Positions 1 through 54,261 of a stretch of DNA of 54,261 nt are shown piece after piece. The stretch spans positions 1 through 54,261 of the forward strand of contig JALOSW010000001.1 of NCBI GenBank assembly GCA_025458245.1. The letters run 5' to 3'. Below the pieces are notes generated by a model that saw only the letters and a program-made list of their open reading frames with translations, did not search any database and was not told where the DNA came from. The position numbers were made by a program, and so were the translations under genes. Position 1 is the first letter of the stretch. Each line of letters begins with the position of its first letter. Origin of the DNA: Burkholderiales bacterium (lineage in GTDB: Bacteria; Pseudomonadota; Gammaproteobacteria; Burkholderiales; SG8-39).

Positions 1-341
1 GGGGCCGAGCTGCGACGCGCGACCTGATCCGCTCGCGCATCAAGGTGAAGTCGCTCAATTTCATGCGCGGCCGCACGTTCATCAACAAGTTCCTGATCAT
101 CGACGAGGCGCAGAACCTGACGCCGAAGCAGATGAAGACGCTGATCACGCGCGCCGGACCGGGCACCAAGGTCGTCTGCCTGGGGAACATCGCGCAGATC
201 GACACGCCCTATCTCACGGAGGGCAGCTCCGGGCTCACCTACGTCGTCGACCGCATGAAGGGCTGGACCCACTCGGGGCACATCACGCTGCAGCGCGGCG
301 AGCGCTCGCGGCTCGCCGACCACGCCGCAGAGGTGCTCTGA
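1..341 (+). CDS. PhoH-like ATPase, C-terminal part (5' end lies outside the window)
   Basis: The frame is open from the window edge. The tail FLIIDEAQNLTP...GTKVVCLGNIAQIDTPYL...GERSRLA resembles the Walker-B/C-terminal region of PhoH/YlaK-type ATPases. The track start at 45 is an internal GTG. Confidence 0.8.
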   Translation, partial: GRAATRDLIRSRIKVKSLNFMRGRTFINKFLIIDEAQNLTPKQMKTLITRAGPGTKVVCLGNIAQIDTPYLTEGSSGLTYVVDRMKGWTHSGHITLQRGERSRLADHAAEVL

Positions 342-365
342 GGCCTGCGCGCGCCGCGCGCGCGA

Positions 366-1754
366 TCAGAACCGCGCCGCCGAGGCGTAGTTCTCGAAGC
401 GCGTGTGCTGGCCGAGGAACGTGAGGCTCACGGTCCCGATCGGGCCGTTCCGCTGCTTGCCGATGATGATTTCCGCCTTGCCCTTGTCGGCGGAGTCCGG
501 GTTGTACACCTCGTCCCGGTAGATGAAGAGGATCACGTCGGCGTCCTGCTCGATCGCGCCCGACTCGCGCAGGTCCGACATGACCGGCCGCTTGTTCGGC
601 CGCTGCTCGAGCGATCGGTTGAGCTGCGAGAGCGCGATGACCGGCACGTGCAGCTCCTTGGCGAGCGCCTTGAGCGACCGTGAGATCTCCGAGATCTCGG
701 TGGCGCGGTTCTCGCCCGCGCTCGATGCCGACATCAGCTGCAGATAGTCGACGACGATCAGCCCGAGCTTGCCGTACTGGCGGTGCAGCCGCCGCGCCCG
801 AGCGCGCAGCTCCAGCGCGTTGAGGGCCGGCGTCTCGTCGATATGGATGGGCGCGTCGTGGAGTTTCTCGACCGCGTTGGTGAGGCGGTTCCAGTCGTCG
901 TCCGTGAGCCGCGCGGTGCGCAGCTTGTGCTGGTCGAGCCGGCCGATCGAGCCGAGCAAACGCGTCGCGAGCTGCGCTCCCGACATCTCCATGCTGAACA
1001 CCGCCACGGGAAGGCGGTTCTCCACGGCGACGTGCTCGGCCATGTTGAGCGCGAACGCGGTCTTGCCCATGCTCGGCCGTCCGGCGACCACGATCAGGTC
1101 GCCTTCCTGCAGCCCCGAGGTCATCTCGTCGAGGTCGTGAAAGCCGGTCGGCACGCCCGTGACGTCGGACGGGTTGTCTCGGTGGTAAAGGGTGTCGATC
1201 CGCTCCATCACCTGGGCGAGGAGCGGCTGGATCGCGATGAAACCCTGCTTGCCGCGCGCGCCCGCCTCGGCGATCTCGAACACCCTCGACTCCGCCTCGT
1301 CGAGAAGCTGGCCGACGTCCTTGCCCGCCGGACTGAAAGCGCTGTCCGCGATCTCGTTGCCGACCGCCACCAGCCTGCGCATGATCGCGCGCTCGCGCAC
1401 GATCTCGGCATAGCGCTTGATGTTGTGCGCGGAGGGCGTGTTCTGCGCGAGCGAGCCGAGATACGCGATGCCGCCCGCCTTGTCCTTGTCTTCGCTCCCG
1501 TCGATCGCCTCCGCGACGGTCACGACGTCCGCCGGTTTGGCGGCGTCGATCAGGCGCCCGATGTGCTTGTAGATGCGCCGGTGATCGTCGCGGTAGAAGT
1601 CGTCCGCGGCCACGACGTCGGCGATCCGCTCCCACGCGCCGTTGTCGAGGAGCAGGCCGCCGAGCACCGACTGCTCGGCCTCGATCGAGTGCGGCGGCAC
1701 GCGCAGCGAGACGAGCTGTGCGTCCGCGTTGGCTTGTGCGAGCGGCTGCGCCAT
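366..1754 (-). CDS. dnaB: Replicative DNA helicase DnaB
   Basis: 462 aa. Has the N-terminal SIEAEQSVLGGLL motif, Walker A GRPSMGKTAF and the RecA-like C-terminal domain. Normal length, no intein. Confidence 0.95.
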   Translation of the reverse strand: MAQPLAQANADAQLVSLRVPPHSIEAEQSVLGGLLLDNGAWERIADVVAADDFYRDDHRRIYKHIGRLIDAAKPADVVTVAEAIDGSEDKDKAGGIAYLGSLAQNTPSAHNIKRYAEIVRERAIMRRLVAVGNEIADSAFSPAGKDVGQLLDEAESRVFEIAEAGARGKQGFIAIQPLLAQVMERIDTLYHRDNPSDVTGVPTGFHDLDEMTSGLQEGDLIVVAGRPSMGKTAFALNMAEHVAVENRLPVAVFSMEMSGAQLATRLLGSIGRLDQHKLRTARLTDDDWNRLTNAVEKLHDAPIHIDETPALNALELRARARRLHRQYGKLGLIVVDYLQLMSASSAGENRATEISEISRSLKALAKELHVPVIALSQLNRSLEQRPNKRPVMSDLRESGAIEQDADVILFIYRDEVYNPDSADKGKAEIIIGKQRNGPIGTVSLTFLGQHTRFENYASAARF

Positions 1755-1889
1755 GAGGAAACGCCGGAAGGGAACGTTGAAATTCTACACCCGCACCTTC
1801 GCCGGGTCCGCGGCGCGCACAGCCCGCTGCGGGCGCGCCAACGGGGTCGGCAGTCCATGACGCGACCGTCGCTTCGCCTTCCCCAAAAC

Positions 1890-1915
1890 GCGAGGGGCGC
1901 CGCAGCGCCCCTCGC
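1890..1915 (-). terminator. Hairpin plus short U-run downstream of rplI
   Basis: Minus strand reads GCGAGGGGCGC-TGCG-GCGCCCCTCGC followed by GTTTTGGGG, about 25 nt after the rplI stop. Confidence 0.5.
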
Positions 1916-1939
1916 GATCCATCGGGGAACCGGCAGCGC

Positions 1940-2389
1940 TTACTGCTCGCCGACGACCGCCACCGTGACGTGCGCGAGCACGTCCGAATGAAGCGCCACG
2001 TCGATGTGGTATTCGCCCGCCGACTTCAGCGGGCCCTGCGGCAGGCGGATCATCGCACGCTCCACCTCGTGACCGGCGGCCTGCAGGGCTTCCGCGATGT
2101 CGATCGTCGTGACCGAGCCGAACAGGCGGCCGTCGACGCCCGCCTTGCGCGTCACCTGGACCGTGGCGCCCTCGAGCTTCGCGGCACGCGCCTGAGCCGC
2201 GCCGAGCGCGTCGGCCTGCGCCTTCTCCAGATCCGCGCGGCGCTTCTCGAACTCGGCGAGATTCTCGGGCGTGGCGCGCTTCGCTTTGCCCTGCGGGATG
2301 AGGAAATTGCGCGCGTAGCCGTCCTTGACCTTCACGACGTCGCCCAGACCGCCGAGGTTCACGACCCGCTCCATCAGAATCACTTGCAT
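1940..2389 (-). CDS. rplI: 50S ribosomal protein L9
   Basis: 149 aa, [32 protein letters not shown]. Last gene of the S6-PriB-S18-L9 operon order. Confidence 0.95.
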
Positions 2390-2400
2390 GGCGCCGCTCC

Positions 2401-2697
2401 TCAGTGCCGGTCGGTGTAGGGCATCAGGGCGAGGTAGCGCGCGCGCTCGATCGCGGTCGAGAGCTGGCGCTGATACTTCGCCTTGGTGCCGGTGATGCGC
2501 GCCGGGATGATCTTCCCGTTCTCGCTGATGAAGTCCTTGAGGACGTCGAGATCCTTGTAGTCGATCCAGGTCACCTTCTCCGCGGTGAACCGGCAGAACT
2601 TGCGGCGCTTGAACAGGCCGCGCGGACCGCCGCCGCGGCCGCCCTTCTGGCCCTTCTTCATGCCCGCCTTGGGCTTGCCCCTACCGAATGTAGCCAT
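2401..2697 (-). CDS. rpsR: 30S ribosomal protein S18
   Basis: [40 protein letters not shown] place the start at the ATG at 2697, preceded by GAAGGAG plus a 7-nt spacer. The track start at 2703 is a TTG. Confidence 0.9.
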
Positions 2698-2709
2698 TGC
2701 CAAACTCCT

Positions 2710-3009
2710 TCAGACGAATTCGAACGATGTCACGTGAAGAACCAGCTGCCGGCTCGACCGGCCGCGCGGCGCCAGGAATCCCTCGAGCTGCACCTTCGCG
2801 CCGAGTGGCGCTGCAGCGAGCAGCCGCGCCTCCCGTTCCGTCGCGACGCAGGCGACTTCGAGCCGCACCTGCCGCTTCGTGCCCGCCTCGACCTGCTCCG
2901 ACTCGTGCGCGACGCGAAAGTCGAGGAGCGCGATGCCCGCGGGCGTGTGGCGCAGCGTATCCAGCGCGGTGATGCTTCCGGCGATGGCGAACTGGTTCGT
3001 GCCGGCCAA
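2710..3009 (-). CDS. priB: Primosomal replication protein N (PriB), OB fold
   Basis: 99 aa lying between rpsF and rpsR. LRHTPAGIALLDF...LEGFLA is PriB-like. The only in-frame start is a TTG at 3009, so the start is uncertain. Confidence 0.75.
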   Translation of the reverse strand: MAGTNQFAIAGSITALDTLRHTPAGIALLDFRVAHESEQVEAGTKRQVRLEVACVATEREARLLAAAPLGAKVQLEGFLAPRGRSSRQLVLHVTSFEFV

Positions 3010-3012
3010 GCC

Positions 3013-3399
3013 CTAGTTGCCCGCCGGCGCTTCGACGGCTTTCGCCGCACCTTCGGCAGGCGCGAGCACCGACCTCGCCTTCTCTTCCTTCATCATCGGC
3101 GAAGGCGTGGTGACCGCGCCTTTCATTTTCACGACGAGGTGCCGCAGCACCGCATCGTTGAACTTGAACGCGTGCTCGAGCTCGTCGAGCGCCTCCTGGT
3201 CGGTCTCGATGTTCATGAGCACGTAGTGCGCCTTGTGAACCTTCTCGATCGGGTAGGCGAGCTGGCGGCGGCCCCAGTCCTCGAGACGATGGATCTTGCC
3301 GCCGCGCGCGCCGACGATGCCGCGGTAGCGCTCGATCATCGCCGGGACCTGTTCGCTCTGGTCCGGATGGACGATGAAAACCACTTCGTAATGCCGCAT
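3013..3399 (-). CDS. rpsF: 30S ribosomal protein S6
   Basis: [25 protein letters not shown]. The RBS is AAGGAGA. Confidence 0.95.
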
Positions 3400-3533
3400 G
3401 GGGTCTCCTTGTGGGAAAAGCCTCCCGACATGCGCGATCGGTGAGGCAAGGGAAGCGGCGCGATGCGCCGCATGAAACGCTCGGCCCCGGGGACCGCGCG
3501 GGCTTCACGCCGAGGGGGCGTGAAAAGCCTTGA

Positions 3534-3563
3534 ATTATACCGGGATTCGGGAGAGCGCCGCAA
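3534..3563 (-). promoter_or_regulatory. Putative sigma-70 promoter of the rpsF operon
   Basis: Minus strand reads TTGCGG, an 18-nt spacer, then TATAAT, about 135 nt upstream of the rpsF ATG. This would leave a long leader. Confidence 0.4.
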
Positions 3564-3572
3564 CGAGCGGCG

Positions 3573-4312
3573 TCAGCCGGCCGCGGCCCGCCGCCGGCGC
3601 GACTCGTACACGCACAGGCCCGCGGCGACCGAGACGTTGAGGCTCTCCACGGCGCCGTACATCGGGATGCGCACGAGGAGGTCGCAGGTGTCCCGGGTCA
3701 GGCGGCGCATCCCCTCCCCCTCGGAGCCCATGACCCAGGCGACGGCGGGGGGAAGATCGGCGTGGTAGAGGTCCTGCGGCGCCGCATCGTCCGTCCCGAC
3801 CACCCAGATGCTCCGCTCCTTGAGTTCGTTCAGGGTGCGCGCGAGGTTCGTGACCGGAAAGAACGGGACCGTATCGGCGGCGCCTGAGGCGACCTTCATG
3901 ACGGTCGCGCTCAGGCCCGCCGAGCGATCCTTCGGCGCCACCACCGCGTGCACGCCGGCTGCGTCGGCGACGCGCAGACACGCGCCCAGGTTATGCGGAT
4001 CGGTCACGCCGTCCAGGACGAGCAGGAGCGGCGGCTCCTGCAGCGCATCGAGCAGATCGTCGAGGCTCGTCTTTGCCTGCGCAGGGACAACGCGCGCGAC
4101 CACGCCCTGGTGCCGCCCGCCACCGTAGAAACCATCGAGGCGCTTCGCCGGCACGCGATGCAACGCTACGCCCGCGCGGCCGGCCGCCGTCACGACATCG
4201 CGCGCCCGCGCGTCCTGGCGCGACTCGTCCAGAAAGATCTCGACGACGGACGCCGGCTGGGCCCGCAGCCGCGCGAGCACCGCATGGAATCCGAAAATCG
4301 CCCGGGCTTCCT

Positions 4313-4316
<4 letters not shown>
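3573..4316 (-). CDS. rlmB: 23S rRNA 2'-O-ribose methyltransferase RlmB (SpoU/TrmH family)
   Basis: 247 aa counted back from the stop. Motifs: [36 protein letters not shown]. The GTG start at 4316 overlaps the rnr stop (GTGA). The 617-aa track ORF is an artefactual extension. Confidence 0.9.
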
Positions 4317-6477
<2,161 letters not shown>

Positions 6478-6478
<1 letters not shown>

Positions 6479-6507
6479 TGCGCCGCTCGCCCGCGATCGG
6501 TTAGAAT
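6478..6507 (+). promoter_or_regulatory. Putative promoter of tRNA-Leu
   Basis: TTGCGC, an 18-nt spacer, then TAGAAT, ending 13 nt before the mature tRNA 5' end. Confidence 0.4.
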
Positions 6508-6520
6508 CGCGCTCCCTCGT

Positions 6521-6607
6521 GCCGAGATGGCGGAATTGGTAGACGCACTAGGTTCAGGTCCTAGCGCCCGCGAGGGTGTGGAGGTTCGAGTCCTCTTCTC
6601 GGCACCA
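6521..6607 (+). tRNA. tRNA-Leu (anticodon CAG), class II with long variable arm and encoded CCA
   Basis: GCCGAGATGGCGGAATTGGTAGACGC...CTAGG-TTCAGGT-CCTAG...GGTTCGAGTCC...CTCGGCACCA. The cloverleaf was folded by eye. Confidence 0.9.
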
Positions 6608-6623
6608 GCCCGGCTTCCGGGCT
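6607..6623. terminator. Hairpin between the convergent tRNA-Leu and PRTase genes
   Basis: AGCCCGG-CTT-CCGGGCT followed by a T/C-rich tract. Confidence 0.4.
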
Positions 6624-6652
6624 GAATTGTTCTCTCTTCCAAGCTTCTCTCT

Positions 6653-7159
6653 CTAGCGCCCCCGTCCGACGAGGTCGGAGGGCGTCATCAGATCGTACGG
6701 CTCGAACGGCTGGTGGATCCAGGGGTTCTCAGCCAGGTAGTCGACGTAGTAGTCCGGAGCGAACTTCGAGCACGCCTTGTACCAGAGCACCGCGGTGCGC
6801 ACCTCGCGCACCTCGGGAAAGCGCTCGAGCAGGTGCCGCTTCACCACGTCGAGCGTGATTCCCGAGTCGACCAGGTCGTCGACGAGCAGGATGCGCTCGC
6901 CGAGCGCCGCGGTCGTCATGGTCATGTGCTTCGCGACCGTGAGCTCGCCGCGCTCCGTGCCCGCCTCACCCGTGTACGACGAGGTCGAGATGATGGCGAG
7001 CGGCGCCTTGAAGATGCGCGACAGCGTGTCGCCGACGCGCAAGCCACCGCGTGCAATGCACACGATCTCGTCGAAGCGCCAGCCCGATTCGGCGACCTTC
7101 GCCGCGAGCCTCTCGATCGAGCGGTGATACGCGTCCCACGTGACGTGCAGGTCGGCCAT
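6653..7159 (-). CDS. Phosphoribosyltransferase family protein (purine PRTase-like)
   Basis: 168 aa counted from MADLHVTW. The PRPP-binding motif is ILLVDDLVDSGITL. The track ORF to 7363 is an extension. Confidence 0.75.
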   Translation of the reverse strand: MADLHVTWDAYHRSIERLAAKVAESGWRFDEIVCIARGGLRVGDTLSRIFKAPLAIISTSSYTGEAGTERGELTVAKHMTMTTAALGERILLVDDLVDSGITLDVVKRHLLERFPEVREVRTAVLWYKACSKFAPDYYVDYLAENPWIHQPFEPYDLMTPSDLVGRGR

Positions 7160-7170
7160 CCTCGGCGCCG

Positions 7171-8484
<1,314 letters not shown>

Positions 8485-9630
8485 CTAGAGCGCCTCCACC
8501 TCCCATTGATCGCCTCGCCGCACGAGCGCCCGATCGCAATCGAGCTCCGCGCGGGTGTCTTCGTGACCGGGCAGCTCGATCACCACCGACTCGCCTGCCT
8601 CGCGCAGCGCGGCGATCTTCGCCGCGAGCGCCGCGTCGTCGCCGTACGGCGCGCGGATGCCGCGTCGACGGGGTACGCGCGGCGCCACGCGGGCGAGTTC
8701 GCGCAGGTCCATGGAAAACCCGGTGGCCGGGCGCGCGCGCCCGAAGGCCTTGCCCACCTCGTCGTAGCGGCCGCCGAGCGCGACGGCACCCGGCGCACCG
8801 TCGGCGTACGCGGCGAACACGACGCCGCTGTGATAGTGATATCCGCGCAGGTCGGCGAGATCGATGCCGATGTCCCCGTCTGCGTCGGCCGCCAGCCGAT
8901 CGAGTTCGTCGAGCGCCTGTCTGAGCTCGGGGTAGGGCGGCAGCTGAGCCCGCGCCCGCGCGATTGCCTCGCGCCCGCCGTAGAGATCGGGCAGCACGGC
9001 GAGCGCGCCCCGCGCCTCGCCCGGCAGGCCCGCCGCAGCGGCCGCGAGCGCCGGCTTGTCCTTCGCCTGCAACGCCGCGAGGATGTCTTCCTCCAGCACG
9101 CCCGCGACGCCCGCGCGCCGAGCGATGGTGCGGAAGACGCCGACATGTCCCACATCGAAGCGCGCGGCGCCGAGCCCGGAGCGCGCGAGCGCGGCGCGCA
9201 GCAGCCGCTGGATCTCGATATCGCTTTCGATGCCGGCGTGGCCGTAGAGCTCGGCGCCGATCTGCAGCGGCTCGCGCGTCGAGGTCAATCCGCGCGGACG
9301 CGTGTGCACCACCGTGCCGCAGTAGCAGAGCCGCGCCACGCCCCGCCGGTTGAGCAGGTGCGCGTCGATGCGCGACACCTGCGGCGTCATGTCTGCACGC
9401 AGCCCCATCGTGCGCCCGGACAGCTGGTCGATCAGCTTGAACGTGCGCAGGTCGAGGTCGTGCCCGGTTCCGGTGAGCAACGAGTCGATGTACTCGAGCA
9501 TCGGCGGAACCACGAGGGCGTAACCCCAGCTCGCGAACAGGTCGAGGAGCTCGCGGCGCAGGCGCTCGATCGCCTGGGCCTCGGCGGGCAAGATGTCCTC
9601 GACATACTCCGGAAGGAGCCAGGCGCGCAT
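8485..9630 (-). CDS. hisZ: ATP phosphoribosyltransferase regulatory subunit HisZ
   Basis: 381 aa from [15 protein letters not shown]. HisS-like fold without an anticodon-binding domain, in the conserved hisZ-purA pairing. The start was verified by residue counting. Confidence 0.85.
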
Positions 9631-9647
9631 GGCGGCTCGGGGCGCGC

Positions 9648-9833
9648 CTAGCGCGCGAGGGCAAACAGCGCGATGCCGCCCGCCATGGACGCGAGGCCGA
9701 AGAAGCGGATCTGCCCGTCGCTGTACTCGGTGACCCGCCGGAACGCCTCGCGCCACAGGGCCGGGGCGGCGAGCGGCAGCGCGCCTTCCAGGATCAGCAT
9801 CAGCCCGAGCGCCATGAGGAGCGTGCTTCCCAT
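9648..9833 (-). CDS. Small membrane protein (DUF2065/YjeT-like)
   Basis: 61 aa with two hydrophobic helices. Its ATG overlaps the hflC stop (ATGA), the conserved position after hflKC. Confidence 0.6.
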
Positions 9834-10723
9834 CACTTCGCGCTTTTCGCGCCGGTCCCGCCGGGGCTCTTGAAGTAGCGGAAGAACTCCGAGTTCGGTT
9901 CGAGAATGAGCGTGTCGCCCTTGCCGCGCATGCTCGAGCGGTAGGCCTCGAGGCTGCGGTAGAAGGAATAGAACTCGGGGTTTTCGCCGAACGCCCTCGC
10001 GTAGACCGCGGCGGCCTTGGCGTCGCCATCGCCCTTGAGGCGCTGCGCGTCGCGGTAGGCCTCCGCGATGATGACTTCGCGCTCGCGGTCGGCTTCGGCG
10101 CGGATCTTCTCGGCCTCGGAGAAGCCCTGCGAGCGCAGCTCGCTCGCGACGGCGCGGCGCTCGGCCTCCATGCGGCGGTAGACCGACTCGCTCACTTCGG
10201 CGGGCAGTTCGACGCGCTTCAGGCGCACGTCGACGATCTCGACGCCGATCTTCTTGGCGTCGTCGGTGACCTTGTCGCGCACCACCTGCATGATCTTGTC
10301 GCGCTCGCCCGAGACCACGTCCTGCACCGTGCGCTTGCCGAATTCCTCGCGCAGCGCCGAGTTGACGGTCTGCTGCAGGCGCGTCTGCGCGCGCGCCTCG
10401 TCGCCCGCGACGCTCACGTAGTACTGCTTGACGTCGCCGATGCGCCATTTCACGAACGAGTCGACGAGCACGTTCTTCTTCTCGGAGGTGATGAAGCGCT
10501 CCGTGTCGGGCGTGTCGAGAGTGTGGATACGCATGTCGAAGTCGCGCACGTTCTGGATGAGCGGGAGCTTCACGTGCAGCCCGGGCTCTTTGACGATGTG
10601 CTTGATTTCGCCCAGCTGGAACACGATCGCGTTCTCGCGCTGGTCGACGGTGAAGAGCGACATCGAGGCGAGCACGATCGCCGCCACGACGGCGCCCAGG
10701 CCGAGTGCGAGGCTGCGGTTCAT
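9833..10723 (-). CDS. hflC: Protease modulator HflC (SPFH/band-7)
   Basis: 296 aa from [14 protein letters not shown] domain. Its ATG overlaps the hflK stop. Confidence 0.9.
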
Positions 10724-11946
10724 CAGCGTGTCTCCCGTTCGCGTCCGCGCAGTGCGTCGCGCGAGCGCGCCGGCGCGTCCGCCGCCGGCGCGGGCTCGGC
10801 CACGGGCCGCGGCGCCGAGGCGGCCTGCGCGTCGACGGTCGCCCCCGTGCCCGCGTTGCCCGACATCTGCATGATCTTGTCGAGCGGCAGGAACAGCATG
10901 TTGTTCGCACCCTTCGCGTCGACGATCACCTTGTTGCTGTTGGCGAGGATCTGCTGCATGGTTTCGAGGTACATGCGATCGCGCGTGACCTGCGGCGCCT
11001 TCGCATACTCCTGCTGGATCTGCTTGAAGCGCGAGGCCTCGCCCTCGGCGTTCGCCACCACGCGCTGCCGGTAGCCTTGCGCCTCTTCGGCGAGCCGCGC
11101 CGCCGTGCCGCGCGCTTTCGGAACGACGTCGTTGAAATACGCCTGCCCTTCGTTCTTCTGGCGCTCGAGGTCCTGCTTCGCCTTCACCGCGTCGTCGAAT
11201 GCGGCCTGCACCTGCTCGGGCGGCTGCGCGTTCTGCATCGTCACCGCGCTGATGGTGATGCCGGTCTTGTAGCGGTCGAGAATCTCCTGCATGAGCTTCT
11301 GCGCCTGGGCGGCAACCTGCTCGCGGCCTTCGTAGAGCACGAAGTCCATCTTGCTCTTGCCGACGATCTCGCGGAAAGCGGTCTCGGCCGCCTGCCGCAC
11401 GGTCTCTTCCGGGCTCCGGTTGTTGAACAGGTAGTCCTCGGGATCTTTCAGGAAGTACTGCACCGCGAACTGGATGTCGACGATGTTCTCGTCGTCGGTC
11501 AGCATCAGCGACTCGCGCAGCACCTTGGTCTTGACGTTGTTGCGGTAGCCCACCTCGATGGTGCGCACCTGGGTGAGGCTGACGATCTCGGCCGTCTGGA
11601 ACGGCCAGGGAAGCCGCCAGTTCAGACCCGGCCCGGTGGTCTTGGAGTACTTGCCGAACGTAAACACGACCGCGCGCTGACTCTCGTCGACGATGTAGAA
11701 GCCGCTCGCGAGCCAGACGACTAGAACCAGGATCGCGGCGAGGCCGAGCCCGCCGCCGATCTGCCGCATTCCGGGCGGCGGCGTTCCGCCTCCGCCTTCC
11801 CGCCCGCCGCCACGGCGGCCGAAAAGATTCCCGAGGCGCTGGTTGAAATTGCGCCACAGTTCGTCGAGGTCGGGCGGCCCCTGGTTGTTCCCGCCGCCTC
11901 CGCCGCCGCCGCCACGGCGGCCCCACTGCGGGTCGTTAAGTGACAT
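10723..11946 (-). CDS. hflK: Protease modulator HflK (SPFH/band-7)
   Basis: 407 aa from MSLNDPQWG. Gly-rich N-terminus, one TM segment, then an SPFH domain. The start was verified by counting and overlaps the hflX 3' end by 11 nt. Confidence 0.9.
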   Translation of the reverse strand: MSLNDPQWGRRGGGGGGGGNNQGPPDLDELWRNFNQRLGNLFGRRGGGREGGGGTPPPGMRQIGGGLGLAAILVLVVWLASGFYIVDESQRAVVFTFGKYSKTTGPGLNWRLPWPFQTAEIVSLTQVRTIEVGYRNNVKTKVLRESLMLTDDENIVDIQFAVQYFLKDPEDYLFNNRSPEETVRQAAETAFREIVGKSKMDFVLYEGREQVAAQAQKLMQEILDRYKTGITISAVTMQNAQPPEQVQAAFDDAVKAKQDLERQKNEGQAYFNDVVPKARGTAARLAEEAQGYRQRVVANAEGEASRFKQIQQEYAKAPQVTRDRMYLETMQQILANSNKVIVDAKGANNMLFLPLDKIMQMSGNAGTGATVDAQAASAPRPVAEPAPAADAPARSRDALRGRERETR

Positions 11947-13108
11947 ACGCGTTCCTGGCTGATTCGCCGTGGATGGTGTCTGGGTCGGGTTGGGCCGCGC
12001 TGGCACGGGAGGCTGCTGCCTCCGTGAGCGCCGCCCGAAGGAGATCGAGGCCGGCGCCCGTCTTGGCACTCAGACGGACCCGCGAAATGTTACCACACTC
12101 GTGTCGGTCGACGCCCGGTTCGAGCCCCACGAGGTCGATCTTGTTCCATACGAGAATCTGCGGAATCGCGTCTGCCCCGATCTCGGCGAGGACCTTGTTC
12201 ACCTCGGCGATCTGCTGGTCCCGCACACTCGACGAGGTGTCGACCACGTGAAGCAGCAGATCCGCGTGGATGGTCTCCTCGAGCGTGGCGCGAAACGCTT
12301 CGACGAGGGTGTGCGGCAACTCGCGGATGAAGCCGACCGTGTCCGAAACCGTCAGCCCCCCTGCGCCGGGCAGGTATACGCGGCGCGTCGTGGTGTCCAG
12401 GGTCGCGAAGAGCTGGTTCGCCGCATAGGCGCTCGCGTGCGTCAGCGCGTTGAAAAGCGTCGACTTGCCGGCGTTCGTGTACCCGACGAGCGAGACGGCC
12501 ATCACGTCGCCGCGCGCGCGCGCGCGGCGCTGCACGTCGCGCTGGCGCCGCAGTTTCGCGAGCCGGTCCTTCAGGAGCTTCACCCGCTTGCCGAGAAGAC
12601 GCCGGTCGGTTTCGAGCTGCGTCTCGCCCGGGCCGCGCAATCCAATCCCGCCCTTCTGCCGCTCGAGGTGGGTCCAGCCGCGCACGAGCCGGGTCGCGAG
12701 GTGCTCGAGCTGCGCGAGCTCCACCTGCACCTTGCCTTCATGGCTTTTCGCGCGCTGCGCGAAGATGTCGAGGATCAGCGCCGTCCGGTCGACTACCCGT
12801 GCGCCCAGTTCGCGCTCCAGGTTGCGCTCCTGCGCCGGCGAAAGCTCGTGGTTGAAGAGAGCCAGCCCCGCGCCGGCATCGACCAGCGCGGCCCTCACCT
12901 CGTCGACCTTCCCGCGCCCCGCGAACAGCGCCGGATCGGGCCGCGCGCGCTTGCCCTTCACGATGCCGCGGACATCGAGCCCGGCGCTCTTCGCAAGGAA
13001 GGCGAGTTCGTCGAGGCTCTCCGCATAGCCCGGCGCTCCGAAGTCGAGCGCTACCAGCACCGCGGCGCCTGCCGCCGCCGGCCGATCGAACATCCCGGAG
13101 GAATCCAC
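11936..13108 (-). CDS. hflX: GTPase HflX
   Basis: GYTNAGKSTLFNALT, DTVGFI, NKIDL. The track start at 13108 is a GTG. An ATG at 13093 (MFDRP) is an alternative start. Confidence 0.92.
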   Translation of the reverse strand: MDSSGMFDRPAAAGAAVLVALDFGAPGYAESLDELAFLAKSAGLDVRGIVKGKRARPDPALFAGRGKVDEVRAALVDAGAGLALFNHELSPAQERNLERELGARVVDRTALILDIFAQRAKSHEGKVQVELAQLEHLATRLVRGWTHLERQKGGIGLRGPGETQLETDRRLLGKRVKLLKDRLAKLRRQRDVQRRARARGDVMAVSLVGYTNAGKSTLFNALTHASAYAANQLFATLDTTTRRVYLPGAGGLTVSDTVGFIRELPHTLVEAFRATLEETIHADLLLHVVDTSSSVRDQQIAEVNKVLAEIGADAIPQILVWNKIDLVGLEPGVDRHECGNISRVRLSAKTGAGLDLLRAALTEAAASRASAAQPDPDTIHGESARNAYVT

Positions 13109-13121
13109 TCCCCTGCGCGGG

Positions 13122-13364
13122 TCAGCCGCCTTCGCCGCCCTGCTCCAGGTTGAGGTGCACGGGGCGCGACGGCACCACGGTCGAGATCGCGTGCTTGTAG
13201 ACCATCTGCGTGACGGTGTTCTTGAGCAGCACCACGTACTGGTCGAACGACTCGATCTGCCCCTGGAGCTTGATGCCGTTCACGAGGTAGATCGAAACGG
13301 GGATGTGTTCCTTGCGCAGCGTATTGAGAAACGGGTCTTGTAGCAGCTGCCCTTTATTGCTCAT
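13122..13364 (-). CDS. hfq: RNA chaperone Hfq
   Basis: 80 aa, [47 protein letters not shown]. Confidence 0.97.
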
Positions 13365-13590
13365 GTTGGCTCCGGTGCGTTGTGTTCTTGAGCGGATACT
13401 GTAATTCATTTGCCGAAACTCTGTCATCGCTCCTTCGGCCTACGTGCGCGCTGTGGCCGTGCCGCACGAGCGTTAGACAGGCGGTCGAGAACCGGTTCCC
13501 TTCCGCGCCGTCGGCGGCCTTCGCGAGAGCGCCGTCTCCGACGCCGGAATCGGGAGTCCGCAGGGCGTAACGTCGGCTTCGAACGGCCGG

Positions 13591-14922
13591 TTAGACGCGT
13601 GCTTCGACGTAAGGGTTCCGGCCCGTGCGAAAGCGCACGGCGAGCGGCGTGCCGAAGAGATCGAACGCCTCGCGGAACGTCGCTTCCAGGTAGCGCCGAT
13701 AGCTGTCGGGCACGTTGTCGAGCGCGGTGCCGTGGATCACGACGACCGGCGGATTGGAGCCGCCCTGGTGCGCGTAGCGGAGCTTCGGGCGCGAATACCC
13801 GGCGCGCGGCGGCGGCTGCTTCGTCACCGCGTCCTGCAGAACGCGCGTGAGCTTCGGCGTGGCGAGCTTGGCCATGGCCGCGCGGTATGCCTCGTCCACC
13901 GAGCGCAGCACGCCCGCGATCCCCTCACCCTCGCGCGCCGAGACGTAGTGAACCCGCGCGAACGACAGGAACGCGAGCTTGCGCGAGACCTGACGTCTGA
14001 TCTGTTCGCGCGCATAGGTGTCCAGACCGTCCCATTTGTTCACGGCGACGACGATCGCGCGGCCTCGCTCTAGCACGAACCCGGCGATGTGCGCGTCCTG
14101 CTCGGTGATCTCCGCGCGCGCGTCGAGGAGCAGCACGACGACGTTCGACTGGTCGATCGCTTGCAGCGTCTTCACCACCGAGAACTTCTCGACAGCCTCG
14201 AACACGCGCCCCTTCTTGCGCAGGCCCGCCGTGTCGATGAGCACGTAGCGTCGATCGCCGCGCGTGAACTCGACCTCGATCGCGTCGCGTGTGGTTCCGG
14301 GCTGGTCGAACGCGATGAGTCGGTCTTCGCCGAGCAGCGTGTTCACCAGCGTGGATTTGCCGGCGTTCGGGCGCCCCACCACCGCGACGCGCGGCGCGTC
14401 TCCCGGCTCCGGCTCCTGCTCGACCTCCTCGGGAAAGGCTGCGAGCGCCTCCTCCATGAGCGCGCGCACGCCCTCGCCATGCGAGGCCGAGATCGCGTGG
14501 GGCGCGCCGACCCCGAGTTCGTGGAACTCCGCGGTGACGACGGGCGTGTCCATGCCTTCGGTCTTGTTGACCGCGAGAAACACGGGCGCAGGCAGCCTGC
14601 GAAGTTCATCGGCGATGCGGCGATCCTGCGGCGTCAGGCCGTCGCGCCCGTCGACGAGGAAGATCACCGCGTCGGCCTCGGCGAGCGCCGCCTTGGTCTG
14701 CTGCGCCATGCGCTCGAGGATGCCTTCCTTCGCCACCGGCTCGAGACCGCCGGTGTCGACGACGAGGTACGGCTTGTCGCCGACGCGGCCATGGCCATAG
14801 TGCCGGTCGCGCGTGAGTCCCGGCACGTCCGCAACGAGCGCTTCGCGCGACCGGGTGAGCCGATTGAATAAAGTCGACTTGCCGACGTTCGGGCGGCCGA
14901 CGAGGACGAGCGTGGGCTTCAC
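13591..14922 (-). CDS. der: Ribosome-biogenesis GTPase Der (EngA), tandem GTPase domains
   Basis: 443 aa, GTG start. Two G domains ([12 protein letters not shown] and [12 protein letters not shown]) followed by a KH-like C-terminus. Confidence 0.95.
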
Positions 14923-15030
14923 GGCACCGGGTTTCCGGCAATGCGCCGGCGCGCGGATGCTGCGGGCACGCGGTACGCGCCCTGACGAAAGATATCGGAG
15001 CGCCGCGCGCGCATCACGGGCCGACGGCGC

Positions 15031-16212
15031 TCAGTCGAGCGCGATCGCGTAAACGCCGCCGTTGCGGGTTTGCACGAGGAAGCCGCGCTCGAAGGGCTCG
15101 GGGTTGGTGCTGATCGCCGAGCCGTCGGTCGCCACGCGGCCTACGATCGCGCCGTTGTCGCGCGCGAGCACGTGGACGAAGCCCTGCACGTCGGCAACGA
15201 CGACCTGGCGGTCGACCGGCAGCGGCGCGGAGAGATTGCGGAACGCGAGCTTGTCCTGCTTCCAGACGCTGCGCCCGGTGGCTCGGTCGAGGGCGTGCAC
15301 ACCGCCCTTGTCGTCGCTCACGAACACGAAGCGGCCGTCGCCGAGCACGCCGGACGTGCTCGACAGATCCCGCGTCCAGGCGGGCGTGCCGTTCGCCAGG
15401 TCGAAGCACGCGGTCCGCCCCTGGTAGGCGACCGCGCACACTTCGCGCTCGGACGTCCACGGTCGACCGACCACGTCGGTCACGCGCTCGAGCTCGGTGG
15501 TGCCCTTGGGCACCGCGACGTTGCCCTCCCAGCGCACGGCACCGGTCGCCGGGGCGAGCGCGACCAGCCGGCCGCCCGAGAAGCCGGCGAGGATCAGGCC
15601 GCCGGCCGTGGAAACGCCCACGGTCGAGCGCACCGCAAGCGGCGGCAGCGCCCGCTGGTACACCCATCGCCGCTTACCATCGGTCGCGTCCAGCGCGAAG
15701 ATTCGGTTGTCGGCCGCGCGCACCACCACGAGATCGCCGACCACGATCGGTGCTGCCAGCACTTCGCTCGAAACACGCGAGCGCCAGCGCCGCTCGCCGT
15801 TCGCGTCGAGCGCGATCGCGTCGCCCTCCTCCGAGCCGACGACGACGAGATCCTTGGACGCGCCGACGCCGGCGGAGAGCCGCACCCCCGCGTTGACGCG
15901 CCAGATCTGCCGGCCGCTCGCCGCGTCGAGGGCGACCACGGTGCCGTCGGCCGCCGCGGCGTACACGCGGTCGCCGACGCGCGCAGGCGTGAAGATGGCA
16001 CCCCCGGACGGACCCACGCTCACCTGCCAGACGACCCGCGCCTTGATCGCGTCCGGCGCGACCGGCGGCAGCGGCGCCATCTTCGCCGACGCCTTGGTGC
16101 CGCCGAACCAGTCGAGCGGATTCAGCGAGAAGTCGCGCCACATGCTCGTGCCCGAGCGCGTCGAGCACCCTGCGAGCGCGGCGACGAGGAGGAGCAAGGC
16201 GATGCCGCGCAT
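15031..16212 (-). CDS. bamB: Outer-membrane assembly lipoprotein BamB (PQQ-like beta-propeller)
   Basis: 393 aa from MRGIALLLLVAALAGCS (lipobox). Repeated propeller blades such as ALDAxxGxxxW. Its ATG overlaps the stop of the upstream gene. Confidence 0.88.
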   Translation of the reverse strand: MRGIALLLLVAALAGCSTRSGTSMWRDFSLNPLDWFGGTKASAKMAPLPPVAPDAIKARVVWQVSVGPSGGAIFTPARVGDRVYAAAADGTVVALDAASGRQIWRVNAGVRLSAGVGASKDLVVVGSEEGDAIALDANGERRWRSRVSSEVLAAPIVVGDLVVVRAADNRIFALDATDGKRRWVYQRALPPLAVRSTVGVSTAGGLILAGFSGGRLVALAPATGAVRWEGNVAVPKGTTELERVTDVVGRPWTSEREVCAVAYQGRTACFDLANGTPAWTRDLSSTSGVLGDGRFVFVSDDKGGVHALDRATGRSVWKQDKLAFRNLSAPLPVDRQVVVADVQGFVHVLARDNGAIVGRVATDGSAISTNPEPFERGFLVQTRNGGVYAIALD

Positions 16213-16850
16213 CAGCCCGCCCCGAGCGCGTCGAGCTTCATCTGCAGCGCCTCGCGGGCGCCAGGGTCGCCGCGCTCGACCTTCTCCAGAGCCGCCTTGT
16301 AGGCGGCGCGCGCCTCGGCCTTCGCGCCCTTCGCGGCGAGGATGTCGCCCTTCACGGCGGAAACCAGGCCGTCGAACGGCCCGCCGGCCGATACCGCGGC
16401 GAGCACCTTCAGCGCGTCGTCGTAGGCCTTCTCGTCGTAGAGCACCGTGGCGAGGCGCACGCGCGCGATCGCCTCGAGCTCGGGATCTTTCGCGTTGTCG
16501 GCCACCCACTGCAGCTGCACGCGGGCGGTCTTTGCATCGCCTGAGCCGTACGCGCTCTTCGCCGAGAGCAGCGCGCCGAGGGAGGCATAGACAGTGCGCG
16601 GGTACTTGTCGATCAGCGCGCCGGCGACGTCGCGAATCCGCTTGCCGTCGTTCGCGCGCGCCGCCTTCTGCAGCTCGCCGTAGAGCGCAGCGGCGCCCGC
16701 GGACTGGGTGCGCTGCCAGTAGCGCCAACCCTCGAATGCCGCGAAGGCGAGGGACGCAGCGAGCAGCGCGAGCACCACGAGGTTGCCGTACTGCTTCCAC
16801 CACGCCTTCAGAGCGGCCAGTTGTTCCTGCTCTTCGAGATCGTATGCCAT
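16212..16850 (-). CDS. YfgM-like membrane-anchored TPR protein
   Basis: 212 aa with one N-terminal TM segment followed by TPR-like helices. Sits in the conserved hisS-yfgM-bamB-der order, with ATGA overlaps on both sides. Confidence 0.7.
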   Translation of the reverse strand: MAYDLEEQEQLAALKAWWKQYGNLVVLALLAASLAFAAFEGWRYWQRTQSAGAAALYGELQKAARANDGKRIRDVAGALIDKYPRTVYASLGALLSAKSAYGSGDAKTARVQLQWVADNAKDPELEAIARVRLATVLYDEKAYDDALKVLAAVSAGGPFDGLVSAVKGDILAAKGAKAEARAAYKAALEKVERGDPGAREALQMKLDALGAG

Positions 16851-18133
16851 CAGTCGCTTCGCCCACCGTATAGAAGTTCGCTCACTGCCTGCGGCAGCGC
16901 CGCCAGCGCCACGCGTGCCTGCGGCCGCTCTTCGCGGAGCGCCTTGATCGAGGCCTCGCCTGCCGCGGCCTCGTCGTCGCCGACGATCACCGCGACGCTC
17001 GCACGGCTCGCGTCGGCCCGCTTCATCTGCGACTTGAAGCTGCCGCCGCCCGCGTGCTGCAGCACCGAGAGCCCGTGCCCACGCAGCCGCTCCGCCACCG
17101 TGAACGCGAAGCGGTCTGCGGTCGCCCCCTGATGCACCAAGTACACGTCGAGCGGCTCGCCGGAATCCGCCGCGCCGCCCTCGCGCATGAGCGCGATCAG
17201 GCGCTCGACGCCCATCGCGAAACCGCAGGCCGGCGCCGGCTTCCCGCCGATCAGCTCGACGAGACCATCGTAGCGCCCGCCCCCGCACACGGTGCCCTGC
17301 GCGCCGAGCCGGTCGGTGACCCACTCCGACACCGTGAGGTTGTAATAGTCGAGGCCGCGCACGAGCCTCGGGTCGACGCGATACGGGATGCCAGCGTCCT
17401 TGAGCACCGCCTGCACCGCTTCGAAATGCGCGAGGGAGGCCTCGCCCAGCTGGTCGAGCAGCCGCGGCGCGCCCTCGATCATCGCCTGCATCGCCGGATT
17501 CTTGGAGTCGAGCACGCGCAGCGGGTTGGTCGCGAGCCGCCGGCGCGAGTCCTCGTCGAGCGTTTCGCGATGCGATTCGAGGTAAGCGACCAACGCGGCG
17601 CGGTGGCGCTGCCGCTCCTCGGGGCTGCCGAGCGAGTTCAGGTGCAGGCGGATCCCGGAGAGGCCGAGGTCGTCCCACAACCGCGCGCACATCAGCAGGT
17701 GCTCGGCGTCGATATCGGGCCCCGGAAGGCCGAGCGCCTCGACGCCGATCTGGTGGAACTGTCGGTAGCGGCCCTTCTGCGGCCGCTCGTGCCGGAACAT
17801 CGGCCCCGCGTACCAGAGCCGCTGCGGCCCGGCGTAGAGGAGGTTGTGTTGAACCACCGCGCGGACGCACGAGGCCGTGCCCTCGGGGCGCAGGGTCAGA
17901 TGCTCGCCGTTCAGTTCGTCGACGAAGGAATACATCTCCTTCTCGACGATATCGGTCGCCTCGCCGATCGCCCGCCGGAAGAGCGGGGTCGGCTCCACGA
18001 TCGGCATGCGGATATTCCGGTAGCCGTAGCTGCGCAGCCACGACCGGACCGTGTCCTCGAAGCGCTCCCACAGGGGCGCGTCGTCCGGCAGGATGTCGTT
18101 CATCCCCCGGATGGCTTGCAAGGTCTGGCTCAT
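16850..18133 (-). CDS. hisS: Histidine--tRNA ligase
   Basis: 427 aa from [16 protein letters not shown]. Class II motifs ([15 protein letters not shown]). Confidence 0.95.
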
Positions 18134-18155
18134 GGGAATGCGGGCCCGCCGCGAA

Positions 18156-19427
18156 TCAGGCGGGCGTCCGGCGCGCCTCCGACCCCGCGGCCTGCGCGCG
18201 CGGCGCGCCCCGGCGGTAGTTCGTCCTGACGTATTCGGCGACGATCGCCTGGAACTCCTCGGCGATGGCATCGCCTTTCAACGTGACGGTCTTGCGGCCA
18301 TCGACGTACACCGGCGCGACCGGAACCTCGCCCGTGCCGGGCAGGCTGATGCCGATGTTGGCGAGCTTCGACTCGCCGGGTCCGTTGACCACGCATCCCA
18401 TCACGGCGACGTGCATATCTTCGACGCCCGGATAGTCGCGCCGCCAGACGGGCATCTGCTCGCGCAGGAAATGCTGGATCTTGGCGGCGAGCTCCTGGAA
18501 GGTGGTGCTCGTGGTCCGGCCGCATCCCGGGCACGCGGTGACCATCGGGGTGAACGACCGCAGCCCCATCGTCTGCAGGATCTCCTGCGCGACCACCACC
18601 TCGCGCGTGCGGTCGCCGCCGGGCTCGGGCGTGAGCGAAACCCGGATGGTGTCGCCGATTCCTTCCTGCAGCAGCACGGCCATCGCCGCCGTCGAGGCGA
18701 CGATGCCCTTCGACCCCATCCCCGCCTCGGTGAGGCCGAGGTGCAGCGGATAGTCGCAGCGGCGCGCGAGGTCGCGGTAGACGGCGATCAAGTGCTGCAC
18801 GCTGCTCACCTTGCAGGAGATCACGATCGCGTCTCCGGGAAGGCCCAGCTCCTCGGCGCGCGCGGCGCTGTCGAGAGCCGAGGTCACGAGCGCCTCGCGC
18901 ATCACGGCTTCGGCCTCGAGCGGCTGCGCGCGCCGCGCGTTCTCGTCCATCAGGCGCGCGAGCAGCGCCTGGTCGAGGCTGCCCCAATTGACGCCGATGC
19001 GCACCGGCTTCCCGAGACGGCAAGCCGTCTCGATCATGCTGGCGAACTGCTCGTCGCGCTTCGCGCCGCGGCCGACGTTGCCGGGGTTGATGCGGTACTT
19101 CGCCAGCGCGGCCGCGCAGGCGGCGTTCGCGGCGAGGAGCCTGTGGCCGTTGAAATGGAAGTCGCCGACGAGCGGCACGTCGCAGCCTGCCGCATCGAGG
19201 CGCTCGCGAATGTGCGGTACCGCCGCGGCTGCCTCCTCCGTGTTGACCGTCACGCGCACGATCTCGGAGCCTGCCCGGGCGAGCGCGCGGACCTGCCGCA
19301 CCGTGGCCTCGACATCGGCGGTGTCGGTGTTGGTCATCGATTGCACGACGATGGGCGCGTCGCCGCCGACGCGGACACTGCCGACCCGCACCTGGCGCGA
19401 CCTGCGCCGCAGAATGGGCGATCGCAC
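18156..19427 (-). CDS. ispG: 4-hydroxy-3-methylbut-2-enyl diphosphate synthase IspG
   Basis: 423 aa, [11 protein letters not shown]...ACPGCGRT...[13 protein letters not shown] start. Confidence 0.95.
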
Positions 19428-19433
19428 GGCCGC

Positions 19434-20279
19434 TCAGTCCAACGTCACGCGCGCGATGTCCACGCGCGTGTAGGGTTTTAGGTCGAACGCCTCGTCGTTG
19501 ACCGTCATGCGCACCCCGCTCGCATTGCCTATGACGATCTGCAGCGGCGCCACGCCCTCGACGACCTGCCGGCTTCCCTGCGGATTGACCCGCGAGAGCA
19601 GCGTGTTGCCATCCGCATCCTTTATTTCGACCCAGCTCTCCCGGTCGAACTCGAGGCGCAGCCGCTTGGTCGCGGCGACGAGCGGCGGGGATGCCGGCTC
19701 CGCACCGGGCGTCGCCCGCGCTTCGTCGGCCTTGACGGGCTCGGCCGGAGCCGGCGCCGGGACGACCGGCACCGAATCGCCCGACGCCGGCGCGGGCGGC
19801 AACGGCACCGGCTGGGCGCTCTCGGCGCGTGTCGGCGCCGCAGGCGGCGGCGCGGCAACGCGCGCGGCCTCGCGCATCCTGAGCACCCAGTCGCCCGCCA
19901 CGAGGCCCGCCGCGACGAGCACGGCCAGGGAGAGCAGGAGATACACGCGGCTCGAGCGCCTGGGCCCGGCCTGAAACGGCACCCTCAGATCCGTCATGCT
20001 CGCGAGCGGCTTGGGCCCTTCGCCGAGCTGCGCCGACACGTCGCGAACGAGGCTTTCCGCATCCAGCCCGAGGAAGCGCGCGTAGGTGCGCACCATCCCG
20101 CGCACGAAGGTCGCCCCGGGCAGCGCGCGGTAGTCGTCGGCCTCGATGGCCTCGATCTGTCGCGGCGCGAACTTCAAGTGCATCGCCACGTCGGAAACCG
20201 TCAGGCCGCGCGCCTCGCGTGCCCTCGCGAGCGACGCGCCCAGCGTCGCGGCCGTTGCGTCGGCTGCCGCCTCGCTCAT
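19434..20279 (-). CDS. rodZ: RodZ-like cytoskeleton protein (HTH, TM, Pro-rich linker, DUF4115-like C-terminus)
   Basis: 281 aa from MSEAAAD. Domain order read from the sequence. Its ATG overlaps the pilW stop. Confidence 0.75.
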   Translation of the reverse strand: MSEAAADATAATLGASLARAREARGLTVSDVAMHLKFAPRQIEAIEADDYRALPGATFVRGMVRTYARFLGLDAESLVRDVSAQLGEGPKPLASMTDLRVPFQAGPRRSSRVYLLLSLAVLVAAGLVAGDWVLRMREAARVAAPPPAAPTRAESAQPVPLPPAPASGDSVPVVPAPAPAEPVKADEARATPGAEPASPPLVAATKRLRLEFDRESWVEIKDADGNTLLSRVNPQGSRQVVEGVAPLQIVIGNASGVRMTVNDEAFDLKPYTRVDIARVTLD

Positions 20280-21094
20280 TCGAATTTGCCCTGCAGGAGG
20301 TCCCGGTACTCGTCGGAGTTCGGGTACCGGCGGCGCAGCTGCGTCGCGAACGCGGACTCCGCCGCGCGGTCGCCGATCCGGCGCTCGATGCGGATGCCGA
20401 GCCAGAGCGATGCCGCGGTCGGCTCCACGAGCTTGTGGAAGCGCGCGAGCAGCTGCTGGGCGTCGCGCACGCGGTCGCGCCGGTATTGCAGGTCGGCGTA
20501 CGAGAGGAGCGCCGTCACGTTGTTCGGATCGAGCCGCAGGGCGCGCTCGAAATACTCCCCCGCCTGCGCGAGCTGCTGGCTGTCGGACGCGCGGCGCAGC
20601 GTGCACTGCCCGGCGGCGGCATACGACTTCGACGGCGCGCGGTAGAGCGGCGCAGCGATCGCCTTCATGAAAAGCGAGATGGACTCGTTCTCGCGCCCCG
20701 TCTGGCAGAGGTACCAGCCGTAGTTGTGCAGCAGATCCGGGTCGTTGGGCGTCAGCTGCAGCGCGCGGTTGAAGCTCTGCTGGGCGGCCTGGGTGTCCTT
20801 CAGGTCCATGTACACGAGGCCCTGGACGTTGTACGCCGGCGCGTAGTTCGCGTCCGCGGCAAGCGCGTAGCGGATCTCCTCGAGGGCCACGCCCATGTTG
20901 CCGAGCTCGTAGTAAGCGGCCGCGAGATCGGTGTGCGCCTTGGCGCGCGAGCGCGCGTCGGCGCGCTCGCCGATGACGACGAGTTCGGGATCGGTCGGGT
21001 TCACCGTCTCGACCTTCGTCTCCTGCTGCGCGCAGGCCGCGAGCGCGAGCGCGCCCGCTGCTACGGCCATGCGCCGCCCGATCGATCGCCTCAT
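20276..21094 (-). CDS. pilW: TPR lipoprotein, PilW-like type IV pilus biogenesis/stability protein
   Basis: 272 aa with lipobox LALAAC and TPR repeats. Sits in the conserved rlmN-pilW-rodZ-ispG order. Confidence 0.6.
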
Positions 21095-22218
21095 GTCGCC
21101 ATCCTGGTAAGTCTTTGCACGCGCCGCGTGCGGTCCTTGATGCGTCCCGCGAGCTGACCGCAGGCGGCGTCGATGTCGTCCCCGCGCGTCTTGCGCGTGG
21201 TCGTCACCAGGCCGGCCGCGTTCAGGCGCTCGCTGAAGACGCGGATCGCCTCGCGCGGCGAGCGCTCGAAGCCGGAGTCGGGGAACGGGTTGAACGGGAT
21301 CAGGTTCACCTTGCTCGGCACGTCCGCGAGCAAGCGCACCAGTTCGTCTGCGTGCCCGGGACCATCGTTCACGCCGGCGAGCATCACGTATTCGAACGTG
21401 ATGAAGTCGCGCGGCGCGCGGTCGAGATAGCGCCGGCAGGCGGCGAGGAGTTCCGCGAGCGGGTATTTGCGGTTGATCGGCATGATCCGGTCGCGCAATG
21501 CGTCCGTCGGCGCATGCAGCGACACCGCGAGCGCCACCGGGCACTCGTCGCGCAGGCGATCGATCAGGGGAACGATGCCCGAGGTCGACACCGTCACCCG
21601 CCGGCGCGAAAGGCCGTACGCGTTGTCGTCCAGCATCAGCCGGAGCGCGGGCACGACGTTGTCGAAGTTGAGCAGCGGCTCGCCCATGCCCATCAGCACC
21701 ACGTTGCTCACCGGGCGGTCCTCGCAGGGCTCGCCCGCCGCGTCGCCCGCACGCGGCAGCCGCGCCACCGCGCCGCGGAGCGCCCGCGCGGCGAGCCAAA
21801 GTTGCCCGATGATCTCGGCCGTGGTCAGGTTCCGGTTGAAGCCCTGCCTTCCGGTCGAGCAGAACCGGCACTCCATGCCGCATCCGGCCTGGGTCGAGAT
21901 GCAGAGCGTGCCGCGGTCGTCCTCGGGGATGAACACCGTCTCGATCGCGTTGGCGTTGCCGACATCGAGCAGGAACTTGCGCGTGGCGTCCGCGGCGACC
22001 GTGTCCGAGACCACCCGCGGCGCCTCGATCACCGCCGTCTCCTCGAGCCGCGCGCGGAGCGACTTCGCGATGTCGCTCATCTCGGCGAAACTCGACGCGC
22101 CCCCGCGGTGGATCCACCGCAGCACCTGCCGGGCACGAAACGGCTTCTCGCCGAGTTCGGCGAAGAAGCGCTCGAGCGCGGCGGCGTCGAGGCCGAGGAG
22201 GTTCGTCTTTTCGGACAC
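21091..22218 (-). CDS. rlmN: Radical-SAM 23S rRNA/tRNA m2A methyltransferase RlmN
   Basis: 375 aa, [16 protein letters not shown] (CxxxCxxC). GTG start. Confidence 0.93.
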
Positions 22219-22230
22219 GGAGCGCCCGGT

Positions 22231-22656
22231 TCAGCGCGAGAAGATCTCGAGCTCGGGAAAGAAGTACGCGATCTCGTTCCTGGCGGTATCGGCGCCGTCG
22301 GAGCCGTGCACCGCGTTCGCGTCGATCGACTCGGCGAAATCGGCGCGGATGGTTCCCTTCTCGGCTTTCTTCGGATCGGTCGCGCCCATGAGTTCGCGGT
22401 TCTTCGCGATCGCGCCCTCGCCCTCGAGCACCTGCACCATCACCGGGCCCGAGGTCATGAACTTGACGAGATCGGCGAAGAACGGGCGCGCCCGGTGCAC
22501 CGCGTAGAAGCCTTCGGCTTCGGCTTGCGAGAGGTACATCATTTTCCCGGCGATGATCTTGAGCCCGTTCGTCTCGAACCGGGAGTAGATCTTACCGATG
22601 ACGTTTTTCGCCACCGCGTCGGGCTTGATGATCGAAAGGGTCCGTTCGACCGCCAT
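22231..22656 (-). CDS. ndk: Nucleoside diphosphate kinase
   Basis: 141 aa, [12 protein letters not shown]...NAVHGSD. RBS GGAGA. The upstream region is AT-rich and has a TAGAAT -10-like hexamer at 22699-22704. Confidence 0.97.
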
Positions 22657-24129
22657 TTGTTATTCTCCTGAGCTGTTCAAAGAAAAATATAACCCATTAT
22701 TCTAGCGTGATTTTCGGGGAATGTCGCGGGGCAGTACGCAGCCTCGCTGCGCGCCCCGTGCCCGCGCGCACGGGGCCAGCCCCGGAACACGCCGCGCCAG
22801 CAAACGCCGACCTAGGCTGGCTCCCAATGGGGAAGCAGGCCGGCCTCGCCGGGGCGGGCGCGGAACTCCCAGGCGGTCCCCACGCCCGGCGCCCATGCGA
22901 GGTCGTCGCCGCAGAACACGAGCGGCAACCGGCCGCGCCGCCACGGCGGCACGCCGGACTCTTGGAGCAGGTCTTTCAGCGCCCGGCGCGGGCTGCGCTC
23001 GTGCAGCCGCAGGCGCTCCCCGCCCCGCCTCGTGCGCACGCGCAGCCCACGGACGGATGCGCTCGCCGCGATGCCCTCTCCCTCGTATGCGCCCACTCGG
23101 AGGGTTCCCGACAGGGTGGGAAGGTGGAGCGCCTCTCCGCCGGACCACGGGATGTCCAGGGCGCCGGGCGCGGTTGCAGCCGCTTCCTTGTCGATCCACA
23201 GCACGCCTCGATATCGCCGCACGCAGAATGCCCCGAGCCGGAACTCGACGTTCCGGTCGCCGCGCGCCGTCACGAGTTGCCGCAGCATCTCCGCGAGCGC
23301 GCGCGACTCGGGGAGCGGCACGCTGCGCTGCGCAAGATGGAAGCGCAGCAGGTTGCGAGCGCGCGGTTCTGCGAGCTGCGCGAGGCCCGCGACGGTCAGC
23401 CGGCCGGCATCGAGCGCCGCAGCCTCGTCGATTCGCGCGAGATCCTCCGCGAGCCTCATCGCCTCGGCGACGTGGCCGGCGCTTCTTGCGAGCGCGGGTG
23501 CCGCGTCGGCGCGCAGCTCGCGCAGCGCCGGCATCACGCGGTGACGGACGAAGCTCCGCCGCCGCGCGGGGTCGGCGTTCGACTCGTCCTCGATCCAGTC
23601 GAGCCGTCGTTCGGCCGCGTAAGCCTCGATCTCGAGGCGCGTAAGCTCGAGCAGCGGCCGCAGGATCTCAGGCTGCCCCGCGGCACCGGGGGCGATCGCG
23701 GGCATGCCGGCCAGCCCCGCGAGGCCGGTTCCGCGAACGAGCTGCACGAGCAACGTTTCGGCCTGGTCGTCGCAGTGATGCGCCAGCAGGACGAAGTCGG
23801 CGGGCGCGCGGGCATAGATCCCGTAACGAGCCGCCCTCGCCGCCCCCTCCAGCCCGAGGCGGCGAAACGGCGCGATGTCGACGCGCTCGACGGCGATCGG
23901 CACGCCGTACCGCCTTGCGACGCGAACGCAATGCGCCGCCCAGTCGTCGGCCTTTGGGCTGATCCCATGGTGCACGTGAAGCGCCGCGAGCGAGAACCCG
24001 ACCCCGGGCGCGAGCGCGACGAGCGCGTCGAGGAGCGCGGTCGAATCGACGCCGCCGGAGAATCCGAGAACGACCCGAGCGCCGCGCGCTACGCGTGGCG
24101 CGAGCACCCCGCGCACTACCGCGACGAGG

Positions 24130-25110
<981 letters not shown>

Positions 25111-25164
25111 GGCTGGGCGCCAATTCTACACAACGCCCGGCCGGGCCCCGGCGGCGCGGGACCG

Positions 25165-26241
25165 TCAGGTGTCCTGGTCGAAGTCGAGCGTCACCTTGTC
25201 GGTGACCGGATAACTCTGGCAGGTGAGCACGAAGCCGCGCGCCACCTCGTAGTCCTCGAGCGCGAAGCTCGAATCCATGTCGACCTCGCCCTCGACGAGC
25301 TTCGCCCGGCAGGTCGCGCAAATGCCGCCCTTGCAGGCGTAGGGAAGCTCGATGCCCTGCTTCAGCGCCGCCTCGAGGACCGACTCGGCGTTCTTTTCCA
25401 GCGTGAAGCGCCGCTGGCGCCCGTCCTGCACGATGGTCACTTCGCACTCGTTCGCGCCGACCACGGGATGAGCGTGATGCGCTGCGCCCTTGCGCGGCAG
25501 GCTGGTCGCGAAAATCTCCACCTTGACGCGCGACTTGTCGAAGCCGCGCTCGGCGAGCGCCGCCTGCACCTCCTCCATCATGCCTGCCGGGCCGCACACG
25601 AACACGGCGTCGACGTCCGCGAGATCGACCCAGTGGCGGAAGAGCGCCGCGCACTTGTCTCGGGTCAGGCGTCCGTTGAACAGGTCGATGTCCTGCTGCT
25701 CGCGCGAGAGGATGAACACGAGGTTGAAGCGCCCGAGGTACGCGTCCTTCAGGTCCTCGAGTTCTTCCTTGAACATCACGCTGGAGGACGCGCGGTTCCC
25801 GTAGAAGAGCGTGAACCCGCTCTGCGGCTCGGCCGCGAGCGTGGTCTTCACGACGGACAGGATCGGCGTGATGCCGCTGCCCGCGGCGAACGCGACGTAG
25901 TGCCTGCGGTTCGCGGCCGCGAGCGGGACGTTGAAGTGTCCGACCGGCGGCATGACCTCGACGGTCTGCCCGGGCGCGAGATGCTCGTTCGCCCAGTTCG
26001 AGAACCGGCCGCCGGGAACGCGCTTGATCGCGATGCGCAGCCGCTCGTCCTGCACGCCCGAGCAGATCGAGTACGACCGGCGCACGTCCTCGCCGTCCAT
26101 GTTCGCGCGCAGCGTGACGTGCTGGCCCTGCTGGTAGCGAAACGTGTCCTTAAGCTCCGGCGGCACGCGGAAGGTCACGGCCAGGGCGTCGCGCGTCTCG
26201 CGGCGGACGCTTTCGATGGCAAGCGGGTAGAAGCGGCTCAT
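25165..26241 (-). CDS. paaE: Phenylacetyl-CoA 1,2-epoxidase reductase subunit PaaE
   Basis: 358 aa counted. FNR-like FAD/NAD domains (RSYSIC, GSGITP) plus a plant-type 2Fe-2S motif (CKGGICATC). Confidence 0.88.
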   Translation of the reverse strand: MSRFYPLAIESVRRETRDALAVTFRVPPELKDTFRYQQGQHVTLRANMDGEDVRRSYSICSGVQDERLRIAIKRVPGGRFSNWANEHLAPGQTVEVMPPVGHFNVPLAAANRRHYVAFAAGSGITPILSVVKTTLAAEPQSGFTLFYGNRASSSVMFKEELEDLKDAYLGRFNLVFILSREQQDIDLFNGRLTRDKCAALFRHWVDLADVDAVFVCGPAGMMEEVQAALAERGFDKSRVKVEIFATSLPRKGAAHHAHPVVGANECEVTIVQDGRQRRFTLEKNAESVLEAALKQGIELPYACKGGICATCRAKLVEGEVDMDSSFALEDYEVARGFVLTCQSYPVTDKVTLDFDQDT

Positions 26242-26260
26242 CCGGGATGCGGTGCGGCGG

Positions 26261-26776
26261 TCAGTGAGGCTTGAAGTAGTCGAAGGGCTCGAGGCACTCG
26301 TCGCAGCGGTACAGCGCCTTGCACGGCGTCGACCCGAAGCGGCTGGTGAGCGAGGTGCGGCGCGATCCGCAGCGCGGACACGCGACCGGGTCGGGAGCGC
26401 GGCGCCGCAGGATCGCACTCGCGTCGACGACCTTGTAGCCGGGCGGCGCGATGCCGTAGCCCGAGAGCTTCTCGCGGCCGCGCTCGGTGATCCAGTCGGT
26501 GGTCCAGGCCGGCGAGAGCCGCGTCTCGAGCAGGACGCGCTCGATGCCCCGCGCCCGGATCGCCCGTGCGATCTCGGCCGCGATCAGCTCGGTGGCGGGA
26601 CAGCCGGAGTAGGTCGGCGTCACCGTCACCACGAGCGCGCCCGATTCTTCCCTGCGCACGTCGCGCACGATGCCGAGGTCGACGACGGACACCGCCGGAA
26701 TCTCGGGATCGGGAACGTCCGCGAGCCACGACCAGACCTCCTCGACGCTAGGATCGATGCTCGCGTGCTCGGTCAT
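26261..26776 (-). CDS. paaD: Phenylacetyl-CoA epoxidase subunit PaaD
   Basis: 171 aa counted. SufT-like N-terminal part (VDLGIV...TPTYSGCPA) and a C-terminal Cys4 cluster (CPRCGS...CDEC). Confidence 0.85.
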   Translation of the reverse strand: MTEHASIDPSVEEVWSWLADVPDPEIPAVSVVDLGIVRDVRREESGALVVTVTPTYSGCPATELIAAEIARAIRARGIERVLLETRLSPAWTTDWITERGREKLSGYGIAPPGYKVVDASAILRRRAPDPVACPRCGSRRTSLTSRFGSTPCKALYRCDECLEPFDYFKPH

Positions 26777-26790
26777 CGGCGCGGGAGGCG

Positions 26791-27549
26791 CTACCACTGT
26801 CCGCCCGGGTACGCCCGCTGCAGGAACTGCATCTCCGCGAGCAGGTAACCCAGGTTCTCGGTATGCACGCCCTGCTTGCCGCCACGCTGCATGTAGCCGG
26901 CGGCGGGCGCGACGAGCGTCGCTTCGTCGAGGACTTGCTTCACCGCGTCCATCCAGGGCGCGTGCAGCGACCCGGGATCGAATCCGACGCCGCTCTCGGC
27001 CAGGATGCGATCGACCTCGTCCGCTGCGAACAGCTCGCCCGTGTAGGTCCAGAGGTCGTCGATCGCCGCCTGCATTTTCGCGCGGCTCTCGTCGGTTCCG
27101 TCGCCGAGGCGCACGACCCAGTCGGCCGACCGCTCGAAGTGGTACCGGGCCTCCTTGAGGGACTTGCCCGCGATGTCGGCGACGCGCGCATCCGTCGAGC
27201 CGCGCAAGGCGTCCAGGGCGCGCACGTTCCAGGCGTCGAAGTAGAACTGCCGCGCGATGGTGTCGGCAAAGTTGCCGTTCGGCTGTTCGACGAGCAGGAC
27301 GTTCCGGAAATCCGATGCGTCGCGAAGGAACGCGAGCCGATCCTCGTCGCGGCCCTTGCCCTCGACTTCGCCGGCGTACGCGAGCCACATGCGCGCCTGA
27401 CCGATGAGGTCGAGCGCGGTGTTCGCGGTCGCGAGGTCCTCCTCGATGATCGGCGCCTTGCCGGTCCACTCGCCGAGACGCTGCGCGAGCACCAGCGCGC
27501 TGTCGCCGAGGCGCAGGAGATATTCGAACAGGGCGTCTTGCCGGCCCAT
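26791..27549 (-). CDS. paaC: Phenylacetyl-CoA epoxidase structural subunit PaaC
   Basis: 252 aa counted. Ferritin-like helical protein in the conserved position. Confidence 0.85.
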   Translation of the reverse strand: MGRQDALFEYLLRLGDSALVLAQRLGEWTGKAPIIEEDLATANTALDLIGQARMWLAYAGEVEGKGRDEDRLAFLRDASDFRNVLLVEQPNGNFADTIARQFYFDAWNVRALDALRGSTDARVADIAGKSLKEARYHFERSADWVVRLGDGTDESRAKMQAAIDDLWTYTGELFAADEVDRILAESGVGFDPGSLHAPWMDAVKQVLDEATLVAPAAGYMQRGGKQGVHTENLGYLLAEMQFLQRAYPGGQW

Positions 27550-27551
27550 GG

Positions 27552-27833
27552 TCAAATGCCCTTGACTTCGTCGGGCATCGGATAGAAGGTCGGATGGCGA
27601 TAGACCTTGCTGTTCGCCGGCTCGAACAGCGCCTCCTTGTCGCCGGGACTCGACGCCGTAATGTCGGCGGCCTTCACCACCCAGATCGAGACGCCTTCGT
27701 TGCGCCGCGTGTAGACGTCGCGCGCGTTGCGGATCGCCATCTCCGCGTCCGGAGCGTGCAGCGATCCCACGTGCTTGTGCGCGAGCCCGTGCTGGCTGCG
27801 GATGAACACTTCCCACAACGGCCATTCTTTCAT
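27552..27833 (-). CDS. paaB: Phenylacetyl-CoA epoxidase subunit PaaB
   Basis: 93 aa, WPLWEVFIRSQHGLAHKHVGSLHA. Confidence 0.92.
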   Translation of the reverse strand: MKEWPLWEVFIRSQHGLAHKHVGSLHAPDAEMAIRNARDVYTRRNEGVSIWVVKAADITASSPGDKEALFEPANSKVYRHPTFYPMPDEVKGI

Positions 27834-27855
27834 CGGTCACCTCCGAAAAACATTC

Positions 27856-27998
27856 ACCGCGAGAGCGCAAAGATCGCGAAGGTCCGCAAGAGACGATTCG
27901 GTGCCCTTTGGGCCAAGGCGCCTGAACCTCGAATCGGGCCGGTCGAGGTCTCGCATCCGTTTCTTTGCGACCCGTTGCGCCCTTCGCGTCTTTGCGGT
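27856..27998. repeat. Inverted-repeat intergenic element, copy A, inserted between paaA and paaB
   Basis: Terminal arms of about 40 nt, ACCGCGAGAGCGCAAAGATCGCGAAGGTCCGCAAGAGACG and its imperfect complement CGTTTCTTTGCGACCCGTTGCGCCCTTCGCGTCTTTGCGGT. The arms are built from (G/C)CGCAAAG-like subrepeats. Both arms align with copy B at 34120-34272. Confidence 0.7.
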
Positions 27999-28011
27999 CA
28001 GGGGTTTCGCT

Positions 28012-29007
28012 CTACGCAGCCTTCACCCGCTCGCGCGCGGCCCGCTTTTCGGCGTGCGCCACCGCGGCTTCGCGCACCCACGCGCCGTCTTCCCATGCCT
28101 TCACGCGCGCGCGCAGCCGATCGCGGTTGCACGGGCCATCGCCCTTGATCACGCGGTAGAACTCGTCCCAGTCGATCGGGCCATGCTCCCAATGGCCGGT
28201 CTCGTCGTTCCACGCGAGATCCGGGTCGGGCACGGTCAGCCCGAGGTAATGCGCCTGCGGCACCGTCTGGTCGAGCCATTTCTGGCGCAGCTCGTCGTTC
28301 GAGAAGAGCTTGATCTTCCACGCCATCGACTGCGCACTGTGCACCGAGTCCTTGTCCGGCGGGCCCTGCATCGCGAGCGCGGGCCACCACCAGCGGTTGA
28401 ATGCCTCCTGCGCCATCGCCTTCTGCTCCGCGGTGCCACGCGCGAGCGCGAGCATGATGTCGTAGCCCTGCCGCTGGTGGAAGGACTCCTCTTTGCAGAC
28501 GCGCACCATGGCGCGCGCGTACGGACCGTACGAGCAGCGGCATAGCGGGATCTGGTTGATGATCGCGGCGCCGTCGACGAGCCACCCGATGCAGCCCACG
28601 TCGGCCCAGCTGAGCGTCGGGTAGTTGAAGATGCTCGAGTACTTGGCCTTGCCGGCGTGCAGGTCGGCGATCATCTGGTCGCGCGAGACGCCCAGGGTCT
28701 CGGCCGCGCTGTAGAGATAGAGGCCGTGCCCGCCCTCGTCCTGCACTTTCGCGAGCAGGATCGCCTTGCGCTTCAAGGTCGGCGCGCGGGTGATCCAGTT
28801 GCCCTCGGGAAGCATCCCGACGATCTCGGAATGCGCGTGCTGCGAGATCTGGCGGACGAGCGTGCGCCGATAGGATTCGGGCATCGGGTCCTTCGCCTCG
28901 ATTTTCACGCCGGCGTCGATGCGCTCCTGGAACGCGCGATCCTCGGGCGAGAGTTCCTCGAGGGACTGGACGCGCTTGGCGCCGGTGTCGACGAGCTGGG
29001 CGTACAT
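28012..29007 (-). CDS. paaA: Phenylacetyl-CoA 1,2-epoxidase catalytic subunit PaaA
   Basis: 331 aa di-iron protein ([20 protein letters not shown]-type, EESFHQRQG). Confidence 0.93.
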
Positions 29008-29049
29008 GACGGACCTCCGCGTGCGGGCCGAAACAGGTGCGTCAGTTTA

Positions 29050-29091
29050 GTGATACAGAATATTTGATGCAAGTCACATTTTTTGTATCAC
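29050..29091. promoter_or_regulatory. paaA promoter/operator region: 8-bp inverted repeat 26 bp apart, enclosing a CRP/FNR-family-like site
   Basis: GTGATACA (29050-29057) and TGTATCAC (29084-29091). Between them, on the minus strand, lies TGTGACTTGCATCAAA (29063-29078), 9 of 10 to TGTGA-N6-TCACA. This is an AT-rich island about 45-85 nt upstream of the paaA ATG. Confidence 0.45.
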
Positions 29092-29138
29092 GTTGCGCCG
29101 CGTCAAACCCGATTTCCCTCCCCAGATCAGGGTTTCTT

Positions 29139-29774
29139 TCAGTACTCGACGGGCACCGGATCGAGGCTGCGCCACAGATACCAGGTCGCGACCGAGCGCC
29201 AGGGCGCCCACGCACCGCCGAACGCACGCAGCTCGGCGGCGCCGATCGGCTCGCCGCCGCGGTAATGCAGGCTGACCGCCTTGCGCAAGCCGAGGTCGTC
29301 GACCGGCAGAACGTCCGGCCGCAGGAGGTTGAAGATGAGGAACATTTCGGCCGTCCAGCGGCCGATGCCGCGCACCGCTACCAACTCGCCGATCACCGCC
29401 TCGTCGTCCATCGCGGGCCACCGCTGCGGATGAAGGGTGCCGCCCCGGAAACGCGCGGCGAGGTCGCGGATGTACTCGACCTTGCGCCGGGACAGCCCTG
29501 CGCGCGCGAGACGGTCGCGGCGCACGCGCAGAATCGCGTCCGGCGTCATCGCGGGCGCGACCGCGACCAGCCGCCCCCAGACGCTGTCGGCGGCCTTCAC
29601 CGAGATCTGCTGCCCGACGATCGAGCGCGCGAGCGTCTGGAACGGGTCGCCCCGGGTCCGCAGGCGCACGCGCGGATGGGCGCGAATGATGTCCCCGAGC
29701 ACGGGATCGCGCCGGGCAAGGGTGCGCCTGGCGCTCGCCCAGTACGGCGGATGCGCCGGGGCATTGCCGATCAC
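29139..29774 (-). CDS. alkA: DNA-3-methyladenine glycosylase II-like (HhH-GPD family, AlkA-like)
   Basis: 211 aa from a GTG at 29774 that overlaps the stop of the upstream gene (GTGA). HhH motif VAVRGIGRWTAEMFLIF and catalytic-Asp context PVDDLGLRKA. Confidence 0.8.
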   Translation of the reverse strand: MIGNAPAHPPYWASARRTLARRDPVLGDIIRAHPRVRLRTRGDPFQTLARSIVGQQISVKAADSVWGRLVAVAPAMTPDAILRVRRDRLARAGLSRRKVEYIRDLAARFRGGTLHPQRWPAMDDEAVIGELVAVRGIGRWTAEMFLIFNLLRPDVLPVDDLGLRKAVSLHYRGGEPIGAAELRAFGGAWAPWRSVATWYLWRSLDPVPVEY

Positions 29775-30826
29775 GAGACCGATGCGAGCGGCAGGTTGAG
29801 CAGGAGGTTCTGCGGCTTCATCCGGACGATGCCCTCCTCGTCCATCGACAGCGCCAGGTAGACCGGCTTGCCCGCGATGTCCGGGCGCATCACCTGCGGG
29901 TCGGCGAACTCCATCCGGAAGAGCCCGAGCACCCGCTGCATCCGGCCGGGCTCCACGTCCTCTCCGTTCCAGAGATCGTTCAGCAGTCCCGTCGACTGCG
30001 CGTCGAGGCCGATGTGCCAAGCCCAGCGCTCGTCGGCGATCGACTGCAGCGATTCGACCCGCACCGCCGCACCGGTGAAATGCGCGATCCACTTCTCGAC
30101 CAGACGGCAGAACGCGCGGGTCGCGGCGCGGCCATGGTTGAGACTCATCACGAAGTCGTGCCGCTGGTCGCGCAGCCAGTACATGTGCGCGTTCTCGGCG
30201 TCGAGGACATCGAGGTTGACCGCCTTCATCGGCGTCTGCGCCTCGACGATCAGCCGCCCGAGGCTGCCATAGGCGCCGCCGGTGGCATGCATCTCGACCG
30301 TCTCGCGATCGGCGAGCATCACCGCGCCGTCCGCGACGTTCGCCTTCTGTTCACGATAGAACAGTTCGCCGGCGCGCGCCTCCAGCGGGTCGTCGGTGCC
30401 CTCGAGGATATTGCGCACGATGATCTGCGCGAGCTGGTCGAGAAAAAGAGGCGGCACGCTGACGTTGCCCTCGCGGAAGATCGCCGCGTAGCACGCCTCC
30501 ACGGTCGGCGCCGCCATCAGCCGCCGCCGAAAGTCGAGCAGCACGCCATAGTTGAAGCGCGTGTCCTCGTCCTCGATCGCCGCAATATCGCCCTCGGTCA
30601 CCGCGCGGCGGGGATCGGCCATGAGCGACTCGTGCAGCGCGATCTCGCCCGGGCCCGACTCCTCGACCGGGCGGATCTCGGGGCGGGCGAGGTAGGCACG
30701 GAAGAAATCGTCGGTCGCGACGAGCTTGCCGTCGGCGTCGCGCACGAGCAGGTGGAACCCCGAATTTCTCCAGAAGTCCGGCATGGATCCGTGCAGGATT
30801 TCAGCCGGCCGCTGGCGCGTAGGCAT
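29771..30826 (-). CDS. Conserved hypothetical protein, no recognisable catalytic motif
   Basis: 351-aa ORF with coding-like composition. The ATG at 30826 overlaps the HNH gene by 26 nt. An ATG at 30784 (MPDFWRNSGF) is an alternative start. Confidence 0.6.
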   Translation of the reverse strand: MPTRQRPAEILHGSMPDFWRNSGFHLLVRDADGKLVATDDFFRAYLARPEIRPVEESGPGEIALHESLMADPRRAVTEGDIAAIEDEDTRFNYGVLLDFRRRLMAAPTVEACYAAIFREGNVSVPPLFLDQLAQIIVRNILEGTDDPLEARAGELFYREQKANVADGAVMLADRETVEMHATGGAYGSLGRLIVEAQTPMKAVNLDVLDAENAHMYWLRDQRHDFVMSLNHGRAATRAFCRLVEKWIAHFTGAAVRVESLQSIADERWAWHIGLDAQSTGLLNDLWNGEDVEPGRMQRVLGLFRMEFADPQVMRPDIAGKPVYLALSMDEEGIVRMKPQNLLLNLPLASVS

Positions 30827-31394
30827 CCAGCACGCGGCTCCCCGAGGCCACGTGCGGGACCAGGAACTCCATCTGATCCGAGAGGATCTTCCGGTTGGTG
30901 AGGATGAGGTACTCGGCCTTGTTCGGCACGTACGGGGCGTAGAGAAGTTCGATGCCCGCCTCTTCCGGCGTGCGGTTCCGCTTCATGCCGTTGCAGTGGC
31001 GGCAGGCCGTGACGACGTTCATCCAGCCGTCGCGGCCGCCGCGCGACAGCGGCAGGATGTGGTCGCGCGTGAGCCGGAAGTAGGAGAACTCGCCGCCGCA
31101 ATAGGCGCAGATCTGGCGATCACGGCGGAACAGCTCGCGGTTGGAGAGCGGCGGAATCTGGTGGAAGCCCTTCATCGCCATCGCTCGGCCCCGTATCGCC
31201 ATGATCGAGTGCCCGCTGATGGAAGAGCGCTGCCCGGTCGCGCGCGATACGCCGCCGTAAACCGTGAACGCGACTTCACCGAGCGTCCAGGCGACCAGGT
31301 TCTTGGCGTAGTAAAAGCAGGCCTGTTGCCACGTGACCCAGCGGTGCGGGACACCGTGCGAGTCGAGGGTGAGGATCAGCGGCGGCTCGGCCAT
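30801..31394 (-). CDS. HNH endonuclease family protein
   Basis: 197 aa. The motif is CAYCGGEF...DHILPLSRGG...NVVTACRHCNGMKRNR. Confidence 0.85.
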   Translation of the reverse strand: MAEPPLILTLDSHGVPHRWVTWQQACFYYAKNLVAWTLGEVAFTVYGGVSRATGQRSSISGHSIMAIRGRAMAMKGFHQIPPLSNRELFRRDRQICAYCGGEFSYFRLTRDHILPLSRGGRDGWMNVVTACRHCNGMKRNRTPEEAGIELLYAPYVPNKAEYLILTNRKILSDQMEFLVPHVASGSRVLDAYAPAAG

Positions 31395-31527
31395 CGGGCG
31401 CGATCGATCGTTGCATCAGGCGTTCGGTTCGTGCAGCGATTGTGCCGCAAAAACAGGGTCATGACCACCGCGCTGGCGACCGCGCGAAGCGCACCGGCGC
31501 GCGCCGCGCGCCTTGGACCCGGAACCT

Positions 31528-32382
31528 TCAGTTCAGGGCCGACGCGAGCTGCCGCCGATACTCGCGCACGAGGTCCGGATCACCCGAGGCGAGGCTGAAG
31601 ACGCGGAGCAGCGTCTGCCGCGCCTGCTCGCGCAATGCGCCGCGGTCGCGCCGGACGACTTCGAGCAGCTCTTTCATGGCCGATTCGTAGCGGGCTTCGA
31701 CCGCGAGGCGTTCGCCGAGTGCGAGGCGCGCGCCGAGGTCGGCGGGATCTGCAGCAATGCGGTCGGCGAGCGCGTCGGCCGACGGGAGGCCCTGCACGGT
31801 GCGCCAGCCCGCGACGCGCGCGCGCAGTGCGTCGAGCCGGTCGCTCGACTCGTACTCGGGCACCTTGGCGATCGCCTCCTCGGCGCCCGCCATGTCGCCG
31901 CGCGCCGCGAGCAGCTCGGCGAGCTCCAGGCGTGCCGCTGCGCTCGCGGGCTCCAGCGAGATCGCGTCGCGCAGCTTCGCCTCGGCGTCCTCGAAATCGC
32001 CTTCGGCCAGGGCCTGCGCTGCGGCACGGCGGAGTTTCTCCGCCTTTGAGGGCACGAGTGAGTCGAGGAACGCGCGCACGCCCGACTCAGGCAGCGCGCC
32101 GACGAACTCGTTCGCCACCTCGCCGTCCACGAACGCCTTGACGTTCGGGATGCCGCGGACGCCGTATCGGGCGGCCGGCTCGGGGTGCTCGTCGGTGTTC
32201 AGCTTGACGAGGACGAATTTTCCGGCGTACTCCTTCGCGAGCTTCTCGAGAATCGGCTTCAGCACGCGGCACGGGCCGCACCACGGGGCCCAGAAGTCCA
32301 CGACGACGGGCTGGGTTCGGGATGCTTCGATCACGTCGCGCTCGAACATGTCGGCGGTGGTGTCGATGGAAACGGCCGTCAT
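31528..32382 (-). CDS. Thioredoxin-domain plus TPR protein (YbbN/CnoX-like architecture, with intact WCGPC)
   Basis: 284 aa. N-terminal VVVDFWAPWCGPCRVLKP followed by a helical TPR-like C-terminal half. Confidence 0.85.
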   Translation of the reverse strand: MTAVSIDTTADMFERDVIEASRTQPVVVDFWAPWCGPCRVLKPILEKLAKEYAGKFVLVKLNTDEHPEPAARYGVRGIPNVKAFVDGEVANEFVGALPESGVRAFLDSLVPSKAEKLRRAAAQALAEGDFEDAEAKLRDAISLEPASAAARLELAELLAARGDMAGAEEAIAKVPEYESSDRLDALRARVAGWRTVQGLPSADALADRIAADPADLGARLALGERLAVEARYESAMKELLEVVRRDRGALREQARQTLLRVFSLASGDPDLVREYRRQLASALN

Positions 32383-32468
32383 GGCATTGCTCCTGCCGGT
32401 TTGTACTTCAAGGAAGTTGCGGCGTGCCGGCCGCGTTTCAAGGTCGCGTGCCGTCTTTCGGCAGCCCT

Positions 32469-32482
32469 TTGACCCCGATCAA
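32469..32482. promoter_or_regulatory. FNR/FixK-type box TTGACCCCGATCAA
   Basis: Exact TTGA-N6-TCAA, 9 of 10 to TTGAT-N4-ATCAA. A TAGGCT -10-like hexamer (32504-32509) follows 21 nt downstream on the plus strand, pointing at the DksA-like gene. Confidence 0.5.
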
Positions 32483-32617
32483 GGAGCACCGGTCGAGCGG
32501 CCCTAGGCTGAACGAAAGACCCGCCCGGCGCGGCAGCCACCCTCGACGCCGTTCGAGGTAGGTGCGCGGCCGCACGGTCGAGAGTCGAAACTTCGTTCGG
32601 ACCGCCGGAGAGACCCG

Positions 32618-33013
32618 ATGAGCGCCCTCACCCAGACCCAGATCGAGATGCTCAAGGAGCGCATGCTGACCCGGCGCGGCGAACTCGTCACCGAAATCAA
32701 GGACAAGCTCGCGGAGAGCCGCGAGCACTCGAGCCTCACCACGCTCGAGCAGCGCCTGGAAGGCGGCGACTCCGCGCTCGCGGATCTCATCGCCTCCACC
32801 GACATGGCGATGGTGCGGCGCGACGTCGAAGAGATGCGCGAGATCGACGCGGCGATCGGACGGATCGAATCGCGCGCCTACGGCGACTGCGCGGAATGCG
32901 GCGAGCCGATCGCGTTCGCGCGCCTCGAAGCCGAGCCCACCGCGACGCGCTGCGTGCGCGACCAGGAGCGATGGGAGCGGGAACACGGCAAAGGGCCCGG
33001 TCACTCGCTCTAG
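32618..33013 (+). CDS. DksA/TraR-family zinc-finger protein with a degenerate (3-Cys) finger
   Basis: 131 aa, coiled-coil N-terminus, then CAEC-N17-CVRD (the fourth Cys is replaced by Asp). Confidence 0.75.
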   Translation: MSALTQTQIEMLKERMLTRRGELVTEIKDKLAESREHSSLTTLEQRLEGGDSALADLIASTDMAMVRRDVEEMREIDAAIGRIESRAYGDCAECGEPIAFARLEAEPTATRCVRDQERWEREHGKGPGHSL

Positions 33014-33151
33014 CGTGCCGAGGCGACGCCGGCGCGCCCGGCATCGCGGGATCGACGACGTTCCTGTCGAAATCGGAACACGCCGCGCGGCGCTCCCGCG
33101 TGCATAGTTCTCGCGCGTCGCCCGCGCGCAGCCGTCTCGCGCTAAGGAGAC

Positions 33152-33179
33152 AAAAAAAACGGCCGATCGCTCGGCCGTT
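33152..33179 (-). terminator. Rho-independent terminator (liv operon and candidate sRNA)
   Basis: Minus strand reads ACGGCCGA-GCGA-TCGGCCGT followed by TTTTTTT. Confidence 0.8.
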
Positions 33180-33224
33180 CAGAAGACTTTCACCCCAAAG
33201 GAGGAGGAAAAACAGGCGAAAGTA
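33152..33224 (-). ncRNA. Candidate small RNA of about 70 nt with a CCUCCUCC anti-SD loop
   Basis: On the minus strand a stem ACUUUC/GAAAGU encloses the loop GCCUGUUUUUCCUCCUCCUUUGGGGU. The intrinsic terminator follows directly, and a sigma-54-type promoter lies just upstream. The 5' end is predicted from promoter geometry only. Confidence 0.45.
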
Positions 33225-33234
33225 CTCTTCATCT

Positions 33235-33250
33235 AGCAGCTAGCGTGCCA
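33235..33250 (-). promoter_or_regulatory. Sigma-54 (-24/-12) type promoter
   Basis: Minus strand reads TGGCACGCTAGCTGCT versus consensus TGGCACG-N4-TTGCW. GG and GC are correctly spaced, with one mismatch in the -12 T. Confidence 0.55.
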
Positions 33251-33399
33251 GTCGAGCGCGTCGCCGTGCGCCGTCTCGCATCGGCGGGAAATTCGTCACG
33301 AATCAAAGCGCCGCTGCAGCGGAAGCCGCTGCAACCGGCTGGTTGTGCCGCGCCACGGCGGGGCAGCGAGGCGGCGCGGTGCACCGCGCCGGGGCCAGC

Positions 33400-34104
33400 T
33401 CAGAGGCCGAGATATGCCTGGCGGACGCGGTCGTCGGCGAGCAGCTCGGCGCCGCTGCCTTCCATCACCACGCGGCCGTTCTCGAGCACGTAGGCGCGGC
33501 TCGCGAGCTTGAGCGACACCGCCACGTTCTGCTCGACGAGCACCACCGTGATGCCGCGCCGGTTGAGCGCGACGATGGTGCGGAACACCTCCTGCACGAC
33601 GGCCGGCGCGAGGCCGAGCGAGGGCTCGTCGAACATGACGAGCTCGGGCTGCCCCATCAGGCAGCGCCCGATCGCGAGCATCTGCTGCTCGCCGCCCGAC
33701 AGCGTGCCAGCCGCCTGCTTCTCGCGCTCCTTCAGTCGCGGGAAGAGCGCGAACACCTCGTCGACCGTCGCGCGCGCCTTCGCCCGTGCGCGCGGCACGA
33801 GCCCGCCGACTTCAAGGTTCTCGCGCACCGAAAGGGTCGGGAACACCTGCCGCCCTTCGGCCACCTGCCCGACGCCGAGATCGACCACGGCATGGCTGGG
33901 CAGCCCTGCGATGTCCTTGCCGCGAAAGCGGATCGTCCCCGACCGCGGCGTCTCGATGCCCGCGATGGTGCGGATGAGGCTCGTCTTGCCCGCGCCGTTC
34001 GAGCCGACGATCGCGACGATCGCGCCCTCGTCGACCGAGAGCGAGACCCGGTCGAGCGCCTGCGCGTCGCCGTAGAAGAGATCGAGGTCGCGGACTTCGA
34101 GCAT
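33400..34104 (-). CDS. livF: Branched-chain amino acid-type ABC transporter ATP-binding protein LivF
   Basis: 234 aa from MLEVRDLDLFYG. GSNGAGKTS, LSGGEQQML. The track start at 34134 would run into the repeat element. Confidence 0.88.
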   Translation of the reverse strand: MLEVRDLDLFYGDAQALDRVSLSVDEGAIVAIVGSNGAGKTSLIRTIAGIETPRSGTIRFRGKDIAGLPSHAVVDLGVGQVAEGRQVFPTLSVRENLEVGGLVPRARAKARATVDEVFALFPRLKEREKQAAGTLSGGEQQMLAIGRCLMGQPELVMFDEPSLGLAPAVVQEVFRTIVALNRRGITVVLVEQNVAVSLKLASRAYVLENGRVVMEGSGAELLADDRVRQAYLGL

Positions 34105-34119
34105 GTCGGCTAGAGCCTC

Positions 34120-34272
34120 ACCGCAAAGGCGCAAAGGGCGCCAAGGGACGCGACAGAAGCGGTGCGCTGGTCGCAGCGCGTCCGAAGGCCTTGCCGGCTA
34201 TGCGGGCGCGTTCCCCGGCACGGCGCGCACTCGGCCCTTTGCGAATCTTTGCGCCCTTTGCGCCTTTGCGGT
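34120..34272. repeat. Inverted-repeat intergenic element, copy B, inserted between livG and livF
   Basis: Perfect 21-bp arms: CCGCAAAGGCGCAAAGGGCGC (34121-34141) and GCGCCCTTTGCGCCTTTGCGG (34251-34271). The arms extend imperfectly. Same family and same orientation as copy A. Confidence 0.75.
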
Positions 34273-34283
34273 TCTGCATCGCC

Positions 34284-35009
34284 TTACAGATCCGCCTCCG
34301 CCCCGAGGTAGCACTCCAGCACCTGCGGGTCGTTGACCACCTGCTCCGGCGTGCCTTCGCAGATTTTCTCGCCGTGATGGAGCACGACGATCTGCGCGGC
34401 GAGCGCCATCACCGCACGCATCACGTGCTCGATGAGAAGGATCGTGAGGCCGGTCTCGGCGTTGATGCGTCGGAACACGCCCACCATCTCGTCCACCTCG
34501 GTCGGGCGCAGGCCCGCCATCACCTCGTCGAGCAGCAGCACGCGGGGCCGCGTCGCCATCGCGCGCGCGACCTCGAGCCGCTTGCGCTCCGGCAATGTGA
34601 GGCTCGACGCGGGCTCGGCGGACTTGCCGTCGAGGTGGAGGAGCTCGAGCACGCGCGCCGCCTCGCGCCGCGCTTCGGCCACGCCGGAGGTCGCGTTGAG
34701 CGCGCCGACGATGACGTTCTCCTCGACGGTGAGCTGCGGAAACGGCTTCACCACCTGGAAGGTGCGCGCGACGCCGGCGCGGCACACCTGGTCGGGGCGC
34801 AGGCCGCCGATGCGTTCGCCACCGAGCGAGATCTCGCCGGAGTCGGCCGGAAACACGCCCGCGATCAGGTTGAAGCAGGTCGTCTTGCCGGCGCCGTTCG
34901 GGCCGATCATGGCGACGATCGCGCCCTGTTCGACGTCGAAGCTCACCGCGTGCACGGCGCGCAGGCCGCGAAAGAACTTGGTGAGGTTGCGGACTTCGAG
35001 GAGCGCCAT
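34284..35009 (-). CDS. livG: ABC transporter ATP-binding protein LivG
   Basis: 241 aa, GPNGAGKTTCFN. Confidence 0.9.
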   Translation of the reverse strand: MALLEVRNLTKFFRGLRAVHAVSFDVEQGAIVAMIGPNGAGKTTCFNLIAGVFPADSGEISLGGERIGGLRPDQVCRAGVARTFQVVKPFPQLTVEENVIVGALNATSGVAEARREAARVLELLHLDGKSAEPASSLTLPERKRLEVARAMATRPRVLLLDEVMAGLRPTEVDEMVGVFRRINAETGLTILLIEHVMRAVMALAAQIVVLHHGEKICEGTPEQVVNDPQVLECYLGAEADL

Positions 35010-35011
35010 GG

Positions 35012-36013
35012 CTACCGGCCCGATTTCGCCGGCCCGAACCCGAGCCGGCGCGCGACCGCGGGCCAGATCCCGTTCGGCACGAACAGGATCACGACGAGCA
35101 GCGCGATACCGTAGAAGACCTGCTTCAGGCCCGGAATCTCGATGCCGAGCGCGCTCGTGAGCTCGGTGAGCCCGTCACCGAGCAGAGTGAGGACGAATGC
35201 GCCGAGCACCGGCCCGAACAGCGTGCCGAGCCCGCCGATGATCGGCCCGAGGATGATTTCGATCGAGCGGCCCATCGAGAAGATCTGCTCGGGGAAGAGG
35301 TTGTTGTAGTAGAAGGCGAAGAACACGCCGGCGAGCGACGTCATCGCCGAGGAAATCAGGATCGCGAACATCTTGTAGCGGAACGTGTTGATGCCGAGCG
35401 CCTGCGCGGCGTCCTCGTTCTCGCGGATCGCGAGCCAGTAATAGCCGATCCGGCTCGTCCGCAGTCGCCAGGCGAGCACGAACGCCGCGACCGCCATCAC
35501 GAGCGCGATGTAGTAGAACATGACCGGCGGCCCGCGGAGGCTCGCCAGGTCCAGGACGCCGTGCTCCTTCACCGGGAGGAAGAAGCCGCCGGAACCGCCG
35601 ACCCAGTCGAAGTGGTCGAAACCGATGCGCGTGAACTCGGCGAACGCGATGGTGAGCAGCGCGAAATACACGCCGCCGATGCCGAAGCGGAACGCGAGGA
35701 ACCCGATCACCGCGCCCGCGGCGAGCGACACCGCGAGCGCGGCCCAGAGGCCGATCCACGGCGAGACACCGAAGTGCACGAAGAGCGCCGCCGCCGCGTA
35801 GGCGCCGAGCCCGACGTACAGAGAATGCCCGAGCGAGAGCTGCCCGGTGAAACCCATCATCAGATTCCACGCCTGCCCGACATAGGCGAAATAGAGAATC
35901 AGCACCATCGCCGAGAGCAGATACGCGTTCGCGACGGCGGGCAGCACCACGAGCACGGCGAGCAGGATCAGCAAGGCGATCGCTGCGCGCTTGGTCTGCG
36001 CCGGCGCGTGCAT
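35012..36013 (-). CDS. livM: ABC transporter permease LivM
   Basis: 333 aa polytopic membrane protein in the LivM position. Confidence 0.85.
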   Translation of the reverse strand: MHAPAQTKRAAIALLILLAVLVVLPAVANAYLLSAMVLILYFAYVGQAWNLMMGFTGQLSLGHSLYVGLGAYAAAALFVHFGVSPWIGLWAALAVSLAAGAVIGFLAFRFGIGGVYFALLTIAFAEFTRIGFDHFDWVGGSGGFFLPVKEHGVLDLASLRGPPVMFYYIALVMAVAAFVLAWRLRTSRIGYYWLAIRENEDAAQALGINTFRYKMFAILISSAMTSLAGVFFAFYYNNLFPEQIFSMGRSIEIILGPIIGGLGTLFGPVLGAFVLTLLGDGLTELTSALGIEIPGLKQVFYGIALLVVILFVPNGIWPAVARRLGFGPAKSGR

Positions 36014-36016
36014 GGG

Positions 36017-36967
36017 CTACGCCGCCTTCTTGCCGAGCAGCCCCTGCGGGCGCAGAAGGAGCACCAGGATGAGCAGTGCGAAGCTGAACATGCTTTTCGC
36101 GGAGGGCGTGAACGCGACGCCCGCGAGCGCTTCGGAAACGCCGATGAGCACGCCGCCCGCGAGCGCCCCCGCCATCGAGCCGAGCCCGCCGACGATCACG
36201 ATCACGAACGCGAGCAGCGTATAGGCCGGACCGAGCGCAGGCGTCACGTCGACGAGCATCACCTGCAGCACGCCCGCCGCGCCGACGAGCGCCGATCCGA
36301 TCCCGAACGTGAGCGCGTAGTAGCGCTTGACGTCGAGACCCACCACTTTCGCGCCGAGCAGGTTGTCGGCGCAGGCGCGGATCGCGCGCCCGGTCGACGT
36401 GATCCGGAAGAATGCGAACAGCGCCACGGCGAGGAGGACGGCGACCGCCGCGGCGTACACCCGCACCTTGTCCACCACCAGCGGCCCGATCTCGAAGGAC
36501 TCGAGCGCATAGTCCACCTGCAGGCTGCGCGCGTCGGGGCCGAAGCCCATGAGCAGAACGTTCACCATGATGATCGCGACCGCGACGAGCAGCATGAACT
36601 GCGAGTGCTCGGGCCGCTCGATGAACGGATTGATCAGGCCGGCCTGGAGCGCGTAGCCGAACGCGAAGAAGATCACCGCCACGGGAAAGAGCGCGAGGAA
36701 AGGATCGAGCTTCAGGGCCGCGAAAAGCAGCGTCGCCGCGTACATCGCGATGGTCATCATCTCGCCGTGCGCGAAGTTGACCACGCGGACGACGCCGAAT
36801 ATCACCGAGAGCCCGAGCGCCATGAGACCGTAGACGAGCCCGGTGAGGAGGCCCGTCACGAGCACGTTTCCGAGCAGCGCTCCGGGCAGCGCCGCGAGCC
36901 GCCACGAATACAGCGCGACCAGTCCAGCGACGATCGCGCCGATGGTGACGGCAGATTTCGGTTTCAT
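36017..36967 (-). CDS. livH: ABC transporter permease LivH
   Basis: 316 aa polytopic membrane protein, GLVYGLMALGLSVIFG. Confidence 0.85.
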   Translation of the reverse strand: MKPKSAVTIGAIVAGLVALYSWRLAALPGALLGNVLVTGLLTGLVYGLMALGLSVIFGVVRVVNFAHGEMMTIAMYAATLLFAALKLDPFLALFPVAVIFFAFGYALQAGLINPFIERPEHSQFMLLVAVAIIMVNVLLMGFGPDARSLQVDYALESFEIGPLVVDKVRVYAAAVAVLLAVALFAFFRITSTGRAIRACADNLLGAKVVGLDVKRYYALTFGIGSALVGAAGVLQVMLVDVTPALGPAYTLLAFVIVIVGGLGSMAGALAGGVLIGVSEALAGVAFTPSAKSMFSFALLILVLLLRPQGLLGKKAA

Positions 36968-37125
36968 CGAATGGCGCAGGGTGCGCTGCGCCCGCCGCCG
37001 GCGTGGAAGCGAATGCCCCGGGCGCGCGGCGCAACGAGGCGCGCTGCGAGGCGCCGCAGGCCTTCAGGTGCCATGCTCGCCCCGCGACGCCTCGCCGCGG
37101 GGCGCGGCGGCGCGCAGCCGCACGG

Positions 37126-38388
37126 TCACGCCTTCTTGTACTCGGGTTGCGGGAAGACCGGCTTCGCCTGGGCGCTCTCGCCCGGCAGCACGACCTTGGG
37201 CTGCTGGTCGAGGTTCTGGATCGCCGCCGAGGCGATGCCTTCGACCTGCCCCTTCGCGTTGAACTTGATCGGGCCGCCGATCATCATGCGCGTCCTGATG
37301 TCGGTGGCGCGAATCGCGTCGGCGAGCGCTTTCCCGGCAGTCGAGCCGGCACGCTTGTACGCGTCGGCGGCGATCATCATCGCCTCGAACGAGAACCCGA
37401 CGTTGAGGGCGTGGAACATCATCTTGTCCTGCGGGTACGCCTTCGCGAACGCAGCCTCGACCTTCGCCGTCACCGGCGACTTCGGGTTGTACCAGGGCAC
37501 GTTGGAAATCGCGTAGTCGGAGAGCTTGCCGAGCGCCTTGAAGTACTGGGACTCGTACATGCCGGGGTTGCCCGGGCCGATGATGCCCATCGGGTTCCAG
37601 CGCTGCTTCACCATTTCGCGGCGCAGCAGGATGGCGTCGTTCAGACGGCAGACCAGCATCAGGAAATCGGCGTTCGTGGCCTTCGCCTTGGCGACCTCGA
37701 CCGACAGATCCTTCGCGGCCGGGTCGTAGGAGATCGTTTCCACCACCTTGAACGGCAGATAGTTGAGCGTCGGCAGGATGGCGTCGATCGCCTTTCGGTT
37801 CGCCTGGCCGAAGGTGTCGTTCACATGCATGAACACGGCCGTGCGCGGCGCCGTGTTCGTCGCCTGGAAGAGATCGCGCATCAGGCCGAGGCCGTTCCGC
37901 ACCAGATCGACGCTGGTCGGGAAGTTGCGGAACGTGAACTTGTAGCCCTGCTCGGTGATCTGCGGCGCGGCCGCGATGTTGATGATGAACGGCACGCCCT
38001 TCTGCTCCGCGACCTGCGCGATCGCGCCCGCCGCGCCCGAGTCGAACGGCCCGACCAGGACGTTCGCGCCCTCGGCGATCAGCTTCTCGGCGCGGGAACG
38101 CGCCACGTCCACGTTCGTCTCGGTGTCGGCGAACATCACTTTCATCGGCGCCGCATAGCCGAGCTCCGAGAGCACCGCCGGCGCGATGTCGATGCCGAGC
38201 TTGCACGACTGGCCGATCAGCGCCTGCACGCCCGACACCGGCAGCAGCACGCCGACGTTCAGCGGACCGGACTGCGCCCGGACGATCGCCGGGAACGGCA
38301 GCGCGGCGAGCGCGGTCGCACCCGCAGCAGCCTTGATCAGACGCCGGCGCGAGGGCGCGGCAACGCGGTGGGAATCGGCCATGGTCAT
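37126..38388 (-). CDS. Periplasmic substrate-binding protein (LivJ/K-type) with Tat-like signal peptide
   Basis: 420 aa from MTMADSH. RBS GAGGAGG. Twin-arginine motif SRRRLIKAAAGATALAA. The specific ligand is not inferable. Confidence 0.8.
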   Translation of the reverse strand: MTMADSHRVAAPSRRRLIKAAAGATALAALPFPAIVRAQSGPLNVGVLLPVSGVQALIGQSCKLGIDIAPAVLSELGYAAPMKVMFADTETNVDVARSRAEKLIAEGANVLVGPFDSGAAGAIAQVAEQKGVPFIINIAAAPQITEQGYKFTFRNFPTSVDLVRNGLGLMRDLFQATNTAPRTAVFMHVNDTFGQANRKAIDAILPTLNYLPFKVVETISYDPAAKDLSVEVAKAKATNADFLMLVCRLNDAILLRREMVKQRWNPMGIIGPGNPGMYESQYFKALGKLSDYAISNVPWYNPKSPVTAKVEAAFAKAYPQDKMMFHALNVGFSFEAMMIAADAYKRAGSTAGKALADAIRATDIRTRMMIGGPIKFNAKGQVEGIASAAIQNLDQQPKVVLPGESAQAKPVFPQPEYKKA

Positions 38389-38524
38389 CCTCCTCGGGAA
38401 CGGTTCTCGGTCGAGCGCGCCCGGTCCGGCACGCCTTGTTCTGCGCGGGATTCTCCCATCGCCCCCGCGGCCGCGCAATCGCCGCAGCGACGCGCTGGAA
38501 GGCGCGCTTGCCTATACTCGCCCC

Positions 38525-39124
38525 GTGGACACCCTCGAGCACATCGCACTCGCCGCCGGTCTGGCCTGGGGCAGCGGCATCCGGGTCTACGCCGTGATCT
38601 TCATTGCGGGCGGGCTCGCCTACCTGGGCGTCCTGCAGCTCCCGGACACGCTCGCGGTGCTCTCCCACCCCTGGGTGCTGCTCGCGTCGGGCTTCATGTT
38701 CTTCGTCGAGTTCCTCGCCGACAAGATTCCCGGCGTGGACAGCATGTGGGATGCGCTGCACACCTTCATCCGCATCCCGGCCGGCGCGTTCCTCGCCGCG
38801 GCGGCACTCGGTCAGGTGGATCCGGTGTGGGTCGCCGTCGCCGCGATCCTCGGCGGCGCGATCGCGTCGGGGAGCCACGCCGCGAAAGCCGGAGGCCGGG
38901 CGGTGATCAACACTTCGCCCGAGCCGGTGTCGAACTGGGTGGCGTCGTTCACCGAGGATCTCATCGTCCCCGCGGGCCTGCTCGCCGCGGTGAAGGCGCC
39001 GATCGCCTTTCTCGGGGCGCTGGCCGTCTTCCTCGGGCTCGTGATCTGGCTCGCGCCGAAGCTCTGGCGCGCGCTGAAGCGCATCGCAGGCCGGCTGACC
39101 GGCGAGGCCCGCGCCTCGAATTGA
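38525..39124 (+). CDS. Membrane protein (DUF4126-like)
   Basis: About 199 aa from a GTG at 38525, with four or five hydrophobic helices and FVEFLADKIPGVDSMWD. A TATACT -10-like hexamer lies upstream. The family assignment is from memory. Confidence 0.55.
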   Translation: MDTLEHIALAAGLAWGSGIRVYAVIFIAGGLAYLGVLQLPDTLAVLSHPWVLLASGFMFFVEFLADKIPGVDSMWDALHTFIRIPAGAFLAAAALGQVDPVWVAVAAILGGAIASGSHAAKAGGRAVINTSPEPVSNWVASFTEDLIVPAGLLAAVKAPIAFLGALAVFLGLVIWLAPKLWRALKRIAGRLTGEARASN

Positions 39125-39204
39125 GAGAGACGGAACGCCGCGCGCTGGCGCCGCGAGCGTTGACCGGGACGCAGCCGGGCGGACCTCGCCCGGCGCACGA
39201 CCGT

Positions 39205-39486
39205 TCAGTGGTCTTCGATCCTCGGCACGCCCTCTTCCGCGGGCACGCCGGTGTCGGGGTCGATCCACTCGGAGATGCCGATCTCGGCCTCGGCCTCCTC
39301 GAGCGACTCGCCCGGCTCGTAATCGGACTCGGGCGAGTACTCCATGTCGGCGACGGCGTCGGCGAGCGTCTTGAACGGACCCGCCTCCTCGCCGGTGATC
39401 TTGGACTTCCAATAGAACCCGTCGGGACGCTCGAGGACGATCGCGTCTTCGAATTCGGGAAGCGGCTCGGGCTTGGCTTTCTTCAT
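39205..39486 (-). CDS. Small acidic hypothetical protein
   Basis: 93 aa from MKKAKPEP, with AGGAG 7 nt upstream. Very Glu/Asp/Pro-rich. Lies 82 nt downstream of groEL. Confidence 0.55.
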   Translation of the reverse strand: MKKAKPEPLPEFEDAIVLERPDGFYWKSKITGEEAGPFKTLADAVADMEYSPESDYEPGESLEEAEAEIGISEWIDPDTGVPAEEGVPRIEDH

Positions 39487-39568
39487 GATCCGACTCCTGA
39501 CGCGGCGCCTCACATCTCGCGCGCGCCGCGCTGAATGAAGCATACTCCTTTCGTCGCGGCGCGGCGCG

Positions 39569-41188
39569 TCACATTCCCATGTCGCCCATCGACGGCGCGG
39601 GCTCCGGCTGCGACGGGATCTGCGCGATCATGCAGTCGGTCGTGAGGATGAGCCCCGCGATCGACGCGGCGTTCTGCAGCGCGGCGCGCGTCACCTTGCA
39701 CGGATCGAGGACGCCCATCGCGACGAGGTCGCCGTAGTCGCCGGTCGCGGCGTTGAAGCCGAACGCGCCCTCGCCCGCGACGACGCGCGCGACCACCACC
39801 GAGGGCTCCTCGCCGGCGTTCGCGACAATCTGCCGCAGCGGCTCCTCGAGCGCGCGCAGCACGATCCTCACGCCCGCATCCTGATCCGGGTTCGCACCGC
39901 CGAGCGCGCCGATCGCCGCGCGGGCACGGAGCAGCGCGACGCCGCCGCCCGGCAGCACGCCCTCCTCGACTGCAGCGTGCGTGGCGTGCAGGGCGTCTTC
40001 GACGCGTGCCTTGCGCTCTTTCATCTCGGTTTCGGTCGCGGCGCCCACCTTCACGACTGCCACGCCCCCCGCGAGCTTCGCAGCGCGCTCCTGCAGCTTC
40101 TCGCGGTCGTAATCGCTCGTCGCGTCCTTCGCCTGCTGCTTGATCTGCGCGATCCGCGCCTCGATGGCTTTCGGGTCGCCCGCGCCGCCGATGATCGTGG
40201 TGTTCTCCTTGTCGATCTCGACGCGCTTCGCGCGCCCGAGCATCTCGGGCGTCGCCTTCTCGAGCGTCACGCCGATCTCGTCGCTCACGACGCGCCCGCC
40301 GGCGAGAATCGCCATGTCGTCCAGCATCGCCTTGCGGCGGTCGCCGAAACCCGGCGCCTTCACCGCGCACACCTTGATGACGCCGCGCAGCGTGTTCACG
40401 ACCAGCGTCGCGAGCGCCTCGCCCTCGACGTCCTCGGCGACGACCAGCAGCGGTTTTCCCGACTTGGCCACGGCTTCGAGAATCGGAATGAGGTCGCGCA
40501 CGCCGGCGATCTTCTTGTCGTGCAGGAGGATGAGGACGTCCTCGAGCACGCAGATCTGCTTCTCGGCGCTGTTGACGAAGTACGGCGAAAGATAGCCGCG
40601 GTCGAACTGCATGCCCTCGACGACTTCGAGCTCGCTCACGAGCCCGGAGCCGTCCTCGACCGTGATCACGCCTTCCTTGCCGACCTTCTCCATGGCGTTG
40701 GCGACGATTTCGCCGATCGCGGCGTCGTTGTTGGCGGAGATCGCCGCGACCTGCGCGATCTCGGTGCGCGACGCGCAGGGCTTCGCGAGCTTCGCCAGCT
40801 CGGCGACGATCGCCCCCACGGCGCGGTCGACGCCCCGCTTCAGGTCCATCGGGTTCATGCCCGCCGCGACGTACTTCATGCCCTCGACGACGATGCCATG
40901 CGCGAGCACGGTCGCCGTGCTGGTGCCGTCGCCCGCGACGTCGGAGGTCTTGGAGGCGACCTCCTTCACCATCTGCGCGCCCATGTTCTCGAACGGATCG
41001 GGAAGCTCGATCTCCTTCGCGACGACCACGCCCGAGTTGATGATGGTGGGGGCGCCGAACGACCGCTCCAGCACCACCGTGCGCGCCTTCGGCCCCAGCG
41101 TCACGCGCACCGCCGAGGCGAGCGTGTTGATGCCGGCGAGGATCTTGGCGTGGACGTCCGCGCCGAAGATGACTTGCTTCGCGGGCAT
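39569..41188 (-). CDS. groEL: Chaperonin GroEL (Cpn60) with no adjacent groES
   Basis: 539 aa, [29 protein letters not shown]-terminal MGDMGM. RBS GGGGAGG. Confidence 0.95.
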
Positions 41189-41220
41189 GGCGGCCTCCCC
41201 TGGAAGACTAGGCGAGATTC

Positions 41221-41261
41221 ACGATAGTCCTGCGATGCGCCGCGGGCTTGATCCATGTCAA
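41221..41261 (-). promoter_or_regulatory. Putative FNR/FixK-dependent promoter of groEL
   Basis: The box at 41248-41261 reads TTGACATGGATCAA on the minus strand (9 of 10 to the FNR consensus). After a 21-nt gap comes TATCGT (41226-41221), about 33 nt before the ATG. Confidence 0.5.
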
Positions 41262-41269
41262 CCGTGAAA

Positions 41270-41331
41270 ACCCGTCGGGCGCGACGGGTACCGCACGCGC
41301 AAACGAAAACGGCCGGGCATGGCCCGGCCGT
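41270..41331 (-). terminator. Two tandem hairpin plus U-tract terminators after hpf
   Basis: Minus strand: ACGGCCGGGC-CAT-GCCCGGCCGT followed by TTTTCGTTT, then ACCCGTCG-CGCC-CGACGGGT followed by TTTTCACGG. Confidence 0.65.
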
Positions 41332-41350
41332 CGCCCGCTCGGCGAACGCT

Positions 41351-41728
41351 TCAGGCTTCGGCCTCGGCCTCGCCCGCGCCGCCGTTCGCGCGCGCGCCGC
41401 GCGCATGGGTCTTCACGTCGCCGCGCCGTTTCGCCGCGTAGTCCTCGAGCTGCCGCTTCGCCGCGTCGAACGCGTCGCGCAGGGCCACGTAGATGTCCTC
41501 GTGGTGGTCGTTGTTCACCACGATCTCCCTGCCCGGGACCGTGATGTCGAGCCGCACCGAAAAGTGTTTGCCCTGGTGCTTGTGCTTGTGCGGGGCTTCC
41601 GCCACCACCCGACAGCCCATGAGCGGCGCGTACACGCGCTCAAGCTTCTGCACCTTCTCGCGGATGCGCTGGTCGAGCGCGGGCGAGTGGTCCATGTCGC
41701 GGACGGTGATCTGAAGTTCGGTCTGCAT
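41351..41728 (-). CDS. hpf: Ribosome hibernation factor, HPF/RaiA (S30AE) family
   Basis: 125 aa, LQITVRDMDHSPALDQRIREKVQKLERVY...HEDIYVALRDAFDAAKRQLEDY. RBS AGGAG. Not next to rpoN, so probably a paralogue. Confidence 0.75.
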   Translation of the reverse strand: MQTELQITVRDMDHSPALDQRIREKVQKLERVYAPLMGCRVVAEAPHKHKHQGKHFSVRLDITVPGREIVVNNDHHEDIYVALRDAFDAAKRQLEDYAAKRRGDVKTHARGARANGGAGEAEAEA

Positions 41729-41780
41729 CGTTGCTCCTTGGTAATACGGGTTCGCCTCGCCCGCCGCGCGCGCGGCGCGC

Positions 41781-43214
41781 TCAGCCCTTGACGCACAACT
41801 TCGGCCGCAGGAACGCCACGCGCCGTGCGAGGCCCGCTCGCTCCGTCGCCTCGGCCACGAGGTCGACGTCCTTGTATGCGCCTGGCGCCTCCTCCGCGGC
41901 TCCGCGCATCGACTTGGTGCGGATCAGAATTCCCCTCGCGGCGAGCGCATCGATCAGCTCGCGCCCGCGCCAGTGCTTCAACGCCTGGTTGCGGCTCATC
42001 GAGCGGCCCGCGCCGTGGCTGGCCGACGAGAACGCGCGGTGCTCGCTCTCGGCCGTGCCAGCGAGGACATACGAGCCGGTGCCCATGCTACCGCCGATGA
42101 TGACCGGCTGTCCTGCCCCTCGGTACCGGGCCGGGAGCGAGGGATGTCCGGGACCGAACGCGCGGGTCGCCCCCTTGCGGTGGACGTAGAGAAGACGGGG
42201 GCGGCCGTTCACGATGTGCGTCTCGGGCTTGCAGGTATTGTGCGAGACATCGAACAGCGTTTCCAGACTTGCGCTCGGGAAAAAGTGGCGGAATACTCTT
42301 CGACTAAGGTCCGCCAGGATCTGACGATTCGCGAGCGCGCAGTTCATGGCCGCGTTCATCGCGCCGATGTATTGCTTTCCCTCGGCAGAGCGGATCGGCG
42401 CGCACGCAAGCTCCCGGTCGGGAAGCGAGATTCCGAGGCGCGCCGCCCCCCTGGCGAGGCTCACGAGGAAGTCGGTGCCGATCTGGTGGCCCAGGCCGCG
42501 CGAGCCGCAGTGTATCGACACGACGACCTGCCCCTCGGTCAATCCGAACGCGTGCGCGGCTTCCGCGTCGTGGATGCGCTCCACGACCTGCACCTCGAGA
42601 TAGTGGTTGCCGGAGCCGAGCGTGCCCATCTCTCCGCGCTGGCGCTTTTTCGCGAGGTCGGAGACGCATTGAGGATCGGCGTCGGCCATGCAGCCACGCT
42701 CCTCGATGAACTCGAGATCGGCCTCCTCGCCGTAGCCCATGCCGACCGCCCAGCGCGCGCCGCCGCGCAGCACTGCGTCGAGTTCGCGCGGCGCGAGCCG
42801 GAGGTCGCCCTCCTCGCCCACGCCCGCGGGAATCGTCTCGAACAGACTATCGGCCAGCGGCCGGGCTACCGGCTCGATGTCCGCGAGCGTCAGGTCCGTG
42901 CGCAGGCAGCGGATGCCGCACGAGATGTCGAAACCCACGCCGCCCGCGGAGATGATGCCGCCCGCGTCCGGATCGAACGCCGCGACGCCGCCGATCGGGA
43001 AGCCGTAGCCCCAGTGCGCGTCGGGCATGGTCATCGCGGCGCCGACGAGCCCCGGCAGCTTCGCGACGTTGGTGATCTGCTCGAGCACCTTGTCGTCCAT
43101 GTGCAGGACGAGGTCCCTGCTCGCGTACAGCCGCACGTCTGCGCGCGTTTCGCCCGGCGCCTTGGGCGCGGACCATGACCAGTCGTCGATCGCCTCGAGC
43201 TTGTCGAGATTCAT
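41781..43214 (-). CDS. rtcB: RNA 3'-phosphate ligase RtcB, long archaeal/eukaryal-like form
   Basis: 477 aa, MPDAHWGYGFPIGGVAAF, GGVGFDISCGIR, SGNHYLEVQ, HCGSRGLGHQ, HNTC...HRKGATRA. Confidence 0.95.
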   Translation of the reverse strand: MNLDKLEAIDDWSWSAPKAPGETRADVRLYASRDLVLHMDDKVLEQITNVAKLPGLVGAAMTMPDAHWGYGFPIGGVAAFDPDAGGIISAGGVGFDISCGIRCLRTDLTLADIEPVARPLADSLFETIPAGVGEEGDLRLAPRELDAVLRGGARWAVGMGYGEEADLEFIEERGCMADADPQCVSDLAKKRQRGEMGTLGSGNHYLEVQVVERIHDAEAAHAFGLTEGQVVVSIHCGSRGLGHQIGTDFLVSLARGAARLGISLPDRELACAPIRSAEGKQYIGAMNAAMNCALANRQILADLSRRVFRHFFPSASLETLFDVSHNTCKPETHIVNGRPRLLYVHRKGATRAFGPGHPSLPARYRGAGQPVIIGGSMGTGSYVLAGTAESEHRAFSSASHGAGRSMSRNQALKHWRGRELIDALAARGILIRTKSMRGAAEEAPGAYKDVDLVAEATERAGLARRVAFLRPKLCVKG

Positions 43215-43326
43215 TCGGTCCTGTGCTCCATGCGCCCGAACACCCCCTCCGGTGCGTCGCCTCTGCCTCTACCGCGCCCGCAGCAGCGGCGATCCGGAGC
43301 GCACCTGACGGCACGTCGTGCGCACG

Positions 43327-43773
43327 CTACACGTCCACAACGCACCGCGCCTCCCAGCCCTCCGGCCCTTCGCGCACCGAGAGCATGGTCAACGTCGCGC
43401 CTTTCACCTCGGTGCCGCGTTCGTGGCGCGCCGCCCACGGTTCCCCCCATGCGTCGCCGCGCCACCGCGGCCCATCGCGTGCCAGCGCGAACGCGCCGAG
43501 CACGAGACCCCGCTCGCGGGCGTGAGCCAGAAGCAGGTTGAGCCAGGTCACGAGCGCGAGTTCGACGTCCTCTTCTTCGAACGCGATTGCCACGCGCGAG
43601 GCCCGCTCGACCTGCTCGGGCGGACACATGATCGCGAACATGGCCCGCGCCGCCGCGACGAACGCATCGGCGACCGTGCTGCCGCGGCCCACCACGCCGA
43701 TGTCCGCTTCGTGCTCGAAATACGCATCCGCGGAAGGCGCGTCCGCGCTCACGGAATCACGACCACCGGGCAT
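43327..43773 (-). CDS. Archease (RtcB activator)
   Basis: YFEHEADIGVVGRG...VKGATLTMLSV...ARCVVDV. Start is either the ATG at 43773 (148 aa) or the GTG at 43752 (141 aa), which overlaps the upstream stop as GTGA. Confidence 0.85.
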   Translation of the reverse strand: MPGGRDSVSADAPSADAYFEHEADIGVVGRGSTVADAFVAAARAMFAIMCPPEQVERASRVAIAFEEEDVELALVTWLNLLLAHARERGLVLGAFALARDGPRWRGDAWGEPWAARHERGTEVKGATLTMLSVREGPEGWEARCVVDV

Positions 43774-44555
43774 CCGGCCCCCTCCAGCAGCGAGGCGACG
43801 CCGCCGGCGTTGCGGACGCTCTCGCGCCCCGGCCAGAGGAGCACGCCCGCACGGACGGCGCGCGCGGCCCGCGCCACCGTGACCGCGTCGCTTCCGGGCA
43901 CGATGAGGTAGTCGACGGCCGCGAGCCCTCTCCGCGCAAGCCATTCGCCCACGCTGAGACGCGCGCGGCGGAAGGCTTCCGGGCTCACGGCGGGAACGAG
44001 CACCACGATCTCGGCGCCGGCGACGTCTGCATACGCCTGCGCCGCGTCCAGCACGCGGTCCCCCGACGCGGAGCCGTCGAGCACGACCGCGACCGGGCGC
44101 GACATCAGTGCAGCGAGACCCCGCCCCGCCGTTCCGCGCCCCGCGATGGGCGCAGCGAAGCTCGCGCCGCGTCCGATGACCACCCAGTCGCCGGTGCCGA
44201 AGTGGGCGAGCAGCGTGGGCAGCATCTCGCCCTGCACGACGTCGAGCCCCCAGGGAATTTGCAGCGCCCGCGCCGTCGCATCGAGCGCCTGCCGCACGAC
44301 TGCCGCCTGCGCACGCAGCATGCGCTCGACCGCAGGCGGCTCGAACGCGCGCCGCTCCGCAGAAGCCCGACCGAGCTCGCGCGTGAACGGCAGCGCCGCG
44401 GCGCGCGCGAGCTGCGCGCTCTGCACGACCACGGCACGCAGCTCCGCCCGGAGCCCGAGCGCGAGCGCTGCCGCGGCCTCGACCAGAGGCTCGACGCGCG
44501 TCGCACTGTCGAGCGCCAGCACGACACGACGCACCGCAAGCGCGTTATCGGCCAT
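43749..44555 (-). CDS. Hypothetical protein with two USP-like (adenine-nucleotide alpha-hydrolase fold) halves
   Basis: 268 aa. Each half looks like VVLALDS...DWVVIGR and VAVVLDGS...GGVASLLEGAGCPVVVIP, resembling UspA-type domains. No clear ATP-binding G-x2-G-x9-G(S/T) motif seen. Confidence 0.5.
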   Translation of the reverse strand: MADNALAVRRVVLALDSATRVEPLVEAAAALALGLRAELRAVVVQSAQLARAAALPFTRELGRASAERRAFEPPAVERMLRAQAAVVRQALDATARALQIPWGLDVVQGEMLPTLLAHFGTGDWVVIGRGASFAAPIAGRGTAGRGLAALMSRPVAVVLDGSASGDRVLDAAQAYADVAGAEIVVLVPAVSPEAFRRARLSVGEWLARRGLAAVDYLIVPGSDAVTVARAARAVRAGVLLWPGRESVRNAGGVASLLEGAGCPVVVIP

Positions 44556-46998
44556 TCGAGCCGCCTCTGCGAGCGCCTCGCGCCCGGTGCTGCGCCGCGG
44601 GAGCGCCGCGACGCAATGCCGCGTACTCGCGAAGCCGCGCTGCAGCCCTTCCGTTCACCGTCTGCTCAGGGTACTCCCCGAGGTGATGCGGCGTGCCGGC
44701 GGGCACCCCGGTCAGCGTCTCGATCGCCTCGTCCACGGTGCGCACGGGAACGACGTGAAAGCGCCCGCCCGCCGCGGCGTCCACGACGTCGTCGCGCAGC
44801 ATGAGATGCGGCACGTTCGCCGCGGGAATGATCACGCCCTGGTCGCCGGTGAGCCCGCGCGCGCGGCAGACGTCGAAGAAGCCCTCGATTTTCTCGTTGA
44901 CCCCGCCGATCGCCTGCACCTCGCCGAGCTGGTTGACCGACCCGGTGACGGCGAGCGACTGCCGGACGGGAACGTCCGCGAGCGAGGAAACCAGTGCGCA
45001 AAGCTCCGCGAGCGAGGCGCTATCGCCTTCCACTTCGCCGTAGGTCTGCTCGAAGACGAGGCTCGCCGCGAGCGAGTGCGGATGCGGCCCCGAGTAGCGC
45101 GCGGCGAGGAACGAGGACAGGATCAGCACACCCTTCGAGTGGATCGCTCCGCCGAGCTGCACCTCGCGCTGGACGTCGATGACCTGTCCGTCGCCGGCGC
45201 GCGTCGTGGCGGTGATGCGCATCGGCGCGCCGAACGCTTCGCCGCCTGCCTCGAACACCGCGAGCCCGTTCACCTGCGCCACCTTCGCGCCGGCGGTATC
45301 GATGAGGAGCGTGCCGCGCACGATCGCCTCGTCGAGACGCTCCTTGACGCGCGCGGCGCGGTCGCGCCGCGCCGCGATCGCGCCGGCGATGTCCTCGCGC
45401 GCGAGAGCCGACGCCCCACGCGCTCGCGCGAGATGGTCCGCCTCGCCCATCAGCGCGACCAGCGCGTCGACGTCCGCCGCGATCTTCGTCGCGTCCCCCG
45501 CACTGCGCGACCCCTGCTCGACGAGCCGAGCGATGGCGTTCCCGGCGAGCGGCAGGAGCCCCTCGCGCCGCGCGATCGTCCCGATGAGCTCGGCGTAGAG
45601 CCGCGTGTTCTCGGGCGTGCGCTCGAACGATTCCTCGAAGTCGGCGGCGACGCGGAAGAGCTTGCCGAAATCCGGGTCGTAGGCCGAGAGGAGGTAATAC
45701 AGGATGCGCTCGCCGAACAGGATCACCTTGACCTTGAGCGGGATCGGCTCGGGCTCGAGGGAAACGGTGGAGACGAGGCTGTACATCTCGCCCAGCGACT
45801 CGACGCGGACGTCGCCGCGCACCAGCGCGCGCTTGAGTCCGTCGTACGCGAAGGGCTGCACGAGCAGCTTCGCCGCGTCCACGAGCAGGAAGCCGCCGTT
45901 CGCCCGGTGCAGCGCACCCGGCTTGATCAGGTTGAAGTCCGTGACCAGCGTGCCGAGCTGCGCGATGTGGTCGATGCGCCCGACGAGGTTCTGGAAAGTC
46001 GGATGGTCGGCGACGACGACGGGCGCGCCGTCGCCCGCGCCGCGGCTCACGATCACGTTGATGTCGTAGCGGCGCAGCCCCGACTCGTCGCGCGTGCCGC
46101 GCATGAGCGCCGGCGGCCCTTCCTCGCGCTTGCGGAAGTCGTCCGCGTTCTCGATCAGCTCCTGCTGGACGGCGTCGAGGTAGCTCACGACGCGCGGCAG
46201 CCCGTCGTAGCGCGTCTTGAGCTCCGCGACCGCGTGGCCCACCGCGAGCAGGACCATCTCCCGATTCAGGGCGCGCACGCGCTCGTGCCGCTCCTTGCGC
46301 CAGCGCAGCGCGTCGCGGATCAGCCGCTCGAGCTTCGTCTGCAGATCGGTGATCGTGGTCTCGACGCGCTTCTGCTCGGCCTCCGGCAGCTTGGCGAACT
46401 CGTCGGGCGCCAGGACCTCGCCGTTTTTCACGGGCGCGAACGAGAAGCCGGCGGGCGTGCGCAGGAGCGCGATCGACTCGCGGCTCGCCTCCTCGCCGAG
46501 TTCGTTCAGGGCGCGCTCGTGCCGCTCGGTGAAATCGGCGTCGATCTCGGCCACCTTGGCCGTGTACTCCTCGCTCTCGAACACCGCGGGGATGGTCGAA
46601 CGCAGCTCCTCCACGAGCTGCTGCATGTCGCGCTTCAATTCCTCGCCGCGCCCGGGGGGCAGATCGATCGCGATCGGCTTGCCCGGATGCGCGAAGTTGT
46701 TGACGTAGACCCAGTCCGGCGGCGGCGTCGCGCCGCCACCGCGCTCGTCGAGGAACTGGCGCACCAGCGTGTGCTTGCCGGTCCCGGGAGGTCCCATTAC
46801 GAACAGGTTGTAGCCGACGCGCTCGATGCCGATGCCGAGCGCGACGGCTTCGGTGGCACGTCGCTGTCCCACGACATGCCCAAGATCGGCGAGCTCGTCG
46901 GTGGTCGCGAACCCGAGCGCCGCGGCGTCGCACCGGCGCACGAGCCGGTCGGCGGGCAGTGCGCGCGCCGCGACGGCGAGGGACGATTCGGGGGTCAC
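44545..46998 (-). CDS. Lon-family AAA+ protease-like protein
   Basis: 817 aa, GTG start. Walker A is GPPGTGKHT. The C-terminal Lon proteolytic domain has Ser in EGDSASLAE and Lys in GGVNEKIEGF. Lies 12 nt after the pncB stop and overlaps the next gene by 11 nt. Confidence 0.8.
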   Translation of the reverse strand: MTPESSLAVAARALPADRLVRRCDAAALGFATTDELADLGHVVGQRRATEAVALGIGIERVGYNLFVMGPPGTGKHTLVRQFLDERGGGATPPPDWVYVNNFAHPGKPIAIDLPPGRGEELKRDMQQLVEELRSTIPAVFESEEYTAKVAEIDADFTERHERALNELGEEASRESIALLRTPAGFSFAPVKNGEVLAPDEFAKLPEAEQKRVETTITDLQTKLERLIRDALRWRKERHERVRALNREMVLLAVGHAVAELKTRYDGLPRVVSYLDAVQQELIENADDFRKREEGPPALMRGTRDESGLRRYDINVIVSRGAGDGAPVVVADHPTFQNLVGRIDHIAQLGTLVTDFNLIKPGALHRANGGFLLVDAAKLLVQPFAYDGLKRALVRGDVRVESLGEMYSLVSTVSLEPEPIPLKVKVILFGERILYYLLSAYDPDFGKLFRVAADFEESFERTPENTRLYAELIGTIARREGLLPLAGNAIARLVEQGSRSAGDATKIAADVDALVALMGEADHLARARGASALAREDIAGAIAARRDRAARVKERLDEAIVRGTLLIDTAGAKVAQVNGLAVFEAGGEAFGAPMRITATTRAGDGQVIDVQREVQLGGAIHSKGVLILSSFLAARYSGPHPHSLAASLVFEQTYGEVEGDSASLAELCALVSSLADVPVRQSLAVTGSVNQLGEVQAIGGVNEKIEGFFDVCRARGLTGDQGVIIPAANVPHLMLRDDVVDAAAGGRFHVVPVRTVDEAIETLTGVPAGTPHHLGEYPEQTVNGRAAARLREYAALRRGAPAAQHRARGARRGGSNGR

Positions 46999-47010
46999 GG
47001 TGTGCCGATC

Positions 47011-48339
47011 TCAGGACGTTGCCCGATCGACGTCGGCGGCGAGTGCCTGCAGCGACGGCGCGATTTCGACCGGATAGGGTTCCGCTGCGTCGGAAAGCGC
47101 CCGCAATCCCGTCGGCAATCGGGCAAGCTCGGATTGAGCGTAGCCCCGCGCGGCGGCAAGCGCAACCGGCGCCCCCACGCGCCGCCCGCCGCGCATGACC
47201 GGCGCGAGCAGCGGCGCGCCCGGCTGCGCATCCGTTTCGAGCGACACGACGTCGCCGGCGAGCGTTCCGTCGGATGCGTATCGGCGAAACACCTGTTTGC
47301 GCCCCGGCCAGGTCGCCTTTCCGCTCGATCGCTTGCGTCTCGCCCGGCCGTCGTATTCCTGCAGCTTGTACACGCAGTCGAGGTAAGGCGCGTCGGAAGA
47401 GGTCGCGAGGCTGGTGCCGATCCCGAACGCATCGATCGGCGCACCCCCGGCGACGAGGTCCGCAACGCGGTATTCGTCGAGGTTGCCGCTCGCGAAGACG
47501 ATGGCGTCGGGCAGTCCGGCGTCGTCGAGGATGCGGCGCACCTGCCGCGAGAGCGTTGCGAGATCTCCGGAGTCGAGCCGGACGCCGCGGATCGCGCAGC
47601 CTTGCGCCGCGAGCGCCGCGGCCTTCCTCGCGCCCGCCACGGTGTCGTAGGTGTCGATCAGGAGCACGGCGTTTTTCGGAAACACCCGGGCAAAATGGGC
47701 GAACGCCTCGGCCTCGGTCTCGTGCGCCTGCACGAAGGAGTGCGCCATCGTGCCGACCACCGGGATCCCGAACATCGGCCCGGCGAGCGTGGTGGCCGTG
47801 CCCGCGAACCCTGCGAGATAGCTCGCGCGCGCCGCGAGCAGCCCCGCTTCGCCGCCGTGTGCGCGGCGCAGGCCGAAGTCGACGAGCCCTTTCCCGCGCG
47901 CAGCGAGCACCGCGCGCGAGGCTTTCGATGCGATCAGCGTCTCGTAGTGGACGAGGTTGAGAAGCCGCGTCTCGAGAAGCTGCGCCTCGGGGAGCGGAGC
48001 CGTCACGCGCAGGATCGGCTCGTTCGCAAAGAACACCGTGCCTTCGGGCATCGCATGGATGTCGCCCGTGAACCGAAGTCCGCCCAGCGTTGCGGCGAAC
48101 CCGCTCCGAAACAGTCCGCTCGCATCGACCCATTCGAGCTCTTCTGCGGAGAAGCGCAACCCCTCGACGAAGCCGAGCGCCTGATCGAGCCCCGCCGCCA
48201 TCAGGAAGTTTCGGTGCGGCGGCAGCTTGCGCACGAACAGCTCGAACACTGCAGTGCCGCGCATGCCCGCGGCGACGTACGCCTGCAGCATGGTGAGCTG
48301 ATAGAGGTCGGTGAGGAGCGGGCTCGAAAGGGGACTCAT
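47011..48339 (-). CDS. pncB: Nicotinate phosphoribosyltransferase
   Basis: 442 aa, LLTDLYQLTMLQAY, DFGLRRAHG, GTMAHSF, SGNLDE. Confidence 0.9.
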   Translation of the reverse strand: MSPLSSPLLTDLYQLTMLQAYVAAGMRGTAVFELFVRKLPPHRNFLMAAGLDQALGFVEGLRFSAEELEWVDASGLFRSGFAATLGGLRFTGDIHAMPEGTVFFANEPILRVTAPLPEAQLLETRLLNLVHYETLIASKASRAVLAARGKGLVDFGLRRAHGGEAGLLAARASYLAGFAGTATTLAGPMFGIPVVGTMAHSFVQAHETEAEAFAHFARVFPKNAVLLIDTYDTVAGARKAAALAAQGCAIRGVRLDSGDLATLSRQVRRILDDAGLPDAIVFASGNLDEYRVADLVAGGAPIDAFGIGTSLATSSDAPYLDCVYKLQEYDGRARRKRSSGKATWPGRKQVFRRYASDGTLAGDVVSLETDAQPGAPLLAPVMRGGRRVGAPVALAAARGYAQSELARLPTGLRALSDAAEPYPVEIAPSLQALAADVDRATS

Positions 48340-48420
48340 GCTTTCAGGTCGCCTCGCGGAGGGCGCCGGCGCCTTGGCGCGGCGCTCGATGCCACCTTGT
48401 CACCCGCACGTACCACCGGG

Positions 48421-48434
48421 TTGACCCATGTCAA
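48421..48434. promoter_or_regulatory. FNR/FixK-type box TTGACCCATGTCAA in the pncB / acyl-CoA-ligase divergent region
   Basis: Exact TTGA-N6-TCAA palindrome (TTGAC/GTCAA). Its centre is about 88 nt from the pncB ATG and about 115 nt from the ligase ATG. Confidence 0.45.
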
Positions 48435-48465
48435 ACGCCTCGGCGGCGCGGCGCGCCGAATCGGC

Positions 48466-48495
48466 TTGCCGGTGCGCGAGCCCGGCTGCTAGATT
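48466..48495 (+). promoter_or_regulatory. Putative sigma-70 promoter of the ligase/ThDP-enzyme pair
   Basis: TTGCCG, an 18-nt spacer, then TAGATT. Confidence 0.35.
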
Positions 48496-48541
48496 GTCCG
48501 CCGGAGGAGGCTCGGCGCCGTATCGCGCAGCGCCAATCGAC

Positions 48542-50257
48542 ATGAGCATTGCCGACACGCGACCCTGGCTGCGGTTCTACGGGCGCGTCCCGCACCGTCT
48601 CGACTACCCGCAGGCGACGCTCTACGAGGCGCTCGCCCGGACCGCCGCACGCGTGCCCGATGCGATCGCGTGGGACTTCCTCGATACCGAGTCGACCTAT
48701 CGCGATTTTCTCGCGGCGATCGACCATTGCGCCGACGCGCTCGCCGCGCTCGGGCTCGGCACGGGCGACCGGATCCTCGTCTCCATGCCGACTTCGCCGC
48801 AGGGCATCATCGCCTTCTACGCCGCGAACAAGCTCGGCGCCGTGCCGGCGATGATCCATCCGCTCTCCACCGGACCCGAGATCGAGCATTACCTCGACGC
48901 GAGCGGCGCACGCATCGCCCTCACGCTCGATGCGTTCTATCGCGTATTCGCCGGACTGAAACCCCGCATCCCGCTCGACACGCTCCTCCTCGCGCGCATC
49001 CCCGACTATCTCTCGCCGCTCAAGAAGTTCGGGTTCTGGCTCGCCAAGGGCCGCAAGATCCCTGCCGTCCCCGCAGACCCGCGGGTGCGCTGGTGGTCCG
49101 ACGTGATGGGCGGCACCTACCCGGCGGCGCCGCGCGCGGCAACGACCACGGACGATCCCGCGGCCATCCTTTTCTCCGGCGGCACGACCGGCGTGCCGAA
49201 AGGCATCCTGCTTTCCAGCCGGAACTTCATCGCCGAAGGGATGCAGGCGGCGGCTTGGGGCGGCATGACCCAGAGCGACGCGATTCTCGCGATCCTGCCG
49301 ATCTTTCACGGCTTCGGGCTCGGCGTGTGCGTCAACGCGGCGTTCATGGCCGGCGGCAAGTCGATCCTCGTGCCGATATTCGACGCAGCGACCGTGGCGA
49401 AGCTCCTCAGGACGAAGCGCCCCAACCTGCTGGTGGGCGTGCCGACGCTCTACGACGCGCTCTCGAAGGATCCGTCGCTCGCCAAGTCCGACCTCTCGTG
49501 CCTGCATGCGACGTTCTCGGGGGCAGATACCCTGCCCCGCCCGGTGAAGGAACGGTTCGAGACGCTGGTGGCGGAGCGCGGCGGCAAGGTGAAGCTCCTC
49601 GAGGGCTACGGGCTCACCGAAGCCGTCACGGCGATCATGGCGACCCCGCTCGACGAGTATCGCGAAGGCTCGATCGGCATCCCGTTCCCGGACATGCTCG
49701 CGAAAGTCTGCCGACCCGGGACGACGGAGGAGCTCCCGCCCGGCGCCGAAGGCGAGATCTGCGTCGCCGGCCCTGCGGTGATGCTCGGCTATCTCGACGA
49801 TCCGGAAGCGACGGCCGCGACGCTGAAGACCCACCCCGACGGCCGGACGTGGCTGCACACCGGCGATCTCGGCAAAGTGGACGCCGACGGCTTCTTTTAC
49901 TTCACGGTGCGGGCGAAGCGGATGATCAAGTCGTCGGGCTTCAACGTCTATCCGGCGCAGGTCGAGGCGGTGCTCTACAAGCACCCGCTCGTCGCGGAGG
50001 CGTGCGTGGTGGGCGTGCCGGATCCGTCCCAGGTCGAGCGCGTGAAGGCGTACGTGGTGCTCAAGGATGCCTCGCAGGCCGGGCCCGCCGCGGAGCAGGC
50101 GCTGATCGAACATTGCCGGCAGCAGCTCATCAAGTGGTCGTGCCCGCGCGAGGTCGAGTTCAAGGCCGAGCTGCCGAAAACGCGGGTCGGCAAGATCGAT
50201 TACAGGATGCTCGTCGAGGAGCATGTCGCCCGCGAGGGCAGGAAGGAAAGCGCGTGA
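48542..50257 (+). CDS. AMP-dependent acyl-CoA synthetase/ligase
   Basis: 571 aa from [32 protein letters not shown]...DGFFYF..R.K. The upstream part of the track ORF is an extension. Confidence 0.88.
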
Positions 50258-52005
50258 TGCAGATGAAGCAGGCCCATCCCCACGGCGGCGATCGCGTCGC
50301 GGCGGCGCTCGAAGCGCAAGCCGTGCCGGTCGTCTTCACCCTTTGCGGCGGGCATATCTCGCCCATCCTCACGGCTTCGAAGGCGCGCGGCATCCGCGTG
50401 CTCGACTGCCGCGACGAAGCGACCGCCGTGTTCGCCGCCGACGCGTTCGCGCGGCTCACCGGCCTTCCCGGCGTGGCCGCGGTGACGGCCGGACCGGGCC
50501 TCACGAATACCATCACGGCCCTAAAGAACGCCCAGCTCGCCCAGTCGCCGCTGGTCCTGATCGGCGGCGCAGCACCGACCGCGCTGCAGGGCCGCGGCGC
50601 GCTGCAAGATATCGACCAGCGCCCGCTCGTCGCGCCGCACGTCAAGCGCTTCACCAAGATCCGGCGCGTCGCCGAGCTCGCGCCCGCCGTCGAGGCAGCG
50701 TTCGCGATCGCGCGCGAGGGCGTGCCTGGCCCGGTGTGCATCGAGTGCCCGGTCGATCTCCTGTACGACGAGGCGAACATCCGCCAGTGGTACGCCGACG
50801 CCGCCGGCAAGGGCACCGCCCTGCCCGACCGCGCGCTGCGCTGGTATCTCAACCGCCACGTCGAGAAGATGTTCGCAGGAAGCGGTGAGCCCGCCTCGCC
50901 GAAGGCCAGTATCCCGACACCGCCCGCGCCGCCCGATGCGAGCGTCGACGCGACCCTCGCGGCGCTCGCCAAGTCCGAGCGGCCGCTCATGGTGATCGGC
51001 AGTCAGGCGATGGCGCTGTCGCGCGACGCGGAGCGCATCGCCGCGGCGATCGCCAAGCTCGGCGTGCCCGTCTATCTTTCGGGCATGGCGCGCGGCCTGC
51101 TCGGGCGCGACCACCCGCTGCAGATGCGGCATGCGCGCCGCAACGCGCTGCGCGAGTCCGACTGCGTGATCCTCGCCGGCGTGCCGTGCGATTTCCGGCT
51201 CGACTATGGCCGGCACGTGCGGCGCAGCGCGACGCTCGTCGCCGCGAACCGCAGCGCCAAGGAAGCGCGCATGAACCGCCGGCCGACGATCGCCGCGATC
51301 GGCGATGCGGGCCTGTTCCTGCAGCGCCTGGCCGCGAAGTCTTCGGCCGGCGCGGCGCGGCAGGCCTGGATCGCCGCCTTGCGCCAGCGCGATGTCGAGC
51401 GCGAGGCCGACATCGACGCGCAGGCCGCCGCGCAGGGCGAATACGTCAATCCGCTCGGCTTCTTCCGCGCGCTCGACCGGGCCGCCGGCGACAACGCGGT
51501 GATGGTGGCGGACGGCGGCGATTTCGTGTCGACGGCCTCCTACATCCTCCGGCCGCGCGGGCCGCTGGCGTGGCTCGACCCGGGCGTGTTCGGCACGCTC
51601 GGCGTCGGCGCGGGCTTCGCGATCGGCGCGGCCATGGCGCGCCCGGAAAGCGAGGTGTGGATCGTCTATGGCGACGGCGCGAGCGGCTACGGCCTCGTCG
51701 AGTTCGACACCTTCGTGCGCCACGGCATTCCGGTCATCGCGGTCGTCGGCAACGACGCATGTTGGACGCAGATCGCGCGCGAGCAGGTGAAGATGCTGAA
51801 GGACGACGTGAGCACCGTGCTGGCGCGCACCGATTACCACCGCGTCGCCGAAGGCTTCGGCGCCGCCGGCATCGTGGTGAAGTCGAACGCAGAGGTGCCC
51901 GCAGCGCTCCAGCGCGCGCGCGAGATCGCACGCGCCGGCAAGCCGGTGCTCGTCAACGTGTGGCTCGACAAGACGGAATTTCGCGAGGGCTCGATCTCGA
52001 TGTAG
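50257..52005 (+). CDS. Thiamine-diphosphate enzyme (acetolactate synthase / oxalyl-CoA decarboxylase / 2-hydroxyacyl-CoA lyase-like)
   Basis: 582 aa from MQMKQAH. Its ATG shares one base with the ligase TGA (TGATG). Motifs: [14 protein letters not shown], and the ThDP motif GDGASGY...VVGNDACW. Confidence 0.85.
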
Positions 52006-52061
52006 CGCCGCGGCGAGCGCACCTCGGCGCGCCGCGCCGCGCGGGGCGGGGCGGCGACGGC

Positions 52062-53186
52062 CTACTTCAGCAGGCGATCGACTTTCGCCATGTGGCCGGC
52101 GGCGTCGATCTCTTCGCCGCACGGCTCGAAGCTCGCCTGCTCCAGCAAGCCGCGCACGGTCTTGAGGCTCCCCGCGACCCATGCCTTCTTCACGCTCGGC
52201 GCGTACAGCGAGCGCTTGAGCGTTTCGAGCTCGTCGTGCAGCTCGCGCAGCAGCGGGTCGCGGCTCCGCGCCTGGTCCAGCTTTTTCGCGATCGCCTTGG
52301 CGAGCGCGAGCGCGCCGTCCGGATCGAGGTTCGGATACGGATCTGCGGCCGGCGCGGCCTCGGCACGAACGGGCGGCGGCTGCGTCGGCAGCGAAAGTGG
52401 CGTGATGCTCAAGTGCTCGTCCGTGCGTTCCGGCTCGGCGTTCGCGGGCGGCGGCGACGCCGTCTGTGCCCGAGCCGGCTCGTGCGCGTGAGGCAAAGGG
52501 GCTTCGGCTTCCACGGCGGGTGATTCCAGCCGCGGCAGCGGTGCTTCCGCCTCGACGATCGTCGGCGCATCCGGCTCGCCCCGAGGCGGCACTTCCACCT
52601 CCGCGGGCGACGCTTCCGCGCGGGCGGCAGGCGCTTTCCGGAGGCGCGGCTCCGCCGATGCGGGTCGCGCCATTGTCGGCGCCTCGCGCACCCCGGACTC
52701 TTGCGGCGGGGCGATGCTCGCTGGCGGCGTCGGCTCGCCGCGGAATTCCGTCGGAGCAGACGCGTGCACCGCCTCCGGCGCGGACGGCGCCGGCGCGCCC
52801 GCCGATTCCCCGGGCGCGTCCTCGGGCCCCACCTCGAGCACCACGATTTCAGGATCGCCGTCCGCTTCACCCGTGGCCGGCAGCGGATACTTCGCGGCGT
52901 TTCGGGCAAGGCGATCCGCCACCGCCCGGTCGACGTCCACGTCGAGCCGGTCCGCGAGCCGCAGCGCCTGAAGAAGCACGTCCGCGATCGCGTCGGCGGC
53001 GGAGTCGCGCAGGCGCGCGCTCTCGGATGCGGACCGGGCGTCCTCGCGCTGCCACTTGAAAAGCTCGAGCACCACGCTCGCTTCGATCGCGAGCGCCATG
53101 GCGAGATTCTTCGGCGTCTGCGAGTCGTCCCAGCCGCGCTCAGCCGCGAACCTTGCGAGTTCCGCCTGCACCGCTTTCACGTCCAT
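52062..53186 (-). CDS. MazG-like nucleotide pyrophosphohydrolase domain fused to a Pro/Ala/Glu-rich linker and a helical C-terminal domain
   Basis: 374 aa from MDVKAVQAEL (an alternative ATG is at 53222). N-terminal PKNLAMALAIEASVVLELFKW...ADVLLQALRLA...NAAKYP, then about 190 aa of low complexity, then about 90 aa predicted helical. Confidence 0.65.
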   Translation of the reverse strand: MDVKAVQAELARFAAERGWDDSQTPKNLAMALAIEASVVLELFKWQREDARSASESARLRDSAADAIADVLLQALRLADRLDVDVDRAVADRLARNAAKYPLPATGEADGDPEIVVLEVGPEDAPGESAGAPAPSAPEAVHASAPTEFRGEPTPPASIAPPQESGVREAPTMARPASAEPRLRKAPAARAEASPAEVEVPPRGEPDAPTIVEAEAPLPRLESPAVEAEAPLPHAHEPARAQTASPPPANAEPERTDEHLSITPLSLPTQPPPVRAEAAPAADPYPNLDPDGALALAKAIAKKLDQARSRDPLLRELHDELETLKRSLYAPSVKKAWVAGSLKTVRGLLEQASFEPCGEEIDAAGHMAKVDRLLK

Positions 53187-53394
53187 CGACGCCCCCTCGC
53201 GCTGCTCCGCCCACGCGATCATGCGCCTGCGGCGGCACGGCGCGCCACCTCCCTCGCGCGGCGGAGGAGACATTTGCGGCGTGCCGCGCCCGCCCGGCGC
53301 GCCGCCTGGGCCCGCCCCGGCGCCACATGCGGGTAGCGGGCACCCCGCCGGTTCGCGCACAATGCCGCCCTTTCCGCCTCCACTGCGTCCGCCG

Positions 53395-54261
53395 ATGCCG
53401 CTCGTCCAGCTCTCCGCCGTTTCGCTCGCGTTCGGCCACGTGCCCCTGCTCGATCGCGTCGAGCTGGTCATCGAGGCGGGCCGGCGTGTCGGACTCATCG
53501 GCCGCAACGGAACAGGCAAGTCTTCGCTCCTGCGCGTGCTGTCCGGCGACACGGCGCCCGACGACGGCACGGTCTGGCGCGCGCCGTCGCTCAGGCTCGC
53601 GTTCGTCCCGCAGGAGCCCGCGTTCGGCGCCGGCGAAACCGTGTTCGAGGCGGTCTCCTCCGGACTCGGCGCATTCCGGCAGCTCCTGGTGGACTACCAC
53701 GCGACCACGCACGCCCTCGAAGCGGCGGCCGACGACCCGGCGTTGCTCGAACGCCTTCATGTGCTCCAAGCCGCGCTCGACGACGCCGGCGCGTGGACGC
53801 TGCAGCACAAGGTCGACACGGTGCTGTCGCGCTTCGCGCTCGACCCGGACCGGCCGGTCGGCGAGCTGTCGGGCGGCCTCAAGAAGAGGGTGGCGCTCGC
53901 GCGCGCGCTCGTGATCGAGCCCGACCTGCTGCTCCTCGACGAGCCGACCAACCATCTCGACGTCGCGGCGATCGAGTGGCTGGAAGACCTCCTGCGCGGA
54001 CTGGCCGGCACCGTCCTTTTCGTGACCCACGACCGGCGCTTCCTCGACAACGTCGCCGACGAGATCGTCGAGCTCGACCGCGGCCGGCTCGCTTCCTATC
54101 CCGGAACCTTCGCCGAGTACCAGGCGCGCAAGAGCGCCGAGCTCGAGACCGAGGCGATCGCCAACCGCAAGTTCGACAAGGTGCTCGCCCAGGAAGAGGC
54201 GTGGATCCGCAAGGGCATCGAGGCGCGGCGCACGCGCAACGAGGGCCGCGTTCGCCGCCTC
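53395..54261 (+). CDS. uup: ABC-F family ATPase (Uup-like), 5' part; runs off the window
   Basis: The frame is open to the window end, so it is absent from the ORF track. MPLVQLSAVSLAFG..., GRNGTGKSSLLR, LSGGLKKRVALARAL, LLLLDEPTNHLD. Confidence 0.8.
   Translation, partial: MPLVQLSAVSLAFGHVPLLDRVELVIEAGRRVGLIGRNGTGKSSLLRVLSGDTAPDDGTVWRAPSLRLAFVPQEPAFGAGETVFEAVSSGLGAFRQLLVDYHATTHALEAAADDPALLERLHVLQAALDDAGAWTLQHKVDTVLSRFALDPDRPVGELSGGLKKRVALARALVIEPDLLLLDEPTNHLDVAAIEWLEDLLRGLAGTVLFVTHDRRFLDNVADEIVELDRGRLASYPGTFAEYQARKSAELETEAIANRKFDKVLAQEEAWIRKGIEARRTRNEGRVRRL

Follow-up and report, generated by a model that had tools for sequence, protein, structure and literature searches.

The window, that is, the whole analysed stretch of 54,261 nucleotides from a Burkholderiales bacterium (GCA_025458245.1, contig JALOSW010000001.1), carries on its minus strand a liv-type ABC transporter operon consisting of genes encoding a Peripla_BP_6 binding protein, two permeases, and two ATPases, with livF as the last gene. 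The operon is followed on the same strand by a compact intergenic element comprising a sigma-54 type promoter and a predicted small RNA (sRNA). On the far side of this element lie genes encoding a convergent DksA/TraR zinc-finger protein, a thioredoxin-TPR (CnoX-like) protein, an HNH endonuclease, and a DUF6352 protein, whereas on the opposite side of the operon a DUF4126 gene (start at 38525) diverges from the binding-protein gene. The genes most relevant to this study, assigned with Pfam, are listed below.

30801-31394: HNH endonuclease gene, downstream of the RNA
31528-32382: thioredoxin-TPR (CnoX-like) gene, downstream of the RNA
32618-33013, plus strand: DksA/TraR zinc-finger gene, convergent, downstream of the RNA
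33400-34134, minus strand: livF-like ABC ATPase gene (ABC_tran and BCA_ABC_TP_C), which closes the liv-type operon; the promoter follows 150 nt downstream
37126-38382, minus strand: liv-type binding-protein gene (Peripla_BP_6)

The intergenic element differs from its surroundings in base composition, with a G+C content of 0.51 at positions 33150-33249 compared to 0.69 in the window as a whole, in agreement with the AT-rich island described in an earlier note on this DNA. Its parts are arranged on the minus strand as follows.

33286-33299, minus strand: candidate activator site GTGACGAATTTCCC, centred at -68.5, with one mismatch to GTGA-N6-TCAC
33235-33250, minus strand: sigma-54 type -24/-12 promoter TGGCACGCTAGCTGCT, with GG at 33249-33248 and GC at 33237-33236
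33152-33224, minus strand: predicted small RNA (about 73 nt) between the inferred start and the last base of the U-run, delimited by the fold, the covariance model, and the limits of conservation
33186-33223, minus strand: hairpin 1, with arms ACUUUCGCC (33223-33215) and GGUGAAAGU (33194-33186) and loop UGUUUUUCCUCCUCCUUUGG, defined by the fold and by pairing in the family
33200-33207, minus strand: anti-Shine-Dalgarno core CCUCCUCC, unpaired in the loop of the predicted fold
33152-33180, minus strand: intrinsic terminator GAACGGCCGA-GCGA-UCGGCCGUUU with its U-run (8 U in all), found by a terminator scan
33250 to 33151, minus strand, whole element: TGGCACGCTAGCTGCT AGATGAAGAG UACUUUCGCC UGUUUUUCCUCCUCCUUUGG GGUGAAAGU CUUCU GAACGGCCGA GCGA UCGGCCGUUU UUUUU G

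The sequence TGGCACGCTAGCTGCT corresponds to the near-consensus sigma-54 promoter that the earlier note had read on the minus strand. It preserves the GG-N10-GC spacing exactly and departs from the consensus TGGCACG-N4-TTGCW at a single base (C for the first T of TTGC), and the pattern TGGCACNNNNNYTGCT occurs once in the 54-kb window against 0.06 occurrences expected. When the C of GC is taken as -12, the predicted +1 is 33224, the very position near which a start had been proposed. Conservation of this element in relatives, the lack of which the earlier note would have taken as a refutation, was found wherever upstream sequence of a family member is available: these copies carry TGGCA(C/T)-N5-NTGC(T/A/C), in which N5 varies freely, and the distance from GC to the first C of CUUUCGCC in the hairpin is 13-15 nt across the family. 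In 1.31 Mb of collected loci, 62 of the 68 sigma-54-like 16-mers are located directly before the RNA. The element thus has GG and GC 10 bases apart in TGGCAC-N5-TTGC(A/T), at -24/-12 from the predicted start, as required of a sigma-54 promoter. A sigma-70 promoter in the same place was considered and rejected, with TGGCAC agreeing with TTGACA at two of six positions and the would-be -10 region falling in the variable part of the alignment.

The two hairpins, folded in a 79-nt stretch, reach a predicted free energy of -32.4 kcal/mol (z = -4.66), and none of 200 shuffled sequences was as stable. The stem of hairpin 1, ACUUUCGCC(U)/(G)GGUGAAAGU, comprises 9-10 pairs and closes a loop of 18-20 nt; the hairpin proposed in the earlier note is therefore present, with a stem longer, and a loop smaller, than the 26-nt loop given there. 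The terminator proposed in the same place was recovered by the scan, with a count of eight U instead of seven. The loop contains UUUUUCCUCCUCCUUU, the complement of an extended ribosome-binding site, and includes CCUCCUUU, a match to the betaproteobacterial 16S rRNA 3' end. A short U-rich spacer leads into the terminator hairpin and a U-tail follows it, an arrangement shared with many Hfq-dependent sRNAs that would fit an Hfq-type RNA. A small-peptide reading was discarded, as the RNA contains no AUG and its sole start-like codon, GUG, opens a frame of four codons lacking a ribosome site.

An exact search with the 20-nt loop among genomes representing one per GTDB species returned 35 loci, about 31 of which belong to Burkholderiales or Betaproteobacteria metagenome-assembled genomes (MAGs), and further variants were collected with a degenerate hairpin pattern and by a search via the conserved HNH gene. 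The resulting family numbers about 42 distinct copies from about 40 genomes at the species level, without exception uncultured Burkholderiales/Betaproteobacteria MAGs from soils, sediments, groundwater, wetlands, and lakes, with no named cultured genus among them; the window itself was matched in wetland metagenomes. Each genome contains one pattern match, including a genome represented by one 2.7-Mb contig (JAOSJV010000001.1), although the incompleteness of MAGs leaves some doubt about this copy number. The covariance model of hairpin 1 recognizes the window copy with 64.9 bits (E = 2e-15) and has no second match in the window. No copies were found in plasmid records or viral contigs, so nothing points to a mobile element. 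Among 80 loci with the conserved HNH gene, 52 showed no RNA copy within the flanks covered.

Hairpin 1 is paired in 97.9% of alignment cells, as opposed to 36-56% when the partners are slid against each other. As compensatory changes, two members have U-A in place of C-G, two have A-U in place of G-U, and the most diverged member (L056) has G-C in place of G-U; this covariation support appears real but thin, because most of the stem is invariant. The conservation of the loop must be read with the search route in mind, which partly fixes it. The terminators are represented by 34 distinct hairpins in 39 members, all G+C-rich and all followed by U-runs, and the CU-rich stretch CCUCCUCC is unpaired in 38 of 39 minimum-energy folds, the exception being L031, in which it is partly paired. 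In contigs of relatives, identity to the window spans exactly 33152-33223/33224, with unrelated sequence outside, so that the conserved block coincides with the stretch between the predicted start and the end of the U-run. About 40 species have retained the promoter, hairpin, loop, and terminator together, backing the sRNA architecture that had been claimed from the single sequence. Taken as comparative evidence, these data argue that the element is a gene and not a chance pattern, and the locus is very probably a functional sRNA gene.

A second conserved element lies upstream of the promoter. The motif GTG-N8-CAC is present between -125 and -45 in 25 of 40 distinct loci, compared to 0.84 expected and a maximum of four in 1000 shuffles, and the palindromes share the consensus (C/T)GTGA(C/A)-N4-(G/T)TCAC(G/A). 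Their centres, at -57.5/-58.5, -68.5/-69.5, -78.5, -86.5/-87.5, and -99.5, are spaced by approximately one helical turn, and several loci carry two palindromes 30 bp apart. Since the livF stop codon is located only 10-20 nt away in several loci, the palindrome is often the sole conserved intergenic element. In the window copy its right half is degenerate, and the closest relative (L031) is similar in this respect. The phasing suggests that GTGA-N6-TCAC is a likely activator site on one face of the helix. No gene encoding an enhancer-binding protein (GAFTGA motif) was found in the window or in any family locus. The same palindrome also fits the CRP-type box TGTGA-N6-TCACA. Three loci (L015, L019, and L021) have GGTGCA/TGCACC-type repeats in place of the palindrome, which recall NtrC sites.

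Of 31 family loci examined for this, 25 have a livF orthologue upstream of the RNA. Five cases (L001, L006/L038, L009, L022, and L032/L079) lack the liv operon, and the DUF4126 gene there is divergent and adjoins the RNA; the promoter is kept in all five, and the upstream sites in four of them (L001, L006, L009, and L022). As the RNA persists where the operon is missing, it is the operon that resembles an insertion or deletion, placed beside a free-standing RNA gene, which is thus more than the 3' untranslated region (3'UTR) of liv. The link to the liv transporter drawn in the earlier note holds as adjacency and is looser than was implied there, the RNA being kept in operon-less lineages. Where the operon is present, read-through from livF may add to the RNA pool, because the terminator of the RNA is then the only strong one. 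The most conserved gene order around the RNA runs from the RNA to the thioredoxin-TPR gene and on to the HNH gene, and in about 11 loci the thioredoxin-TPR gene is located on the same strand, 100-280 nt past the terminator.

Expression was assessed in assembled contigs of public sequencing runs. Metatranscriptome runs matching the window genome contained the DksA-like gene at 100% identity, and the RNA had no coverage in them; standard libraries lose RNAs of 70 nt, so this missing coverage does not refute expression. Contigs from RNA runs that contain orthologues have a depth of 2-6, extend through the promoter, and give no 5' end, and they may represent either read-through RNA or contaminating DNA.

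The Rfam scan suggested in the earlier note, carried out against Rfam 15 with the window copy at gathering and permissive thresholds and with two diverged members, returned no family match and only chance-level similarities (sroB with 26 bits, ylbH, and mmgR with 17-18 bits), in line with the claim of an undescribed RNA. The closest known RNAs in terms of taxonomy and architecture are the RF02278 toxic small RNAs. Among these, Burkholderia cenocepacia ncS03, ncS05, ncS27, and ncS62 are double-hairpin RNAs of 57-92 nt with CU-rich stretches predicted to cover ribosome sites, present in 3-5 homologous copies per genome (PMC5688073), and overexpression of NcS27 slows growth (PMC5688073; PMC10987360). 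Similarly to the window RNA, RF02278 RNAs are found in Burkholderiales, have a similar length, combine a CU-rich hairpin with a terminator hairpin, and carry a complement of the ribosome site; their effect, predicted or demonstrated, is to dampen genes of transport and metabolism. A further criterion for this family is that cloned copies inhibit growth in E. coli. However, the RF02278 model (gathering score 50 bits) matched neither the window RNA nor two diverged members at E up to 10, whereas four positive controls from plasmid records of Caballeronia, Burkholderia, and Paraburkholderia (L144-L147) scored 55.2-66.7 bits. The RF02278 consensus begins with UGUCUCCUCC in single-stranded form at the 5' side and adds another CUCCUC within a loop of 7 nt, in contrast to the window RNA, which starts at the base of its hairpin, presents one motif in a loop of 18-20 nt, and has other stems and other neighbours. 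The four RF02278 loci are preceded by sigma-70-type TTGNNN-N16-18-TAtACT sequences with no GG-N10-GC, whereas the window RNA has a sigma-54 type promoter and a palindrome, and 3-5 copies per genome contrast with one here.

The cuckoo/alpha-r14 sRNAs (CcsR1-4 and NfeR1) also resemble the window RNA in carrying an anti-Shine-Dalgarno motif of the CCUCCUCC type unpaired in a hairpin loop. They are alphaproteobacterial RNAs with three hairpins, each bearing CCUCCUCCC, with several copies and sigma-70 promoters, and NfeR1, which is tied to nitrogen status, silences mRNAs of ABC-transporter periplasmic binding proteins via CCUCCUCCC (PMC10746234). In the definition given there, an RNA of this group needs at least two hairpins that each expose CCUCCUCCC unpaired. 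The window RNA differs from them in having one hairpin with CCUCCUCCU, a plain terminator as the second hairpin, a single copy, and a sigma-54 type promoter, and the cuckoo/alpha-r14 Rfam models were absent among the matches of the window copy and of two diverged members.

Sigma-54-dependent sRNAs include GlmY/GlmZ with GlrR, Qrr1-5 with LuxO, CrcZ with CbrB, and NrsZ with NtrC, all of which act by protein titration or through other seeds and not through a loop complementary to the ribosome site; their activators recognize TGTC-N10-GACA, TTGCA-N3-TGCAA, TGTTAC-N14-GTAACA, and TGCACC-N5-GGTGCA. The window RNA shares with them the -24/-12 promoter and an upstream palindromic site and differs in sequence, structure, and the GTGA-N6-TCAC site. 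MmgR (RF00519, alpha-r8), the one Rfam family whose similarity recurs, though weakly (17.0 and 18.4 bits against a gathering score of 41), resembles the window RNA in its length of about 77 nt and in a UUUCCUCCCU motif before the terminator, but is alphaproteobacterial and places the motif outside the loop of the same hairpin. DapZ and MicL are type I 3'UTR sRNAs with their own promoters, and DapZ targets ABC-transporter mRNAs. As in these cases, the window RNA lies on the same strand right after an operon and shares its sole strong terminator, but its promoter is intergenic and not inside the upstream gene, and the RNA occurs alone in operon-less lineages. In the literature we found no described sigma-54 anti-Shine-Dalgarno sRNA of Burkholderiales. 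The likeness to the cuckoo and toxic small RNAs put forward in the earlier note is backed in its structural parts by these comparisons, and neither an Rfam family nor a paper was found that contradicts its view of the RNA as undescribed. Judged by sequence comparison, the RNA is a new family of a known kind of regulator, in which a putative sigma-54 promoter and an anti-Shine-Dalgarno loop are combined.

The best candidate target in the window is the ribosome-binding site of the liv-type binding-protein gene.

38380-38395, minus strand: candidate target, GAGGAGG (38395-38389) with the ATG (38382) of the binding-protein gene

GAGGAGG at 38389-38395 was correctly named in the earlier note as the ribosome-binding site of this gene, being located 6 nt before the ATG. 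At the same distance from this start codon, GAGGAGGA (8 nt) complements the loop over a longer contiguous stretch than is seen at any other candidate start of the window. The complementarity noted previously is therefore real, and it is conserved: in 10 orthologous binding-protein genes, 6-9 nt of (G)GAGGAG(G)(A) are kept in otherwise divergent leaders. A second complement, GGAGGAGG, does occur in the acyl-CoA ligase leader as stated, but at 48503-48510 and not at 48505-48512; located 32 nt before the ATG at 48543, it lacks the normal spacing of a ribosome site. When the loop was run against the window with RNAduplex, the output was uninformative, consisting of noise driven by G+C content. The specificity that seed-target complementarity would confer appears weak, as any strong ribosome site is complementary to the loop. 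The RNA is present in operon-less lineages and must accordingly have targets besides the liv binding protein.

We propose that RNA polymerase containing sigma-54 binds at 33250-33235 and would start transcription near 33224 only when an enhancer-binding activator is active. This activator, which is not encoded nearby, probably binds the upstream GTGA-N6-TCAC (33299-33286 in the window). The transcript would fold into two hairpins, the first holding UUUUUCCUCCUCCUUU unpaired and the second acting as the terminator, with its U-rich spacer and U-tail. The CCUCCUCC loop, resembling the 3' end of 16S rRNA, would then pair with extended GGAGGAGG-type sites and is predicted to block translation initiation, the first candidate target being the gene for the binding protein of the neighbouring liv-type ABC transporter. 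We consider this mechanism as a whole, that is, sigma-54 and an activator, pairing with ribosome sites, and the liv binding protein among the targets, to be moderately probable. A more specific circuit, in which an enhancer-binding protein at GTGA-N6-TCAC acts through sigma-54 on a single-copy mimic of the 16S rRNA 3' end that damps the mRNAs with the strongest GGAGGAGG sites, liv-type uptake first, is put forward as a tentative possibility.

Both sRNAs complementary to ribosome sites, in Alphaproteobacteria and Burkholderia, and a handful of sigma-54 sRNAs are already known, and the present family would join the two. The documented anti-Shine-Dalgarno sRNAs compared here are sigma-70-driven; if the proposed mechanism is correct, the family would act as a translational brake gated by sigma-54, for which no counterpart among such sRNAs has been described. 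Its comparative record is unusually clean in that the promoter is invariant, the candidate activator site phased, the structure covarying, and the candidate target conserved, and it concerns a lineage known from metagenomes only. The family may serve as an entry point to the signal that a sigma-54 activator could relay to translation in soil, sediment, and wetland bacteria, to the identity of the protein acting at GTGA-N6-TCAC, and to the question of whether amino-acid-type ABC transporters are a general target class of such RNAs. It would also be a straightforward new entry for RNA family databases.

Several other explanations of the locus deserve consideration. The RNA might be simply the 3' end of the liv operon transcript, its hairpins being the operon terminator, the short RNA a processing product, and the promoter motif unused. 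It follows livF at 150 nt on the same strand, livF precedes it in most loci, the livF stop codon in several relatives is separated from the palindrome by 10-20 nt with no terminator between, and the contigs from RNA runs reach upstream of the predicted start. Nevertheless, all members keep the promoter bases unchanged amid variable surroundings, conservation stops at the predicted +1, and the RNA gene persists with its promoter where there is no liv operon, which makes this explanation very unlikely. A mixed case, in which the RNA has its own promoter and also receives read-through, as in DapZ or MicL, is possible. Alternatively, the element might be a sigma-54-driven leader or attenuator of the downstream thioredoxin-TPR (CnoX-like) and HNH genes, with the terminator as a regulated stop. 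The close same-strand thioredoxin-TPR gene in about 11 loci and the strong conservation of this gene order speak for such a role; however, the convergent DksA/TraR-like gene or several kb intervene in the window and about a dozen relatives, and the terminators are strong and variable in sequence, with no conserved alternative pairing with hairpin 1. We therefore regard a leader function as highly improbable.

If the locus is instead accepted as a free-standing sRNA gene, its novelty and its mode of action can each be questioned. The shared taxonomic order, the two hairpins, the similar length, and the CU-rich motif complementary to the ribosome site could indicate a diverged member of the RF02278 toxic small RNAs (NcS27 type) and not a new family. 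Given that the model gives no match even at E up to 10, compared to 55-67 bits for genuine copies, and that motif layout, stems, copy number, neighbours, and promoter type all differ, we find this assignment unlikely; a distant common descent of the two families is conceivable. With regard to the mode of action, the RNA could serve as a decoy for a protein or the ribosome, for example by titrating an RNA-binding protein that recognizes U/C-rich loops, rather than pair with mRNA. Variation is almost absent from the entire 20-nt loop and from most of the stem, a stronger constraint than a seed of 6-8 nt would need, which speaks for such a decoy. Known protein sponges, however, carry many binding motifs, whereas each RNA of this family contains a single one, and we hold a decoy function to be quite improbable. 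Pairing with mRNA agrees with the double ribosome site of the neighbouring binding-protein gene, which is both complementary and conserved.

The liv-type ABC transporter operon is flanked by the RNA gene and by a DUF4126 membrane-protein gene (window 38525-39124, plus strand). When the window was compared with the loci L001, L006/L038, L009, L022 and L032/L079, the entire operon behaved like a segment of 5 kb that has been inserted or deleted between these two genes. Two features lie in the spacer that separates livF, the last gene of the operon, from the RNA gene:

33373-33390, minus strand: perfect 18-bp palindrome GGCGCGGTGCACCGCGCC, directly 3' of the livF stop codon
33309-33333, minus strand: second hairpin TGCAGCGGCTTCCGCTGCA, followed by GCGGCGCUUUGAUU, a weak terminator-like site from the terminator scan

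The palindrome, which includes GGTGCACC and is not conserved in relatives, could be either a protein site or a stem without a U-tail. The hairpin, placed between the activator site (GTGA-N6-TCAC) and livF, may act as a leaky terminator for the liv operon.

Among the relatives, the GTGA-N6-TCAC palindrome is absent upstream of the RNA gene in L015, L019 and L021. In its place, GGTGCA-N14-TGCACC is present in L019 and L021, and L015 has GTGCC-N6-GTGCAC with GGTGCG repeats nearby; the upstream repeats of all three loci resemble NtrC half-sites. Judged from these motifs, the activator may have been switched within the RNA family. In two further loci (L028, 4415-4600; L044, about 4318-4461), about 75 bp are duplicated in tandem, so that an extra activator site, sigma-54 promoter and hairpin beginning precede an intact RNA gene.

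On the other side of the RNA gene, the following features were recorded:

32618-33013, plus strand: DksA/TraR zinc-finger gene, convergent with the RNA gene
32382-32397, plus strand: weaker second sigma-54-like 16-mer TGGCATTGCTCCTGCC, 220 nt ahead of the start codon (ATG) of the DksA-like gene
30801-31394, minus strand: HNH endonuclease gene, unusually conserved and kept in position

Contigs from four metatranscriptome runs (wetland and sediment samples) cover the DksA/TraR gene at 100% identity, which indicates that it is transcribed in situ in the source organism. The 16-mer, which overlaps the start codon of the thioredoxin-TPR gene on the opposite strand, may be a chance occurrence. The HNH gene, with 76-92% amino-acid identity across 80 loci, shares a 26-nt overlap with the next gene, DUF6352 (29771-30826); its conservation and fixed position fit a housekeeping role better than that of a mobile nuclease.

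In L146, one of the toxic small RNA controls, from plasmid pPT365 of Paraburkholderia terrae, an H-NS family gene (locus 337-660) is annotated as starting inside a genuine toxic small RNA (301-360, 55.2 bits), a start that was probably set too far upstream. Across the whole window, the 8-mer CCTCCTCC/GGAGGAGG occurs in seven copies versus 2.2 expected, a count reached in no shuffle. One tRNA gene was also recorded:

6521-6604, plus strand: tRNA gene whose variable arm is long (54.3 bits with the Rfam tRNA model)

Follow-up and report, generated by a model that had tools for sequence, protein, structure and literature searches.

Gene Content and Layout of the Locus

The window, that is, the whole 54,261-nt stretch of contig JALOSW010000001.1 that was analyzed, belongs to an uncultured soil or water bacterium of the order Burkholderiales. 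The ORF scan of the window placed six ORFs in a minus-strand array at 41351-48339, in the order pncB-lonC-usp-archease-rtcB-hpf. The features are listed here in the direction of transcription.

48421..48434, minus strand: FNR/Anr-type box TTGACATGGGTCAA, its center 88.5 nt before the ATG of pncB
48394..48399, minus strand: -10-like hexamer CAAGGT, starting 22 nt after the TTGACATGGGTCAA box
47011..48339, minus strand: pncB, nicotinate phosphoribosyltransferase, 442 aa, first array gene (Pfam and NCBIfam)
44545..46998, minus strand: LonC-type Lon-like protease/chaperone, 817 aa (Pfam, PDB match, motifs)
43749..44555, minus strand: divergent tandem universal stress protein (USP), 268 aa, conserved partner gene of LonC (profile and fold comparison)
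43327..43773 (from ATG, 148 aa) or 43327..43752 (from GTG at 43752, 141 aa), minus strand: archease (Pfam)
41781..43214, minus strand: RtcB 3'-phosphate/5'-hydroxyl RNA ligase, 477 aa, archaeal/Thermus type (Pfam, PDB)
41351..41728, minus strand: hpf, short paralog of the HPF/YfiA ribosome hibernation factors, 125 aa, final array gene
41266..41332, minus strand: two tandem hairpin terminators closing the six-gene unit after hpf (scan and folding)
41248..41261, minus strand: second FNR/Anr-type box TTGACATGGATCAA, centered 66.5 nt upstream of groEL
39569..41188, minus strand: GroEL paralog (Cpn60_TCP1; NF009488, 839 bits)
39205..39486, minus strand: 93-aa acidic protein (26 D+E vs. 8 K+R), conserved ORF downstream of groEL

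The six genes were closely packed. A 12-nt gap separated pncB from lonC, lonC overlapped the 268-aa ORF by 11 nt, and the latter overlapped archease by 25 nt from the ATG start or by 4 nt from the GTG start, the 4-nt overlap being the one taken by the gene calls of two relatives (L083 and L086). The archease-rtcB and rtcB-hpf gaps measured 112 and 52 nt and showed neither unusual structure (z = -1.3 and +0.8) nor a U-tract, and the terminator scan found no minus-strand terminator inside the array. After hpf, hairpin 1 (41332-41308) has 11 pairs plus a T-tract, and hairpin 2 (about 41288-41271, then TTTT) is weaker and falls under the scanner's T rule; the 89-nt terminator region folded at -54.2 kcal/mol (z = -3.5). 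An earlier note on this DNA, made from the sequence alone, had given the same six genes, coordinates, spacings, and terminators, all of which were reproduced. Because neighboring genes either overlap or are separated by 12-112 nt, with no internal terminator and the double hairpin only after hpf, they are probably cotranscribed as one unit, as that note had supposed. Internal promoters may exist inside the array, for example, in the 112-nt archease-rtcB gap. The tight packing along pncB/lonC/usp/archease is also compatible with a functional coupling closer than a shared regulon.

The surroundings of the array are core housekeeping genes (dnaB, purA, hflX, der, hisS, ispG, ndk, and accA), no mobile-element features were found at the locus, and GC content ranged from 66 to 74% in the window as a whole and from 69 to 74% in the array. 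The array thus appears to lie in the core chromosome. PncB carried the Pfam domains NAPRTase_N, NAPRTase, and NAPRTase_C and scored 643 bits against the NAPRTase equivalog NF006696 (cut-off 503). HPF matched Ribosomal_S30AE in Pfam (67.5 bits) and TIGR00741 at 39.3, just below the cut-off of 40.9, and its best PDB match was the HPF chain 9T0Z (E = 7e-29). These Pfam and NCBIfam matches, like those of archease and RtcB, agree with the identities assigned earlier. Immediately downstream of the array, the groEL paralog, which has no groES next to it, and the 93-aa ORF constitute a separate FNR-box unit; the groEL paralog is linked to the array in L083 as well. The 93-aa protein had no Pfam, NCBIfam, or PADLOC match and is conserved in four relatives (L083, L084, L091, and L123), in two of which, L091 and L123, its gene has an FNR-type box to itself.

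LonC and Its Tandem USP Partner

Pfam resolved the 817-aa protein into LonC_helical, AAA_32, LonB_AAA-LID (the LonB lid), and Lon_C, and its best PDB match was M. taiwanensis LonC (4FWD; E = 4e-91) over ~720 residues (43-765). The Ser660/Lys703 dyad is intact, the helical-hairpin insertion is present, and no TM segment was found (maximum KD19 hydropathy 1.36). The P-loop reads GPPGTGKHT, with His at the expected Ser/Thr position, and the Walker B position reads VDA (LLVDA) without Glu; judged by these motifs, the AAA-like module is degenerate in the LonC pattern. The protein had been described as a Lon-like AAA+ protease with an intact Walker A. The GPPGTGK stretch and the Ser/Lys dyad bear this out, but the His and the Glu-less Walker B do not, and the protein is a LonC rather than an ATP-driven AAA+ Lon (PMC3391209). 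Characterized LonCs have no ATPase activity and degrade unfolded proteins (PMC3391209). LonC is heat-induced and has chaperone activity (PMC3391209, PMC13069640), MtaLonC being a heat-shock protein (PMC13069640). Domain architecture, helical-hairpin insertion, and Ser-Lys dyad are alike in the window protein and in M. taiwanensis LonC and Thermus thermophilus TTC1975 (PMC3391209). Both P-loops are degenerate (GPPSLGKHE in the latter two, GPPGTGKHT in the window), and neither Walker B has Glu (LILDA and LLVDA). However, the window P-loop comes closer to the canonical G-x-x-G-x-G-K and may have kept nucleotide binding better than the M. taiwanensis/TTC1975 type.

The 268-aa protein alone had no Pfam match. 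Its family profile matched TTHA0350 (3AB7) over the full length with E = 1.8e-25, followed by Rv2623, and 27 of the 37 members of its family matched Pfam Usp. The AF2 model (pTM 0.72) had 3AB7 and 3CIS as best structural matches, Rv2623 being second. The profile and fold comparisons show that the protein, read in the earlier note as two-domain and USP-like, is a divergent tandem USP of the TTHA0350/Rv2623 type. The window copy is short by about 20 residues, among them the LGST stretch that most family members retain in the ATP loop, which makes nucleotide sensing by this copy doubtful. A USP homolog was found directly downstream of LonC in 36-41 of 75 LonC loci, and this adjacency spans Proteobacteria, Chloroflexota, Acidobacteriota, Chlorobiaceae, Planctomycetota, Deinococcota, Rhodothermia, and Bradymonadales. 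The terms "universal stress" and "operon" are absent from the text of the LonC papers (PMC3391209, PMC13069640), and the conserved tandem-USP partner gene is an addition to their descriptions of LonC.

Archease and RtcB

The Archease and RtcB domains were matched in Pfam with E = 2e-33 and E = 1e-164, respectively. The PDB matches of RtcB were TTHA1785 (E = 6e-146) and PH1602 (E = 1e-144), and the catalytic residues of PH1602 are kept (D95, C98, N202, H203, H234, the "SHN" His, and the HGAGR His). Against the E. coli-type and PrfH-type NCBIfam models it stayed far under the thresholds, scoring 167 (cut-off 407) and 135 (cut-off 272). Archease adjoins rtcB in 73 of 76 related loci, and the pairing is near-obligate (43/45 lineages). 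Since we know of no spliced tRNAs in bacteria of this kind, the substrate of the window RtcB is presumably damaged RNA.

Archease is the activation cofactor of RtcB (PMC3973293, PMC4604427), and the two genes share an operon in many organisms (PMC3973293). The window pair is like the archease-RtcB "tRNA splicing operon" of Pyrococcus horikoshii and Thermus in gene pair, order, and RtcB class; what differs is the setting, a probable stress operon with an FNR-type box in front. With E. coli rtcBA/RtcR, Salmonella rsr-Y RNA-rtcBA, and rtcB-prfH it would share the use of RtcB as ligase of an inducible repair system. However, the window has none of these three classical bacterial contexts, which confirms what had been noted before: the genes called in the 10 kb to each side included no RtcR, RtcA, Ro, or PrfH family member, the Rfam search gave one tRNA but neither a Y RNA nor any other family, and the relevant intergenic regions had no sigma-54 promoter match.

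FNR-Type Boxes and Conservation of the Array

The TTGACATGGGTCAA box lies in the intergenic region common to pncB and a divergent acyl-CoA ligase gene. The window had three exact matches to TTGAYN4RTCAA, where 0.04 would be expected. The position of the box upstream of pncB is kept in L083, L086, L090, and L149, and in the alignment of this upstream region the box and the -10-like hexamer (TAGCGT or TAGGGT in the relatives) were the only conserved islands. We infer a class II FNR-type promoter layout with the box near -41.5. The window's own hexamer, CAAGGT, is weak. The groEL box agrees with the pncB box at 13 of 14 positions, has a TATCGT -10-like hexamer at class II distance, and is identical in sequence and position in L083.

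In related loci, a box was found 20-300 nt upstream of archease in 36 of 73 cases (21 of 40 de-replicated lineages), the background being about 0.02 boxes per 20-300-nt upstream window. Boxes also preceded lonC (9 loci), pncB (6/16), hpf (6/30), and groEL (3/10). Half of the archease-rtcB loci had no exact box. In loci headed by pncB or lonC, the box has usually shifted to the first gene; in L090, L092, and L149, where one of the two opens a contiguous array, it precedes that gene and not archease. This spread lends comparative support to the low-oxygen induction suggested in the earlier note. The motif TTGA(C/T)-N4-(A/G)TCAA is common to the entire FNR branch (FNR, Anr, Dnr, NnrR, and FixK) and is therefore compatible with O2, NO, redox, or some other signal. 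No gene for a CRP/FNR-family regulator was recognized among those of the window.

The full six-gene array was found only in close relatives, with LonC at least about 72-89% identical. L084 (LonC 69% identity) has pncB-lonC-USP-hpf, archease and rtcB being missing, while LonC-USP-archease-RtcB(-HPF) was contiguous in L090, L092, L133, L160, L129, and L149 at LonC identities of 61-72%. Across phyla, RtcB lay within 10 kb of LonC in 3 of 80 LonC loci (Acidobacteriota, Chloroflexota, and Gammaproteobacteria), against about 0.2 expected by chance as a rough estimate, and HPF in 1 of 80. Among RtcB-relative lineages, drawn from metagenome loci that are partly redundant and were de-replicated by RtcB identity only, LonC/USP lay upstream in 9 of 33 (about a quarter) and HPF nearby in 17 of 38 (about 45%). 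Balon-family genes (Pfam Host_attach/baeRF_family12), of which the window has none, occurred in 9/80 RtcB-anchored and 5/80 LonC-anchored loci. Recurrent neighbors in related loci were CBS-pair proteins, single USPs, Balon/baeRF12, PhaC, P-type ATPase, FtsH paralog, and phosphoribosyltransferases. The idea of a conserved six-gene unit thus fails, given L084, the 3/80 figure, and the lack of a nearby LonC in most close RtcB relatives, but members do recur together in diverged lineages. The co-occurrence of LonC, tandem USP, archease, RtcB, and HPF there is non-random, and conservation applies to the sub-modules LonC + USP and archease + RtcB and to the regulatory motif they have in common.

Comparison with Known Stress Gene Sets

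The combination, which the earlier note took as a candidate undescribed one, is less unprecedented than that, since the DosR regulon (PMC5309233) and Balon operons (PMC10901736) hold overlapping sets. Members of the DosR hypoxia regulon include RtcB Rv2631, Rv2630, tandem USP Rv2623, RaiA/HPF-like Rv0079, pncB2 Rv0573c, the Balon homologue Rv2629, and Hrp1 Rv2626c (PMC5309233, PMC10901736). The functional inventory of this DosR (DevR) hypoxia/dormancy regulon of Mycobacterium tuberculosis is like that of the window, especially in Rv2623-Rv2631, Rv0079, and Rv0569-Rv0574c, and CBS-pair and Balon genes recur in the window's related loci too. Rv2630, beside RtcB Rv2631, is presumably of the archease family, and we take a protease and the CBS protein Hrp1 to belong to the same block, Rv2623-Rv2631. 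On the other hand, control is by the two-component response regulator DosR there and by a CRP/FNR-type box in the window, the phylum is another, the genes are spread across nine blocks rather than packed in one operon, and the protease (Rv2625c, presumably a zinc metalloprotease) is of another family than LonC.

Stress operons joining RaiA/HPF hibernation, RtcB, and chaperones were already described around Balon (PMC10901736, PMC6514570). These Balon/baeRF-1 operons (Helena-Bueno et al. 2024; Burroughs & Aravind 2019) link a hibernation factor with RtcB as the window does, but those descriptions do not include LonC, a tandem USP, PncB, or an FNR-type box, and the window is without Balon. The lxa locus of Burkholderia cenocepacia is a low-oxygen-activated island with a role in anoxic persistence (PMC3721108). 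Like the Pseudomonas Anr regulons, lxa is under CRP/FNR (Anr-like) control, and its host also belongs to Burkholderiales; its many USPs, PhaC, cation ATPase, and extra FtsH are of the same families that flank archease-rtcB or lonC in related loci (PMC3721108). It differs in being a 50-gene island and not a six-gene operon, and the main text on lxa (PMC3721108) has no mention of RtcB, archease, nicotinate PRTase, or sigma-54-modulation, Lon apparently appearing only within words like "longer" or "long-term."

Interpretation

We consider it reasonably probable (about 0.6) that the array is one CRP/FNR-type-activated operon joining four independent maintenance modules of one regulon, and not a dedicated machine. 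A CRP/FNR-family regulator (FNR/Anr/FixK type) would activate the class II promoter before pncB, most likely under oxygen or energy limitation, and transcription would end at the double hairpin after hpf. By analogy with characterized homologs, PncB would sustain the NAD pool through salvage; LonC would serve as an ATP-independent protease/chaperone for unfolded proteins, with the tandem USP presumably as its nucleotide-binding regulator or adaptor; archease-activated RtcB would reseal 2',3'-cyclic-phosphate/5'-OH breaks in tRNA or rRNA; and the HPF paralog would park ribosomes. The GroEL paralog and the 93-aa acidic protein would follow as a second box-controlled unit. The array would unite NAD salvage, an ATP-independent protease with its stress-protein partner, RNA repair, and ribosome hibernation behind an oxygen-sensor-type promoter. 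By this comparison it appears to be a composite operon for growth arrest that belongs to an FNR-type regulon, parallel to the DosR regulon and Balon-type stress operons.

The modules could instead be coupled, physically or by mechanism, in dedicated translation damage control along the lines of the earlier note's hypothesis, in which LonC/USP clears damaged ribosomal or RtcB-bound proteins, RtcB/archease religates rRNA or tRNA, and HPF holds the ribosome. The translational-coupling-type overlaps at lonC/usp and usp/archease, the contiguous arrays at LonC identities of only 61-72%, the excess of RtcB near LonC over chance, and the recurrence of Balon, a ribosome A-site hibernation factor, beside both LonC and RtcB all point in this direction. 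We nevertheless regard it as unlikely. Known LonC substrates are generic unfolded proteins (PMC3391209), and no fusion, specific shared domain, or interaction is known. The modules are far oftener apart, LonC occurring with RtcB or HPF in only 3 and 1 of 80 loci and in only 9 of 33 RtcB lineages, and archease and rtcB are cleanly absent from L084.

The preferred operon architecture would also hold if the box, common as it is to the whole FNR branch, were read by a non-oxygen member (a Dnr/NnrR NO sensor, FixK under FixLJ, or a redox/nucleotide paralog); in that case the stress that induces the operon would be nitrosative or that of stationary phase in general, and not hypoxia. Several Anr-like paralogs occur in B. 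cenocepacia, part of them within lxa itself (PMC3721108), and the heat-shock nature of MtaLonC fits as well (PMC13069640). However, the neighbor repertoire of related loci matches the low-oxygen-induced lxa set (USPs, PhaC, FtsH paralog, and cation ATPase; PMC3721108) and the DosR set (RtcB, USP, HPF-like, pncB2, Hrp1, and Balon; PMC5309233), which favors low oxygen and makes a non-oxygen sensor rather improbable. RtcB systems are widely read as repair of toxin-inflicted RNA damage, for example, RtcB-PrfH (PMC6514570), and BREX contains Lon-like proteases, so that the array might be an RNA-repair counter-measure in a biological conflict with phage or toxin, with LonC as a BrxL-like defence Lon protease. 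The chance of this is very small: the eight proteins gave no meaningful PADLOC match (only mad8 at E = 5e-4), the locus sits among core housekeeping genes with even GC and without mobile-element features, and the neighbors serve metabolism and stress responses and not defence. Accidental juxtaposition of unrelated same-strand genes in one lineage would suit the restriction of the complete six-gene order to a narrow clade, but it is equally hard to credit, as parts of the array have come together independently in diverged lineages and phyla, with one and the same box standing before different members.

Organization of the Array

Six minus-strand genes of the window are best read as a composite growth-arrest operon under an activator of the CRP/FNR type. 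ORF calling on the window placed them with exactly the gaps and overlaps that an earlier note had claimed, and the annotation of the public assemblies gives the same genes. The identities that had been given to HPF (S30AE), RtcB, archease, the Lon-family protein, and NAPRTase were upheld by Pfam and NCBIfam.

47011-48339, minus strand, pncB (NAPRTase)
44545-46998, minus strand, lonC (817 aa)
43749-44555, minus strand, usp (268 aa)
43327-43773, minus strand, archease
41781-43214, minus strand, rtcB
41351-41728, minus strand, hpf

The window (GC 66-74%) is core-chromosomal DNA from the MAG of an uncultured member of the Burkholderiales, and housekeeping genes surround the array (dnaB, rnr, purA, hflK, hflX, der, hisS, ispG, rlmN, ndk, accA, paaABC, and a LIV-type ABC transporter). 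Hairpin terminators had been reported solely after hpf, and this was borne out: the sole minus-strand terminator-like site that the scanner found in 38.8-48.8 kb is at 41332-41308, 3' of hpf, and a second, weaker hairpin with TTTT lies directly behind it, the pair folding with z=-3.5. A structured RNA or internal terminator in the 112-nt archease-rtcB gap or the 52-nt rtcB-hpf gap is disfavoured by their folding (z=-1.3 and +0.8, neither unusual), and no U-tracts were found in either gap. Elsewhere in the window, the lone Rfam match is one tRNA gene (6521-6604, plus strand), and two slightly overlapping genes, one for a DUF6352 protein and the other for an HNH endonuclease (29771-31394, minus strand), lie beside the paa genes, unconnected with the array.

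LonC and Its Tandem USP Neighbour

The 817-aa protein is a member of the LonC subfamily (MEROPS S16, type C), as judged from its domains and alignments. Pfam recognized LonC_helical (residues 95-128), AAA_32 (324-455), the LonB lid, and Lon_C, and the closest solved relative is Meiothermus taiwanensis LonC (MtaLonC, 4FWD; E=4e-91 over residues 43-765). The LonB-like AAA-like module is split by a long helical-hairpin insertion, the N-terminal LonA domain is absent, and no TM segment or membrane anchor was detected (maximum 19-residue hydropathy 1.36). The protein had been described as a Lon-like AAA+ with an intact Walker A and a Ser/Lys domain. The Ser-Lys dyad is indeed intact: S660/K703 aligns with S582/K625 of MtaLonC and is invariant in 10 homologs. 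However, the P-loop, a complete GxxGxGK, reads GPPGTGK-H-T, with a His after the Lys as in MtaLonC, and the Walker B site is V-D374-A375, in which the catalytic Glu is absent. MtaLonC has the same degenerate pattern (GPPSLGKHE and LILDA); it shows no ATPase activity at all, degrades unfolded proteins ATP-independently, is heat-inducible, and acts also as a chaperone (PMC3391209, PMC13069640). Because the pattern is shared with this ATPase-less protein, "AAA+ with intact Walker A" was an overstatement; the motifs of the window LonC appear degenerate like those of MtaLonC, though its P-loop is complete, and loss of ATPase activity is predicted at most. Although LonC is structurally well studied, the two LonC papers mention neither USPs nor operons and name neither a partner nor a physiological role for the protein.

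Searched directly against Pfam and NCBIfam, and by word-based homology, the 268-aa protein returned no or almost no matches, so a USP family HMM was grown iteratively from the genes 3' of LonC in other genomes, which yielded a 37-member alignment. Compared with the PDB, this profile matched TTHA0350 of Thermus thermophilus (3AB7) over its full length (E=1.8e-25), followed by mycobacterial Rv2623 and other USPs, and 27 of the 37 members individually matched Pfam Usp. An AF2 model of moderate quality (shallow alignment A3; pLDDT 69, pTM 0.72) has two beta-alpha-beta domains, and the top Foldseek ranks were 3AB7, 3AB8, and 3CIS, of the TTHA0350 and Rv2623 types. From profile and model, the protein is identified as a divergent tandem USP of the TTHA0350/Rv2623 type, so the proposed two-domain USP fold stands. 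We also looked for the USP ATP-binding motif G-x2-G-x9-G-(S/T). Domain 1 of most family members carries '...G...LGSTAR', and the motif is absent from the family consensus in domain 2. About 20 domain-1 residues are missing from the window USP and its nearest Burkholderiales relatives (the LGSTAR helix, the last strand, and the LGST of the ATP loop), and pLDDT falls below 50 at residues 130-145 of the window protein; nucleotide binding may have been lost in this clade.

Gene-neighbourhood censuses were run from both LonC and RtcB (L-numbers denote the related loci retrieved from other genomes). The LonC census covered 80 loci of GTDB species representatives, in which LonC shares 46-66% identity with that of the window. 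In 36 loci, lonC is followed immediately, on its own strand, by the gene of a full-length homolog of the 268-aa USP; with shortened or contig-end-cut copies included, the figure is 41 of the 75 evaluable loci. Carriers include Beta-, Gamma-, and Alphaproteobacteria, Chloroflexota, Acidobacteriota, Chlorobiaceae, Planctomycetota, Deinococcota (Trueperaceae, e.g., the MAG locus L032), Rhodothermia (Salinivenus), and Bradymonadales. LonC and the tandem USP are a conserved two-gene module that crosses phyla. The USP profile search returned no Thermus member and the papers found are silent on a LonC-TTHA0350 adjacency there; the locus-tag numbering hints that the two genes may be neighbours in Thermus. 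An incomplete annotation table for Thermomicrobium listed no USP beside its LonC gene. Other genes are rare near LonC in a sensitive HMM search: pncB 6/80, GroEL 5/80, RtcB 3/80, archease 3/80, HPF 1/80, Balon/baeRF12 5/80, and CBS 10/80.

RtcB, Archease, and HPF

The RtcB of the window is of the archaeal/Thermus class with all catalytic residues kept. It matches the Pfam family over positions 1-426/426 (E=1e-164) and Pyrococcus horikoshii RtcB (PH1602) at E=1e-144, and it keeps the residues aligned with D95, C98, N202, H203, H234, the SHN His, and the HGAGR His of PH1602. Archease is encoded 112 nt 5' of rtcB. The hpf product scored 67.5 bits with PF02482 (cut-off 23.7; positions 1-88/88) and matched the PDB HPF chain 9T0Z (E=7e-29), and it reached 39.3 against a cut-off of 40.9 with the equivalog-level model TIGR00741. 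It is a short, somewhat divergent member of the HPF family.

The second census comprised 80 metagenome loci in which RtcB shares 75-91% identity with that of the window, and lineages were de-replicated at 92% RtcB identity.

Neighbours of RtcB in the RtcB census (feature; raw loci; lineages)
Archease adjacent to rtcB; 73/76; 43/45
LonC within 5 kb upstream of RtcB; 12/47; 9/33
Tandem USP upstream of RtcB; 15/64; 9/38
HPF on the same strand, within 1.5 kb downstream of RtcB; 14/61
HPF anywhere in the RtcB locus; 21/61; 17/38
FNR-type box before archease; 36/73; 21/40

The full array was retained among the nearest relatives. Three loci with LonC 84-89% identical (L083, L086, L088) have the whole order, both FNR-type boxes flanking the array, and the trailing groEL and 93-aa genes. 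At 72% LonC identity, L090 keeps pncB-lonC-usp-archease-rtcB-hpf; L092, L133, and L160 (65-68%) keep lonC-usp-archease-rtcB-hpf, L149 (66%) keeps pncB through rtcB, and L084 (69%) has pncB-lonC-usp-hpf without archease or rtcB. The earlier idea of a unit is thus true in part: linkage of the genes is non-random, but the six are no conserved machine, given L084 and the scarcity of RtcB and HPF near LonC. We found no evidence for a mechanistic tie of LonC to RtcB or to ribosomes. In L084, a 341-aa CBS + S30AE (HPF-like) fusion gene (13894-14919, minus strand) adjoins the hpf paralog, and an FtsH paralog is nearby.

Unbiased clustering of neighbouring ORFs, with Pfam scans of cluster representatives, revealed further companions of RtcB. 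CBS-pair proteins were present in about 20 loci, single USPs in 8, and Balon-family Host_attach/baeRF12 proteins near archease-rtcB in 8-9/80; PolX, PhaC, P-type ATPase, PRPP synthetase, phosphoribosyltransferases, and DksA/TraR-type proteins also recurred. Immediately 3' of rtcB, 14-15 loci have a kinase fusion, AAA_33 + APH (e.g., 518 aa, L161:10232-11785), that could be a polynucleotide-kinase-like end-healing partner. Its AAA_33 part is a zeta-toxin-like P-loop kinase and its APH part is phosphotransferase-like; the window does not contain the fusion.

FNR-Type Boxes

The FNR/Anr-type palindrome TTGAYN4RTCAA has three exact matches in the window versus 0.04 expected. The boxes are as follows:

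48434-48421, minus strand, box 1, TTGACATGGGTCAA, exact TTGAYN4RTCAA with its centre 88.5 nt 5' of the pncB start
41261-41248, minus strand, box 2, TTGACATGGATCAA, near-identical to box 1, between the hpf terminators and the groEL paralog
32469-32482, box 3, TTGACCCCGATCAA, exact match, between the genes 32618-33013 (plus strand) and 31528-32382 (minus strand)

When the sequences preceding pncB in five genomes (LonC 66-100% identical to the window's) were aligned, conservation was confined to the box and to a hexamer (TAGCGT, TAGGGT, or CAAGGT) that lies 22 nt downstream of it. This distance is the spacing of class II FNR-type promoters, and box 1 would be a TTGAT-N4-ATCAA-like site at about -41.5 from the predicted transcription start. 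No gene for a CRP/FNR-family regulator was identified in the window. Exact boxes were found 20-300 nt upstream of archease (36/73), pncB (6/16), hpf (6/30), groEL (3/10), the 93-aa gene (2/9), and lonC (9/92), against an average density of 0.075 per kb, or ~0.02 per 20-300 nt interval, so that boxes are enriched upstream of orthologous genes. A low-oxygen-type promoter is likely, in line with the low-oxygen induction that the earlier note had raised.

The position of the box followed the layout of the array. Stand-alone archease-rtcB loci have it before archease; contiguous arrays led by lonC or pncB (L090, L092, L149) have it before the first gene and none at archease; and where other genes intervene between usp and archease (L116, L128, L162), a separate box precedes archease. 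An exact box lies just 5' of lonC in five proteobacterial loci (L003, L009, L025, L042, L052), and in L046 it lies in the intergenic region between divergent pncB and lonC. This shifting placement suggests members of one regulon that were variably fused into operons.

Genes around the boxes deserve mention. Divergent from pncB, and sharing with it the intergenic region of box 1, are an acyl-CoA ligase (AMP-binding) gene (48542-50257, plus strand) and then a thiamine-diphosphate (TPP) enzyme gene to about 52005; AMP-binding ligases adjoin LonC in 6/80 distant loci, for example immediately 3' of lonC in L052. Behind its own FNR-type box is the GroEL paralog (39569-41188), without groES, and after it the gene of a very acidic, conserved 93-aa protein of no known family (39205-39486), a gene that in L091 and L123 is preceded by an FNR-type box of its own. 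Box 3 is upstream of a DksA/TraR-type zinc-finger gene (32618-33013), between it and a divergent thioredoxin-TPR (YbbN-like) gene (31528-32382). Seven related loci have a member of the same DksA-type family either close to rtcB or in the interval separating usp from archease, and a YbbN-like thioredoxin is reportedly micro-oxia-induced in Burkholderia cenocepacia H111 (PMC3759415).

Comparison with Known Systems

No classical RtcB system fits the array. The absence of RtcR, RtcA, Ro, and PrfH that had been noted was confirmed. For the sigma-54-dependent rtcBA-RtcR operon, no RtcR or RtcA Pfam families occurred among the called genes within 10 kb either side, and the promoter TGGCAC-N5-TTGC had no match in intergenic regions, its overall matches being below chance expectation. 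For the rsr-Y RNA-rtcBA system, the neighbour genes included no Ro/TROVE and the Rfam scan no Y RNA; for rtcB-prfH, there was no PrfH among the neighbours, and the window RtcB scored far under both the E. coli-type and the PrfH-type NCBIfam models (release_rtcB 135 vs cut-off 272). PADLOC gave no useful match for the eight proteins, and the reading as a defence system was rejected. The Burkholderia lxa locus shows Anr-linked induction of USP, PhaC, FtsH, and a cation-ATPase and has a part in anoxic persistence (PMC3721108). In the main text of that paper, RtcB, archease, and NAPRTase are absent and the 'Lon'-prefixed words looked unrelated, so that lxa serves as an analogy only.

In Mycobacterium tuberculosis, hypoxia acts through DosR to induce the same inventory: RtcB (Rv2631) and its neighbour Rv2630, the Balon homologue Rv2629, Hrp1 (Rv2626c), the tandem USP Rv2623, RaiA-like Rv0079, and pncB2 (Rv0573c) (PMC5309233, PMC10901736). 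Stress operons built around Balon, in which RaiA/HPF and RtcB also occur, have been described as well (PMC10901736, PMC6514570). A Balon (aeRF1-like, Host_attach/baeRF) gene had no match in the window, and the recurrence of the family near both LonC and archease-rtcB (L034:3379-3891, L097:5851-6363, and others) ties these loci to the Balon hibernation operons. Our literature searches found no paper connecting RtcB with FNR/Anr and nothing relevant on LonC with a USP partner or on Rv2630 with archease.

Interpretation

The growth-arrest operon would bring together NAD salvage, an ATP-independent LonC acting as protease/chaperone alongside its USP partner, RNA ligation activated by archease, and the hibernation of ribosomes; a putatively co-regulated GroEL paralog comes next. 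Judging from the box family and the neighbour repertoire, the inducing signal might be O2, NO, or something else. The finding holds up as real and coherent, a stress operon of the hypoxia/dormancy type and no new kind of molecular system. Two points can be carried forward: the cross-phylum LonC-tandem USP pair, and the link between archease-RtcB(-HPF) and FNR-type boxes in Betaproteobacteria, a parallel to DosR. LonC gains a candidate partner, a tandem USP with TTHA0350 as the nearest solved structure, and both orphan proteins gain a concrete hypothesis.

A more far-reaching scenario, which we regard as unlikely, is that an ancient LonC-tandem USP system, found in at least eight bacterial lineages, was later recruited into a hypoxia regulon. 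In this improbable scenario, the USP would provide the nucleotide- or energy-state sensing lost from the dead ATPase module of LonC, and would gate the protease (hexamer) versus chaperone (heptamer) states or deliver substrates; Betaproteobacteria would have enlisted LonC-USP together with archease-RtcB and HPF under an FNR-type regulon, convergently with DosR. If it were true, RNA repair by RtcB would be a general trait of bacterial hypoxic dormancy.

Returning to the growth-arrest operon, the archease-RtcB of the betaproteobacterial clade appears tied to an FNR-type promoter, and the mycobacterial one is tied to DosR. That two unrelated regulators have assembled one and the same set of functions (an RNA ligase, a hibernation factor, a tandem USP, NAD salvage, a CBS protein, and Balon) argues that the upkeep of RNA and ribosomes is a core need of oxygen-starved, non-growing cells, and bacterial archease-RtcB may serve hypoxic survival. 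Given a cultured carrier, the compact operon would be a handy genetic handle for this idea. One cultured carrier of pncB-lonC is Cupriavidus sp. USMAHM13, on plasmid NZ_CP017753.1 (L167, 225421-245724). There, IS30 takes the place of USP after lonC and no box was found 5' of pncB; genes for Hsp20, alanine dehydrogenase, and an FtsH paralog surround the two, and an FNR-type box is present 5' of hsp20.
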